Positions 1 to 64,000 of a DNA stretch of 64,000 bases are shown one piece after another. The stretch covers positions 49,299 to 113,298 of the forward strand of contig CBDBBV010000002.1 of the NCBI GenBank assembly GCA_965203265.1, written 5' to 3'. This DNA comes from Candidatus Poriferihabitaceae bacterium. Lineage in GTDB: Bacteria > Pseudomonadota > Gammaproteobacteria > Arenicellales > Poriferihabitantaceae. Each line of letters opens with the position of its first letter. The stretch's first letter is position 1. The position numbers and the translations under genes were made by a program. The notes below the pieces were generated by a model. It did no database searches and was not told the origin of the DNA. It worked only from the letters and a program-made list of their open reading frames with translations.

Positions 1-1487
1 CGTTGGTGGCGCGTACTTGCACCTGATAGGAAGTACCCGCCGTCAGGCTCGATATGGTTGCCGTGGTGCCGGTCTCGTTCTGCGGGCCGTTGCTCCAGTT
101 GCCGCTGGTGCCGACCCGATAGCGCAGGTCGTAACTGGTGATGGCCGGTTTGCCGGTGTTGGTCGGTGCGCTCCAACTTACGCTCAGGCTGGTGGTCGAT
201 CCTCCGGATACCGTCGGCGCCGAAGGCTTGGCGGGCGGCTCGGCCACATCGGTGAGGGTGATGGTGACCGTCGTGGTGGCGCTGGCGGTGCCGTCGGTTA
301 CCTTGATGGTTACCGAGTAGCTCGCCTTCGCCTCGTGGTCGTAGGTAACGCCATTCTTGGTCGTGATCTGCCGAGTCGAGGCATTGAAATTGAATGAGGA
401 CGCATCGGTGCCCTCCATCGAGTAAGTCAGGGGGTCGCTGTCCGTGTCGGTGGCCGCCGGAATCACGGCGCCGACATTGGTATTCGCTGCCGAGTTCTCG
501 GGCACGCTGCGGGAATACGAGGAGGAGGCGAATGTGGGGGCGTTGTTGGCCGCCGCTCTGGTTATGGTTACCGTGTAGGTTTTCTTGGTGGAATCTTGGG
601 CGGTTACCTCGACCAAAATGGCGTTGGCGCCCGTGGATAGGCTGATGGCGGTGCTCGCCGAGCCGCTGTTCACTGCCGTCAGACTACCGCTCTTGCCGAC
701 CTTGATGGTGGCGGAGGCTTGCGCTCTGGTGGGCGTCAGTTTTACATGGGTGATGGTGTTGGCCACGTTTGCCGAGTAGGCGATGGTGGCGGAGGCGAAG
801 GTGCCGATGGAAAATGCCGTGAAAGTGCCCCCCGAGCTGGTGCTACCGGCGGCGGTCAGGGCGCTCAGATTGGCGTTGTTGGATTGCGTTGCCGCGCTGG
901 TGCTGGCTGTGCCGGGGTCGGACCAGGGGCTGTCTCCCTCGGCGTTGGTGGCGCGTACTCGTACTTGGTAGGATGTGCTCGCCGTCAGGCCGGATATTTC
1001 TGCCGTGGTGGTGGTCTCGTCCTGAGGGCCGTTGTTCCAAGTGCCGCTGGTGCCGGCTCGGTATTGCAGGTCGTAGCTGGTGATGGCCGGTTTGCCGGTG
1101 TTGGTCGGCGCGCTCCACCCCATGTCCAGACTCGTGCTCATGGCGGATATCAAGGACGGTGCTGTGGGTTTGGCGGGCGGTTCGGCCACATCGGTGAGGG
1201 TGATGGTGACCGTCGTGGTGGCGCTGGCGGTGCCGTCGGTTACCTTGATGGTTACCGAGTAGCTCGCCTTCGCCTCGTGGTCGTAGGTAACGCCATTCTT
1301 GGTCGTGATCTGCCGAGTCGAGGCATTGAAATTGAATGAGGACGCATCGGTGCCCTCCATCGAGTAAGTCAGGGGGTCGCTGTCCGTGTCGGTGGCCGCC
1401 GGAATCACGGCGCCGACATTGGTATTCGCCGCCGAGTTCTCGGGCACGCTGCGGGAATACGAGGAAGAGGCGAATGTGGGGGCGTTG
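1..1487. repeat. Tandem repeat with 942-bp period (314 codons) inside the adhesin gene; two copies visible
   Basis: Position 1 aligns with 943. Segments 228-545 and 1170-1487 are almost identical (cadherin module). Segments 1-227 and 943-1169 are more diverged (FN3 module). The same shadow peptide (..GHIGEGDGDRRGGAGGAVGYLDGYRVARLRLVVVGNAILGRDLPSRGIEIE) occurs in track ORFs 17..397 and 719..1339. Confidence 0.9.
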
Positions 1488-1990
1488 TTGGACGACGGCG
1501 CCGTCAGCTGGAAACAGTGCCAGACGAAACCACCACCCTGCCGACCATGAACGACCCCGAACCATTGGCCGACATCGAAGGTGGCGCTGTCGCCCGAACT
1601 TGCTATGTTCTTGCGGATTATGTTCGGAGGGCTATGACTCCTAGAATTACAGTATGCCCAACCGCTTTCAGGAGGGTATTTCTCAGCGGTACGCACTACT
1701 CGAACGTAGGGCTGATTGCCACTCCAGGTTGGCGTGAACTTGATATGGGTGGTGCCGGTAGGATACGTGCCCGTGTAGTTGTTTCGCCCAGTATTGAGGA
1801 ACTCCGGCGAATAGGTGATAGTGGTTTCGGTGCTGTCGGACGCGATGGCCGTTACGGTAATGCCACTGAACATGGCCTGTTGCGCCCCGGCGGGCGCGGC
1901 GGCAAACAGGCAGAGTGCACCAATCAGCGTAACCGGCAACAGCGCGAGACGACGGATGTCCCGTCCGGCGCTCGTTCGGCGGGCGTTCAT
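1..1990 (-). CDS. Large secreted repetitive surface protein/adhesin (signal peptide, cadherin repeats, fibronectin type III domains, cadherin-like beta-sandwich domains). The 3' end runs off the window.
   Basis: Not in the ORF track because it has no stop inside the window. Hand translation of the minus strand from ATG 1990-1988 gives MNARRTSAGRDIRRLALLPVTLIGALCLFAAAPAGAQQA (signal-peptide-like). This is followed by NNAPTFASSSYSRSVPENSAANTNVGAVIPAATDTDSDPLTYSMEGTDASSFNFN..YDHEAKASYSVTIKVTDG..VTITLTDVAEPP (classic cadherin pattern). Next come PAKPTAPS..ITSYDLQYR..ISGLTASTSYQVRVRATNAEGDSPWS (FN3) and NANLSALT..KKTYTVTITR (cadherin-like beta sandwich). The frame was checked at several points and stays open down to position 2. 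Confidence 0.8.
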   Translation of the reverse strand, partial: MNARRTSAGRDIRRLALLPVTLIGALCLFAAAPAGAQQAMFSGITVTAIASDSTETTITYSPEFLNTGRNNYTGTYPTGTTHIKFTPTWSGNQPYVRVVRTAEKYPPESGWAYCNSRSHSPPNIIRKNIASSGDSATFDVGQWFGVVHGRQGGGFVWHCFQLTAPSSNNAPTFASSSYSRSVPENSAANTNVGAVIPAATDTDSDPLTYSMEGTDASSFNFNASTRQITTKNGVTYDHEAKASYSVTIKVTDGTASATTTVTITLTDVAEPPAKPTAPSLISAMSTSLDMGWSAPTNTGKPAITSYDLQYRAGTSGTWNNGPQDETTTTAEISGLTASTSYQVRVRATNAEGDSPWSDPGTASTSAATQSNNANLSALTAAGSTSSGGTFTAFSIGTFASATIAYSANVANTITHVKLTPTRAQASATIKVGKSGSLTAVNSGSASTAISLSTGANAILVEVTAQDSTKKTYTVTITRAAANNAPTFASSSYSRSVPENSAANTNVGAVIPAATDTDSDPLTYSMEGTDASSFNFNASTRQITTKNGVTYDHEAKASYSVTIKVTDGTASATTTVTITLTDVAEPPAKPSAPTVSGGSTTSLSVSWSAPTNTGKPAITSYDLRYRVGTSGNWSNGPQNETGTTATISSLTAGTSYQVQVRATN

Positions 1991-2022
1991 CACGCCCGCC
2001 GTTGAATCAGCCCGCCCGGGAA

Positions 2023-2055
<33 letters not shown>

Positions 2056-2384
2056 AAAGTGTGCGTTTGTGTGTACTTTCACGCCGGTGGTTTGCGGATT
2101 GCGGTGCATGGTCATTTCCCTCGCGGTTGATGGGTTGGTGGCCGGTGAATTGGCAGGCCGGAATGTGTGTATTGGGGCGCATTATATTCCATTCTCGGCG
2201 ATTGGCAAGCCCTAGACGGGTAAATTTGCCGGAAATCACGGATTTTGGCGGAAAAACCGCGAAATCGCGGTTTCGCGGGCGGCGGGACTGCGTATTTCCC
2301 GGCAATTCGCCCGCCGCCGCCTATTGACAGGATGGAATCGATTGTGGCGAAATCCCGCTGCCCGCCGCTCGGCGGGTGTGTTGT

Positions 2385-2600
2385 ATAGGCAGTTCAGGTG
2401 CTCCCACGGGAGTGAAACGGGAAACCGGTGCGCCGCCGCCAGCGAAAATCGAGGCGGGCGCGGCCAATCCGGTACTGCCCCCGCAACGGTAGATGAGACG
2501 CGGTTTGCTCGATGCCACTGTATCCGCACGGATATGGGAAGGCGCAAACCAGCGGTGTTGCTCGCGCAGCAACGGCTCATGAGTCCGGAGACCGGCCTGA
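2385..2600 (+). promoter_or_regulatory. Cobalamin (B12) riboswitch in the btuB leader
   Basis: Conserved riboswitch strings in the expected order: GGGAAACCGGTGCG, CTGCCCCCGCAACGGTAGA, GCCACTGTATCC..GGGAAGGCG, and the B12 box AGTCCGGAGACCGGCC (2582-2597). A closing P1 is possible between AGGC (2387-2390) and GCCT (2595-2598). It sits directly upstream of a TonB-dependent receptor. Confidence 0.85.
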
Positions 2601-2606
2601 TCTTCC

Positions 2607-2644
2607 GCGCGGCCCGTAGGGCGGGTCGCGCCGAACCTCTTTTT
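2607..2644 (+). terminator. Possible riboswitch expression-platform hairpin / attenuator
   Basis: A 10-bp GC stem (2607-2616 pairs with 2622-2631, one G-U) is followed by CGAACCTCTTTTT. The T-run starts 7 nt after the stem, so the terminator call is weak. Confidence 0.3.
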
Positions 2645-2671
2645 GCGCGGGTTGCGCGGGGGAGTTTAATC

Positions 2672-4588
2672 ATGAAACATTCTCATTCTGTTTGGCCGAG
2701 CAAAATCGGCACTTCTGCTGTATTGGCCGTATTCGCGGCTTGTTCCATCCAACCGACTGCGGGGTTTTCTCAGGAATCCGATGTGGATTCCGAGGCTCCT
2801 CTCACCATCCTGATCACCGCCTCCCGCTTCGCCGAAACGGTGGACGAGACGCTGGCGCCGGTCAGCGTGATCGACCGCGAGGTCATCGAGCAACGGCAGG
2901 TTGCCACGGTGGAAGAGGCGTTGCAGGCGGTGCCGGGGATTACTTTGGCGCGTACCGGCGGGGTGGGGAATCAGACCTCGTTGTTTTTGCGCGGCACCGA
3001 GTCGAATCATGTCCTCGTGTTGATTGACGGCGTGAAGGTCGGCTCGCTCACCACCGGCCAGACGCAATTCGAGCATCTGCCGCTGGAGCAGATCGAGAAG
3101 ATCGAGGTGGTGCGCGGGCCGCGTTCGAGTTTGTACGGCTCCGAGGCCATCGGTGGAGTGGTGCAGATTTTCACCCGCCGGAGCGGAGGCGGCAGGGACG
3201 GAAAAGCGCGTCCGCGCCTCGAGTTGGCAGTGGGCAGCGACAATGCCCGCAAGGTGAATGTCGGCGTGAGCGGCGGCGGGGGCAGTAGGAATAGCGGGTG
3301 GTACAACTTGGGCGCGTCCGCCTTTTCCACGGACGGCTACGACACCTGCCTCGCCTCGTGGTGCGCAGCCGAGCGCGACGATGACGGCTATGAGAATACC
3401 GCCATTTCCGTGCGCGGCGGCGGGGCGGCGAGCGAGCGTTTGTCCCTCGAGGGTGCTTTCCTGCAGTCCGACAGCGACACCGAATTCGACGGGTGGTTCA
3501 ACGAATCGGAACATCGAACGCGCACCGGCAGTCTCAAGGCGACTTGGGAGGCGCGCCGGGACTCGAAATGGGGGTGGTCGTTGTTGTTCGGGCGATCCGA
3601 GGACGAACTGGAAAGTTTCGGTGGCGGCGGGGCGAGAAGCAGTTTGATCTCGACCACCCGCGAGCAGATCGATTGGCAGGGCAATTTCGAGCTGAGCGAG
3701 TCCAGCCAACTCATCGCCGGTGTGGATTACGCCAGTGACTTGGTGGTGAGCCGGCCGAGTATGTTGGTCGAGGATGAGCGCGACAACACCGGCGCGTTCG
3801 CCCTGTTGCGCACGGAATTCGGCGGCAACGATATGGAGCTGGCGCTGCGCGATGACGACAATGCGACCACGGGCAGCGTTGCCTGGGGCCGGCAAGTGGG
3901 CGCTGACGGTGGCGGGCGGATTACCGCCTCGTTCGGCACCGCCTTCAAGGAGCCGACTTTCAACGAGCTGTACGCGCCCTCGAGTTCCTTCGGCACGACC
4001 ACCTATCGCAGCAATCCCGAACTGGATCCGGAGACCTCGCGGAGCATCGATGTGGGCTATTCCCACAGCAGCAGCGGTGGGCGCGGCAAATGGGCGGTCA
4101 ATGTCTATCAGACGAAAATCCGCGACTTGATTGCCAATCGCCAATTCGGAAATATCAATCTACCGGTGAATATCGACGAGGCGCGCATAGTCGGAGTCGA
4201 GTGGAGCGGCTCGGTAAGCGTGGAGCAGTGGGATGTGGCCGCCGCCCTCACTTGGCAGGACGCGCAGGATCGCAGCACGGCGCGGCGCGGCGAATCGTTG
4301 CTGCGGCGTCCCCGGCAGATTCTCGACCTCGATGTCAGCCGGCGCATCGGTGCCCACCGCGTGGGGGCGAATGTGTACGCCAAGAGCGAGAGCGAGGATG
4401 TCGGTGGGGTCGATCTGCCCGGCTTCGCCCGAGTGGGCGTGCGCGGGGAAATGCGCGTGGCGGCGGATTGGACCCTCGGCCTGAAGATCGACAACCTGTT
4501 CGACAAGGACTACGAGACCGTGGCCAACTATCCGCAGGACGGGCTCAACTTCATGGCCACCTTGCGCTACGCGCCGCGCGGGCGCTGA
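2672..4588 (+). CDS. btuB: TonB-dependent outer-membrane vitamin B12 receptor
   Basis: In-frame ATG at 2672 inside track ORF 2324..4588 gives MKHSHSVWPSKIGTSAVLAVFAAC (signal peptide). The plug-domain pattern is ILITASRFAETVDETLAPVSVIDREVIEQRQ..LFLRGTESNHVLVLIDGVK. The C-terminal TonB-box-dependent barrel ends ..NFMATLRYAPRGR. It is preceded by the B12 riboswitch. Confidence 0.9.
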   Translation: MKHSHSVWPSKIGTSAVLAVFAACSIQPTAGFSQESDVDSEAPLTILITASRFAETVDETLAPVSVIDREVIEQRQVATVEEALQAVPGITLARTGGVGNQTSLFLRGTESNHVLVLIDGVKVGSLTTGQTQFEHLPLEQIEKIEVVRGPRSSLYGSEAIGGVVQIFTRRSGGGRDGKARPRLELAVGSDNARKVNVGVSGGGGSRNSGWYNLGASAFSTDGYDTCLASWCAAERDDDGYENTAISVRGGGAASERLSLEGAFLQSDSDTEFDGWFNESEHRTRTGSLKATWEARRDSKWGWSLLFGRSEDELESFGGGGARSSLISTTREQIDWQGNFELSESSQLIAGVDYASDLVVSRPSMLVEDERDNTGAFALLRTEFGGNDMELALRDDDNATTGSVAWGRQVGADGGGRITASFGTAFKEPTFNELYAPSSSFGTTTYRSNPELDPETSRSIDVGYSHSSSGGRGKWAVNVYQTKIRDLIANRQFGNINLPVNIDEARIVGVEWSGSVSVEQWDVAAALTWQDAQDRSTARRGESLLRRPRQILDLDVSRRIGAHRVGANVYAKSESEDVGGVDLPGFARVGVRGEMRVAADWTLGLKIDNLFDKDYETVANYPQDGLNFMATLRYAPRGR

Positions 4589-4599
4589 GGCGCTAGGCG

Positions 4600-5547
4600 A
4601 TGAAGCGGCGGACGGGGGCGGCGCTGGCGCTGATTGCGGCGCTGGTTGCCGCGCCCGTTTCCGTTCCGGTGTCGGCGCAGATCAGCGTCATAGACGACTT
4701 CGGGCGAACCGTTACCCTGCTGAAACCGGCGCAGCGCATACTCAGCCTGTCGCCGCACAACACCGAGAATCTGTTTTCCGCCGGTGCGGGCGACAAGATA
4801 GTCGGGGTGTCCGAGCACAGCGACTATCCGCCGCAGGCGCAGGGAATTCCCTCGGTGGGCGGCAGTTACGCTTCCATCAATTTGGAGGCGGTGATCGATC
4901 TGGCGCCGGATTTGGTGGTGGCGTGGGAAACCGCGGGCAATCGGGCGTCTCTCGGCAAGATTGCCCAGCTGGGTTTTCCGGTGTATTACTCCGAGCCGCG
5001 AAATTTCGCCGACATCATCGAGAACATCGAGGAGCTGGCACTGCTCGCCGCCAGCGCTGAGCGGATGAATCCGCCCGCCGCCGAACTGCGCGCCGAGCTG
5101 GCGCGGCTGCGCGAGCGCTACGCCAACGAGGCCGTGCAGACGGTGTTCTATCAGATCTCGGCGACGCCGCTGATGACCTTGAACGGCGAGCACGCTCTCA
5201 GCCGCGCGCTGGAATTGTGCGGCGCGCGCAACGCCTTCGCCCACCTGCCCATCATCGCGCCGCAGGTGGGCGTGGAATCGGTGTTGCAGGCGAATCCGGA
5301 CATCATCGTCATCGGCGCGCGCGATGGTGGCGGCGGCGGCGGCGCGGCGGATGTGGCCTTGTGGCGCAAGTGGACTTCGCTGAAGGCGGTGCAGGGCGAT
5401 GGTTTCGTGTTTGTCGATGCCGATTCGATGCACCGCAACACCGCCCGCATGATCCTCGGCATTGGCGAGCTGTGCGAAGGGATCGATCGGGTGCGGCGCG
5501 CGCACGATGGCGTTGGCAACTTAGCCGCGCAATCGGGGGATGAGTAG
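4600..5547 (+). CDS. btuF: Periplasmic cobalamin-binding protein of ABC importer (BtuF-like)
   Basis: Signal peptide MKRRTGAALALIAALVAAPVSVPVSAQ. The stretch RILSLSPHNTENLFSAGAGDKIVGVSEHSDYPPQAQ matches the remembered E. coli BtuF region (..LSPANTELAFAAG..SDYPPQAQ). It lies 12 nt after btuB. Confidence 0.8.
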   Translation: MKRRTGAALALIAALVAAPVSVPVSAQISVIDDFGRTVTLLKPAQRILSLSPHNTENLFSAGAGDKIVGVSEHSDYPPQAQGIPSVGGSYASINLEAVIDLAPDLVVAWETAGNRASLGKIAQLGFPVYYSEPRNFADIIENIEELALLAASAERMNPPAAELRAELARLRERYANEAVQTVFYQISATPLMTLNGEHALSRALELCGARNAFAHLPIIAPQVGVESVLQANPDIIVIGARDGGGGGGAADVALWRKWTSLKAVQGDGFVFVDADSMHRNTARMILGIGELCEGIDRVRRAHDGVGNLAAQSGDE

Positions 5548-6336
5548 CGGCACGGCGGGGTTGTCGGGATGGGGGCGGATGGATACGGCCAGATCGAATA
5601 CCTCGCGGATGGCCGCCTCGGTGAACACGGCGGCGGGGGCGCCGTCCGCCACCAGCACGCCGTTTTTCAGGACGAGGACGCGATCGGCGAATTGGGTGAC
5701 CAAGTTGAGGTCGTGGAGGGCGCAGATGATGCCGATTTTTTCCTCGGCGGCGAGGCGTTTCAAGACTTCCAGCAGAGTGTGGCGGTGGCTCAGATCGAGA
5801 GCGGATACCGGTTCGTCCAGCAGTAGGTAGCGTTCTTTCGCCGGTGCCGGTGCCGCCGCCGCCGCCGTTGCTGGGTTGTCCCATATCTGCGCCAGCACCC
5901 GCGCGGCCTGCACGCGCTGTTGCTCGCCGCCGGACAGGTTGGTGTAGGCGCGCTCGGCCAGCTGCGCGCAATCGCACAATTCGAGCACCTGCGCGGCCAC
6001 GGCGCGGTTGTGCGCATCGCTGCTGCGGTGAGGCATCCGCCCCATCAACACCACATCGGTTACGCTGAACGGGAAATCCAGAGTGGAGCGCTGCGGCAGC
6101 ACCGCGCGGGCGCGGGCCAGTTCGTTGCGCGGCCAGTGTTGTAGGGGGCGGCGCGTCAGCTCGATATATCCGTGGGTGGGGGCGAGTTCGCCGTTCAGGC
6201 AGCGCAACAGGGTGGTTTTACCGGCGCCGTTGGGACCGACCACCATGACCACTTCGCCGGGCGCGAATTGCGCATTCACATCGCCAAGCAATTCGCGCGC
6301 GCCGATGCGCACCGAGAGGCCGCGCGCCGTCAGCAT
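5521..6336 (-). CDS. ABC importer ATP-binding protein, BtuD/HmuV class
   Basis: Only the C-terminal 271 codons of track ORF 5521..7296 are credible: MLTARGLSVRIGARELL..GPNGAGKTTLL (Walker A), LSGGEQQRVQAARVLAQ (signature), LLLDEPVSALD (Walker B). The start ATG 6336-6334 overlaps the permease stop (ATGCTGA). The sequence looks more HmuV-like than E. coli BtuD, so the substrate (B12 vs heme) is unresolved. Confidence 0.85.
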   Translation of the reverse strand: MLTARGLSVRIGARELLGDVNAQFAPGEVVMVVGPNGAGKTTLLRCLNGELAPTHGYIELTRRPLQHWPRNELARARAVLPQRSTLDFPFSVTDVVLMGRMPHRSSDAHNRAVAAQVLELCDCAQLAERAYTNLSGGEQQRVQAARVLAQIWDNPATAAAAAPAPAKERYLLLDEPVSALDLSHRHTLLEVLKRLAAEEKIGIICALHDLNLVTQFADRVLVLKNGVLVADGAPAAVFTEAAIREVFDLAVSIRPHPDNPAVPLLIPRLRG

Positions 6337-7406
6337 TGGCCGAGGGCGCGGGCGCGGTTGAATCTCACCAGCAACCACAGGAAGAAGGGGCCGCCGAGAA
6401 TGGCGGTGATGATGCCGATGGGGATTTCCGCCGGCGCCGCCACCACGCGCGCGACCACATCCGCCCCGACCAGCAGGGCGGCGCCGAACAGCGCCGAGGC
6501 CGGCAGCAACAGGCGGTGGTCGGGGCCGGTGAGGATTCGCATCAGGTGCGGCACCACCAAGCCGATGAAGCCGATTATGCCGCTCACGCTGACGGCAATG
6601 CCGACCACCAGCGCCACCAGCACGATCAACCGCCGTTTCACCTTTTCCATTTCGATGCCGAGGTGGGCGGCCTCGCTTTCCCCCAGCAGATTGGCGTTGA
6701 GGGCGTTGGCGTATCTCGGCAGCAGCAACAGCGCGGGCGAGATGACGGCCAGCGCCACCAGCAATTTGTTCCAGTCGGTGATGGCCAGATTGCCGAGGCT
6801 CCAGAAGATGAGATCGCGCAGTTGGGTGTCGCTGGCGATGTAGCTGAGCAGGCCGATGAGGGCGCCGGTGATGGCGTTGATGGCGATGCCCGCCAGCAGC
6901 ATGGTGGCGATGTCGGTTTTGCCGCCCACGCGCGATAGGCGGTGCACCACGAACAAACTGACGAGGCCGCCGCCGAAGGCCAGAGCCGGCAGCAGCCAGA
7001 CGCCCAGATAGCGCGCCAGCCCACTGCCCAACACGATGGACAACACCGCCCCGAGCGCGGCGCCGGAGGAAACGCCGAGCAGCCCCGGATCGGCCATGGG
7101 ATTGCGAAACAAGCCCTGCATGACGGCACCGCAGATGGCCAGCCCGGCGCCGACCACGAGGCCGAGGAGTAGTCGCGGTATGCGGATTTCGGCGAGGATC
7201 ATCACCAGTTGGTCGTCCGTGCCTGCCGCCGCTACCGCCGAGCGCGGGGAGAGGATCGCCGCGAAGGCATCGGGCAGGCGCGTGGCCACCGCCCACAAGC
7301 CGCTGGAGATTACCCCGCTGGCGAGTGAACAGGCGGCTATCGCCAGAACAAGCACGGCGAGCAGGGCGAGGGTGGCGCGGCGGCGGTTGCGGGAGTAGTT
7401 GGGCAC
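6330..7406 (-). CDS. FecCD-family ABC importer permease (BtuC/HmuU-like)
   Basis: 358-aa multi-pass hydrophobic ORF with a GTG start. It has typical FecCD features (..LLAGIAINAITGALIGLL.., C-terminal ..ITAILGGPFFLWLLVR). It is translationally coupled to the ATPase gene. Confidence 0.85.
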   Translation of the reverse strand: MPNYSRNRRRATLALLAVLVLAIAACSLASGVISSGLWAVATRLPDAFAAILSPRSAVAAAGTDDQLVMILAEIRIPRLLLGLVVGAGLAICGAVMQGLFRNPMADPGLLGVSSGAALGAVLSIVLGSGLARYLGVWLLPALAFGGGLVSLFVVHRLSRVGGKTDIATMLLAGIAINAITGALIGLLSYIASDTQLRDLIFWSLGNLAITDWNKLLVALAVISPALLLLPRYANALNANLLGESEAAHLGIEMEKVKRRLIVLVALVVGIAVSVSGIIGFIGLVVPHLMRILTGPDHRLLLPASALFGAALLVGADVVARVVAAPAEIPIGIITAILGGPFFLWLLVRFNRARALGQC

Positions 7407-7606
7407 GGGTGGATCGGTAAAACGCCGGTAGATGGTGGGTAAATGGCCGGTAAATTGCCGATTATCCCCGATTATCGCGGGTTGGCGCGCGGGAAATCAC
7501 CACAATCGCCAGAGTCGTCGGTGTCGCCGGTGTCAGGCGGATGGGATGGCGGCATCCCCGTCCCGATATTGGGCGCGGCCGGCGCCGGAGAATTCAAGAT
7601 AAAAGG

Positions 7607-7691
7607 TGGTGCCGAAGGCGGGACTCGAACCCGCACGGATCGCTCCACTGCCCCCTCAAGACAGCGTGTCTACCAGTTCCACCACTTCGGC
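7607..7691 (-). tRNA. tRNA-Leu(GAG), class II with long variable arm
   Basis: The reverse complement reads GCCGAAGTGGTGGAACTGGTAGACACGCTGTCTTGAGGGGGCAGTGGAGCGATCCGTGCGGGTTCGAGTCCCGCCTTCGGCACCA. The acceptor stem is 7/7 paired, the anticodon loop is TTGAGGG, and CCA is encoded. It lies downstream of secG, as leuU does in E. coli. Confidence 0.9.
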
Positions 7692-7716
7692 AGGGTGTTG
7701 TCGCCAAGTTATCGCG

Positions 7717-8091
7717 TTATTCCGGCACCGCCGGTACATCGGATTCCTCGACCACCGAGTCCGCCGAGTCCGCATCGTCCGGCGGCGGCGGGGTATCGGC
7801 TTCGGTGGTAGCCACATCGATTACCGAATCTCCGGCGGTCAGGCTGATGGATTCGCTCTGGCGGGTATAGATGTACGCCAGCGACAAACTGATCAGGAAG
7901 AACACCGTTACCAGCGTGGAGGTGGCGCGGCTGAGGAAATTGGCCGAGCCGCGCGCGCCGAACAGAGACTGGGAGGAGCCGCCGCCGAATGCGGCGCCCA
8001 TATCCGAGCCCTTGCCCTGTTGCAGTAGCACCAGTATGACGATGGCGAGCGCGATGATCAGTTGTATGACGAGTAGGATGTTGGTCAGCAT
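7717..8091 (-). CDS. secG: Preprotein translocase subunit SecG
   Basis: MLTNILLVIQLIIALAIVILVLLQQGKGSDMGAAFGGGSSQSLFGARGSANFLSR is the canonical SecG N-terminal two-TM pattern. The acidic/proline-rich tail is extra. Confidence 0.9.
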   Translation of the reverse strand: MLTNILLVIQLIIALAIVILVLLQQGKGSDMGAAFGGGSSQSLFGARGSANFLSRATSTLVTVFFLISLSLAYIYTRQSESISLTAGDSVIDVATTEADTPPPPDDADSADSVVEESDVPAVPE

Positions 8092-8978
8092 TGGGCAGTT
8101 ACACGGGTTTCGGTTGATTGCGATTCAGGGGCGGCGGCTGCGGCCGCGGCGGCTTGGCAGATGGCGAGAAAATCCGCCGGATTCAAGGCGGCGCCGCCAA
8201 TCAGCCCGCCGTCTATGTCGGGTTGGGCGAGCAATTCCGCCGCGTTTTGTGGCTTCATGCTACCGCCGTAGAGTATGCGGCATTGCCCGGCGGCGTGCGC
8301 GTCCCGCTCGGCGAGGCGGGCGCGGATGAATCCGTGCACTTGTTGCGCTTGAGCCGGCGTGGCGGTGGCGCCGGTGCCGATGGCCCATACCGGTTCGTAG
8401 GCGATGATCGATTCGGCGAAGGCGGCGGCGCCCCCGTCGACTGAGTCGAGTATCGCCGCCAGCTGCCTACCGACCACTTCTTCGGTGGTGCCGGCTTGCC
8501 GCTCGGCCAGCGTTTCGCCGAGGCAGACGATGGCGTTGAGGCCGGCGGTCAGGGCAGTTCGGGTTTTGCGCGCCGTCAATTCAGAGGTTTCCCCGTAGAG
8601 GGTGCGCCGTTCGGAATGGCCGATGATGACATGGCGGCAGCCGGAGTCGGCGATCATGGCGGCGGAAATCTGGCCGGTGAAGGCGCCGTTTTCGTTGGCG
8701 TCCACATCCTGCGCGCCGACGCCGATGGGGGTGTCGGCGAGGGCGTCGACCACCGGCGGGATGAGTATGTGCGGCGGGCACAGTAGGATTTCGACCTCGC
8801 CGACATCGCCGACATCGCCGATTTGTTCAACCCCGCGCGCAATATCGGCGCACAGGGATTTTGCCATTGCGCGGTCGCCGTTCATCTTCCAGTTTCCCGC
8901 TACCAGAGGGCGTCTTACCGGATTGTGCGAAATGGAATTCAAGATCGAAAATGATGGGTAGCGGCGCGGGGTTCGCAT
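8085..8978 (-). CDS. tpiA: Triosephosphate isomerase
   Basis: Contains RRPLVAGNWKMNG, IIGHSERR and the AYEPVWAIGTG hallmarks. Track ORF 8085..9287 is over-extended. The first plausible ATG is 8978, but the true start may be further downstream (a TTG 12 codons before RRPLVAGNWKMNG is possible). Confidence 0.85.
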   Translation of the reverse strand: MRTPRRYPSFSILNSISHNPVRRPLVAGNWKMNGDRAMAKSLCADIARGVEQIGDVGDVGEVEILLCPPHILIPPVVDALADTPIGVGAQDVDANENGAFTGQISAAMIADSGCRHVIIGHSERRTLYGETSELTARKTRTALTAGLNAIVCLGETLAERQAGTTEEVVGRQLAAILDSVDGGAAAFAESIIAYEPVWAIGTGATATPAQAQQVHGFIRARLAERDAHAAGQCRILYGGSMKPQNAAELLAQPDIDGGLIGGAALNPADFLAICQAAAAAAAAPESQSTETRVTAQC

Positions 8979-9075
8979 TGCAATCTGCAACTCGCTCCGG
9001 CCTGTTGGAAAGGGGCCGGATGGTAACCCTTCGCACCGGCGAAAAGCAATGCGGCGGGGTGTTTGCGGGCGGCGG

Positions 9076-9939
9076 TTACAGGTCGATTTCCGTCCACAGC
9101 GGGAAATGATCCGAACCGACTGCGTCTTCGTCCACGCGACTGCCGCGCACCCGCGACGCCAGCGAATGGCTGACGAAGCAGTAGTCCAGCCGCGCCGGTT
9201 TGCCGTTGACATCGCTGGTAAAACCGGCAGCGGCGGCGGCGGGGTTGGCGGCGCACCACGCATCGACGAAGCCGCAGGGATTGGCAATGCGCCCGCCGTA
9301 GTCGCTCACCGGCCCGACCACGAGATCGTATTCGCGCGAATCCGGCTGGAAGTTGAAGTCGCCCAACAGGATGGCCTCTTGCGGCACCGTTTGCGAGCCG
9401 GCGCGATCGGCCCAGTCGAAGGCGGCCAGATCGCCGCACACCGGCGTGCCCTCGAAGGCGGCGTTGCGGTGGATGGCGAGTAGTTGTTCGACCTGCGGCA
9501 GGCGGGTGGCGGCGGATAGGTGGGTGAGATGGATGGAATACAGGCGCAACGGGCGGCCGTTGATCTCCACCATCGCCTCGAGGGCCGAGCGCTGGATGCT
9601 GAGGGGGCCGGTGCTGGCGTATTTGGGTAGGAGATGATGGCGGGCATATTGAATCGGTTGGCGGCTGAGCAACATGTTGCCGAACTGCCGCCGGGTGTTG
9701 TTTGCCGGTGAACTACCGGGTACATGCAAGTCCACGCCGCCGCCGTATACCCAGAAGTGATCGGGTAGGTGGTTGGCGATGGCTTGGGCTTGATCTTGGT
9801 GGTCGTTGCAGGGGGATACTCGTTCCACTTCCTGTAGGGCGATGATGTCGGCGCCGGTGATCTCGGCGACTATGCGGTCGAGGTCGCGGCGGTCGTCTTG
9901 GCCGAGTGTGTAGCGGATGTTGTAGGTTAGGAATTTCAT
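9076..9939 (-). CDS. Endonuclease/exonuclease/phosphatase (EEP) family protein
   Basis: MKFLTYNIRY..DIIALQEV..LLGDFN..GSDHFPLWTEIDL follow the order and spacing of EEP catalytic motifs. Confidence 0.8.
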   Translation of the reverse strand: MKFLTYNIRYTLGQDDRRDLDRIVAEITGADIIALQEVERVSPCNDHQDQAQAIANHLPDHFWVYGGGVDLHVPGSSPANNTRRQFGNMLLSRQPIQYARHHLLPKYASTGPLSIQRSALEAMVEINGRPLRLYSIHLTHLSAATRLPQVEQLLAIHRNAAFEGTPVCGDLAAFDWADRAGSQTVPQEAILLGDFNFQPDSREYDLVVGPVSDYGGRIANPCGFVDAWCAANPAAAAAGFTSDVNGKPARLDYCFVSHSLASRVRGSRVDEDAVGSDHFPLWTEIDL

Positions 9940-9951
9940 TTGGGTTGTTGC

Positions 9952-12483
9952 TCAGGGTTGTAGGAGTTCGCCGACCTGTTCGCGCCAAGTGTCTTCAAAC
10001 AATATTTTGAAAGTAGCCTCGGGCGGTTCGCTGATATGCCAGTCGCCGCGTTCGATTGCGGTTGTGTAGATATGCTCCAGATTGGCGAATAGTTTCTCCT
10101 TGTAGTCCGTGTCCGGGTTGATGCTCAAGTGGTTACCCTTCGTTTCCAGAATGAAAAGCCGCCCGTCTTCCCGCCGACACGCCACGAAGTCGGGACAGAC
10201 GCGATGCCGCTGCCAACCTTGTAGTGCGTACTCCCGCCGCGCGGCGACCCGGTGCCACCAATTGATGGCTGTGTGGGTGTCCAGATATAGCGCGAAATCT
10301 TTTTCCAGATTGTTGAGGCCGATTTCGTACACCGGACGGAACAAACTGCGTTGAACCGGCAGTTTGTTCCCCCCGCCACCGGCGGCGACTTCGAGGGTCT
10401 GGCCTAGTTCGTAGTTCAGCTGCTCGTCGGTCTCGAGGTGAAAGCGAATTTCATTGCGCCCGACCTTGTCGTGGAACACTTTTTCGGCGCTTTTGTTCAG
10501 CGCCTTGCCGATGCGCTTTTGCAACACATCGGACAGATAGATTCGATTGTGTAGGAGTTGTTTTTCGTTTTGTTCGGTGCGCCGATGAGCCTGTAGGAAG
10601 TCATCCGCCATGCGCGCCGCCTGCCACGGATTGGGCACCGTGTCTTTCAGTCGCCGCACGAAATAGTCCAGAGTTGCTTGTTCGCCGGTTTCCATGTCTT
10701 CGGAAACTGTGTTGCGTTGCCCGTGCAAATCGACGGTAACTTGATTCCTTTGCACGATGTCGTGGTCGTCCAGCTGAACCGCGCCGCCGCCATCGATCTC
10801 GTCCCAATCCACCGCGCCCAATATGTCGCGGTCGTAGTCGAGGAGACGCCAGCCGCGCCCGGCCTTGTGCAACACCTGCGGGAGGAAAATCTTCAGCCCC
10901 TTGTACGGGTTGCGGCGCCGCGCGATATCCACCTGCGGCGCATCGTCCACGCCGTCCCCCACGCCGCGCACGGGATCGCCGAGTCCGGTCAATCCCTCTT
11001 TTTCCAGCCCGGCTTTCACCTGCTTCACCGCCTCGCTCACATCCTGATTGCGGCAGAATATGAAGCACCGGTTCAGCGCCTCGCTCCCCTTTATCCTGCG
11101 AACATGCGGCTGGCGCATGACCCGCCCGACCATCTGCGTCATCGTGGTGGGCGCGCGGGTGGTGTCGAGCAATGCGAGTAGATAGGCGAAGGAGCAATCC
11201 CAACCTTCCTTGAGGGCGTCTTTGGTGATAATCCAGCGTACCGAGCTGTACTCGCTCAGCAAGTCTTCGCCCGCCAGTTCCCGTTGTTCCGAGGATTGAA
11301 TGCGTATCTCGCGCTCCGGCACGGCGAGATTGCGGATCAGGTATTTCTTGGCGTCCTCCGCATGGACGGTTGCCCGATCTCGTTGCGCGCTGCCGGTGTG
11401 CTGTACGCGCACCACGGCGATGGGGCGGATGTAGCGGTTTTCTTTTGCTTGCAAGTCTTTTGCCTGTTCCGTCAGCTGTTGCAGTTTCTCGTGAGTCGCG
11501 GCAAGGGTATTCTTCCAATCGGAATTGCTGAGATTGTGAATCTCGATGGGCAGTTTGATCATCTCCTCATCGCGCAGTTCGCTGCCCGATATGTTGACCA
11601 AGATGTTGCTTATGCCGATTCGCGGCGTGGCAGATAGTTCCAGCACCAAGCGGGGGTTCAGGCGGTTGACCGACTTGACGAATTCCCGATTGTTGGCATC
11701 GTTGGTGCCATATGCTTTATGCGCCTCGTCGAGAATCACCGTGGGGCGAACCATCTTCAGCACATTGAACAGACTCTGCTTCATGCAATCGCCGGATTCG
11801 TGTTGCTCCAAGTCGGGATGTTTCGTAGCAAGTTCCGCATTGGCGTTCGCATCATCCTGCTGCGGGAAAAATGAAGCGTATCCGCCGCTATCGCGAAATA
11901 TCTTGAGAAATTCCTTGTTCTTTTGCCGATTCGCGGACGGCAACATCAACATCATCACGCATAGATAACTGTCAACATCCTGCTTGGTGAACCGATCTTT
12001 TTTCTCCAATAGTTTGAACCGTCCGCCGGACATCCGCTCGAACATCTGCCGATAAGGGTGTTCGCGAGTGCGGAATGCCTTGATGGTCTGCTCGTAGATC
12101 GCCGTGGTCGGCACCATCCACAACACGAACCCCGTACCCCCCGCCACAACCCGCTCCAACGCGGCCACGCCGAGGAGGGTTTTGCCGCCGCCGGTGGGTA
12201 CTTTCAAGCAGGCGTGGGGGATGGGGGCGCCGGAGGCGTCATCTCGGTCGATGTGGTTGGGAGTTTGGGGGGTTCCGTCTTGGGTAATGCTGGGGAGAAG
12301 GTTTTTGCTTCTCAGATTTTCCCATGCGGCGCGCGGAAAATTCTCAACGCTTGGAGAAGTTTCTCTTCCCCGTTCTGCGAGAATTTCCCGTAACTCGTCT
12401 CTTTCAGCTATTGCTTCTTTGAGTGTTTCAAGCCATCGGTCGAGTTGTTCGAGGGTGGTTTGTTGATAGTCTTTGAGTTGCAT
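9952..12483 (-). CDS. res: Type III restriction enzyme Res subunit (SF2 helicase plus C-terminal PD-(D/E)xK nuclease)
   Basis: KVPTGGGKT (motif I), VILDEAH (DEAH, motif II), LELSATP (motif III), QMVGRVMR (motif VI-like). The C-terminal CPDFVACRR..LFILETKG fits the PD..(D/E)xK pattern. Confidence 0.85.
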   Translation of the reverse strand: MQLKDYQQTTLEQLDRWLETLKEAIAERDELREILAERGRETSPSVENFPRAAWENLRSKNLLPSITQDGTPQTPNHIDRDDASGAPIPHACLKVPTGGGKTLLGVAALERVVAGGTGFVLWMVPTTAIYEQTIKAFRTREHPYRQMFERMSGGRFKLLEKKDRFTKQDVDSYLCVMMLMLPSANRQKNKEFLKIFRDSGGYASFFPQQDDANANAELATKHPDLEQHESGDCMKQSLFNVLKMVRPTVILDEAHKAYGTNDANNREFVKSVNRLNPRLVLELSATPRIGISNILVNISGSELRDEEMIKLPIEIHNLSNSDWKNTLAATHEKLQQLTEQAKDLQAKENRYIRPIAVVRVQHTGSAQRDRATVHAEDAKKYLIRNLAVPEREIRIQSSEQRELAGEDLLSEYSSVRWIITKDALKEGWDCSFAYLLALLDTTRAPTTMTQMVGRVMRQPHVRRIKGSEALNRCFIFCRNQDVSEAVKQVKAGLEKEGLTGLGDPVRGVGDGVDDAPQVDIARRRNPYKGLKIFLPQVLHKAGRGWRLLDYDRDILGAVDWDEIDGGGAVQLDDHDIVQRNQVTVDLHGQRNTVSEDMETGEQATLDYFVRRLKDTVPNPWQAARMADDFLQAHRRTEQNEKQLLHNRIYLSDVLQKRIGKALNKSAEKVFHDKVGRNEIRFHLETDEQLNYELGQTLEVAAGGGGNKLPVQRSLFRPVYEIGLNNLEKDFALYLDTHTAINWWHRVAARREYALQGWQRHRVCPDFVACRREDGRLFILETKGNHLSINPDTDYKEKLFANLEHIYTTAIERGDWHISEPPEATFKILFEDTWREQVGELLQP

Positions 12484-12504
12484 TGGTTGTGTTTGTTTCG
12501 GTTG

Positions 12505-13821
12505 TCAGGAGTGGTCGGTTGATTGCTCGACTTCCAATTCGCTGTTCGCTGTTTTTATCCACCGTTCCCAGTTTGCAAACTCCTTAGCCTTAGGGCCTAG
12601 TATTACTTTCTGTAACCGAAGTTGATCTGGTGCTTCCATATAGAAACGGGGTGGAATTTTATCACTATCTACCTTTATATCTTCTGGTAGTTCATCATCG
12701 AAATGACGGATTTTTAATATCCGTAATTCTTTTTCATGCTGGTACTCATTAGCCTTGAAAAGAAATCGAATTTCATCCAGTATCTCTCTGGCCAAGAGGT
12801 GATCAGGGTTTTTGTTATCCCATTTATCCCATCTAATTTTACCTAGTATTTCTGGCAATTTGTCTAATTCGACTGATAGAGCTTCAGACTTCATATCGTC
12901 CTCGTAAGCCATTTCATAGATATATGCTTTCTGTGCTGGGGCGGATGGAGCACTGGAATTTTCACTTTTTTCTGGAAGCATGGTATCTAATTCATGTGGC
13001 CAACGTGTTGAAAATTGACTTATATCAAAGTGCAAGCAAGCGCCGTCACTCCCTTGCGATGTATGCTTACCATAGTCACCCCAGTGATCAACTCCTACGG
13101 AACTAAAACTGCCTACGAAAGCTGGAGAACGTGTACTCTCAGACAAAAAAACTTTGGTTTCTCCGTCTTTGTTCAAGAGTTCGGATTTTTCTAACCGTGC
13201 TAACAATGTTGTTCCTTCCGTTGGATCATTCATATACACGACATTATAAAAACGAAAAGATTCTTTCTGAATTAATGATCTTAATGAATTCAAATTAGTA
13301 TAGTGAGAGACTATTGGTGAGTTTTTCGATCTATCATAAAAACGTGATCTCTTAATATTGACGGTAATTTCGTAAAGTTTGACTAAGTGTGGGAGCATTT
13401 TAGTTGAATATATTTTTGATGCAATATAGCAAAGAGAATCTTCTACTTTTAGTCTTGGATTAGCAGAATTGGCTTTGCGATAACATTCTAGTGATTTCCC
13501 ATGTTCCCCATTTAGATAATAGATATATCCAAGCATTCTATGTGCATCATAACTATAAGGTATTAGAATTTTTATTTTTCGAATGTCATTTATCGCAAGA
13601 TTGTAGTTATACTCCATTACGTGCGCAATTCCCCTAAAATAGTAAATATCTGCCTTTATGCTGGATGTGATTGATAAATCGTTTTCTGCTAGTAGCGAAG
13701 CACGATCGCATACTTTAATGACTTGATCCCATTCATTATCTTTGTGGAATCTTTGCGCTTCCTCAAGAAGTTCTCTTACTTTTTGCAAATTTTCAGATTC
13801 TTCCACCATAACCCTACCCAT
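12505..13821 (-). CDS. TPR-repeat / DUF2971-domain protein (paralogue B, 438 aa)
   Basis: The N-terminal ~150 aa are helical TPR-like repeats (..ADIYYFRGIAHVMEYNYNLAINDIRK..AHRMLGYIYYLNGEHGKSLECYRKA..). These are followed by VSHYTNLNSLRSLIQKESFRFYNVVYMNDPTEG, AFVGSFSS, GACLHFD, IYEMAYED and YQHEKELRILK, which I recognise as the DUF2971 (PF11185) motif pattern. AT-rich. The start overlaps the mod-remnant ORF by 8 nt. Confidence 0.75.
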   Translation of the reverse strand: MGRVMVEESENLQKVRELLEEAQRFHKDNEWDQVIKVCDRASLLAENDLSITSSIKADIYYFRGIAHVMEYNYNLAINDIRKIKILIPYSYDAHRMLGYIYYLNGEHGKSLECYRKANSANPRLKVEDSLCYIASKIYSTKMLPHLVKLYEITVNIKRSRFYDRSKNSPIVSHYTNLNSLRSLIQKESFRFYNVVYMNDPTEGTTLLARLEKSELLNKDGETKVFLSESTRSPAFVGSFSSVGVDHWGDYGKHTSQGSDGACLHFDISQFSTRWPHELDTMLPEKSENSSAPSAPAQKAYIYEMAYEDDMKSEALSVELDKLPEILGKIRWDKWDNKNPDHLLAREILDEIRFLFKANEYQHEKELRILKIRHFDDELPEDIKVDSDKIPPRFYMEAPDQLRLQKVILGPKAKEFANWERWIKTANSELEVEQSTDHS

Positions 13822-14107
13822 TCACACAATAAGGCAACTGACAAAACACAACCCCCATCCCCGACAACTTTTTCTGCCCCATGAATTTATGCACAGCGAA
13901 AACAACCGCCGTCTTCCCCTTCCTCCCCGCCTGTTTGGCGATGCGTTCGGCGCGGTCGCCATCCACCGGTTTCTTGTCATCAATCCACGCCTTCATCCGT
14001 GCACCGTTCGCGTCCACCCGCAAAGTCCGCGAGGGGGCAGTCAGATGGTGCACAGCAACAATCTGCTTCCCCTTGGGTTTCAATGTCGGCATCGGCTTCT
14101 GCTTCAT
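13814..14107 (-). pseudogene. Internally deleted remnant of a Type III mod gene
   Basis: The 97-aa ORF is MKQKPMPTLKPKGKQIVAVHHLTAPSRTLRVDA-NGAR-MKAWIDDKKPVDG-DRAERIAKQAGRKGKTAVVFAVHKFMGQKKLSGMGVVFCQLPYCVNG. It aligns to the N terminus (MPTLEFKGKQIVYAHHLTVPSRALKVDA), the QMQVWLKDKNPVDG stretch and the C terminus (VDGDRAERISKQARSKKKTAVVFATHKFMGQKELSGMGVVFSQLPYCVNG) of the full Mod at 16059..17789. It lacks the DPPY and FAGSGTT catalytic motifs. Confidence 0.75.
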
Positions 14108-14378
14108 TCAGTCTGTTACAACCACACCACGCTTCCCCGGAAAACCCCAACGCTCCACAAGCACACACGCCGCAGTTCCCGCCAAGCGGCCTTTATACTG
14201 CACTAATCGAGTGCGGCGCAAGGGCAGGGGGATGATCGGGCATTCGAGGCGGGCGCGGGTGGGCTGATTTGCCCCGGCTTGGATGGCGTTAAGTGGGGCA
14301 TTTTGTTTTTTCAGGGTGTTCCATGTAGCGATTGGCCGTTTTCTCGCCGTTCATCTGGGTTTGTTTGGGTGTAGCCAG

Positions 14379-14429
14379 CTAGCGGTTGGGTTGTTCCAGG
14401 GTGGTTTGTTGATAGTCTTTGAGTTGCAT
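14379..14429 (-). pseudogene. 5' stump of a second res gene (16 codons then stop)
   Basis: The minus strand reads ATGCAACTCAAAGACTATCAACAAACCACCCTGGAACAA.. = MQLKDYQQTTLEQPNR*. The first ~36 nt are identical to the start of res at 12483 apart from one synonymous change (CTG for CTC). Weaker similarity continues for about 30-60 nt further. The upstream spacer to the preceding TPR-DUF2971 stop is also homologous in both copies. Confidence 0.7.
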
Positions 14430-14446
14430 TGTGTGCGTCTCGGTTG

Positions 14447-16066
14447 TTAGGAGTAGTCGCTGGTGTATGGAATTTTTGATTGTTTGACTTTCAAGTCGCT
14501 GTTCTCCGTTTTTATCCACTCCTTCCAGCCTGCAAATGCCTTGACCTGAGGGCCTAGTATCACTTTCTTTAATTGCAGTTGATCTGATACTTCCATATAA
14601 AAACGTGGTGGAAATCTATCAATATCCACTTTGACATCTTCTGGTAGTTCATCGTTAAAATTTTGAATCTTCACTATCCGTAATTCTTCTTCTTCCCGAT
14701 AATGATCTTCCTTGAACAAAAATCTGATTTCATCCAGCATGCTTCTGGCTAATTTCTTCTCATCCAGTTCTCCATTTCTAATAATGTTGTCTAGTTTTTC
14801 CGTCAATATCATCAGTATATCCTTCAACTTTCCTCGTTTGAAATTCTCAATCCCGCTCTTGTAAACGATTTCGTATATGCAATCTCCTTGTAATTTTTGA
14901 AATTCAATGTTGCTTTGTTGGTGTCCTTTTAAAGAAGTTTCATCCAATTTCATTGCATCTAATTCCATTGGAGGGTCCCCCGAAAAATTGCGTATGCTAA
15001 AGCAAAGGCACGCGCCGTTCGCTTCCTGTCCCTCATGTCTTCCGTGAGTGCGCCAGAGAAAAAGTTTTTCATCGTCAAGTGGATTGCCTGGTTTTATCTG
15101 TACAAAGCTGCCCACATAAGCTGGGGAACGTGCGCCTTTAGACAAAAAATCTTTTGTTTCCCCATTATTGCCTGATAACCCGTTTTCTATGAACCAGTCC
15201 AGCAGTGTTTTCCCTTCCTCTGGGTCGTTCATATAAGCCGCATTATAAAGACGGAATGGTTCCCTCGGGTTTTTCGGCACCAATTTTTTTACCGAAGATA
15301 AATTAGTATAGTGTGCTATGAATTTCGATTTTTTTGACGATTTACGAATAAGTTCTTTCTTGATATCTAGAACTGACGAGGCAAGTGAATACAAATCTGA
15401 GAACATATCTGCCGAATCAAGTTTAGATGCTATATAACAACCTATATCTCTTGATTTTAATTCTTGATCAATATCATTAGCGTTACGGTAATGCGTTAGT
15501 GCTTCTTTATCATTTTCACCTTTTATCAATAAAAGTAATCCAAAATCGCAAAGTATTTCTGTGTTTTCGGGTTCTAGTTTTAGCGCTTCTTTAAGATTTT
15601 CTCTTGCAGGATTGTGAAATTTGTCTGTGCGATCAGAGTCCCTTTTATTATTATATACCAATACGATTCTAAGGTATGCCAATCCTAGTCTATGATAGAT
15701 TTTCTTATCACCAGCAGAAAGGTTCTTGAATTTAGTGAAATTTTCTTCTGCGCATTCATCCTTTCCATTACAGGCATGTTCGATTCCTAGGAAGAGATAT
15801 AAATCGGCACGTTCGGGCTGAAGCTCTATCGCATCTTTTAGATTTTTTGCTGCAGTCTCATGATCTCCCTTATAGGCGTATGCGAATCCTCGAAGTTCGT
15901 GAAATAGTACCTTTATTTCTGGCCGTACTGATGGGTTTTCCTTCGCTTTTTGCAAATAATGGGTGCATTTCTTAATGAGTTTGCCACATTTTTTTTCACG
16001 GTAAAGGTTAAGAAGATATTGTATCTCTTCCGAATTTTTGTAATTTTCCACCATAACCCTACCCAT
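14447..16066 (-). CDS. TPR-repeat / DUF2971-domain protein (paralogue A, 539 aa)
   Basis: It has the same MGRVMVE start as paralogue B and a longer TPR array (..FHELRGFAYAYKGDHETAAKNLKDAIELQPERADLYLFLGIEHACNGK..YHRLGLAYLRIV..ALKLEPENTEILCDFGLLLL..). The DUF2971 pattern follows: IAHYTNLSSVKKLVPKNPREPFRLYNAAYMNDPEEG, AYVGSFVQ, GACLCFS, IYEIVYKS, HYREEEELRIVK. The start overlaps the mod stop by 8 nt. Confidence 0.75.
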   Translation of the reverse strand: MGRVMVENYKNSEEIQYLLNLYREKKCGKLIKKCTHYLQKAKENPSVRPEIKVLFHELRGFAYAYKGDHETAAKNLKDAIELQPERADLYLFLGIEHACNGKDECAEENFTKFKNLSAGDKKIYHRLGLAYLRIVLVYNNKRDSDRTDKFHNPARENLKEALKLEPENTEILCDFGLLLLIKGENDKEALTHYRNANDIDQELKSRDIGCYIASKLDSADMFSDLYSLASSVLDIKKELIRKSSKKSKFIAHYTNLSSVKKLVPKNPREPFRLYNAAYMNDPEEGKTLLDWFIENGLSGNNGETKDFLSKGARSPAYVGSFVQIKPGNPLDDEKLFLWRTHGRHEGQEANGACLCFSIRNFSGDPPMELDAMKLDETSLKGHQQSNIEFQKLQGDCIYEIVYKSGIENFKRGKLKDILMILTEKLDNIIRNGELDEKKLARSMLDEIRFLFKEDHYREEEELRIVKIQNFNDELPEDVKVDIDRFPPRFYMEVSDQLQLKKVILGPQVKAFAGWKEWIKTENSDLKVKQSKIPYTSDYS

Positions 16067-17789
16067 TCACACAATAAGGCAACTGACTAAACACAACCCC
16101 CATCCCCGACAACTCTTTCTGCCCCATGAATTTATGCGTAGCGAAAACAACCGCCGTTTTCTTCTTACTCCGTGCCTGCTTGGAGATGCGTTCGGCGCGG
16201 TCGCCGTCCACGGCGGATTTGTTGCTGCGCAGGAATTCGAGGGTCGGTTCATAGACCAGATAATACAGGCGATCTTCGGTTTCGTGGAAGAACCCGTCCT
16301 GACTCTTTGTCTTGCGGATTTTGTTCGGCGATTGGCCGGTTGCCGTGTAGATGAGATGGTGGGCGAGGGTGTCCCAGTCCGGTAGGTTTTCGCCGCTCAG
16401 CATTTTCTCGATGCTGATTTCCTTGCCCAAACCGCAATAGGCGAAACTGCCGCCCAACCCGTTTTGCAATTTTTCGTCTCTGGCTTTCGGCACGCCCCGA
16501 ATTACTCGGCGGACGCGCTCGGCGGTGATTTTGTCGGCGTATTTTTCGCACTCCACGAGGATGAATTTGCGGTTGCCGCCGTCTTCCTTGTTCAAGGCGA
16601 GTACGGCGTGCGCGGTTGTGCCGGAGCCGGCGAAGGAGTCGAGAATGATGCTTTCCTTGTCGGTAACTGCTTCAAAGATGCGTTGCAGAATTCGTTCGTC
16701 CTTCGGGTAATCGAATGCAAATTCACCAAGAATGCTTTTCAACCTTTTATGAGCAGATCGGCGATCTTGATAAATAACGCTATTCAAAACTTGTGAATCC
16801 GTTTTGTGAAGATAGCGCTTCAAATTTGGAACGCTACTTTCATCTTTTCCAAAATAAACACGCCCATCTTGTATGGCGGCAAGCATTTTCTCCTCCGTGG
16901 AGAATACCCATCCTCTGGCTGGCTTTTTAACAGCTTTTTTCGTGTCAGGATGCAACACCTGATATGTTGGCCCTCCGCCACCCGGCCACGATATATCACC
17001 CGGAAAAAATATTCCCTTCTCATCGACCATATCGTAATGTCTATGTTGCCAAGCAGGATCGTTCTTGTTCAGAGACGAAAACCACTTTTGAAGTTTTTCG
17101 GATATTGATTTGTAATCAGTTCCGCATTCAGTTTCCAGTTTCTTTACCTTTTCGTATATTTTGTCTAACCCTCTTTTCAATACGCGCCATCTTTTCTTGT
17201 TCACTTTAAGATCATCAAAATTCTTGGCATACACAAGAATGTAATCTTGCGCAATGGAAATAAATCTTGAATCATTTTTTCCAGTTCCTTCCCACACAAA
17301 AGCGCCAACAAAATTATCCTCCCCAAAAATCTCATCCATAACCATCCGCAACCGATGCTGCTCATTATCATCAATCGAAACGAAAATCACCCCATCCTCG
17401 GCCAGCAACTCTCGCAACAACTGCAACCTCGGCCAAATCATACACAGCCATTTATCATGCCGCTCCAAATCCTCGCCATCCACCGGATTCTTATCCTTGA
17501 GCCACACCTGCATCTGATCACTGTTCACATTGTCGTTGTACACCCAACCCTCGTTGCCGGTGTTGTAGGGCGGATCGATATAAATGCAATTCACCCGCCC
17601 ACCATAACGCGGCAACAACGCCTTGAGCGCATGCAGATTGTCGCCATGAATGATCAAATTCCCATCATCAGACGGCTTCGCACCCTTCGGCGGTAGCGAC
17701 TTCTTCGCATCCACCTTCAATGCCCGCGAAGGCACAGTCAAATGGTGCGCATAAACAATCTGCTTCCCCTTGAATTCCAGCGTCGGCAT
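16059..17789 (-). CDS. mod: Type III R-M DNA methyltransferase Mod (N6-adenine/N4-cytosine beta-class)
   Basis: NCIYIDPPYNTGNEGW (motif IV, DPPY) lies upstream of ILDSFAGSGTTAHAV (motif I, FxGxG). This order is typical of beta-class/Type III Mod, with a central variable region. 576 aa. Confidence 0.9.
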   Translation of the reverse strand: MPTLEFKGKQIVYAHHLTVPSRALKVDAKKSLPPKGAKPSDDGNLIIHGDNLHALKALLPRYGGRVNCIYIDPPYNTGNEGWVYNDNVNSDQMQVWLKDKNPVDGEDLERHDKWLCMIWPRLQLLRELLAEDGVIFVSIDDNEQHRLRMVMDEIFGEDNFVGAFVWEGTGKNDSRFISIAQDYILVYAKNFDDLKVNKKRWRVLKRGLDKIYEKVKKLETECGTDYKSISEKLQKWFSSLNKNDPAWQHRHYDMVDEKGIFFPGDISWPGGGGPTYQVLHPDTKKAVKKPARGWVFSTEEKMLAAIQDGRVYFGKDESSVPNLKRYLHKTDSQVLNSVIYQDRRSAHKRLKSILGEFAFDYPKDERILQRIFEAVTDKESIILDSFAGSGTTAHAVLALNKEDGGNRKFILVECEKYADKITAERVRRVIRGVPKARDEKLQNGLGGSFAYCGLGKEISIEKMLSGENLPDWDTLAHHLIYTATGQSPNKIRKTKSQDGFFHETEDRLYYLVYEPTLEFLRSNKSAVDGDRAERISKQARSKKKTAVVFATHKFMGQKELSGMGVVFSQLPYCVNG

Positions 17790-17886
17790 CGGCGTTCTAA
17801 CCCGTTCAGTCCTCTACAACCACCTCAAAATCACCCGAAAACCCCAGCACGCCATGAAATGCGCCGGGATTTCTACCATGGCGGGG

Positions 17887-17897
17887 TTATACTGCAC
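17887..17897 (-). promoter_or_regulatory. Conserved GTGCAGTATAA box about 100 nt upstream of mod; candidate -10 region
   Basis: The same box recurs at 14192-14203, at the same distance upstream of the mod remnant, within otherwise diverged homologous leader sequence. The promoter function is inferred only. Confidence 0.25.
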
Positions 17898-17968
17898 TGG
17901 ATGGGGGTTGTGCAAGGGTGGGAGGGGATTTTGGTGGGGGTTGGGGTATTTGGGTTGCATTGTGATTG

Positions 17969-18646
17969 TTATTTCAGATAATCCGCACAAAACTTTTGCA
18001 CGAAAAGTAGCATTTGCTTAACTTGACCGGCGTCGTACTCGTCAAATCTTCCATGCATCGCCTTGTTCCGAAGATCCGCCCAAGATGTGATTTGTTTTTG
18101 TACCAAAGCGTTGTAAATTTCGTTTCTAGCAAGTTCTATATTTAGCGGATTAATTGTAAATGGCTTCCCATTTGAATGCTGATCATCTATCCCTTTTGCG
18201 GAAGCAATTTTTCGCAGGGAGTTTTCTAATACGGCTCCGAGCAATATTGCCGCCGCATCTTTATTGTCGTCAAGAATTTGCTCAGCCATTTCAAGGAAGT
18301 CGGCAAAGATTTCCGCTCGAATTTTGTTGCGAAAATTGATGAGCATGCCGGATTCGATGTTGCTCTTTACTGCTTTAAAAATTCCAATCATACCTGCAAA
18401 ATGTTCGTGGCGATAACGATCAATGTTATCGAAATTAGGAATATCTATAACAGATTTAAACTGCCCAAAGAGAAAGCTGTTTAGACCATACAAAACCTCA
18501 ATCAATTGCCCACCACGTGCAACAATAGAACGAATTTCCTGAATTTTCTCCTGCCCGAGGTAATCACTGGCAACGGAAGCATCCGCTATAAGTTCTTCAC
18601 CTATAGCAATAATCTCTTCGAGTTCTTTTGTTATCTGTTCATTCAT
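17969..18646 (-). CDS. Hypothetical protein with C-terminal HEPN-like (DUF4145-like) motif
   Basis: 225 aa and AT-rich. The C-terminal AAILLGAVLENSLRKIA....WADLRNKAMHG contains an R-x4-H (RNKAMH) motif in a helical context, as in HEPN/DUF4145 proteins. The assignment is from motif memory only. Confidence 0.55.
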   Translation of the reverse strand: MNEQITKELEEIIAIGEELIADASVASDYLGQEKIQEIRSIVARGGQLIEVLYGLNSFLFGQFKSVIDIPNFDNIDRYRHEHFAGMIGIFKAVKSNIESGMLINFRNKIRAEIFADFLEMAEQILDDNKDAAAILLGAVLENSLRKIASAKGIDDQHSNGKPFTINPLNIELARNEIYNALVQKQITSWADLRNKAMHGRFDEYDAGQVKQMLLFVQKFCADYLK

Positions 18647-18655
18647 AACTTATCC

Positions 18656-19636
18656 TCACTTGGTGATTTTCGGGCCGGCGTACACGATGTAAACCGGTTC
18701 TCCTGATTGAACCGGCCACGAGAAGTGTAAACGAAGATTGTGGCGCCGAATTTTTCCGTGCCATGTGCAAAAAAGGCGCTTTTCGGGATCGTCGGGGTGG
18801 GGGAAAGTCAATTTGTCTTTGAAATTATGCTGTTCCGTATCCGACGAGTCCGAAAACAACGAAGTGTCGCCGTGGAAATATTGTTGGTACATCTCATCTG
18901 CTTCGGCGGGGCGCCCTCCACTTTTGTCATGTAAACGCGCGTATTTGTCTAGGATACCAAGCAATTCAATGAAACGATTCGCTGTACTTTTTTCAAACGG
19001 CACCTTGTGATCATCAAGCGGAGTAAAACAATTCTCAGCGAATGTCAGCCTCTCGAATTGGCTTGTCGCGCGGATGCGCAGCTTGCTCCATGACTTGATC
19101 GGCGTTACTTTTTGGAGTCTTGTTGCCAGAGTGCTTGCGTCCCACCAATTTTCTACGGCTACTTGCTGGTCGTCCAATTCCGCGTCTTCTCGCCGCCAGA
19201 TCACATCCACTGGTGAGTAATTCCAATCTGACGGTTTGATGCTGACTAGTCCACATTCTTGCGAATTCATGCAACGATACGCGGCTTCACCGACTGCAGT
19301 ACCCGTAACAAATTCATTATTACGGCACTCTAGCCAATCGTTATTCGCATCATGAAGTGGTTGGTTATCCCAGAAAGGCCCAGAACGATCCAGCCATCTC
19401 ATTACGGCGCGTTGCTTGTCCAATATGCGGATTTTTCCAATTGCTTTTCGCATTCCCATCTTTGGTATTGGGCTTCTTTCCATGAATTCACGATTACAAT
19501 GCACTTCATGACCAAATTGGCGTGCAGTGTCGCAAATTGACATCAAGCGCTCCAGCGCTTCGTGAAATAAAGAAAGATCGTTGAATTGTTTGTGAATCGA
19601 TAAATCATTGGCCAATATATCCATAATCAACTCCAA
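18656..19636 (-). CDS. Hypothetical protein, no recognisable domain (326 aa)
   Basis: Long ORF in an AT-rich region where stops are frequent. Its start overlaps the upstream ATPase gene by 10 nt, and it ends 9 nt before the HEPN-like gene. The C terminus is ..RLFCTWHGKIRRHNLRLHFSWPVQSGEPVYIVYAGPKITK. Confidence 0.6.
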   Translation of the reverse strand: MELIMDILANDLSIHKQFNDLSLFHEALERLMSICDTARQFGHEVHCNREFMERSPIPKMGMRKAIGKIRILDKQRAVMRWLDRSGPFWDNQPLHDANNDWLECRNNEFVTGTAVGEAAYRCMNSQECGLVSIKPSDWNYSPVDVIWRREDAELDDQQVAVENWWDASTLATRLQKVTPIKSWSKLRIRATSQFERLTFAENCFTPLDDHKVPFEKSTANRFIELLGILDKYARLHDKSGGRPAEADEMYQQYFHGDTSLFSDSSDTEQHNFKDKLTFPHPDDPEKRLFCTWHGKIRRHNLRLHFSWPVQSGEPVYIVYAGPKITK

Positions 19637-20769
19637 CCGGCGAAATAGTTCATGTCCTTATCGAACTGATCGAAGAATCCATCCGGCCAATCGTCGAGTC
19701 TGCCTTCGTCGTTCAGAACGATGCTCTGCACTTGCGGGTCGCCGTCTGGGTGGTTGCTACGCGGGCGGAAGAAATACAATGCAACATCTTCGGGGGACAA
19801 CACCTTGCCTTTGACGGCACGCCGGATTCCGTTCAGTATGTGGTCGCTGTGTGTTTCGAGAATGACCTGCACGCCCGCCGCCGCGACTTCGGCTAGAAAT
19901 GCACCCATCTTCGCTTGCCCGGCGGGATGGAGATGTACTTCGGGGTTTTCGATCAGTAGCAGGTCGTCTTTGCTTGCGGATAGGGCGGCTACTATGATGG
20001 GGAGAATCTGTGTTAGCCCGAATCCGGCGTGAACGGGGCGGTGGAGTTTCGTGTCACCGGATGTGCAAAGCCCCAGTGTTGCCGTATTCGTGCGGGCTAT
20101 CGGTTCAATTTGTAGCGCAAAACCCGGGAAAAACCGTGCCATCCGCGCTTTAACCTGATTCAATCGGGTGTCCACCACACCCTTTAATCTCAACCCATCC
20201 AGAACGGGGATAGTGCTACCGGAATAGAGCACACTGACCGCGTATTTTCCATCTGAGCCGACTGTGGGCGTGCGTTGCAAATCTTCAAGTACGTAGTACT
20301 CCCTCGGCCCCCGCCTCTCGGCGGTCAGATACGTGAGCCCTCGCAGACGTTGCGCAAATTCACTATCTCCGTGCGGTAGTGGCAGTAGGTAGCGCAGTTG
20401 AGTTGGATCGGTTTGTTCGGCATCATCGATGCTGACAGATACTACTTTTAGGCCCATGTCTTCCGATTCGCCTTCGAATTTCCATTGAAACCAAGTGGAA
20501 TCTCTGTACTGTAGAGCAATCTCGCAGGATTTTCGGCCATAAGTTCGGTCGATTACATCGAGTGTAGAGCCGAAGCGGACGCCCTTCCCGTTGAGCATTA
20601 GTCTTGACGACCACTCATGCTCGCGCATTGTCTGATGAAGAAGAACGAGAGCCTGTAGTATCGTAGATTTCCCAGATGCATTGGTGCCGGACAACAAAGT
20701 CAGCGGGCGCAGCGGGAGTTTCAATTTTTCAAAACACTTGAAATACTGCAGATCAATTTGTGTCAGCAT
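19627..20769 (-). CDS. ABC/OLD-type AAA ATPase with DUF3696-like C terminus
   Basis: LLSGTNASGKST (Walker A), DDLLLIENPEVHLHP (Walker B/D-loop), ILETHSDH (H-loop). The C-terminal LDDWPDGFFDQ is as I recall for DUF3696. It overlaps the DUF262 gene by 17 nt. Confidence 0.8.
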   Translation of the reverse strand: MLTQIDLQYFKCFEKLKLPLRPLTLLSGTNASGKSTILQALVLLHQTMREHEWSSRLMLNGKGVRFGSTLDVIDRTYGRKSCEIALQYRDSTWFQWKFEGESEDMGLKVVSVSIDDAEQTDPTQLRYLLPLPHGDSEFAQRLRGLTYLTAERRGPREYYVLEDLQRTPTVGSDGKYAVSVLYSGSTIPVLDGLRLKGVVDTRLNQVKARMARFFPGFALQIEPIARTNTATLGLCTSGDTKLHRPVHAGFGLTQILPIIVAALSASKDDLLLIENPEVHLHPAGQAKMGAFLAEVAAAGVQVILETHSDHILNGIRRAVKGKVLSPEDVALYFFRPRSNHPDGDPQVQSIVLNDEGRLDDWPDGFFDQFDKDMNYFAGWS

Positions 20770-21874
20770 CGATAACCTCCTTGAAAATTTTCCGTGTCAT
20801 TTGGAAGCGAGATTTTACCTGTTTGAGATCATTTGATCCATATGTGATTGCAAAGATGAAATCTTCTTCGTCTAAAAGATCGTAAACAGCTTTGTAAATG
20901 GATTCAGCGTGCTTGTCTATCTGATCTTTCGTATATCGCGACAATCCAGTGGACATTACATCCCATAAGGAAGCATTGAGAACACTACGCCGTGCGTGTT
21001 CTGGTTTTCTCTTTCTGAAAGAATTCTTTCCAAACAACATGTAATTGTTGGAAAGTCCCCGGCGAAATTCAGCAGATAACTTAGACAAGTCGGAATCCTC
21101 CATGTTGTTCATTTTACGCAGGCATTTGGCAAGGAAATCGTCCATATCTCCATGATATTCAGCAACACCTAGAAGTTGAAATGCGCAAAATCGATTGACG
21201 AATTCCCTGTCCCGCATTGTTTTCGAACTCAAGCCGCTATCGGTTGCTTTCTGAAAAATATCGGTCTGTGATTCCTCTTTCAAGAAGAGGGTCGCCTCCC
21301 CCATGAAAATACTGTTGCGCATCTGCTGTCTCGTGAGCGGCACGCCACTGTTCACCCTCTCGAAAATATCCAAGCGGGCGCGTTCCGGTGCTTTTGAATC
21401 GATGATATAGAAAATCAGGTTGCAGTCCTCAATGCGGTTCTGAAGTTTTGGGGGCAACTCGGAAAATTTTTTGTTATGAATCTCGCTAACGGGTTTAAGT
21501 TTGAGTTTCAATTCATCTTTCAAGAATCGGTAAAATGTGATCATGCGTTGCAAGCCGTCCACGATTACCATCTTCCCTTCATCATTTTCCGCCATGTAAA
21601 TTACCGGTAGAGGAATACGCATTATCACGGATTCAATCAGCTTGCTTTGCTTGTTTTCCGGCCAGACGAAATCGCGCTGAAAATCCGGGTCCATGATGTA
21701 AGTACCCTGATCGATTCGCTTGATTGCTCCTTCAATCGTTCGCGTTTCGTATCGGATGAGAAACTCGTCGATGGGATACTCATCAAATGACGTGCTCTCT
21801 TCATCAAGTCCTTCCGGTTCCTCCAAAACTCTGTCATACACTTCCGAAGTTTCTTGTGTCATGGCATGGTTCAT
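20753..21874 (-). CDS. DUF262 (ParB/Srx-like, DGQHR-type) domain protein
   Basis: DPDFQRDFVW and MVIVDGLQRMITF are the DUF262/ParB-like hallmark motifs. No DUF1524/HNH C-terminal domain is evident. A GAGGA Shine-Dalgarno lies 9 nt upstream of the ATG at 21874. Confidence 0.8.
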   Translation of the reverse strand: MNHAMTQETSEVYDRVLEEPEGLDEESTSFDEYPIDEFLIRYETRTIEGAIKRIDQGTYIMDPDFQRDFVWPENKQSKLIESVIMRIPLPVIYMAENDEGKMVIVDGLQRMITFYRFLKDELKLKLKPVSEIHNKKFSELPPKLQNRIEDCNLIFYIIDSKAPERARLDIFERVNSGVPLTRQQMRNSIFMGEATLFLKEESQTDIFQKATDSGLSSKTMRDREFVNRFCAFQLLGVAEYHGDMDDFLAKCLRKMNNMEDSDLSKLSAEFRRGLSNNYMLFGKNSFRKRKPEHARRSVLNASLWDVMSTGLSRYTKDQIDKHAESIYKAVYDLLDEEDFIFAITYGSNDLKQVKSRFQMTRKIFKEVIDADTN

Positions 21875-21926
21875 TTTTCTCGATCCTCAAATGGCGTTGG
21901 GGAATTCGGCATCCTTGTCTGATGGG

Positions 21927-22157
21927 TTAGTAATCGAATTCGAATTTGTAGACACGCCAGTCACCCCTTTCAGGGCCAGCGCCTCCTGACCCGGATTGGC
22001 AACCATAGTGTTTTGCATAGTGATTCTCAAGCTTTTGCGCTTCCGATTTAGTATTGCGCCGCCCAAGAATTTGCCAGTTGCGAAGGGTAGGATGCTTTCC
22101 TTCCCAATAACGCCTTCTTTCCCCCGGATTGGTGGTTATTCCAACTCTGCATGGCAT
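21927..22157 (-). CDS. Small conserved-looking hypothetical protein (76 aa), possibly a minimal GIY-YIG-like fold
   Basis: MPCRVGITTNPGERRRYWEGKH..SEAQKLENHYAKHYGC..WRVYKFEFDY. The VGxTxNPxxRxxxW/H plus downstream Glu pattern is reminiscent of GIY-YIG. This assignment is weak. Confidence 0.4.
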   Translation of the reverse strand: MPCRVGITTNPGERRRYWEGKHPTLRNWQILGRRNTKSEAQKLENHYAKHYGCQSGSGGAGPERGDWRVYKFEFDY

Positions 22158-22234
22158 AATTCAGCCCTCTAAGTATGATTTCAACGAAGCGCGCATTATA
22201 TTGCCACCAAATTCATCTAGTCAACCCGAACCCC

Positions 22235-23611
22235 ATGCCCCAACCCACAATCCGCCAGCTGATCCACGCCTTCAGCACCAACCGCCTATCCCGCGAACAA
22301 GTGGCCGCCGAAGCATTATCCGCGGCAAACCGTTCCCCCCAATTATTCACCCACATCAACACCGACATAATCGACCAAGCAACACAAATGGATCGCGCCC
22401 AGCAAGCCGGCAAGCCATTACCGTTGTTTGCCGGAGTGCCGATTACGCTCAAGGATTCCCTCAATGTGCAAGGTCAGCAGACTCTCGCCGGTTCGGTGGT
22501 GTTGCGCGGCGAGGCGGCGGTGGAGGAGGCCGATGCCGTGGTGGTGGGGCATTTGCGCGATGCCGGGGCGTTGTTCATCGGGCGCGCCAACATGAGCGAA
22601 TTCGCCTTCAGCGGCATGGGTTTGAATCCCCATTACGGCAACCCGCAGAGCATCTGGGATCGCGCCACCGGTCGGTTGCCGGGGGGTTCATCTTCGGGCG
22701 GTGCGGTCGGCGTGGCCGAGGGGATCGTGCCGGCCACGGTGGGTTCGGATACGGCCGGGTCGTGTCGCATTCCGGCGGCGTTCAACGGCATTGTCGGCGT
22801 CAAGCCCACCTTTGGCCGGATTTCCCTGCGCGGCATCTATCCGCTGTCGCCGACTTCCGATGCGCCGGGGCCGCTGGCCAACGATGTGGATGGCTGCTTT
22901 CTCCTCGATCATCTGATGATGGGCCGCCTCAAGCACGGCGAGCCGTTGCCGCGATTGCCGCAAATGTCGCGTTCGGATTTTCAATCCGTGCGGTTGGTGG
23001 TGCCGCAGTCGGTCGTTATGGAGCAGCTGGACGAGGCGGTCGCGGCGGCCTTTGCGCGGGCGTTGGCTTGGTTGGAAGGAGCCGGTATTGCCATCGACCA
23101 CGCCCCCATGCCGGCCTTGGACGGCTGTGTCGAGCTGTTCGAGCGGTGCGCCGTGGCGGTGTTCGAGGCGTGGCAGGATCACCGCGAGCGTCTGCGGCGG
23201 CGGGGGGATGAATACGATCCATTCGTCCGCCAACGAATCAGCGCCGGTCGCCATTTCGACTCCGAGGCGCGGCAGGCGTGCTATCGGCAAAAGGCCGAGT
23301 TGGTGGCCGCCTGCCGCCGACAAATGCGCCGAGCGCGCGCCGATGCGCTGATCTATCCCACTGTGCAGTGCGTGCCGCCAGCCATCGCCGAGACTGCTTG
23401 TCCCGACACCATGCGGGCGATCAATTACCGCTGCCTACGCAACACCGCCACGGTCAATTTCTTCAACGGCTGCGCGATTACCTTGCCGTGCCACATACCG
23501 GAGGAGGCGCCGGTCGGGTTGATGCTGGCCGCCGGCGCCGGCGCCGATCAACGCCTGTATGAAATCGCCGCCGGAGTCGAATCCGTTCTCGATGCGGGGC
23601 GGATGGGCTGA
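22235..23611 (+). CDS. Amidase-signature family amidase
   Basis: Contains GGSSSGGAVGVA and GSDTAGSCRIPAAFNGIVGVKPTFGRIS (amidase signature). The start is moved to the ATG at 22235 (MPQPTIRQL), where GC content returns to host level. Track ORF 22175 begins inside island-border sequence. Confidence 0.85.
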   Translation: MPQPTIRQLIHAFSTNRLSREQVAAEALSAANRSPQLFTHINTDIIDQATQMDRAQQAGKPLPLFAGVPITLKDSLNVQGQQTLAGSVVLRGEAAVEEADAVVVGHLRDAGALFIGRANMSEFAFSGMGLNPHYGNPQSIWDRATGRLPGGSSSGGAVGVAEGIVPATVGSDTAGSCRIPAAFNGIVGVKPTFGRISLRGIYPLSPTSDAPGPLANDVDGCFLLDHLMMGRLKHGEPLPRLPQMSRSDFQSVRLVVPQSVVMEQLDEAVAAAFARALAWLEGAGIAIDHAPMPALDGCVELFERCAVAVFEAWQDHRERLRRRGDEYDPFVRQRISAGRHFDSEARQACYRQKAELVAACRRQMRRARADALIYPTVQCVPPAIAETACPDTMRAINYRCLRNTATVNFFNGCAITLPCHIPEEAPVGLMLAAGAGADQRLYEIAAGVESVLDAGRMG

Positions 23612-23631
23612 GTGGACTGAGCGGACTGAGC
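23605..23631. repeat. Nonamer tandem repeat GGACTGAGC (about 3 copies) spanning the amidase stop codon
   Basis: GGGCTGAGT GGACTGAGC GGACTGAGC. The TGA stop at 23609-23611 lies inside the first unit. Confidence 0.85.
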
Positions 23632-23645
23632 GGCCACGCCCGCCG

Positions 23646-24383
23646 TCAGTCGCCCCGGCGTAAATCGGCGGCGGCCTCGAAATAACGCCGACTGAACCAC
23701 AGGAAGAGGATGGTGGACAAACCGGCGGCGCTGAACAACATGCACATCACCATAATCTGATAGCGGGTGGCGATCAGCGGCGAGACGCCGGAGAGTATCT
23801 GCCCGCTCATCATCCCCGGCAGGGCGACCAAGCCCACGGCGAACAGGGCATTCACCAGCGGGATGAGCGCGGTTTGCAGCGCCTGCGCGCGTGCCTCGAT
23901 GTAGCTGCGGTGAACCAATTCGGCTTGCAGTCGTTCGGCGGCTAGGCTGACGCCGTTCATGCTGTTGGAGAAGATCATGCCGGCCAGCGGGATGAAGGCG
24001 TTGGCCTGATACCACGGGTCGAGGTCGAGCACTCCCTGAGTGATCAGTGCGAGGACGCCGCCGCCGCCCAGCAATATGGATAGCAGGGTGGCGGCGTACA
24101 GCGCGCGGCGGTGGTGGGGGACGGTGCGCAGGGCGATCCAAGTGGAGATGAGCACCATGACGGCCGCCAGCAGTAGCACGATCCAAGCGCTTTCGGCGGC
24201 GAATATCCACAGCAGGACATGGCCCACCAACAGTAGTTGCAGCACCATGCGGAAGAAGGCGTAGAACAAGGTGCCGGTATTCAGCGCCCACCAGTAGAAC
24301 ACGGCGACCACCAGCAACGCCGGAATGAAGGCCAGTGCGAGTTGTCCCAGCGGGATGAGTGCTACGCTCGAGGCGGCATTCAT
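23646..24383 (-). CDS. UPF0014/FetB (YbbM)-like ABC-type permease
   Basis: The credible part of track ORF 23646..24809 starts at ATG 24383 (MNAASSVALIPLGQLALAFIPALLVVAVFYW..). It is a 245-aa multi-pass membrane protein with family resemblance to FetB, from memory. The start overlaps the upstream kinase stop (ATGA). Confidence 0.65.
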   Translation of the reverse strand: MNAASSVALIPLGQLALAFIPALLVVAVFYWWALNTGTLFYAFFRMVLQLLLVGHVLLWIFAAESAWIVLLLAAVMVLISTWIALRTVPHHRRALYAATLLSILLGGGGVLALITQGVLDLDPWYQANAFIPLAGMIFSNSMNGVSLAAERLQAELVHRSYIEARAQALQTALIPLVNALFAVGLVALPGMMSGQILSGVSPLIATRYQIMVMCMLFSAAGLSTILFLWFSRRYFEAAADLRRGD

Positions 24384-25423
24384 GGCAACGGCGGCAACGG
24401 CGGGGCGCAGTGGCGCAGCAGGCGGGCGCGGGGGGCGTTTATCGGGATGTGGTCGATCTCCCCCAGATGGTCTTCGAGCCAGCGGCGCATGGCTTCCATC
24501 TCCGGTTGGCGCAGGTTGCGGCGCAGCAATTTCATCACTCTGGGCAGGTGGCGCAGGTAGGCGTCCTTGCCGTCTCGCAGCCACAGGCGCACGAATATGC
24601 CGGCCACCTTGCAATGCCGCTGGGCGCCCCAGACGATCCAATGTTGTCGCAGGTGGTCGGCGTCCATATCGCGGTTGTGGGCGAGATAGTGTTGCGTCAT
24701 ATCGTCCGCCAGCGTCGGCGGGACATCCCGGCGGGCGTCTTCCAACAGAGAGACGAGGTCGTAGGCGGGCGAGCCGATGACCGCGTCCTGATAGTCGAGT
24801 ACGGCGCATTCACCGCCGCCGCCGCATAGCATGAGGTTGTCGATGTGGTAGTCGCGCAGCACCAGCACCGGCGGCAGCGGCGGCAGGGCGGTTAGAATTT
24901 CCGTCCAAATTCGCCGGAATTCATCGCGCGCGCGCGCCGCCACCGCCTGTTCGCGCCGTGCCGGGATATACCAATCGAGCAGCAAATTGGCTTCCGACAG
25001 GGCGATCTCGGTGTCGTAAATCGGCAGATCGATGGCGGCGGCGGCTTCGCGTTGGCGGGCGATGTGCGTCAACACGTCGATGGCTTGCCGATACAGCGCG
25101 TCTTGGTCGTGTCCCTCGGCCAGAAGCCGGGTGAAGGTGTGGTCGCCGAGGTCTTCGAGCAGCAGGAATCCGCTGGATTGGTCGAATGCGAGGATCGCCG
25201 GTACGCGCACGCCGAGGTCGGCGAGATGGCGGGTTACGGCGACGAATTGGCCGATGTTTTCCTCGGGCGGCGGGGCGTCCATCAGCATCGAGGTTGCGCC
25301 GTTCTTGCGCAGTCGTAGGTATCTGCGGAAGGACGCATCCGGCGTGAGCGGCTGAATGCGCGCGTCGCTCCAGCGGTGGCGCGCGAGGAATTCCCGGCGG
25401 AGATTGTCGCGGCAAGCGCTCAC
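24380..25423 (-). CDS. amgK: Aminoglycoside-phosphotransferase-fold kinase, AmgK-like (anomeric MurNAc/GlcNAc kinase)
   Basis: PDASFRRYLRL, MDAPPP, FVAVTRHLADLGVRVP, GFLLLEDLGD and LRDYHIDNLM match the remembered Pseudomonas AmgK pattern and the APH catalytic loop. Confidence 0.65.
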   Translation of the reverse strand: MSACRDNLRREFLARHRWSDARIQPLTPDASFRRYLRLRKNGATSMLMDAPPPEENIGQFVAVTRHLADLGVRVPAILAFDQSSGFLLLEDLGDHTFTRLLAEGHDQDALYRQAIDVLTHIARQREAAAAIDLPIYDTEIALSEANLLLDWYIPARREQAVAARARDEFRRIWTEILTALPPLPPVLVLRDYHIDNLMLCGGGGECAVLDYQDAVIGSPAYDLVSLLEDARRDVPPTLADDMTQHYLAHNRDMDADHLRQHWIVWGAQRHCKVAGIFVRLWLRDGKDAYLRHLPRVMKLLRRNLRQPEMEAMRRWLEDHLGEIDHIPINAPRARLLRHCAPPLPPLP

Positions 25424-25444
25424 CGCCGGGCGCCGAGCCGATGG

Positions 25445-26206
25445 TCAGGCGGCGCCGGAGCGGGTCAGAATTTCGTGCCCGCTTTCGGTTACCGCGATGG
25501 TGTGCTCCCACTGCGCCGACAGACTGCGATCCCTCGTTACCACGGTCCAGTTGTCCGACAACAGCCGAGTCTCCCGCTTGCCCGCGTTGATCATCGGCTC
25601 GATGGTGAAGGTCATGCCGGCTTGCAGAGTCAGGCCGGTGCCCGGCGTGCCGTAGTGCAGCACCTGCGGGTCCTCGTGGAAGACGCGCCCGATGCCGTGG
25701 CCGCAGTATTCGCGCACCACGGAGAAGCCGCTGCGCTCGGCGTGCCGTTGGATGGCGTGGCCGATGTCCCCCAGTTGGATGCCCGGTTTCACCAGATCGA
25801 TGCCCCGGTACAGGCATTCGCGGCTGATCTCGCACACCCGCCGGGCGCGGATGGACGGTTCGCCGACCAAGTACATGCGGCTGGTGTCGCCGTGGTATTC
25901 GTCCTTGATCACGGTGATGTCGATGTTGAGGATGTCGCCGTTTTTCAGCTTCTTGGCCGAGGGAATGCCGTGGCACACCACGTGGTTTACCGAGGTGCAG
26001 ATGGATTTGGGGAAGCCGCGATAATTGAGCGGCGCGGGGATCGCTTGTTGCCTGTGTACGATGTGGTGGTGGCAGATGCGGTCGAGTTCGGCGGTGGTTA
26101 TGCCGGCTTGAACATGCTCGCCGATCATGTCCAGCACCTCGGCGGCCAGCCGCCCGGCCACCCGCATTTTTTCTATCTCCTCGCTGGTTTTGGTCGATAC
26201 CGCCAT
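25445..26206 (-). CDS. map: Methionine aminopeptidase, type I
   Basis: MAVSTKTSEEIEKMRVAGRLAAEVL.., NHVVCHGIP, DIGHAIQ, HGIGR, FTIEP are canonical MAP motifs. The start is set at ATG 26206. The gene is divergent from rpsB, as in E. coli. Confidence 0.9.
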   Translation of the reverse strand: MAVSTKTSEEIEKMRVAGRLAAEVLDMIGEHVQAGITTAELDRICHHHIVHRQQAIPAPLNYRGFPKSICTSVNHVVCHGIPSAKKLKNGDILNIDITVIKDEYHGDTSRMYLVGEPSIRARRVCEISRECLYRGIDLVKPGIQLGDIGHAIQRHAERSGFSVVREYCGHGIGRVFHEDPQVLHYGTPGTGLTLQAGMTFTIEPMINAGKRETRLLSDNWTVVTRDRSLSAQWEHTIAVTESGHEILTRSGAA

Positions 26207-26441
26207 GATGATCGCCGATCTTGGGGCAAAATCCGAAAGGATGATTATGCCCCAAATTCCGCTTTTTTCTGCAATCGTTTTTGGTAAAATCCGCCGCCCC
26301 AAGCGTCGGCGGGGGCAACTTCACCGGCGCATCATGCCGCACACGGCGATTATGTCCGCCCGGGTGCCGCGAGTGCCGATGCAGGCGGTCGCGGTTGGTG
26401 GACAGTAACCGTGGAGGATCAACCCGAGAGAAATTTTTATC

Positions 26442-27515
26442 ATGGCTAAAATCACCATGCGCCGACTGCTCGAAGCCGGCGCGCACTTCGGCCACCAGAC
26501 TCGTTACTGGTGTCCCAAAATGAAGCCGTACATCTTCGGCGACCGCAACAAAATCCACATCATCAATCTGGAAAAGACCCTGCCGATGCTACGGCGGGCG
26601 GTGGATTACCTCGGCAGCGTGGCCGCTCAGGGCGGCAAGATATTGTTCGTCGGCACCAAGCGACAGGCCGGAAAAACCCTGCGCGAGCACGCCATTCGCT
26701 GCGGCGCCCCATTTGTGGACAAGCGCTGGCTCGGCGGAATGCTGACCAACTACCAGACGGTGCGCAATTCGATCACCAGATTGAAGGACTTGGAGCAGCA
26801 GATCGAATCCGGCGCCACCGCCCGGCTGAGCAAGAAGGAAGCCCTCACCCTCGAACGCGAGCGCGCCAAGCTGGACAAGACCCTGTCCGGCATCAAGAAC
26901 ATGGACGGCCTGCCGGATGTGCTCTTCGTCATCGATGTGGAGCAGGAATACATCGCCGTTTCCGAGGCCAACAAATTGGGCATACCGGTGGTCGCGGTGG
27001 TGGACACCAACTGCTCGCCGGACGGCATCGACTACATCATCCCCGGCAACGACGACTCGGCTCGAGCGATCCTCCTCTATGTGGAAGCCGCCGCCGACAG
27101 CATCGCCGAAGCGCGCGCCTCGGCGCAGGTGGCCGCGGCGATGGTGCTCGGCGAGGACGAATACATCGAGGTGGACGAGGGCGGCGCGGTGGTCGATGCA
27201 CCGACACCGGCACAAGCCGCGGCGAAAGCGCTTGCGGCGCAAACCGAGACGGCGGCCGAGGCATCGGGCGAACCTGCCGCCTCGGGCGAGGCCGCCCAGT
27301 CCACGGAAAAGAAAAAGAAGGTAACCAGCAAACGGGCGCCGAGAAAGAAAGTAGTCGCGAAGAAATCCGAAACAGCCGCTACCGCCAAACGCAAAACCGG
27401 CAAGACCAAGGCTGCCGAGAGCAAAACCGATACGGCCGAGTCAACCGAGGCCAAAGCCGCCGAGGCCAAAGGCACCGAAGGCAAGGCCGCCGAGGGCAAG
27501 GCGGACGAAAGCTGA
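26442..27515 (+). CDS. rpsB: 30S ribosomal protein S2 with a long Ala/Lys/Glu-rich C-terminal extension
   Basis: [33 protein letters not shown].. is canonical S2. The ORF is 357 aa, with roughly the last 110-120 aa low-complexity (..[39 protein letters not shown]..). Confidence 0.9.
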
Positions 27516-27555
27516 TTCATTCCCCTATCAACATGACCCCCAAGAGATAACACCG

Positions 27556-28458
27556 ATGGCAATTACCGCATTACAGATCAAGGAACTGCGCGCGCGCACC
27601 GGCGCAGGCGTGATGGACTGCAAGAAGGCGCTGGGCGAAAGCGGCGGCGACTTGGAGGCCGCCGTCGAGACCTTGCGCAAGAAGGGCATCGCCACGGCGG
27701 AAAAGAAGGCTGGGCGAATCGCCGCCGAGGGCGTGATCGCATTCGCCGGCAGCGCCGACGCCGGCGTGTTGGTGGAGATCAACTGCGAAACCGATTTCGT
27801 CGCCAAGGACGCCGACTTCAATGTATACGCCGGCCAAGTCGCCGAAGCGATTCTCGCGGCTCGGCTCAACGACCTCGGCGACCTCGACGACCTCGGCGCC
27901 GTAGCCGACTTGGTCGTGGACGGCGGCGGCACGGTCGAATCGGCTCGCCGGGAACTGATTGCCAGAGTGGGCGAGAACATCAGCGTGCGCCGCTTCGCCG
28001 TGTCGGCGGTGGCCGGAGAAGGCGTCGTCGGCGCCTACCTGCACGGCACCCGCATCGGCGTTCTGGTCAAACTGGGCGGCAGCGCGGACAGCCGCTTGGC
28101 GCGGGATGTGGCCATGCACATCGCGGCCAGCCGTCCGCTGTGCATCGGCGAGCAAGACATGCCGGCGCAGGTGCTGGAAAAGGAGCGGGCGATCTTTACC
28201 GCCCAAGCCGAGGAAAGCGGCAAGCCCGCGAACATCGCGCAGAAAATCGTGGAGGGGCGGATACGCAAATTCCTCGCCGAAAACACCCTGCTGGGGCAGC
28301 CGTTCGTGAAGAATCCGGAGCAGAGCGTGGGCGAACTGCTGGCCGCCGCCGGTGCCACGGTCGAGGGGATGGAGCGCTTCGAGGTGGGCGAGGGACTGGA
28401 AAAGCGCGACGACGATTTTGTCGCCGAAGTGATGGCGCAGGCGAGCCAAGCGGACTAA
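27556..28458 (+). CDS. tsf: Elongation factor Ts
   Basis: MAITALQIKELRARTGAGVMDCKKALGESGGDLEAAVETLRKKG is the canonical EF-Ts UBA-like N terminus. Confidence 0.9.
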   Translation: MAITALQIKELRARTGAGVMDCKKALGESGGDLEAAVETLRKKGIATAEKKAGRIAAEGVIAFAGSADAGVLVEINCETDFVAKDADFNVYAGQVAEAILAARLNDLGDLDDLGAVADLVVDGGGTVESARRELIARVGENISVRRFAVSAVAGEGVVGAYLHGTRIGVLVKLGGSADSRLARDVAMHIAASRPLCIGEQDMPAQVLEKERAIFTAQAEESGKPANIAQKIVEGRIRKFLAENTLLGQPFVKNPEQSVGELLAAAGATVEGMERFEVGEGLEKRDDDFVAEVMAQASQAD

Positions 28459-28473
28459 GCGGACTAGGACTAG
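28450..28473. repeat. Short tandem repeat GCGGACTAA/GCGGACTAG/GACTAG spanning the tsf stop codon
   Basis: Read directly. The TAA stop at 28456-28458 is part of the first unit. The core GCGGACT(A/G)AG resembles the nonamer at 23605-23631. Confidence 0.8.
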
Positions 28474-28519
28474 CGGGAACGCCGCGAATTCCACCGGCCC
28501 TGACGGATTTTCTCCGAAC

Positions 28520-29077
28520 ATGATCGACGATATCCAACAAGACGCCGAGGCGCGCATGACTCGCACCATCGAGGCCACGCGCGATGAAATGAATCGGATT
28601 CGAACCGGGCGCGCTTCCACCGCGCTGCTCGACCACATCTTGGTGGACTACTACGGCGCGCAGACTCCCATCAATCAGGTGGCCACCGTGGCGGTGGCCG
28701 ATGCCCGAACGCTGACCGTGCAACCGTGGGAGAAGAAGATGCTGGAGGGGGTGGAAAAGGCCATTCTCGAATCGGGCCTCGGCCTCAATCCGGTAACCGC
28801 CGGTGCGGTCATGCGCATACCCCTGCCGCCGATGACCGAGGAGCGGCGCCGGGAACTCGGCCGGGTGGTCAAGCGGGAGGGCGAAAATGGTCGGGTGGCG
28901 ATTCGCAACATTCGCCGCGACGCCATCCAGACGGTGCGCGAACTGCTCAAGGAAAAGGAGATCGGGCAGGATCAGGAAAAACGGGCGGAAGGCGCGCTGC
29001 AAGCCCTGACCGACCGGTACATTTCCCGCATAGACGAAATCGTCAGCGACAAGGAGAAGGAAGTGATGGAACTGTAG
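28520..29077 (+). CDS. frr: Ribosome recycling factor
   Basis: 185 aa, with ..RTGRASTALLDHILVDYYGAQTPINQVATV..IPLPPMTEERRRELGRVVK..IRNIRRDA. Confidence 0.9.
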   Translation: MIDDIQQDAEARMTRTIEATRDEMNRIRTGRASTALLDHILVDYYGAQTPINQVATVAVADARTLTVQPWEKKMLEGVEKAILESGLGLNPVTAGAVMRIPLPPMTEERRRELGRVVKREGENGRVAIRNIRRDAIQTVRELLKEKEIGQDQEKRAEGALQALTDRYISRIDEIVSDKEKEVMEL

Positions 29078-29139
29078 CGGCAGTTTCCACGCCGCCCGTC
29101 GCCCGCTGCCCACGGCTTGTTGCTCGCTGCAAATGAACC

Positions 29140-29910
29140 ATGACATCGAACACCCTACAATTCCCCGCCTCGCAAGACGCTTCGAGCGACAAGCCGCGCC
29201 ATGTTGCGGTGATCATGGATGGAAACGGCCGCTGGGCCAGGCAACACGGCCTGCCGCGCATCGCCGGCCACCGCCGGGGAGTCGAGGCGGTCAAGAACAT
29301 CGCACCGGCCATCGTCAAGCGCGGCATCCCCTACCTCACCCTGTTCGCCTTCAGCAGCGAAAATTGGCGACGGCCGAGTCAGGAAGTCGCCCTATTGGTG
29401 GAGCTGCTCGCCGCCACGCTGGAGAATGAAACTCAGCTGCTGCAACGCCACGACATGCGCCTGCGCGTGATCGGCGACCTGTCCAAATTCCCCCGCCGAC
29501 TGCAACGCAAGGTCGCCGAATCCGTCGACCTGACGCGCCGCAATCAGGCGTTGCAACTGACCATCGCGCTCAACTACGGCGGGAGATGGGACATGACGCA
29601 GGCGTGCCGCTCGCTGGCCGAGCAGGTGGCGCGCGCGGAAATTTCGCCGAGCGAGATTACTCCGGCCACTATCCAGTCGCGCCTGTGCACCCGCGAGCTG
29701 CCGGAACCCGATCTGTTCATCCGCACCGGCGGCGAGCAGCGAATCAGCAATTTCCTGTTGTGGCAACTGGCCTATACCGAGCTGTATTTCACCGAGGCGT
29801 ACTGGCCGGATTTCGATGAACAGCACTTCGATCAGGCGCTGCGGGTATACGCCCGTCGGCAGCGTCGCTTCGGCAAGACCGGCGAGCAAGTAGCGGAATT
29901 GCAGGCATGA
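29140..29910 (+). CDS. uppS: Undecaprenyl diphosphate synthase
   Basis: HVAVIMDGNGRWA, LTLFAFSSENWRRP and RTGGEQRISNFLLWQLAYTELYF are canonical cis-prenyltransferase motifs. Confidence 0.9.
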   Translation: MTSNTLQFPASQDASSDKPRHVAVIMDGNGRWARQHGLPRIAGHRRGVEAVKNIAPAIVKRGIPYLTLFAFSSENWRRPSQEVALLVELLAATLENETQLLQRHDMRLRVIGDLSKFPRRLQRKVAESVDLTRRNQALQLTIALNYGGRWDMTQACRSLAEQVARAEISPSEITPATIQSRLCTRELPEPDLFIRTGGEQRISNFLLWQLAYTELYFTEAYWPDFDEQHFDQALRVYARRQRRFGKTGEQVAELQA

Positions 29911-30698
29911 TCAAGCGCATCGCCACCGGCTTGGCGCTGGCGCTGGCGGCGGCGCTGTTGACCTGGGGGTCACCGCCATGGTTGTTCGCCGCGCTGGCGT
30001 TGGCGTCTCTCCTCGCGGTGCTGGGCGAATGGCGGCGCCTCGCGCAGGCGCCCGCAGGCGCGGCGATCGGAGTCGGCGGGGCGCTGGTCGTCCTCGCGCT
30101 CGTGTTATTCCTGCAGATACAAAAACTGCCCATGCTGTGTCTCGCCGGACTGCTGTTCTGGATGTATCTAGGGGTCGATCTCGCCCGCAACAAACTGGGC
30201 GACAAGCCGGGGGCGCTGCGCAGTCTGGTTCAGGGCGGCTTCATCTGCCTGTTCGCTTGGGGCGCGCTGGTGCTCATGCGAATCGAGCACGGCGCGGCCA
30301 TGACCATCGCCATGCTGGCGGTGGTGTGCAGCGCGGATATCTTCGCCTACTGCATCGGCAAGCGTTTCGGCAGGCGCAAGCTGGCGCCCGCCGTCAGCCC
30401 CGGCAAGACCGTCGAAGGGTTGATAGGCGGCCTCGTTTGCGCCGCTGTAGTCGCGTTGCTACTGGCGATTTTTGCGCTTGATCTAGCGGCGCCCGCCGTG
30501 CGCGGCTGGCTGCTGGCGTCCCTCCTCGCGGTGCTGTTCGGCGTAGTCGGCGACCTGTATGCCAGCAAACTGAAGCGCCACGCCGGCGTCAAGGACAGTG
30601 GCCGCCTGCTGCCGGGGCACGGCGGCATTCTCGATCGGGTGGACGGCCTGCTGGCGGCGGCTCCGGCGTTCGCCGTCATCTGGGGGTTGGCGGCATGA
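29907..30698 (+). CDS. cdsA: Phosphatidate cytidylyltransferase
   Basis: Multi-pass membrane protein with the CdsA signature SKLKRHAGVKDSGRLLPGHGGILDRVDGLL. ATGA overlap with uppS. Confidence 0.9.
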   Translation: MIKRIATGLALALAAALLTWGSPPWLFAALALASLLAVLGEWRRLAQAPAGAAIGVGGALVVLALVLFLQIQKLPMLCLAGLLFWMYLGVDLARNKLGDKPGALRSLVQGGFICLFAWGALVLMRIEHGAAMTIAMLAVVCSADIFAYCIGKRFGRRKLAPAVSPGKTVEGLIGGLVCAAVVALLLAIFALDLAAPAVRGWLLASLLAVLFGVVGDLYASKLKRHAGVKDSGRLLPGHGGILDRVDGLLAAAPAFAVIWGLAA

Positions 30699-31960
30699 CC
30701 GATGCGGTCGTCATTCTCGGCGCAACCGGCTCCATCGGCGTCAACACGCTGGATGTGATCCGGCGTCATCCCGACAAATATCGGGTGGCCGGACTCTCGG
30801 CCAACGACAACTGGGTGGCGATGTGCCGACTGTGCCTCGAATTCGATCCCGAGCTGGCGGTGCTGGCGGATCCCGCCGCCGCCGCGCGCCTCGCCGACGA
30901 ATTGTCCGCCGCCAAGACCAAAACGAAGACGAGGGCGCGCACGCGCGTGCTGGGCGGATCCGAGGCGCTGTGCGAGCTGGCCGGTAGCGCCGCCGACATC
31001 GTGGTGTGCGGGATTGTCGGCGCCGCCGGCCTGCGCTCCACTTTGGCGGCGGTGCGCGCCGGCGGCAAGGTGCTCATCGCCAACAAGGAGCCGCTGGTGA
31101 TGCTCGGCCAGTCGATCATGGACGAGGCGCGGGCGCACGGCGCCACGGTGATCCCTCTGGACAGCGAACACAACGCCATGTTCCAGTGCCTGCCGCACAA
31201 CCTGCCTGCGGGCGGCGGCACTGGTGAGACCGGCATTCGCAAGATATTGCTGACCGGCTCCGGCGGCCCCTTCCGGCGGTTGCCGCCGGACGATTTCCCG
31301 CTGGTTACTCCGGCGCAGGCGCGCGCCCATCCGAACTGGGATATGGGGCCGAAAGTTTCCGTGGACTCCGCCACCATGATGAACAAGGGGCTGGAGCTGA
31401 TCGAGGCGTGCGCGCTGTTTTCGCTGGATGCCGACGACATTGAAATCGTGATTCATCCGCAAAGCGTCATTCATTCTCTGGTCGAGTACATAGACGGCTC
31501 GGTGCTGGCGCAACTCGGCAGCCCGGACATGCGGGTTTCCATCGCCCACGCGCTGGGTTGGCCGCGACGGGTGGATTCCGGTGCCCGCCGGTTGAATCTG
31601 CTCGAATGCGCCCGTCTCGATTTCGAGGCGCCGGATCATCGGCGCTTCCCGGCGCTCGGCTTGGCGCGGGCGGCGGCGCGAGCCGGCGGCACCATGCCGG
31701 CGGTGATGAATGCGGCCAACGAGGTGGCGGTGGCGGCATTCCTCGACAACCGCCTCGGATTCGACAAAATTCCGCAGGTGGTGGAGCGCGTCATGGAGCG
31801 CGCGCCGGTTGAGGGCGAGTGCGATGCGGACGGCGTGCTGGCGGCGGATCGGCAGGCGCGCCGGTTGTGTCGCCGGTTGTTGCCGGTGGGTGCGGTCGCT
31901 CAGGCCGCTCAGTCCGCGCCGGTTGCCGCGGAATTTGCCGACGGGCGGGAAGCACCGTGA
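30695..31960 (+). CDS. dxr: 1-deoxy-D-xylulose 5-phosphate reductoisomerase
   Basis: VVILGATGSIGVNTLDVI, LANKEPLVM, IPLDSEHNAMFQC, LTGSGGPFR, HPNWDMGPKVSVDSATMMNKGLE. Confidence 0.9.
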   Translation: MTDAVVILGATGSIGVNTLDVIRRHPDKYRVAGLSANDNWVAMCRLCLEFDPELAVLADPAAAARLADELSAAKTKTKTRARTRVLGGSEALCELAGSAADIVVCGIVGAAGLRSTLAAVRAGGKVLIANKEPLVMLGQSIMDEARAHGATVIPLDSEHNAMFQCLPHNLPAGGGTGETGIRKILLTGSGGPFRRLPPDDFPLVTPAQARAHPNWDMGPKVSVDSATMMNKGLELIEACALFSLDADDIEIVIHPQSVIHSLVEYIDGSVLAQLGSPDMRVSIAHALGWPRRVDSGARRLNLLECARLDFEAPDHRRFPALGLARAAARAGGTMPAVMNAANEVAVAAFLDNRLGFDKIPQVVERVMERAPVEGECDADGVLAADRQARRLCRRLLPVGAVAQAAQSAPVAAEFADGREAP

Positions 31961-33312
31961 GCGGGTTCACCTCCAGTTTGTTGGGGTTTGTCGTCGCCAT
32001 CGCCATTTTGGTAACGGTGCACGAATACGGCCATTTTCAGGTGGCGCGCCGCCTCGGCGTCAAGGTGCTCAAGTTTTCCATCGGCTTCGGCCCGGCGCTG
32101 TTCAAATGGCGGCGCAGGGATGATCCGACCGAGTATTGCATCGGCCTGATCCCGCTGGGCGGCTATGTCAAGATGCTCGACGAACGAGAGGGCGAGGTGG
32201 AGGCCGAGGAGCGCGAGATGGCCTTCAACCGCAAGTCTCTGGCGGCGCGCAGCGCCATCGTCGTCGCCGGCCCGGCCTACAATTTCCTCTTCGCCATCTT
32301 CGCCGTGTGGCTGATGTTCGTGGTCGGCAGCGACGATATCGAGCCGGTGGTGGGCGCCGTGGCCGAGAGTTCGGTGGCGCAAATCGCCGGATTTCGAGTC
32401 GGAGATCGCATCGTCGGCGTGGACGGGCGCGAGGTGAGCACCTGGAGCCAGCACCAGATCTACCTGCTGCATCAGGCCATGCGCGGCAAGGTCATCGACT
32501 TCGAGGTGGTCGGCAGCGACGATAGCGGCGGCAGCGGCAGTCGGCGCAACATTCCGATCGATTTCGGCGCGGTCGAGCAATACGCCATCGGCGGCGCGCC
32601 CGTTACCGCGCACATCGGCCTGCGCCCAACCGCCCCCGCGGCCACGGTGTTCCGGTTGGTGGAGAATTCGCCGGCGGCCGAGGCCGGATTGCAGCGGGGG
32701 GACGCGATCATCGCCATCGACGGCGAGCCGGTGCGCGACTGGTTTCATCTGGTGCAGCGAGTGTCGAGCCGACCGGGGCAGAAATTGTCGTTGTCCGTGC
32801 GCCGAGGCGATCTCGAAATCGAAACCGAATTGACCACCGAGGCGGTCGTCGTCGACGGCGAAAGATACGGCCGCATGGGCCTGTACCGCCCGCCGCTGGA
32901 GAACGCTCGATTGCGCTATGGCCCGCTGGCCGCAATCCCCGCCTCCCTCGACTACAACTGGCGCACCACCGTGGTTACCCTGCGCTCCCTCGGGCGGATG
33001 CTGAGCGCGCGCATGTCGTCGGAGAATCTGGCGGGGCCGATCACCATCGCCCGACTGGCCGGCCAGATGGTGGAATCGGGCTATGACGATTTTCTCCGAT
33101 TTCTGGCGATCATCAGCATCAGTCTCGGGTTGATCAACCTCCTACCGATTCCGCTACTGGACGGCGGCCATTTGCTGTACTTCGCTATCGAGGCCGTGCG
33201 CGGACGCCCGCTGTCCGAGCGGAGCATGCTGCGCGGCCAGCAGATCGGCATCGTTTTGTTGGCTTTGTTGATGAGTGTGGCCTTCTACAATGATATTATG
33301 CGGCTATTCTAG
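31957..33312 (+). CDS. rseP: RIP zinc metalloprotease RseP
   Basis: The GTG at 31957 (GTGA overlap with the dxr stop) gives VSGFTSSLLGFVVAIAILVTVHEYGHFQVARRLGVKVLKFSIGFGP (HExxH site-2 protease motif). PDZ region and C-terminal NLLPIPLLDGGH are present. The upstream part of track ORF 31819 is in-frame read-through of the dxr region. Confidence 0.88.
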   Translation: MSGFTSSLLGFVVAIAILVTVHEYGHFQVARRLGVKVLKFSIGFGPALFKWRRRDDPTEYCIGLIPLGGYVKMLDEREGEVEAEEREMAFNRKSLAARSAIVVAGPAYNFLFAIFAVWLMFVVGSDDIEPVVGAVAESSVAQIAGFRVGDRIVGVDGREVSTWSQHQIYLLHQAMRGKVIDFEVVGSDDSGGSGSRRNIPIDFGAVEQYAIGGAPVTAHIGLRPTAPAATVFRLVENSPAAEAGLQRGDAIIAIDGEPVRDWFHLVQRVSSRPGQKLSLSVRRGDLEIETELTTEAVVVDGERYGRMGLYRPPLENARLRYGPLAAIPASLDYNWRTTVVTLRSLGRMLSARMSSENLAGPITIARLAGQMVESGYDDFLRFLAIISISLGLINLLPIPLLDGGHLLYFAIEAVRGRPLSERSMLRGQQIGIVLLALLMSVAFYNDIMRLF

Positions 33313-33387
33313 AACGCGCGCTCCGGCGTACCCGGCATATCCGGCGCAATCGGCGCACATGGTGAGATCCAACCCCCGGTGGTGAAT

Positions 33388-35715
33388 ATGAAGAAAATTG
33401 TCCTGACGCTACTGTTGCTCCTACCCTTCCAGACGCTGTTGGCGATCACGCCGTTCGTCATTACCGACATTCGTGTCGAGGGCCTGGAGCGTCTCGAGGC
33501 GGGCACGGTGTTCAACTACCTGCCCTTGAAGGTCGGCGACGAACTCAACGACGAGGAGGCGCGGCTGAGCATCAAGGAACTGTTCGACACCGGCTTCTTC
33601 AAGGATGTGGCGCTGGAGCAGGACGGCACGGTGTTGGTGGTCAAGGTGGTGGAGCGGCCCTCGATTTCCGAGATCACCATTTCCGGCAACAACGCCCTCG
33701 AAACCGAATCCCTCAATCAGGCTCTCGAACAGGTGGGGCTGGTGCAGGGGCGGATTTTCAACAGCGCCAGCCTCGCCCGAGTGGAGCAGGAGATCAAGAA
33801 CACCTATCTTTCGCTGGGGCGGTATTCGGCCAGCGTAACTTCCACCGTCGAGGAACTGGAGCAGCGCAATCGGGTCGCCATCACCATCGAAATCGAGGAG
33901 GGGCGGGTGGCGACCATCAAGAAGGTCAACATCATCGGCGCCACGGAGGTGCCGGTGAAAACCATCATCGAGCAGATGTCCCTGCGCGACAAGCGCGGAT
34001 TCCGGTTGTTCACCCGGCGCAACCAGTATTCCAAGCAGAAGCTGGAAGCCGATATCGAGGCCATTCGCAGCTATTACCTGAACCGCGGATTCCACGATTT
34101 CAAGATCGCTTCGAGCAGCGTCGAGATCAGCCCCAACAAGCAGAACATATTCATCAGCATCAGCCTCGAGGAAGGCGACCGCTATGTTTTCGGCGAAACC
34201 ACCTTCGAGGTCGCCGCGGACACCGAGGTGGGCGATCTCGATCAACTGATCACCATCGAGCCGGGGACGCCGTTCTCGCGCAAGGAGGTCAACGCCAGTC
34301 GCGCCATCCTCATCGAGCGCTATGCCGACGAGGGATATGCCTTCGTCGAAGTGCGCCCGATCTATGAAACCGATCGCGACGCCAAGACGGTGCGCACCGT
34401 ATTCTCCATCGATCCGAAGAAGCGGGTGTATGTACGCAAGATCGAGATCACCGGCAACCTGTACACGCGCGATCAGGTCATCCGGCGCGAACTGCGGCAG
34501 TTCGAGGGCGGGTGGTATTCCGCCAGCGCGGTGAGCCGCTCGCGCAGCCGCCTGCGGCGTCTCGGCTATTTTCAGGATGTAACCATCGAGACGCCGAGCG
34601 TTCCGGGGAGCGACGATCAAGTCGATATGAAGGTGGTAGTCACCGAGCGCGACACCGGCTCCATCGCCTTTTCCATGGGTTATTCCGACGCCGACGGCGC
34701 CCTCTTCGGCATCACCTACGCCCAGCGCAATCTGCTCGGCACCGGGCGGGAACTGAATGTCCAGCTGAACACCTCCAGAGCCACCCGCGTGGTGGATGTG
34801 AGCTATGTGAACCCCTATCACACGCCGGACGGGGTAAGCCGAGCCATCAGCGTGTCCAACCGCCGAGTCGAAACCGAGGAGGTGAGCACCGCGGCATATG
34901 TGGTCAACACCACCGCCGCCGGGCTCAACTACAAGATTCCCATCGCCGAAACCAACTCGCTCAATCTCGGCGTCAGCGTGGAGCAAGTCGATCTCGAATC
35001 CACCACGCAGACGCCGCTGCAGATTCGCCAGATCATCGAGGACAAACCCGATGGGACGAATCTGTTGGCCAGTTTCGGCGTCTCTCGGGACACGCGCGAC
35101 GATTTCTTCTTCCCCACTCGCGGCGCCAGCGGCTCGATGGCCGTGGAATTCGCCGCTCCGGACAGCGAATATGAATACTACAAGGTGAATCTGCAGGGCG
35201 TGCAGTATGTGCCGCTGACCGACGGCGGGTTTTCCCTCAAGGGCGCGTTGGGCATCGGCTATGGCGACGGCTACGGCGATTCCGAGGGGTTGCCGCCCTT
35301 TCGCCGCTATTTTGCCGGCGGCTCGAATTCCGTGCGCGGCTATCGCGGTCGTTCCCTCGGCCCCGACTCCTGCCCCGGCACCACGCCCAACTGCACCGAG
35401 AAAGCACGCGAGCCGGTGGGCGGCGACAAACGCCTGCTGGTGAATGTCGAACTGCTGTTGCCGCCCTTTGGCGGGGACGGCGGCAAGGACAAGCGACTGG
35501 GGCTGTTCGCCGACGGCGGCATGGTGTACGGCCTGGGCGTGGGCGGCCCGGGAGACACCGTCGATGTCGGCGAACTGCGCTATTCGGCGGGGCTGGTGTT
35601 CAACTGGTTTTCCCCCATCGGGCCGTTTTCCATGAGCTACGCCGAGCCGCTCAACGACGAGGTCGGGGATGAAACCGAGAATTTCCAGATCACCGTCGGC
35701 ACGGTATTCAGGTAA
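33388..35715 (+). CDS. bamA: Outer membrane protein assembly factor BamA
   Basis: MKKIVLTLLLLLPFQTLLA (signal peptide), then ITDIRVEGLERLEAGTVFNYLPLKVGD (POTRA1). Five POTRA-like segments and a C-terminal barrel ending ..FQITVGTVFR. The ATG at 33388 is preferred over the GTG at 33379 because GGTGGTG precedes it as a Shine-Dalgarno. Confidence 0.9.
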   Translation: MKKIVLTLLLLLPFQTLLAITPFVITDIRVEGLERLEAGTVFNYLPLKVGDELNDEEARLSIKELFDTGFFKDVALEQDGTVLVVKVVERPSISEITISGNNALETESLNQALEQVGLVQGRIFNSASLARVEQEIKNTYLSLGRYSASVTSTVEELEQRNRVAITIEIEEGRVATIKKVNIIGATEVPVKTIIEQMSLRDKRGFRLFTRRNQYSKQKLEADIEAIRSYYLNRGFHDFKIASSSVEISPNKQNIFISISLEEGDRYVFGETTFEVAADTEVGDLDQLITIEPGTPFSRKEVNASRAILIERYADEGYAFVEVRPIYETDRDAKTVRTVFSIDPKKRVYVRKIEITGNLYTRDQVIRRELRQFEGGWYSASAVSRSRSRLRRLGYFQDVTIETPSVPGSDDQVDMKVVVTERDTGSIAFSMGYSDADGALFGITYAQRNLLGTGRELNVQLNTSRATRVVDVSYVNPYHTPDGVSRAISVSNRRVETEEVSTAAYVVNTTAAGLNYKIPIAETNSLNLGVSVEQVDLESTTQTPLQIRQIIEDKPDGTNLLASFGVSRDTRDDFFFPTRGASGSMAVEFAAPDSEYEYYKVNLQGVQYVPLTDGGFSLKGALGIGYGDGYGDSEGLPPFRRYFAGGSNSVRGYRGRSLGPDSCPGTTPNCTEKAREPVGGDKRLLVNVELLLPPFGGDGGKDKRLGLFADGGMVYGLGVGGPGDTVDVGELRYSAGLVFNWFSPIGPFSMSYAEPLNDEVGDETENFQITVGTVFR

Positions 35716-35729
35716 CTATTGCGGAGGCA

Positions 35730-36263
35730 TTGATGAACTTGCAATCTTTCAAACATCTTTTCTTGGCGGCGCTCCTCGCCCTGCCGGCCGTGGTCATCCC
35801 CGGCGGCAACGCGAGCGCCGAAGGCATGGGCTATGTGGACGTCCGGCGACTGCTCGATCAGGCGCCCCAGAGTCAGGACAAGCGCAGCGAACTCCAAGCG
35901 GAATTTGCCGAGCGCAATCGGGAACTGCGCGGCCAGATCGACCTACTCAAGGCGCGCGAGGACGAGCTCGAGAAAAACGGCATGTTGATGACCGCCGAGG
36001 AACTGGAAAACAAGAGCAACGAATTGCGCAGGCTGCAACGGCAGGTGAGCAACGCCCAGCGCGAATACAATGAAGACTACACCCGGCGGCAGGATCAGGA
36101 GCTGGGCAAACTGGAGCAGATCATCACCGAGGCGGTGGTCGCCGTGGCGCAGCGGGAGGAGCTGGATGTGGTGTTTCAACGGGTGGTGTACGCCAATCCG
36201 GAAATCGACCTGACCGATCAGGTGCTGGACGAGCTGAAAAGCGCCGCAGCCAATAACGAATAA
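35730..36263 (+). CDS. skp: Periplasmic chaperone Skp (OmpH)
   Basis: Signal peptide plus a long coiled-coil Gln/Glu/Arg-rich body (..LQAEFAERNRELRGQIDLLKAREDELEKNG..). The position between bamA and lpxD is diagnostic. Confidence 0.85.
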   Translation: MMNLQSFKHLFLAALLALPAVVIPGGNASAEGMGYVDVRRLLDQAPQSQDKRSELQAEFAERNRELRGQIDLLKAREDELEKNGMLMTAEELENKSNELRRLQRQVSNAQREYNEDYTRRQDQELGKLEQIITEAVVAVAQREELDVVFQRVVYANPEIDLTDQVLDELKSAAANNE

Positions 36264-36286
36264 CGAATCACGAATCACGAATCACG
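36252..36286. repeat. Heptamer tandem repeat AAT(A/C)ACG x5 spanning the skp stop codon
   Basis: AATAACG AATAACG AATCACG AATCACG AATCACG. The TAA stop at 36261-36263 lies in unit 2. Confidence 0.9.
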
Positions 36287-36362
36287 CGACCATGCTCCGG
36301 CGAACCCCCCAATCTACCGACACCGCGCCCGCGCGGGATGGTTTCGGGACACGGCTGAAGCG

Positions 36363-37379
36363 GTGGTAACGCTGAGCCGGTTGGCGCGCGCGATCCATGG
36401 GCGGGTGGTCGGCGACGGCACGTTCGAAGCGAAAACGCTCAGCAGTTTGGAGAATGCCGCAAGCGACTCGCTGGCGTTCTACGCCGACTCGAAGCAGCAA
36501 GGGGCGCTGCAGACCACCGCCGCCGGCGCACTGTTGCTGCGCGCCGAGCACGCCGACTTGTTCGCCGGCCCCAAGGTTATCGTCGCCGATCCCTATCTCG
36601 CCTACGCCCGCGCCAGCGCCCTGTTCGCGTCGGCGGGGGACGCGCCCGGCGGCGTGCACGCGAGCGCGATTATCGCCGCCGGTGCCTCGCTGCACGCGGA
36701 TGTAACGGTCGGCCCGTACAGCGTCATCGGCGAGAATACTCGGGTGGAGCGAGGCGTGGTCATCGGCAGCCATGTATCCATCGGCGACGACTGCGTGATC
36801 GGTCGCCACAGCGTGGTCGATAGCGGCGTGCATATCTACGCGCGCACCACCATCGGCGCGCGTTGCCGTCTTGCCTGCGGGGTGGTGCTCGGCGCGAGCG
36901 GATTCGGTTATGCCGAAAATGACGGCGAGTGGGTGCGCATCGAGCAACTCGGCGGCGTGGTCATCGGCGATGATGTCGATATCGGCGCCAATACCACCAT
37001 CGATCGCGGCGCCCTCGACGACACCGTGATCGGCAACGGCGTCAAGCTGGACAACCACATCCAGATCGCCCATAACGTGCGGGTGGGCGACCACACCATC
37101 ATGGCCGGATGCGTCGCCGTCGCCGGCAGCGCGACCATCGGCAAACGTTGCCGGCTGGGGGGGCGCGCCGCGATTCTCGGCCACTTGGAGATCGCCGACG
37201 ATGTGCGCGTGAACGCCGACAGTTTCGTCGCCGGATCGATCACCGAGGCGGGCGCCTATTCCTCCATGCTGCCGGCGCAACCGGCCGCCCGCTGGCGCAA
37301 GATCGTCGCCCATGTTCACCGTCTTGAACACTTGGCAAAAAAACTGAAAACCTTCGCGGATACCAGCAAACATGAATGA
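36363..37379 (+). CDS. lpxD: UDP-3-O-acylglucosamine N-acyltransferase
   Basis: 338 aa with hexapeptide-repeat (left-handed beta-helix) sequence. The conserved order skp-lpxD-fabZ is kept. GTG start. Confidence 0.88.
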   Translation: MVTLSRLARAIHGRVVGDGTFEAKTLSSLENAASDSLAFYADSKQQGALQTTAAGALLLRAEHADLFAGPKVIVADPYLAYARASALFASAGDAPGGVHASAIIAAGASLHADVTVGPYSVIGENTRVERGVVIGSHVSIGDDCVIGRHSVVDSGVHIYARTTIGARCRLACGVVLGASGFGYAENDGEWVRIEQLGGVVIGDDVDIGANTTIDRGALDDTVIGNGVKLDNHIQIAHNVRVGDHTIMAGCVAVAGSATIGKRCRLGGRAAILGHLEIADDVRVNADSFVAGSITEAGAYSSMLPAQPAARWRKIVAHVHRLEHLAKKLKTFADTSKHE

Positions 37380-37824
37380 AGCAACCCACATCGATATTCA
37401 CCAGATACGCAAGATTCTGATTCACCGCTATCCGTTCCTGCTGATCGATCGGGTATTGGAATACGAACTCGGCAGCTATCTGAAGGCCATCAAGAATGTC
37501 TCGGTGAACGAGCCGTTCTTTCAGGGCCACTTCCCCGCCCGCCCGGTATTTCCCGGCGTGTTGATCATCGAGGCGATCGCTCAGGCGTCGGCCATTCTGG
37601 CCAGCCGGGGGTTGGACGAGACGCCCGATGAAAACACCGTCTTCCTGTTCGCCGGCATCGACAAGGCGCGCTTCAAGCATCAGGTGGAGCCCGGCGACCA
37701 GTTGGTGATCGAGGTTCGCCAGACCCACTGCAAGAGCCGCGTGTGGAAATACTCGGCCACGGCGTCGGTGGACGGCAAGTTGGCCGCCGCCGCGAATATC
37801 CTCTTCACCTACCGCAACTTCTAG
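37372..37824 (+). CDS. fabZ: 3-hydroxyacyl-ACP dehydratase FabZ
   Basis: ILIHRYPFLLIDRVLE..NEPFFQGHFP..PVFPGVLIIEAIAQ is the canonical FabZ hotdog motif. Confidence 0.92.
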   Translation: MNEATHIDIHQIRKILIHRYPFLLIDRVLEYELGSYLKAIKNVSVNEPFFQGHFPARPVFPGVLIIEAIAQASAILASRGLDETPDENTVFLFAGIDKARFKHQVEPGDQLVIEVRQTHCKSRVWKYSATASVDGKLAAAANILFTYRNF

Positions 37825-37829
37825 CCGCG

Positions 37830-38606
37830 ATGCCGCGAATTCACCCAAGCGCGGTGATCGACCCGAGGGCGGAACTCGGCGACGATGTGGAGGTCGGCGC
37901 GTTTTCCATCATCGAGAAGGACGTGGTGATCGGCGCGCGCACCCGCATCGGCCCCCACGTGGTCATCCGCAACCACACCACCATCGGCACGCACAGCCGG
38001 ATTTACCAATTCTGCTCCATCGGCGAGGAGCCCCAGCATCAGGACTATCGCGGCGAACCGACCCGGCTGCACATCGGCGCGCGCAACATCATCCGCGAAT
38101 ACTGCACCCTCAATCGCGGCACCGCCGGCGGCCTCGGCGTGACTCGTCTCGGCGACGACAATTTCATCATGGCCTACGCCCACATCGCCCACGACTGCAC
38201 CCTCGGCAACCACACCATCTTCGCCAACGGTGCCAGCCTCGCCGGCCACGTGGAAGTCGGCGACCACGCCATCCTCGGCGGGTTTTCGCTGGTGCACCAA
38301 TTCTGCAATGTCGGCGCCCACTGCATCACCGGCATCGGCGCGGTGTGCTTTCAGGATGTGCCGCCCTACATCATCGCCGCGGGCAATTCGGCCGCGCCGT
38401 TCGGCATAAATATCAAGGGCTTGCGGCGCAGAAATTACAGCGGAGCCACCATCGGCCTGCTGAAAAAAGCCTATCGGCTGCTGTACCGCAGCAACCTCGA
38501 CTTCAAAGCCGCCATCGCCGCCATCGAGCGCTTGGACGGCGGCAATCCGGAAATCGCCCTCTTCTGTGATTTTCTGCGCCGCTCCCAGCGCGGCGTCATT
38601 CGCTAG
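37830..38606 (+). CDS. lpxA: Acyl-ACP--UDP-GlcNAc O-acyltransferase
   Basis: The ATG at 37830 gives MPRIHPSAVIDPRAELGDDVEVGAFSIIEKDVVIG (hexapeptide repeats). ..MAYAHIAHDC..NIKGLRRR is typical LpxA. Confidence 0.9.
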   Translation: MPRIHPSAVIDPRAELGDDVEVGAFSIIEKDVVIGARTRIGPHVVIRNHTTIGTHSRIYQFCSIGEEPQHQDYRGEPTRLHIGARNIIREYCTLNRGTAGGLGVTRLGDDNFIMAYAHIAHDCTLGNHTIFANGASLAGHVEVGDHAILGGFSLVHQFCNVGAHCITGIGAVCFQDVPPYIIAAGNSAAPFGINIKGLRRRNYSGATIGLLKKAYRLLYRSNLDFKAAIAAIERLDGGNPEIALFCDFLRRSQRGVIR

Positions 38607-38612
38607 GCGTCG

Positions 38613-39767
38613 ATGGGCGGGCGCGCCATCCGGGTTGCCATCGTCGCCGGCGAACCCTCCGGAGATCGCCTCGGCGCGGGGCTCATTCAGGCCGTCTCGA
38701 CTCGCCTTCCCGGCAGCAGATTCGTCGGCGTCGGCGGGCCGAAAATGGCCGAGGCCGGATGCGAGCTGCTGTACGAAATGGAGCGAATCGGCGTCATCGG
38801 GCTGGACGGCCTGTGGGGCAAACTGCCGGGCATATTCCGAATTCGCCGAAACCTGCTGGCGCGCTTCGCCGCCGAACCCCCGGATGTGTTTGTCGGCGTG
38901 GACGCGCCGGACTTCAACCTGACTTTGGCGCGCAAACTCAAACTCAAGCGCCGCAACATAACCTGCATCCACTATGTCAGCCCCACCGTGTGGGCCTGGC
39001 GCGGCTATCGCATCCACAAGATTCGCCGCAGCGTCGATCACATGCTGACTTTGTTCCCATTCGAGGCCGACTATTACCGCCGGCGCGCGCTACCGGTAAC
39101 CTGTGTCGGCCATCCGCTGGCGGATGAAATTTCCGTGCCGGATCGCGCCGCCGCCCGCCGCCGGTTGCAGCTCGATCTCGATGAGGGGCTGCTTATCGCC
39201 CTGCTGCCCGGCAGTCGGCGCAGTGAAATCCGCAGATTGGGCGGCCTGTTCGTTCAAGCGGCGCGGCGCATTCTGGAGAATCTCCCCCACGCCAAGTTCG
39301 TCCTGCCGTTTGCCGGATCAGGCGTCGCGGACGAATTCCGCGCGGTGGCCGGCGACCTCGGCGATCTGCCCGTGCAGTTGCTGGACGGCCACGCTCGTAG
39401 CGCATTGGAGGCGTGCGATGTGGCCATTCTGGCGTCGGGAACCGCGGCGCTGGAGGCGGCGCTGCTGCGGCGGCCGCACATCGTGGTGTACAAGTTGGCC
39501 GCGTTGAGTTACTGGATCATGCGGCGGCTACGGCACATCGAGCACTACTCGATGCCGAACCAACTCCTCCCGGCGCCGATGATTCCCGAGCTCATCCAGC
39601 GCCGCGCCACCGCCGACAACATCGCGCGGGAGATCGAGACGCTGTTGCGGGATGAGCGCCGCGCAGCCGACCTCGAGCGGCACTTCGCCGACCTGCATCG
39701 GTCGCTCAAACTGGGTGCTGATGCCCGCGCCGCCGAGGCGGTAGTGCAGCTGGCGGGGGCGGCATGA
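38613..39767 (+). CDS. lpxB: Lipid-A-disaccharide synthase
   Basis: [19 protein letters not shown].., [27 protein letters not shown] are LpxB hallmarks. Confidence 0.9.
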
Positions 39768-40327
39768 TCGCCGGTGTGGACGAGGCGGGTCGAGGGCCCC
39801 TCGCCGGCCCGGTGGTGGCGGCCGCGGCGGTGCTCGATCCGAACCGCCCCATCGACGGGCTGGACGACTCCAAGAAACTGTCTCCGGCACGCCGCCGCGC
39901 CCTCGAATTCGAGATAAAGGAAAAGGCGCTGCACTGGGCAGTGGCCGCCGCCAGCGTGGCGGAAATCGACCGGATGAACATACTGCGGGCAACCCTGCTC
40001 GCCATGGAGCGGGCGGTCGCCGGGCTTGCCGTCATCCCCTCGCTGGCGCGAGTCGACGGCAATCGCTTGCCGTCGTCGCTACCGTGTCCGGCGGAATCTG
40101 TGGTCGCGGGCGACGCCAAGCACGCCGAGATCGCCGCCGCCTCCATCCTCGCCAAGGAGGAACGCGACCGGCGAATGCTGGCGCTGGCCGACGCCTATCC
40201 GCAATACGGCTTCGAGCGGCACAAGGGGTATCCCACGCGCGCCCATCTCGAGGCGCTGGCGCGCTGCGGCGTCAGCATTCATCATCGGCGAAGTTACGCT
40301 CCGGTGCGGAAATTGATCGGGCGATGA
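39764..40327 (+). CDS. rnhB: Ribonuclease HII
   Basis: [36 protein letters not shown] overlaps on both sides. Confidence 0.9.
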
Positions 40328-43300
40328 GCAGAACGTTCGTCCATCTGCATATCCACTCGGAGTATTCGCTGGCGGACGGCATGGTGCGCCTGAACGCGCT
40401 GGCGCAACGGGCGGCGCAATACGGACTGCCGGCGGTTGCCCTGACCGATCTGGCCAATGTGCACGGCGCCGTCAAATTCTACCGAGCCTGTCTCGCCCAC
40501 GGGGTGAAGCCGCTCATCGGCTGCGATGTCTGGGTGGAAAATCCGCTGGCGGCGGCGCAGTCCGATCGGATGATCGTGCTGTGCCGCAGCAGCCGAGGCT
40601 ATCGCAATCTGAGCGCCTTGCTGACCGATGCCCATCTACACAGGCAGCGCAAGGGCAAGATGGTGGTCCCCTGGCGGGAATTGGAACGGCGTTGCGACGG
40701 CCTGCTGGCGCTGTTCGACGATCGCGAGGGCCCGCTGGCCAACCTGTCGACGCGCGCGGGTGACCACCTCGAGGCGCCGTTGACGCAAGCCTATCAGCGG
40801 CTGTTTGGCGACGGGCTGTATTTCCAACTGAGCCGAGTCGGCTATCCCGGCGAGCAGGACTACATCCGCCGCGCCGCCCGGCTGGCCGCCGCCCACGGAG
40901 TCGGTTTGGTGGCGACCAATCGGGTGGAATTTCTCGCCGAGGAGGAATTCGACGCCCACGAAATTCGCGTCTGCATCAACGAGCGCCGCGAGTTGCAGGA
41001 CAACCGCCGCCCACGCCGATTCACGCCGCAGCAGTATCTCCGAAACGCCTCCGAGATGGCCGCGCTGTTCGCCGACTTGCCGGAAGCCATCGACAACACC
41101 GTGGAAATCGCCAAGAGATGCAACCTGCGGTTCGATTTCGACGAGAGATTCCTGCCGGCCTATACGGACGCGGATGCCGATGCGGAGGCCGCGGGCGAGA
41201 GCATGGACGAGACCCTGCGCCGTCAGGCGGAGAGTGGTTTGTGCGCACGCTTGGGGGTGTCGCGTCTGCGCGGGGATGACGGCGGCGAGTTGATCGACCG
41301 CGACTATATCGCCCGCTTGGAGATGGAGCTGGGGGTCATCGCGGAAATGCGCTATTCGGGGTATTTCCTCATCGTCGCCGACTTCATTCGCTGGGCCAAG
41401 GAAAACGGCATTCCGGTCGGGCCGGGGCGGGGTTCCGGCGCCGGTTCGCTGGTGGCCTGGGCCACCGGCATCACCGAACTCGATCCGCTGCAGTACGGTC
41501 TATTGTTCGAGAGATTCCTCAATCCGGAACGAATTTCCCTGCCGGATTTCGACATCGATTTCTGCGTCGACGGGCGCGATCGGGTCATCGAGTATGTAGC
41601 CGAGCGCTATGGCCGCGATCAGGTCGCGCAGATCATCACTTTCGGCACCATGGCGGCCAAGGCCGTGGTGCGGCATGTGGGGCGGGCGATGGGGCTGGCC
41701 TACGGCTTTGTGGACGCCATCGCCAAGCTGATTCCGTTCGAGGTCGGCATGACCTTGCGCAAGGCGCTGGATGAGGAGGAGCTGCTGCGCCAGCGCTATC
41801 GCAAGGAGGACGAAGTGCGTCAGCTGATCGACAACGCCATGCAGCTGGAAGGCATAGCCAAGGATGCCGGCAAACATGCCGGCGGGGTGGTCATCGCCCC
41901 GCGCCCGTTGACCGAATACACGCCCCTGTATGCGGATGCCCAATCGAATCGGGCGCTCACCCAACTGGACAAGGACGACCTCGAGGCCATCGGCTTGGTG
42001 AAGTTCGACTTTCTCGGCCTGCGCACCCTGACCATCATCGATTGGGCGGTCGCCATGATCAACCGGCAAAAGCGCCGCGACCACGAGCCGCCGCTGGAGA
42101 TGGCCGCCGTGCCGCTGGACGATCGGGACACCTTCGAATTGATCCGGAGCGGACGCACCATCGCCATCTTCCAACTGGAATCGGCCGGCATCCGCGAGCT
42201 GATCGTGCGCCTGCTGCCGGACAAATTCGACGATCTGGTGGCGCTGGTGGCGCTGTATCGACCCGGCCCGCTGCAGTCAGGCATGGTGGACGATTTCATC
42301 AACCGCAAGCATGGCCGCGAAAGCATCGCCTATCCCCACGCCGACATCGCCCCCATTTTGGAGCCCACCTACGGCGTCATTCTCTATCAGGAGCAGGTGA
42401 TGCAGATCGCCCAGATTCTGGCCGGTTACACGCTGGGCGGCTCCGACCTGCTGCGCGAGGCCATGGGCAAGAAGAAGGTGGAGGAGATGAACGCCCAGCG
42501 CGCCGTTTTCCGCGACGGCGCGGTGGAGCGCGGGGTGAAGCCCGAATTGGCCGAGAATATCTTCGATCTCATGGAGAAATTCGCCGGATACGGCTTCAAT
42601 AAATCCCACTCGGTCGCCTACGCGCTGGTGGCCTATCACACCGCTTGGCTGAAAGCCCACCACCCGGCGGCGTTCATGGCGGCGACGCTGTCGGCGGAAT
42701 TGCAAAACACCGACAAGGTGGTGTCGCTGCTGGCCGAATGCGCCGCGCTCGGGCTGACGGTGCTGCCGCCCGATGTCAATGCCTGTTGCCACGGGTTCCG
42801 CTCGACCGACCAACGCACCATCCTGTACGGCATGGGCGCGCTCAAGGGAGTGGGCAAGAATGTGTGCGAGTGCATCGAAGGGGAACGCGCGCGCAACGGC
42901 GAATTCCGCGACCTGTTCGATCTGTGCCGCCGGTTGGATCCGCGCACGGTGACCAAGCGGGTGTTGGAGGCGCTGGTCAAGGGCGGCGCGCTGGATTCCC
43001 TCGGCGACCACCGCGCCGCCCTGCTGGAAAATCTCGGCAACGCCATGCAGGCGGCGGAACAACAACTGGCGAGTCGAGACTGCGGGCAGGCGGACATGTT
43101 CGGCGTCACGCAATCTCCGCCGGCCATTTGCGCCCGCCCGACGGAGCCGTGGAGCGAATCCCAGCGGCTGACCGCGGAGAAGGAAGTGCTCGGCCTCTAT
43201 CTGAGCGGCCACCCGTACAGCCGTCATCGCGCCGAGCTGGCCGAGGTGGTGCAGCGGGATGTGAGATCGATGAATCTGGACGCGCCGAAGATGGGATTGT

Positions 43301-43884
43301 TCGCCGGTTTGGTGGTGACCATGCGGGTGATCAACACCAAACGGGGCAAAATGGCGTTCGTCATGCTCGACAACGGCAGCGACCGAGTCGAGGCCAGTTT
43401 GTATTCGGAAAAATATCGGCACTGCCGGGAGGTGCTGAAAAAGGACGAGGTGCTGGTGGTGTGCGGCGAATTCGGCATCGACGAACGCAACGGCGGGGTA
43501 CAGTTGCGCGCGCAAACCGTCTTCGCCCTCGATGGCTTCCGCAAGGAATGCCTACGGCGCATCCGCCTCGACCTGCGGGAAGAGCGGCTGGACGGCGACG
43601 CCATGAAAGCCATCCAGCGGTTATTGCAGGCGCATCGCGGCGGCGGAGTCGAAATCACCTTGAGTTACCGCCGCAGCCGGGGCGAGCACGGCGTGCTGAA
43701 ACTCGGTGCCGACTGGAATGTACATCCGCAGCGGCCATTGATAGACGGATTGACCGAGCTGCTCGGCGCCGATGCCCTGAAATTTCACTACGAAATCGCG
43801 TCGCTCAATATGTGGCAGACGAACGCGCCCGGCAATGGCCGCACTGGCCGCACTGGCAGTAATGGCCGCAACGGGCGGCGGTGA
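40324..43884 (+). CDS. dnaE: DNA polymerase III alpha subunit
   Basis: The ATG at 40324 gives [22 protein letters not shown] (PHP domain start). [30 protein letters not shown] are present. The C-terminal Gly/Arg/Asn tail ([17 protein letters not shown]) is built from 9-nt repeats. Confidence 0.92.
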
Positions 43885-43887
43885 ATA

Positions 43888-45948
43888 TCACGCCGCCCGC
43901 ACCCACACCGCGGTATCGTGAAACGCCGCGCCGCCGTTCGGCGCGACCGGGTCGGCGCTGATCAGCAGATTGATGCCGATCCCCTCGGGAAAGGCGCTGG
44001 CGGGCCAGATGCCCTCGGCCACCACGGTATCCATCTGGATGTTTTCCGCATATCTGGCGGTGAGCGTAATGCTGCCGCGGCGGTTGCCGACCACCACCCG
44101 CCGGCCTTCGCCGATGCCGAATTGGCGCGCGGTGGCGGGGTTGATCTGTAGTTGCGGGCGGCGCTGGTATTTGATCGAGGACGGCGACTGGTTGAAGGTG
44201 CTGTTGAGATAACCGCGCGCCGGCGCCGCTACCAGCCGCAACGGATGTTCGCTCGAAGTGTTGTCGATGACATCCCAGTGATCGGGCAGTTCGGGCATAC
44301 CCTCGCTATAGGGACCGATGGCGCGCCAGTTCGGGGCAAAGCGGAATTTCTTGTCGGGCCAGTGAAAGCCGTCGAGAAAGTGAGCCGACTCGAACGGCGG
44401 CGCACAGTCGAGGAAATGCCCGTTGGTGAACGACTCTCTCGGTGGATAGCCGGAGCGCTGCAGGGTTCGATCCACCAACTCCAGTTCGTCCAACGCGAAG
44501 CCGGCGTGTGCACCGCCCACGCCCAAGCGCTGCGCCAGCCCGGCGATCACCTCGTGGTTGGAGCGGCATTCCCCCGGCGGCTCGATGATCCGTTCGCCGA
44601 CCTGCAAAAAAGCGTGGCCGTAGCTGCGATACAGATCGTCGTGCTCGACGAACATGGTGGCCGGCAGGATCACATCCGCCATCATCGCGGTTTCCGTCAT
44701 GAACTGCTCATGCACGCACACGAACAAATCCTCGCGCAAAAACCCCCGCCGCACTTGGGCGAGATCCGGCGCCACCAGCATCGGGTTGGTGTTCTGAATC
44801 AGCATGGCCTTGACCGGCGAGCCGCCGCGCAGGGCGCGTTGGTCGCCGCAGAGAATCGAGCCGATCAGCGACATATCGAGGGCGCGCGCGTTGGTGGCAA
44901 TATCCAGCCCCTGAATCAGCCCATCATCCAGCCGAAACGAGTCGGAAGTGGCCAGCAGCGCCCCGCCGCCACGGTATTGCCACGCGCCGGTTACCACCGG
45001 CAGGCAGGAAACCGCGTGGATGTTGACCGCGCCGTTGCGACTGCGGGAGAAGCCGATCCCCAGACGGATGTAGCTTTTTCGGGTGGCGCCGTACATCTCG
45101 GCGAATTCGGTGATTTGCGTGACGGAGAGGCCGGTGATGGCGGCTGCCCATTCGGGCCCGCGAGACTGCAGGTGGCGCTCCAGCCGTTCGGGATCGTCGC
45201 TGTAGCGCGCCAGATAATCGCGGTCGGCGTAGCCGTTGGCGAACAGCCGATGCATGACCGCGCAGGCCAGCGCGCCGTCGGTTCCCGGACGCGGTGCCAG
45301 ATGGACATCGGCGATTTTGGCGGTGGCGTTGCGGTAGGGATCGATCACCACCAGTTTCGCGCCGCGCTTGCGCGCCTTGCCGACATGGTGCATCACGTTG
45401 ATCTGCGTGGCCGCCGCGTTGCAGCCCCAGATCACGATGAGATCGCTTTCGGCCATTTCCCGGCCGTCGGCGCCGATGACCGCGCCGCTGCCGGCGGCCC
45501 AGCCGTCATATGCGATTTGCACGCAGATGGTCTTGCGCATACCGGAGTAGCCGAGAACGTTGCGCAGGCGAATGATGCCGTCTCGCTGCACCATCCCCAT
45601 GGTGCCGCCGTAGTAGTAGGGCCACACCGATTCGGCGCCGAATTCGCGGGTGGCGGCGTGGAATTTTTCGCCGACCAGATCGAGGGCATCGTCCCACTCG
45701 ATGGGGGCGAATGCCGCCGCCTCGGACTTGCGCGAAGTGCGCCGCAGGGGGCGCGTCAATCGTTCGGGATGGTGCACCCGCTCGGCGTATCTCGACACCT
45801 TGGCGCAGATGACGCCGTCGGTGTAGGGATTGTGCTTCGACCCGCGCACCCGCCCGATGCGTCCGGCGCGCCCGCCGATCCGCTCCACCTCCAGCGCGCA
45901 GGCGGATGGGCAGTCGTGCGGGCAGACGCTGTTGTGCCAAGTGCTCAC
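43888..45948 (-). CDS. Molybdopterin (MopB-superfamily) oxidoreductase, catalytic subunit
   Basis: The N-terminal CPHDCPSAC is a Fe-S cluster motif. The 686-aa architecture has molybdopterin-binding segments (..VIWGCNAAATQINVMHH.., ..LIQNTNPMLVAPD..). Substrate is unknown. Confidence 0.75.
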   Translation of the reverse strand: MSTWHNSVCPHDCPSACALEVERIGGRAGRIGRVRGSKHNPYTDGVICAKVSRYAERVHHPERLTRPLRRTSRKSEAAAFAPIEWDDALDLVGEKFHAATREFGAESVWPYYYGGTMGMVQRDGIIRLRNVLGYSGMRKTICVQIAYDGWAAGSGAVIGADGREMAESDLIVIWGCNAAATQINVMHHVGKARKRGAKLVVIDPYRNATAKIADVHLAPRPGTDGALACAVMHRLFANGYADRDYLARYSDDPERLERHLQSRGPEWAAAITGLSVTQITEFAEMYGATRKSYIRLGIGFSRSRNGAVNIHAVSCLPVVTGAWQYRGGGALLATSDSFRLDDGLIQGLDIATNARALDMSLIGSILCGDQRALRGGSPVKAMLIQNTNPMLVAPDLAQVRRGFLREDLFVCVHEQFMTETAMMADVILPATMFVEHDDLYRSYGHAFLQVGERIIEPPGECRSNHEVIAGLAQRLGVGGAHAGFALDELELVDRTLQRSGYPPRESFTNGHFLDCAPPFESAHFLDGFHWPDKKFRFAPNWRAIGPYSEGMPELPDHWDVIDNTSSEHPLRLVAAPARGYLNSTFNQSPSSIKYQRRPQLQINPATARQFGIGEGRRVVVGNRRGSITLTARYAENIQMDTVVAEGIWPASAFPEGIGINLLISADPVAPNGGAAFHDTAVWVRAA

Positions 45949-45970
45949 GGCTGGGGCTGGCTTCCCGCCG

Positions 45971-47104
45971 TCAGGCGATGATCTCGCGCAATTCCCGATC
46001 GAGTCGATCGAGAATCTGGTCGTAGGGGAAAGCGCCCACTTTCTCGCCGCGCCGCTTCAGGTTGACATAGTTGGGCCCGCACCACAGCCCCAGATCCGCG
46101 TCGTCGGTTTCCCCCGGCCCGTTCACCCGGCAGCCCATGACCGCGATGGTGATGGCGTGATCCCGGGCGTAGCGGGTGCGTTCCTTGACCTGCTGCGCCA
46201 GTTGCACGAATGCCTCGTTCTCCACCCGCGAGCAGCTCGGGCAGCTGATCAGATTCAACCCGTCCTCATTGAAGTGCACCACCGTGCGCACCCGCCCGGC
46301 GGCGATGTCCGCGAGAATGCGTCGAGCGGCGCTGATCTCCCGATGTTTCTCCTCGTTGGGCAAGGTCAGCGAGACGCGGATGGTGTCGCCGATGCCCTGA
46401 CCGATCAATTGCTCGAAGGCGATGCGAGTTTTTTCGATCCCCTCCGGCGGCATACCGGCCTCGGTAACCCCCAGATGCAGGGGAATTTCCGGGCGCACTT
46501 GGGCGAACCGGCGGCAGGCGTCGACGACCTTGCGCGGATCGGAATCCTTGAGGGACACGCAATAGCGGGTGAATCCCAGTCGATCGAGCCATTCGCTGTG
46601 TTCCAGCGCGCTCTCCACCATCGGAGTTACCGAATCACCGCCGGGACCGGCGGCGAGCTTGTCCGGATCCACCGAACCCGCATTGACGCCGACTCGCAAC
46701 GCGCAATCGTGCCGCGCCGCGATATCCGCCAGCCAATCGACCTTGGCGCGCCAGGATTTCGCCCGTTCGTGGTGGTACAAATGCCCCGGGTTATAGCGAA
46801 TTTTGTCCACGTGAGGCGCGAGCACCTCCGCCAGCCGGTAATTCTCCTGCAAATCCACGCTCAGTACGGCGTCGGCCGCGTCGGTTTGCCCGCGCAACTC
46901 GATCAGGGCGTCGGCGTCCTTGCGGTTGTCCGCGGCGATGCGGATGATGTCGGCGCCCGCTCGCTGCAACGAACGCACCTGCTCGAAAGTGGCCGCCACA
47001 TCGGTGGTCGGGGTGGCGCACATGCTCTGCACGGCGATCGGGTGGCCGTTGCCGATGGTGACGTTGCCGATTCGAACCTCGCGGGTTGGATTGCGCTGAA
47101 TCAT
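45971..47104 (-). CDS. ispG: 4-hydroxy-3-methylbut-2-enyl diphosphate synthase
   Basis: The ATG at 47104 gives [28 protein letters not shown].., ..RVGVNAGS.., ..LISCPSCSR.., ..[10 protein letters not shown] (Fe-S cysteines). Confidence 0.9.
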
Positions 47105-47206
47105 CGTGTCGGGGGACGGGTGTTTGCCCAAGCCGTCTACCCTATCGCTTCTTGCCGCGCCACGCAATACAATCCGCCTTTCGACCCGCGCAATATCCGC
47201 CTACCC

Positions 47207-48004
47207 GTGAGCACTCATAGTCCGGAACGAATCGACGTTCTGCTACAGCGGGCGGGAGCCGAGTCCGCCGGCAGAGTAACTTGGTTCGAGCAGATCGATT
47301 CGACCAACAGTTGGTTGATGGCGCAGCGGGACATTCACGCCAGAGTATGCTTGACCGAGTGGCAAACCGCCGGGCGCGGGCGCCGCGGACGAGTTTGGCA
47401 GGTGCCGCCGGCGAGCGCCGTGTTGTTGTCCATCGGCTGGGAACTCGGTAGCGCCGCCGGTGCCGCCGCTAGCGGATTGTCGCTGGTTTCCGGCTTGGCA
47501 ACGATTGACGGCTTGCGCCGCACGGGGGTGTGTTCGATCAGGTTGAAATGGCCCAACGACCTGATCGCTCGGCACGGCAAACTCGGCGGCGTGCTGACCG
47601 AATTGCGCGGCGCCCAGTGTGTGATCGGCGTGGGCATCAATGTTGCCGCACCGTCGGCAGCGCCGCCCACGGGCGCAGCAACCGCCTACCCCCGAACCGA
47701 CCTGCAATCCCTCGGCCACGACATCGACCGCGATGTGCTCGCAGCGCAACTGATCGCCGCCCACTGCCGCTATCTGCGGCGATTCTGCCGCCACGGGTTT
47801 GCCGGATTCGCCGGAGAATGGAATCGATTGAATGTGCATCGCGGGCAGCAGGTGCGAATCGAATTGCCGACGGAGTCGTTCAGCGGAATCGTGCGGGGGG
47901 TCGATGAGGACGGCGCCCTGATCGTCGAACGGGACGGCGTTCGGCGGCGGGTGATCTCGAGCGAGGCGAGCGTGCGCGCCGTCCGGGCTGGGGAAGAGCG
48001 ATGA
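47207..48004 (+). CDS. birA: Biotin--[acetyl-CoA-carboxylase] ligase, short form without N-terminal HTH
   Basis: Only the last 265 codons of track ORF 45830..48004 are BirA-like: ..QTAGRGRRGRVW.. (GRGRRGR biotin-binding loop), ..KWPNDL... The GTG at 47207 is the first start after the ispG divergent region, so the start is uncertain. Confidence 0.8.
   Translation: MSTHSPERIDVLLQRAGAESAGRVTWFEQIDSTNSWLMAQRDIHARVCLTEWQTAGRGRRGRVWQVPPASAVLLSIGWELGSAAGAAASGLSLVSGLATIDGLRRTGVCSIRLKWPNDLIARHGKLGGVLTELRGAQCVIGVGINVAAPSAAPPTGAATAYPRTDLQSLGHDIDRDVLAAQLIAAHCRYLRRFCRHGFAGFAGEWNRLNVHRGQQVRIELPTESFSGIVRGVDEDGALIVERDGVRRRVISSEASVRAVRAGEER

Positions 48005-64000: not shown

What the first reader, a model, noticed from the sequence alone, without database searches (positions are those of the whole stretch)
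13814..14429. Tandem duplication of the mod-X-res cassette followed by reciprocal decay, leaving stumps of a second mod and a second res
Between the two TPR-DUF2971 genes lie two remnants. (a) A 16-codon res stump (14429-14379, MQLKDYQQTTLEQPNR*) has its first ~36 nt identical to the real res start at 12483 apart from one synonymous change (CTG for CTC), with homologous upstream spacer. (b) A 97-aa mod remnant (14107-13814) keeps the Mod N terminus, a short internal stretch (MKAWIDDKKPVDG vs MQVWLKDKNPVDG) and the last ~45 residues, but lacks both catalytic motifs. One deletion junction falls at a VDG(D/E) peptide that occurs twice in full-length Mod (NPVDGEDLERH and SAVDGDRAERI), suggesting short-repeat-mediated deletion. 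The leader upstream of the remnant (14108-14300) is homologous to the leader of the intact mod (17790-17900), including a shared GTGCAGTATAA box. So two complete cassettes once stood in tandem. What survives is one mod, one res and two diverged X genes. The mod remnant has kept exactly the frame and 3' end that overlaps the start of X paralogue B. This fits selection to retain translational coupling and expression of X-B, and diversifying selection on the TPR part.
Basis: seen in the sequence. Interest (0 to 1): 0.62.

Follow-up and report, generated by a model that had tools for sequence, protein, structure and literature searches.

The report
Duplication scars inside a restriction operon
A restriction-modification operon of a sponge-symbiont bacterium holds two copies of an embedded, probably antiviral, gene, and the fragments of a second methylase and a second nuclease between them are real scars of unit duplication, a process that recurs in this operon family across several bacterial phyla.

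Summary
On the minus strand the order is mod, X-A, res stump, leader, 97-codon mod remnant, X-B, res. Every claimed homology is far above chance.

Two corrections apply:
- The res remnant is about 225 nt long (14429 to about 14205), not 51 nt, and it abuts the mod leader at the GTGCAGTATAA box.
- Only 14108-14203 is mod leader.

The tandem-unit reading is supported:
- One syntenic metagenome strain (L015) has the same architecture.
- Another (L013) has a full-length mod where the window has the remnant.
- The six X genes of these strains form one clade.

"Two complete cassettes" is not needed, because the repeat unit seems to end inside res.

Selection on the stub peptide is not supported. Stub against stub gives dN/dS of about 1.4, and other lineages carry in-frame stops. 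Only about 35 nt before the X start is invariant. Diversifying selection on the TPR half is not shown (omega 0.39-0.54).

The pattern is general. In one clade of Type III systems, mostly sponge-symbiont MAGs, the mod-res interval is a cargo slot. It recurrently carries res'-mod' junctions with different breakpoints.

X is a TPR protein fused to a diverged DUF2971 domain, which is predicted in the literature to be DarT-like. My fold test of that prediction was inconclusive.

The parts
16059..17789 (-). Intact Type III mod (576 aa).
   Evidence: Pfam N6_N4_Mtase E 1.6e-33. PADLOC MTase_III E 6e-179. The N and C ends are 93.6% and 94.6% identical to L013 mod2. The middle, 17306-16646, cannot be aligned at DNA level.
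17790..17897 (-). Leader 1 of mod. It begins with the GTGCAGTATAA box at 17887-17897.
14447..16066 (-). X-A (539 aa): a TPR array fused to a diverged DUF2971-like C-terminal domain.
   Evidence: Pfam TPR hits. AF2 model with pLDDT 83.6. All 22 invariant residues of the family's C-domain are present. It pairs with L015 X-A' at 98/98 support.
14205..14429 (-). Res 5' remnant (res'). It is an intact-looking 16-codon ORF (14429-14379), followed by frameshifted res-derived sequence to about res codon 92. It carries a 52-nt deletion relative to L015.
14108..14203 (-). Leader 2, a copy of the mod leader. It begins with GTGCAGTATAA at 14193-14203. The res'|leader junction lies just upstream.
13814..14107 (-). 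Mod remnant ORF (97 codons). It consists of Mod 1-28, about 87-105 and about 528-576, the product of two in-frame internal deletions.
   Evidence: PADLOC MTase_III E 1.6e-11. The orthologous stub in L015 is frame-broken. dN/dS against the L015 stub is 1.44.
12505..13821 (-). X-B (438 aa): paralogue of X-A with a shorter TPR part.
   Evidence: BLASTP against X-A: 41% identity, E 4e-91. Pfam TPR_2, and DUF2971 at E 0.0092, below the gathering cut-off. It pairs with L013 X2 at 100/100 support.
9952..12483 (-). Intact Type III res (843 aa).
   Evidence: Pfam ResIII. PADLOC REase_III E 1e-205.
17946..17964 (-). Possible third, almost erased, res-start remnant just after the HEPN gene stop and before leader 1.
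   Evidence: the repeat finder family D7 has three copies at 89-100% identity. It matches the res start at 17 of 19 nt. The wider alignment is not significant, z 0.3-2.3. This part is weak.
17969..18646 (-). HEPN-like gene (225 aa) just upstream. In a Nitrospira MAG (L026) its homologue lies between mod and X, followed by a res stump.
   Evidence: Pfam HEPN_RiboL-PSP, weak..

Best explanation
**What the region is.** It is a two-unit, possibly three-unit, tandem array inside a Type III restriction-modification operon whose mod-res interval serves as a cargo slot.
- The repeat unit ran from the mod leader (GTGCAGTATAA box) through mod and the embedded gene X into the first 90 or so codons of res.
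- Joining two such units gave mod, X-A, res' | leader, mod, X-B, res. The join could have arisen by unequal or illegitimate recombination, or by Campbell-type integration of a popped-out or imported unit.
- Only the last res was ever complete.

**What happened afterwards.**
- Both X copies were kept under purifying selection.
- The redundant second mod was whittled down by two internal deletions, one of them on an 11-nt microhomology.
- The res' piece accumulated a stop codon, frameshifts and a deletion.

**Why the stubs persist.**
- Deletions that reached into X or its immediate 5' region (about 35 nt) were removed by selection.
- The stub peptides themselves are not conserved.

**Continued recombination.**
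- Recombination among the repeated modules and with other strains continued afterwards.
- The signs are the mosaic leader in L013, TRD swaps in mod, and X alleles 5-10 times more diverged than their flanks.

**What X probably is.**
- X is most likely a sensor-effector: a TPR array fused to a DUF2971 domain, which the literature predicts to be a DarT-like ADP-ribosyltransferase.
- It would act as an abortive-infection-type second line beside the restriction enzyme.
- Keeping two diverged copies would widen what is sensed.

**Shown:**
- the anatomy;
- homology of every piece;
- the shared architecture in L015;
- the full mod in L013;
- neutral evolution of the stub;
- recurrence in other lineages.

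**Inferred:**
- the mechanism of joining;
- that res' was truncated from birth;
- the function of X.
For: **Segment homologies and the junction**
- Homologies.
- The junction of res' (to about codon 92) with the leader is shared by the window and L015.

**Syntenic strains**
- L015 has the same array between the same neighbours (Menshen and HEPN upstream; EEP, TIM and SecG downstream), with flanks 91-92% identical.
- L013 has a mini mod stub, X1, a mini res', the leader, a full mod, X2 and res.

**X phylogeny**
- The six X genes form one clade at 100/100.
- X-A pairs with L015 X-A' at 98/98, and X-B with L013 X2 at 100/100.
- Both window copies keep all 22 invariant C-domain residues.
- Omega is below 1 in both halves.

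**Stub evolution**
- dN/dS is 1.44 between orthologous stubs, against 0.27 between functional mods.
- Stubs in L029 and L030 carry in-frame stops.
- A core of about 35 nt upstream of all six X starts is invariant.

**Recurrence**
- res'-mod' junctions with different breakpoints occur in L018 (twice), L021, L024, L027 and L030.
- Extra stubs occur in L016, L026, L028, L029, L033, L054, L055 and L058.
- These loci span Nitrospirota, Thermodesulfobacteriota, Binatia, Chloroflexota and Gammaproteobacteria.
- X loci outside R-M operons have no stubs.

**Cargo slot**
- In same-order genomes, the 8 systems with Res at least 60% identical have mod-res gaps of 583-3017 nt filled with varied genes.
- The 5 more distant systems have gaps of 22-37 nt.

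**Nature of X**
- DUF2971 is matched by 25 of 32 family members.
- DUF2971 is predicted to be DarT/AbiGi-like (PMC12522546).
- A single-gene DUF2971 system, Aristaios, gives phage resistance (PMC11381338).
Against: - Divergence is uneven along the unit: 87% at the mod 3' end, 75% in the leader and at the X 3' end, and dS above 1 inside X. One clean duplication followed by clock-like decay does not fit without later gene conversion or allele replacement.
- L013's mod is closer to the window's first mod (93-96%) than to the remnant, although it occupies the remnant's position. The orthology of units is therefore ambiguous, and L013 could be a secondary rearrangement.
- No strain with two fully intact units was found, and no single-unit strain of this lineage either.
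- The remnant's open 97-codon frame, with two in-frame deletions and no stop, is mildly unexpected under pure neutrality (roughly 0.02-0.05). Some selection for translation through it cannot be excluded.
- The ART fold of X is not confirmed here. Foldseek on the C-domain gives no significant hit; DarT comes up only at E 1.2-4.5 with TM 0.42-0.47. A profile search of PDB sequences finds no ART.
- L015 is a 4x long-read contig, so some of its frameshifts may be sequencing errors.
Confidence: 0.78

Rival explanations
1. **Heterologous cassette capture.** X-B, or X-A, with its mod 3' and res 5' arms came from another strain's mod-X-res locus. It was added next to the resident cassette by homology-facilitated illegitimate recombination, or by integration of a circularised fragment. 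Under this reading the two X genes are alleles from different strains, not in-situ duplicates.
For: - X is 5-10 times more diverged between strains than its flanks: dS 0.8-1.5 against 0.12-0.20.
- L015's X-B' is only about 39% identical to the window's X-B, although the flanks are 91% identical.
- X has GC3 of 0.30-0.40 against 0.70 in res.
- In other genomes, stubs separate unlike cargo genes: L018, L026 and L054.
- L029 (Dehalococcoidia) and L030 (Gammaproteobacteria) share both X types, so arrays move between phyla.
Against: - All six X genes of the three strains form one lineage-specific clade with a long stem. Any donor was therefore a close relative.
- The second unit carries the lineage-specific leader with the GTGCAGTATAA box, found only in this lineage.
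- The resulting structure is the same as for in-situ duplication, so the two readings differ only in the source of the second unit.
Confidence: 0.3
2. **Functional stubs.** The mod remnant, and perhaps the res' mini-ORF, is kept by selection. It could be a translated leader ORF that drives X-B expression by translational coupling or by avoiding polarity. Alternatively it could be a peptide (Mod C-tail or Res N-terminus) that the TPR array of X binds.
For: - The window remnant keeps the mod leader, the start codon, an open frame across two deletions, and the native stop right next to the X-B start.
- Internally deleted mini-mods that keep both ends recur in L022 (108 aa) and L059 (316 aa).
- Every R-M-embedded X is preceded by at least the last 10 or so mod codons.
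Against: - dN/dS between orthologous stubs is 1.44.
- L015's stub is frame-broken.
- The L029 and L030 stubs carry in-frame stops about 22 codons before the end.
- L013 X1 has only about 35 nt of mod left, with no start codon in the mod frame.
- X homologues outside R-M operons have no stubs at all.
Confidence: 0.15
3. **Programmed switching.** The repeated mod 3' and res 5' arms would be substrates of a dedicated recombination system that swaps or phase-varies the X allele next to mod or res, like hsdS shufflons.
For: Repeated conserved arms flank variable genes, and the arrays are recurrent.
Against: - All repeats are direct, not inverted. The inverted pairs reported by the repeat finder are short (16-31 nt) and unrelated to the duplicated modules.
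- None of the island ORFs I scanned (9076-20769) has a recombinase or integrase domain.
- The arms are 75-87% identical and decaying.
- Direct repeats can only delete or amplify.
Confidence: 0.03
4. **Chance similarity or assembly artefact.**
For: None.
Against: - E-values run from 1e-7 to 1e-80 for five collinear segments.
- The copies are 67-87% identical, so they cannot be an assembly collapse or a mis-assembled duplication.
- The same architecture appears in an independent metagenome assembly, L015.
Confidence: 0.01

Closest known systems
prr locus of E. coli: the anticodon nuclease PrrC embedded in the Type Ic R-M system EcoprrI (PMC1484252, PMC3458546)
   Same: An effector gene of the abortive-infection kind sits inside a restriction-modification operon, between its subunit genes. 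This suggests a second line of defence linked to the restriction enzyme.
   Different: - The host system here is Type III (mod-res), not Type I.
- The embedded protein is TPR plus a DUF2971-like domain, not an ABC-ATPase plus a tRNase.
- It is present in two diverged copies with duplication scars.
- No physical or regulatory link to Mod or Res has been shown.
Aristaios, a single-gene DUF2971 antiphage system of lactococcal plasmids (PMC11381338); DUF2971 predicted to be a DarT/AbiGi-like ADP-ribosyltransferase (PMC12522546)
   Same: The C-terminal domain of the X family matches Pfam DUF2971 in 25 of 32 members. The family keeps an invariant H-Y-T, conserved aromatic residues and an E-x-E-x-R motif.
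   Different: - X carries an N-terminal TPR array and is 438-539 aa, against 316 aa.
- X-A itself does not reach any Pfam threshold, and X-B scores 17.7 bits against a cut-off of 22.
- The ART fold is not confirmed by Foldseek.
- X is embedded in an R-M operon.
Type III R-M loci with several mod genes and one res (Mycoplasma bovis PG45, bioRxiv 10.64898/2026.05.01.722158), and allelic TRD diversity of mod (PMC1557822)
   Same: Parts of a Type III locus are duplicated while a single res is kept. The central part of mod is hypervariable between strains.
   Different: Here the retained duplicates are the embedded cargo genes, not mod. The extra mod is reduced to a 97-codon remnant.
Gene amplification and decay by unequal crossing-over between direct repeats (general bacterial genetics; own knowledge)
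   Same: Same-orientation repeat units, a novel junction (res'|leader), microhomology at a deletion end, and later loss of the redundant parts.
   Different: The process recurs at the same operon position in many phyla, and it always spares the cargo genes.

Membership tests
Type III restriction-modification system | Mod subunit: an N6/N4 DNA methyltransferase of the Type III kind. | tested here: met
   PF01555 at E 1.6e-33. PADLOC MTase_III at E 6e-179.
Type III restriction-modification system | Res subunit: an SF2 helicase-like ATPase of the Type III kind, encoded downstream of mod on the same strand. | tested here: met
   PF04851 ResIII at E 2.4e-11. PADLOC REase_III at E 1e-205, full length. 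Same strand as mod.
Type III restriction-modification system | mod and res adjacent, as a two-gene operon. | tested here: not met
   3.6 kb with two X genes and the remnants lie between them. More distant members of the same family have gaps of 22-37 nt.
Tandem duplication of one unit | Collinear, same-orientation copies of all parts of the unit, with a novel junction. | tested here: met
   Five collinear segments. The res'|leader junction is shared with L015.
Tandem duplication of one unit | The remnant descends from a full-length gene: a relative has the intact gene at that position. | tested here: met
   This is met for mod only: L013 has a 552-aa mod after the res'-leader junction. It is not met for res: no relative has a complete second res.
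Tandem duplication of one unit | Even divergence between the copies along the whole unit. | tested here: not met
   Identity between the copies ranges from 67% to 87% by segment. dS is 0.21 at the mod 3' end against more than 1 inside X. Later conversion or allele exchange is needed to explain this.
DUF2971 / DarT-like ADP-ribosyltransferase | Match to Pfam PF11185 above the gathering score. | tested here: inconclusive
   X-B scores 17.7 bits against a cut-off of 22, and X-A has no hit. 25 of 32 family members match at E up to 0.01, the best at 4e-8.
DUF2971 / DarT-like ADP-ribosyltransferase | ART fold with an H-Y-E type active site. | tested here: inconclusive
   - The C-domain model has pLDDT 81.
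- Foldseek finds no hit with E at or below 0.001.
- DarT (7omw, 7omy) comes up at E 1.2-4.5 with TMt 0.42-0.47.
- Other ART-type entries (Tpt1 7yw4, the PltA toxin subunit 4z9d) are among the weak hits.
- H-Y-T and E-x-E-x-R are invariant in the family.
DUF2971 / DarT-like ADP-ribosyltransferase | ADP-ribosylation activity or toxicity. | not testable with these tools
   Needs expression and an NAD+-dependent assay.
PrrC-like R-M-embedded guard effector | The gene lies inside the R-M operon. | tested here: met
   16 of the 33 family loci recovered from genome contigs have mod and/or res sequence, in some only stubs, next to X.
PrrC-like R-M-embedded guard effector | Kept latent by the R-M enzyme and activated by a phage anti-restriction factor. 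| not testable with these tools
   About half of the X homologues occur without any Type III genes nearby, so X can probably act on its own.
Shufflon or phase-variable cassette system | Inverted repeats and a site-specific recombinase. | tested here: not met
   The homologous modules are all direct repeats. The only inverted pairs found are short (16-31 nt) and unrelated to them. None of the island ORFs scanned has a recombinase domain.

The most novel reading that the evidence does not exclude
**The reading.** In one clade of Type III R-M systems, concentrated in sponge symbionts of at least five phyla, the mod-res interval is a cassette platform.
- The conserved mod 3' end and res 5' end act as recombination arms.
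- Through them, immune cargo genes are captured, amplified into arrays and exchanged between strains and phyla. The cargo seen includes TPR-DUF2971 sensor-effectors, HEPN, DUF1828 and others.
- The stubs are the visible footprints of this traffic.

**How the cargo would work.**
- The TPR-ART proteins would be guard effectors functionally tied to the restriction complex.
- They could be triggered when a phage blocks Mod or Res, possibly by reading the Mod C-tail or the Res N-terminus.
Probability: 0.25. Interest if true: 0.8.

Novelty: new variant of a known kind. Interest (0 to 1): 0.52.

Why it matters
- **What the remnants record.** They are a readable history of how a defence locus grows. 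A unit inside a restriction operon is duplicated or captured. The embedded sensor-effector genes are kept and diverge very fast. The redundant enzyme genes are eroded down to what the cargo's expression tolerates.
- **Why it is more than a one-off.** The same footprints, with different breakpoints, occur in many unrelated bacteria. This points to the mod-res interval of this Type III clade as a general hotspot for immune cargo. I found no paper describing that for Type III systems; the known precedent is Type I with PrrC.
- **What it offers experimentally.** It gives natural pairs of diverged TPR-DUF2971 paralogues for testing what such sensors recognise.
- **Practical use for annotation.** Short ORFs that look like Mod C termini or Res N termini next to cargo genes should be read as scars, not as genes.

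Tried and rejected
- **Extending the third res remnant.** I tried to extend the possible third res remnant upstream of leader 1 (17975-17898) by gapped alignment to the long stumps. The result is not significant (z 0.3-2.3). Only the 19-nt match stands.
- **Fold search with the full-length X-A model.** It returned only TPR proteins.
- **Fold search with the C-domain model alone.** It gave no significant hit.
- **Profile searches of PDB sequences.** The full-length profile hit only TPR proteins. The C-domain profile hit only a spurious helical match to PDCD10.
- **PADLOC and NCBIfam.** Neither has a model for X.
- **Rfam.** A scan of 9000-23000 found nothing credible.
- **Promoter and terminator scan.** The consensus scan found no more sites than shuffled sequence, and none at the leaders.
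- **GTGCAGTATAA in distant loci.** The box is absent there, so it is lineage-specific and not a conserved recombination site.
- **Fixed-length dN/dS on stubs of distant loci.** This was invalid where C-terminal lengths differ. I used only the qualitative result, the in-frame stops.
- **One look-up failed.** P0005 is not on record.
- **Literature searches.** I found no paper on genes embedded between Type III mod and res.
Full report
**Anatomy**

All genes of the region lie on the minus strand. The order is:

| Feature | Coordinates |
|---|---|
| HEPN-like gene | 18646-17969 |
| leader 1 | 17897-17790 |
| mod, 576 aa | 17789-16059 |
| X-A, 539 aa | 16066-14447 |
| res 5' remnant | 14429 to about 14205 |
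| leader 2 | 14203-14108 |
| 97-codon mod remnant | 14107-13814 |
| X-B, 438 aa | 13821-12505 |
| res, 843 aa | 12483-9952 |

- Mod and Res are clear Type III subunits. Mod hits Pfam N6_N4_Mtase and Res hits ResIII. PADLOC gives MTase_III at E 6e-179 and REase_III at E 1e-205.
- Upstream lies a Menshen system, with NsnB and NsnC recognised by PADLOC.
- The whole block, about 9950-22400, is a lower-GC island in a genome of about 65% GC. The X genes are the most AT-rich part, about 37% GC.

**Check of the observation**

- blastn of the two halves against each other gives five collinear, same-strand segments, 67-87% identical, with E from 3e-7 to 5e-80.
- BLASTP shows that the 97-aa ORF is Mod 1-28, then about 87-105, then 523-576. 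It therefore lacks both catalytic motif regions.
- The 16-codon res stump and its upstream spacer align with the true res start at score 114, against a shuffle maximum of 31. There is a single mismatch in the first 40 nt.
- GTGCAGTATAA occurs only at the two leaders in the 64-kb window.
- The second deletion in the remnant lies on GTGGA(T/C)GGCGA, present at both parental sites. The short-repeat idea holds at DNA level.

Two corrections follow.
- The res remnant does not stop at codon 16. The orthologous stump in L015 aligns with the L013 res 5' end over about 310 columns, score 263 against a shuffle maximum of 78. That reaches about res codon 92. The window copy is the same remnant with a 52-nt internal deletion. 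The res-derived sequence runs right up to the GTGCAGTATAA box, so only 14108-14203 is mod leader.
- In L013 X1 the overlapping ATG is absent and only the second ATG is conserved. X may therefore start 4 nt after the mod stop rather than overlap it by 8 nt.

**Relatives with the same chromosomal context**

Two metagenome contigs carry the locus between the same neighbours: Menshen upstream, and EEP, TIM and SecG downstream.

L015:
- It has the same array: mod, X-A', res stump, leader, mod stub, X-B', res.
- Its flanks are 91-92% identical to the window. The array is therefore older than the split of these strains (EEP dS 0.12, res dS 0.19).

L013:
- An unrelated 329-aa N6_N4 methyltransferase replaces HEPN.
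- Next come only about 35 nt of mod 3' end, then X1, then a 16-17-nt res-start remnant, the leader with the box, a full 552-aa mod, X2 and res.
- A complete mod therefore exists directly after the res'-leader junction, where the window has the remnant. This supports descent of the remnant from a whole gene.
- No relative has a complete second res.

**History is mosaic**

- L013's mod ends are 93.6% and 94.6% identical to the window's first mod, but only 73-88% identical to the remnant.
- L013's leader looks chimeric. Its first 20-30 nt are of the leader-2 type and the rest is of the leader-1 type. Few sites are informative.
- The central part of mod (17306-16646) cannot be aligned between strains. 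This is the usual TRD swapping of Type III mod genes.
- The six X genes of the three strains form one clade (100/100). X-A pairs with L015 X-A' (98/98) and X-B with L013 X2 (100/100). L013 X1 and L015 X-B' are unresolved.
- Positional X orthologues differ by dS 0.8-1.5 and dN 0.25-0.65. Flanking res and EEP differ by dS 0.12-0.20. X alleles are therefore either exchanged from an old pool or evolve far faster than their surroundings.

**Is the stub selected?**

- Among functional mod C termini, dN/dS is 0.27.
- Between the orthologous stubs of the window and L015, it is 1.44 (17.5 non-synonymous and 3.5 synonymous differences in 54 codons).
- L015's stub has a 17-nt frame-breaking deletion.
- The stubs in L029 and L030 have in-frame stops about 22 codons before the end.
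- L013 X1 works with about 35 nt of mod sequence and no start codon in the mod frame.
- What is invariant in all six copies is TTTGTCAGTTGCCTTATT...TAG.GT.ATG, the immediate 5' region of X.
- A simulation gives a probability of 0.21-0.44 that the window remnant stays free of stops. Multiplied by 1/9 for two in-frame deletions, this is only weak, post-hoc support for selection on an open frame.

I conclude that the stub is mainly a scar. Its extreme 3' end is constrained as X's translation-initiation region. A role of translation through the stub is possible but unproven.

**Selection on X**

- Both window copies keep all 22 invariant residues of the family's C-domain.
- Pairwise omega is 0.39-0.54 in the TPR half and 0.25-0.34 in the C-terminal half. 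dS is saturated.
- This shows weaker constraint on the TPR half, not demonstrated diversifying selection.

**The pattern is general**

A scan of one genome per species with the X family found 33 loci, mostly MAGs labelled as sponge symbionts, including Ca. Poriferihabitaceae, to which the window's family belongs.

- 16 of them have Type III mod and/or res sequence, in some only stubs, beside X.
- Extra mod 3' stubs of 20-100 codons lie before cargo genes, and extra res 5' stumps of 7-92 codons lie after them.

| Locus | Lineage | What is seen |
|---|---|---|
| L016 | Thermodesulfobacteriota | res' |
| L018 | Nitrospirales | two res'-mod junctions |
| L021 | Gammaproteobacteria | extra stubs and a res'-mod' junction |
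| L024 | Gammaproteobacteria | extra stubs and a res'-mod' junction |
| L026 | Nitrospira | mod, HEPN, res', mod' mini-stub, X, res |
| L027 | Binatia | an in-frame fusion of 7 res codons to the mod C terminus |
| L028 | window's family | mod' and res' |
| L029 | Dehalococcoidia | extra stubs |
| L030 | Gammaproteobacteria | three X copies, each with a stub |
| L033 | Nitrospirales | mod' |
| L054, L055, L058 | same-order genomes | extra stubs |

- The breakpoints differ between lineages, so these are independent events.
- X homologues outside R-M operons have no such motifs.
- In same-order genomes, the eight systems whose Res is at least 60% identical to the window's have mod-res gaps of 583-3017 nt. 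The gaps are filled with varied genes: DUF1828, TPR proteins and unknowns.
- The five more distant systems (43-48% identity) have the canonical 22-37-nt gap.
- The cargo slot is thus a derived trait of one clade.

**What X is**

- The AF2 model of X-A (pLDDT 83.6) shows an N-terminal TPR superhelix and a mixed alpha/beta C-domain.
- Pfam DUF2971 is matched by 25 of 32 family members. In the window, only X-B matches, and below the cut-off.
- DUF2971 has been predicted to be a DarT/AbiGi-like ADP-ribosyltransferase (PMC12522546). A single-gene DUF2971 system, Aristaios, protects lactococci with an abortive phenotype (PMC11381338).
- My own fold test is inconclusive. The C-domain model (pLDDT 81) has no significant PDB match. 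DarT appears only at E 1.2-4.5 with TM 0.42-0.47.
- The family keeps H-Y-T and E-x-E-x-R invariant.
- The closest functional analogy is PrrC inside EcoprrI (PMC1484252). However, about half of the X homologues stand without Type III genes, so X probably can act alone.

**Conclusion**

The refinements are as follows.
- The unit ended inside res.
- The res remnant is four times longer than stated.
- The stubs are scars bounded by what X expression tolerates, not conserved peptides.
- X alleles turn over much faster than the scaffold.
- The window is one instance of a recurrent accordion process at a cargo slot of a Type III clade.

**Limits**

- L015 is a 4x long-read contig.
- The function of X is untested.

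Noticed in passing
window 16646-17306: The central part of mod (presumably the target-recognition domain) cannot be aligned at DNA level with L013 or L015, while both ends are 92-95% identical. The strains probably methylate different sites.
   Followed up: partly
window 17946-17964: A 19-nt copy of the res start (17 of 19 nt) sits right after the HEPN stop and before leader 1. It may be a third, nearly erased res stump. That would make HEPN the cargo of a former upstream unit.
   Followed up: partly
L026 2574-3254, and L018, L021, L030, L051, L052, L055: - Other cargo recurs in the same mod-res slot.
- The HEPN homologue (57% identical) lies between mod and X in a Nitrospira MAG.
- A 259-aa DUF1828 protein sits directly upstream of res in at least six genomes.
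   Followed up: partly
L027 9620: A mini-ORF fuses the first 7 res codons in frame to the last 20 or so mod codons (MQLKTYQSMGQKELTDMGIVF...). This is a very tight res'-mod' junction after an X gene in a Binatia MAG.
   Followed up: no
window 12505-16066, and X genes of 30 other loci: X genes are consistently lower in GC than their neighbours. In the window, GC3 is 0.31-0.35 against 0.69 in res and 0.79 in the adjacent EEP gene. In nearly all other loci X is 2-17 points of GC below the rest of the locus.
   Followed up: partly
L029 and L030: A Dehalococcoidia MAG and a Gammaproteobacteria MAG share both X types of a multi-X array, with sister pairs at 98-99 SH-aLRT. The whole array has apparently moved between phyla.
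   Followed up: no
L013 8955-9944: In L013 an unrelated 329-aa N6_N4 methyltransferase (DPPY type) takes the place of the HEPN gene, directly upstream of X1.
   Followed up: no
L022 7638-7964; L059 2280-3230: Internally deleted mini-mods that keep both the N- and C-terminal ends recur elsewhere. One is 108 aa (Mod 1-66 plus 476-576) and one is 316 aa (Mod 1-164 plus 452-572). They are the same kind of remnant as the window's 97-aa ORF.
   Followed up: no
L053 4444-5913; L057 1058-2224 (same genus as the window): TPR proteins that match only the repeat part of X follow mod in two loci of a same-genus genome. They may be TPR sensors with a different effector domain.
   Followed up: no
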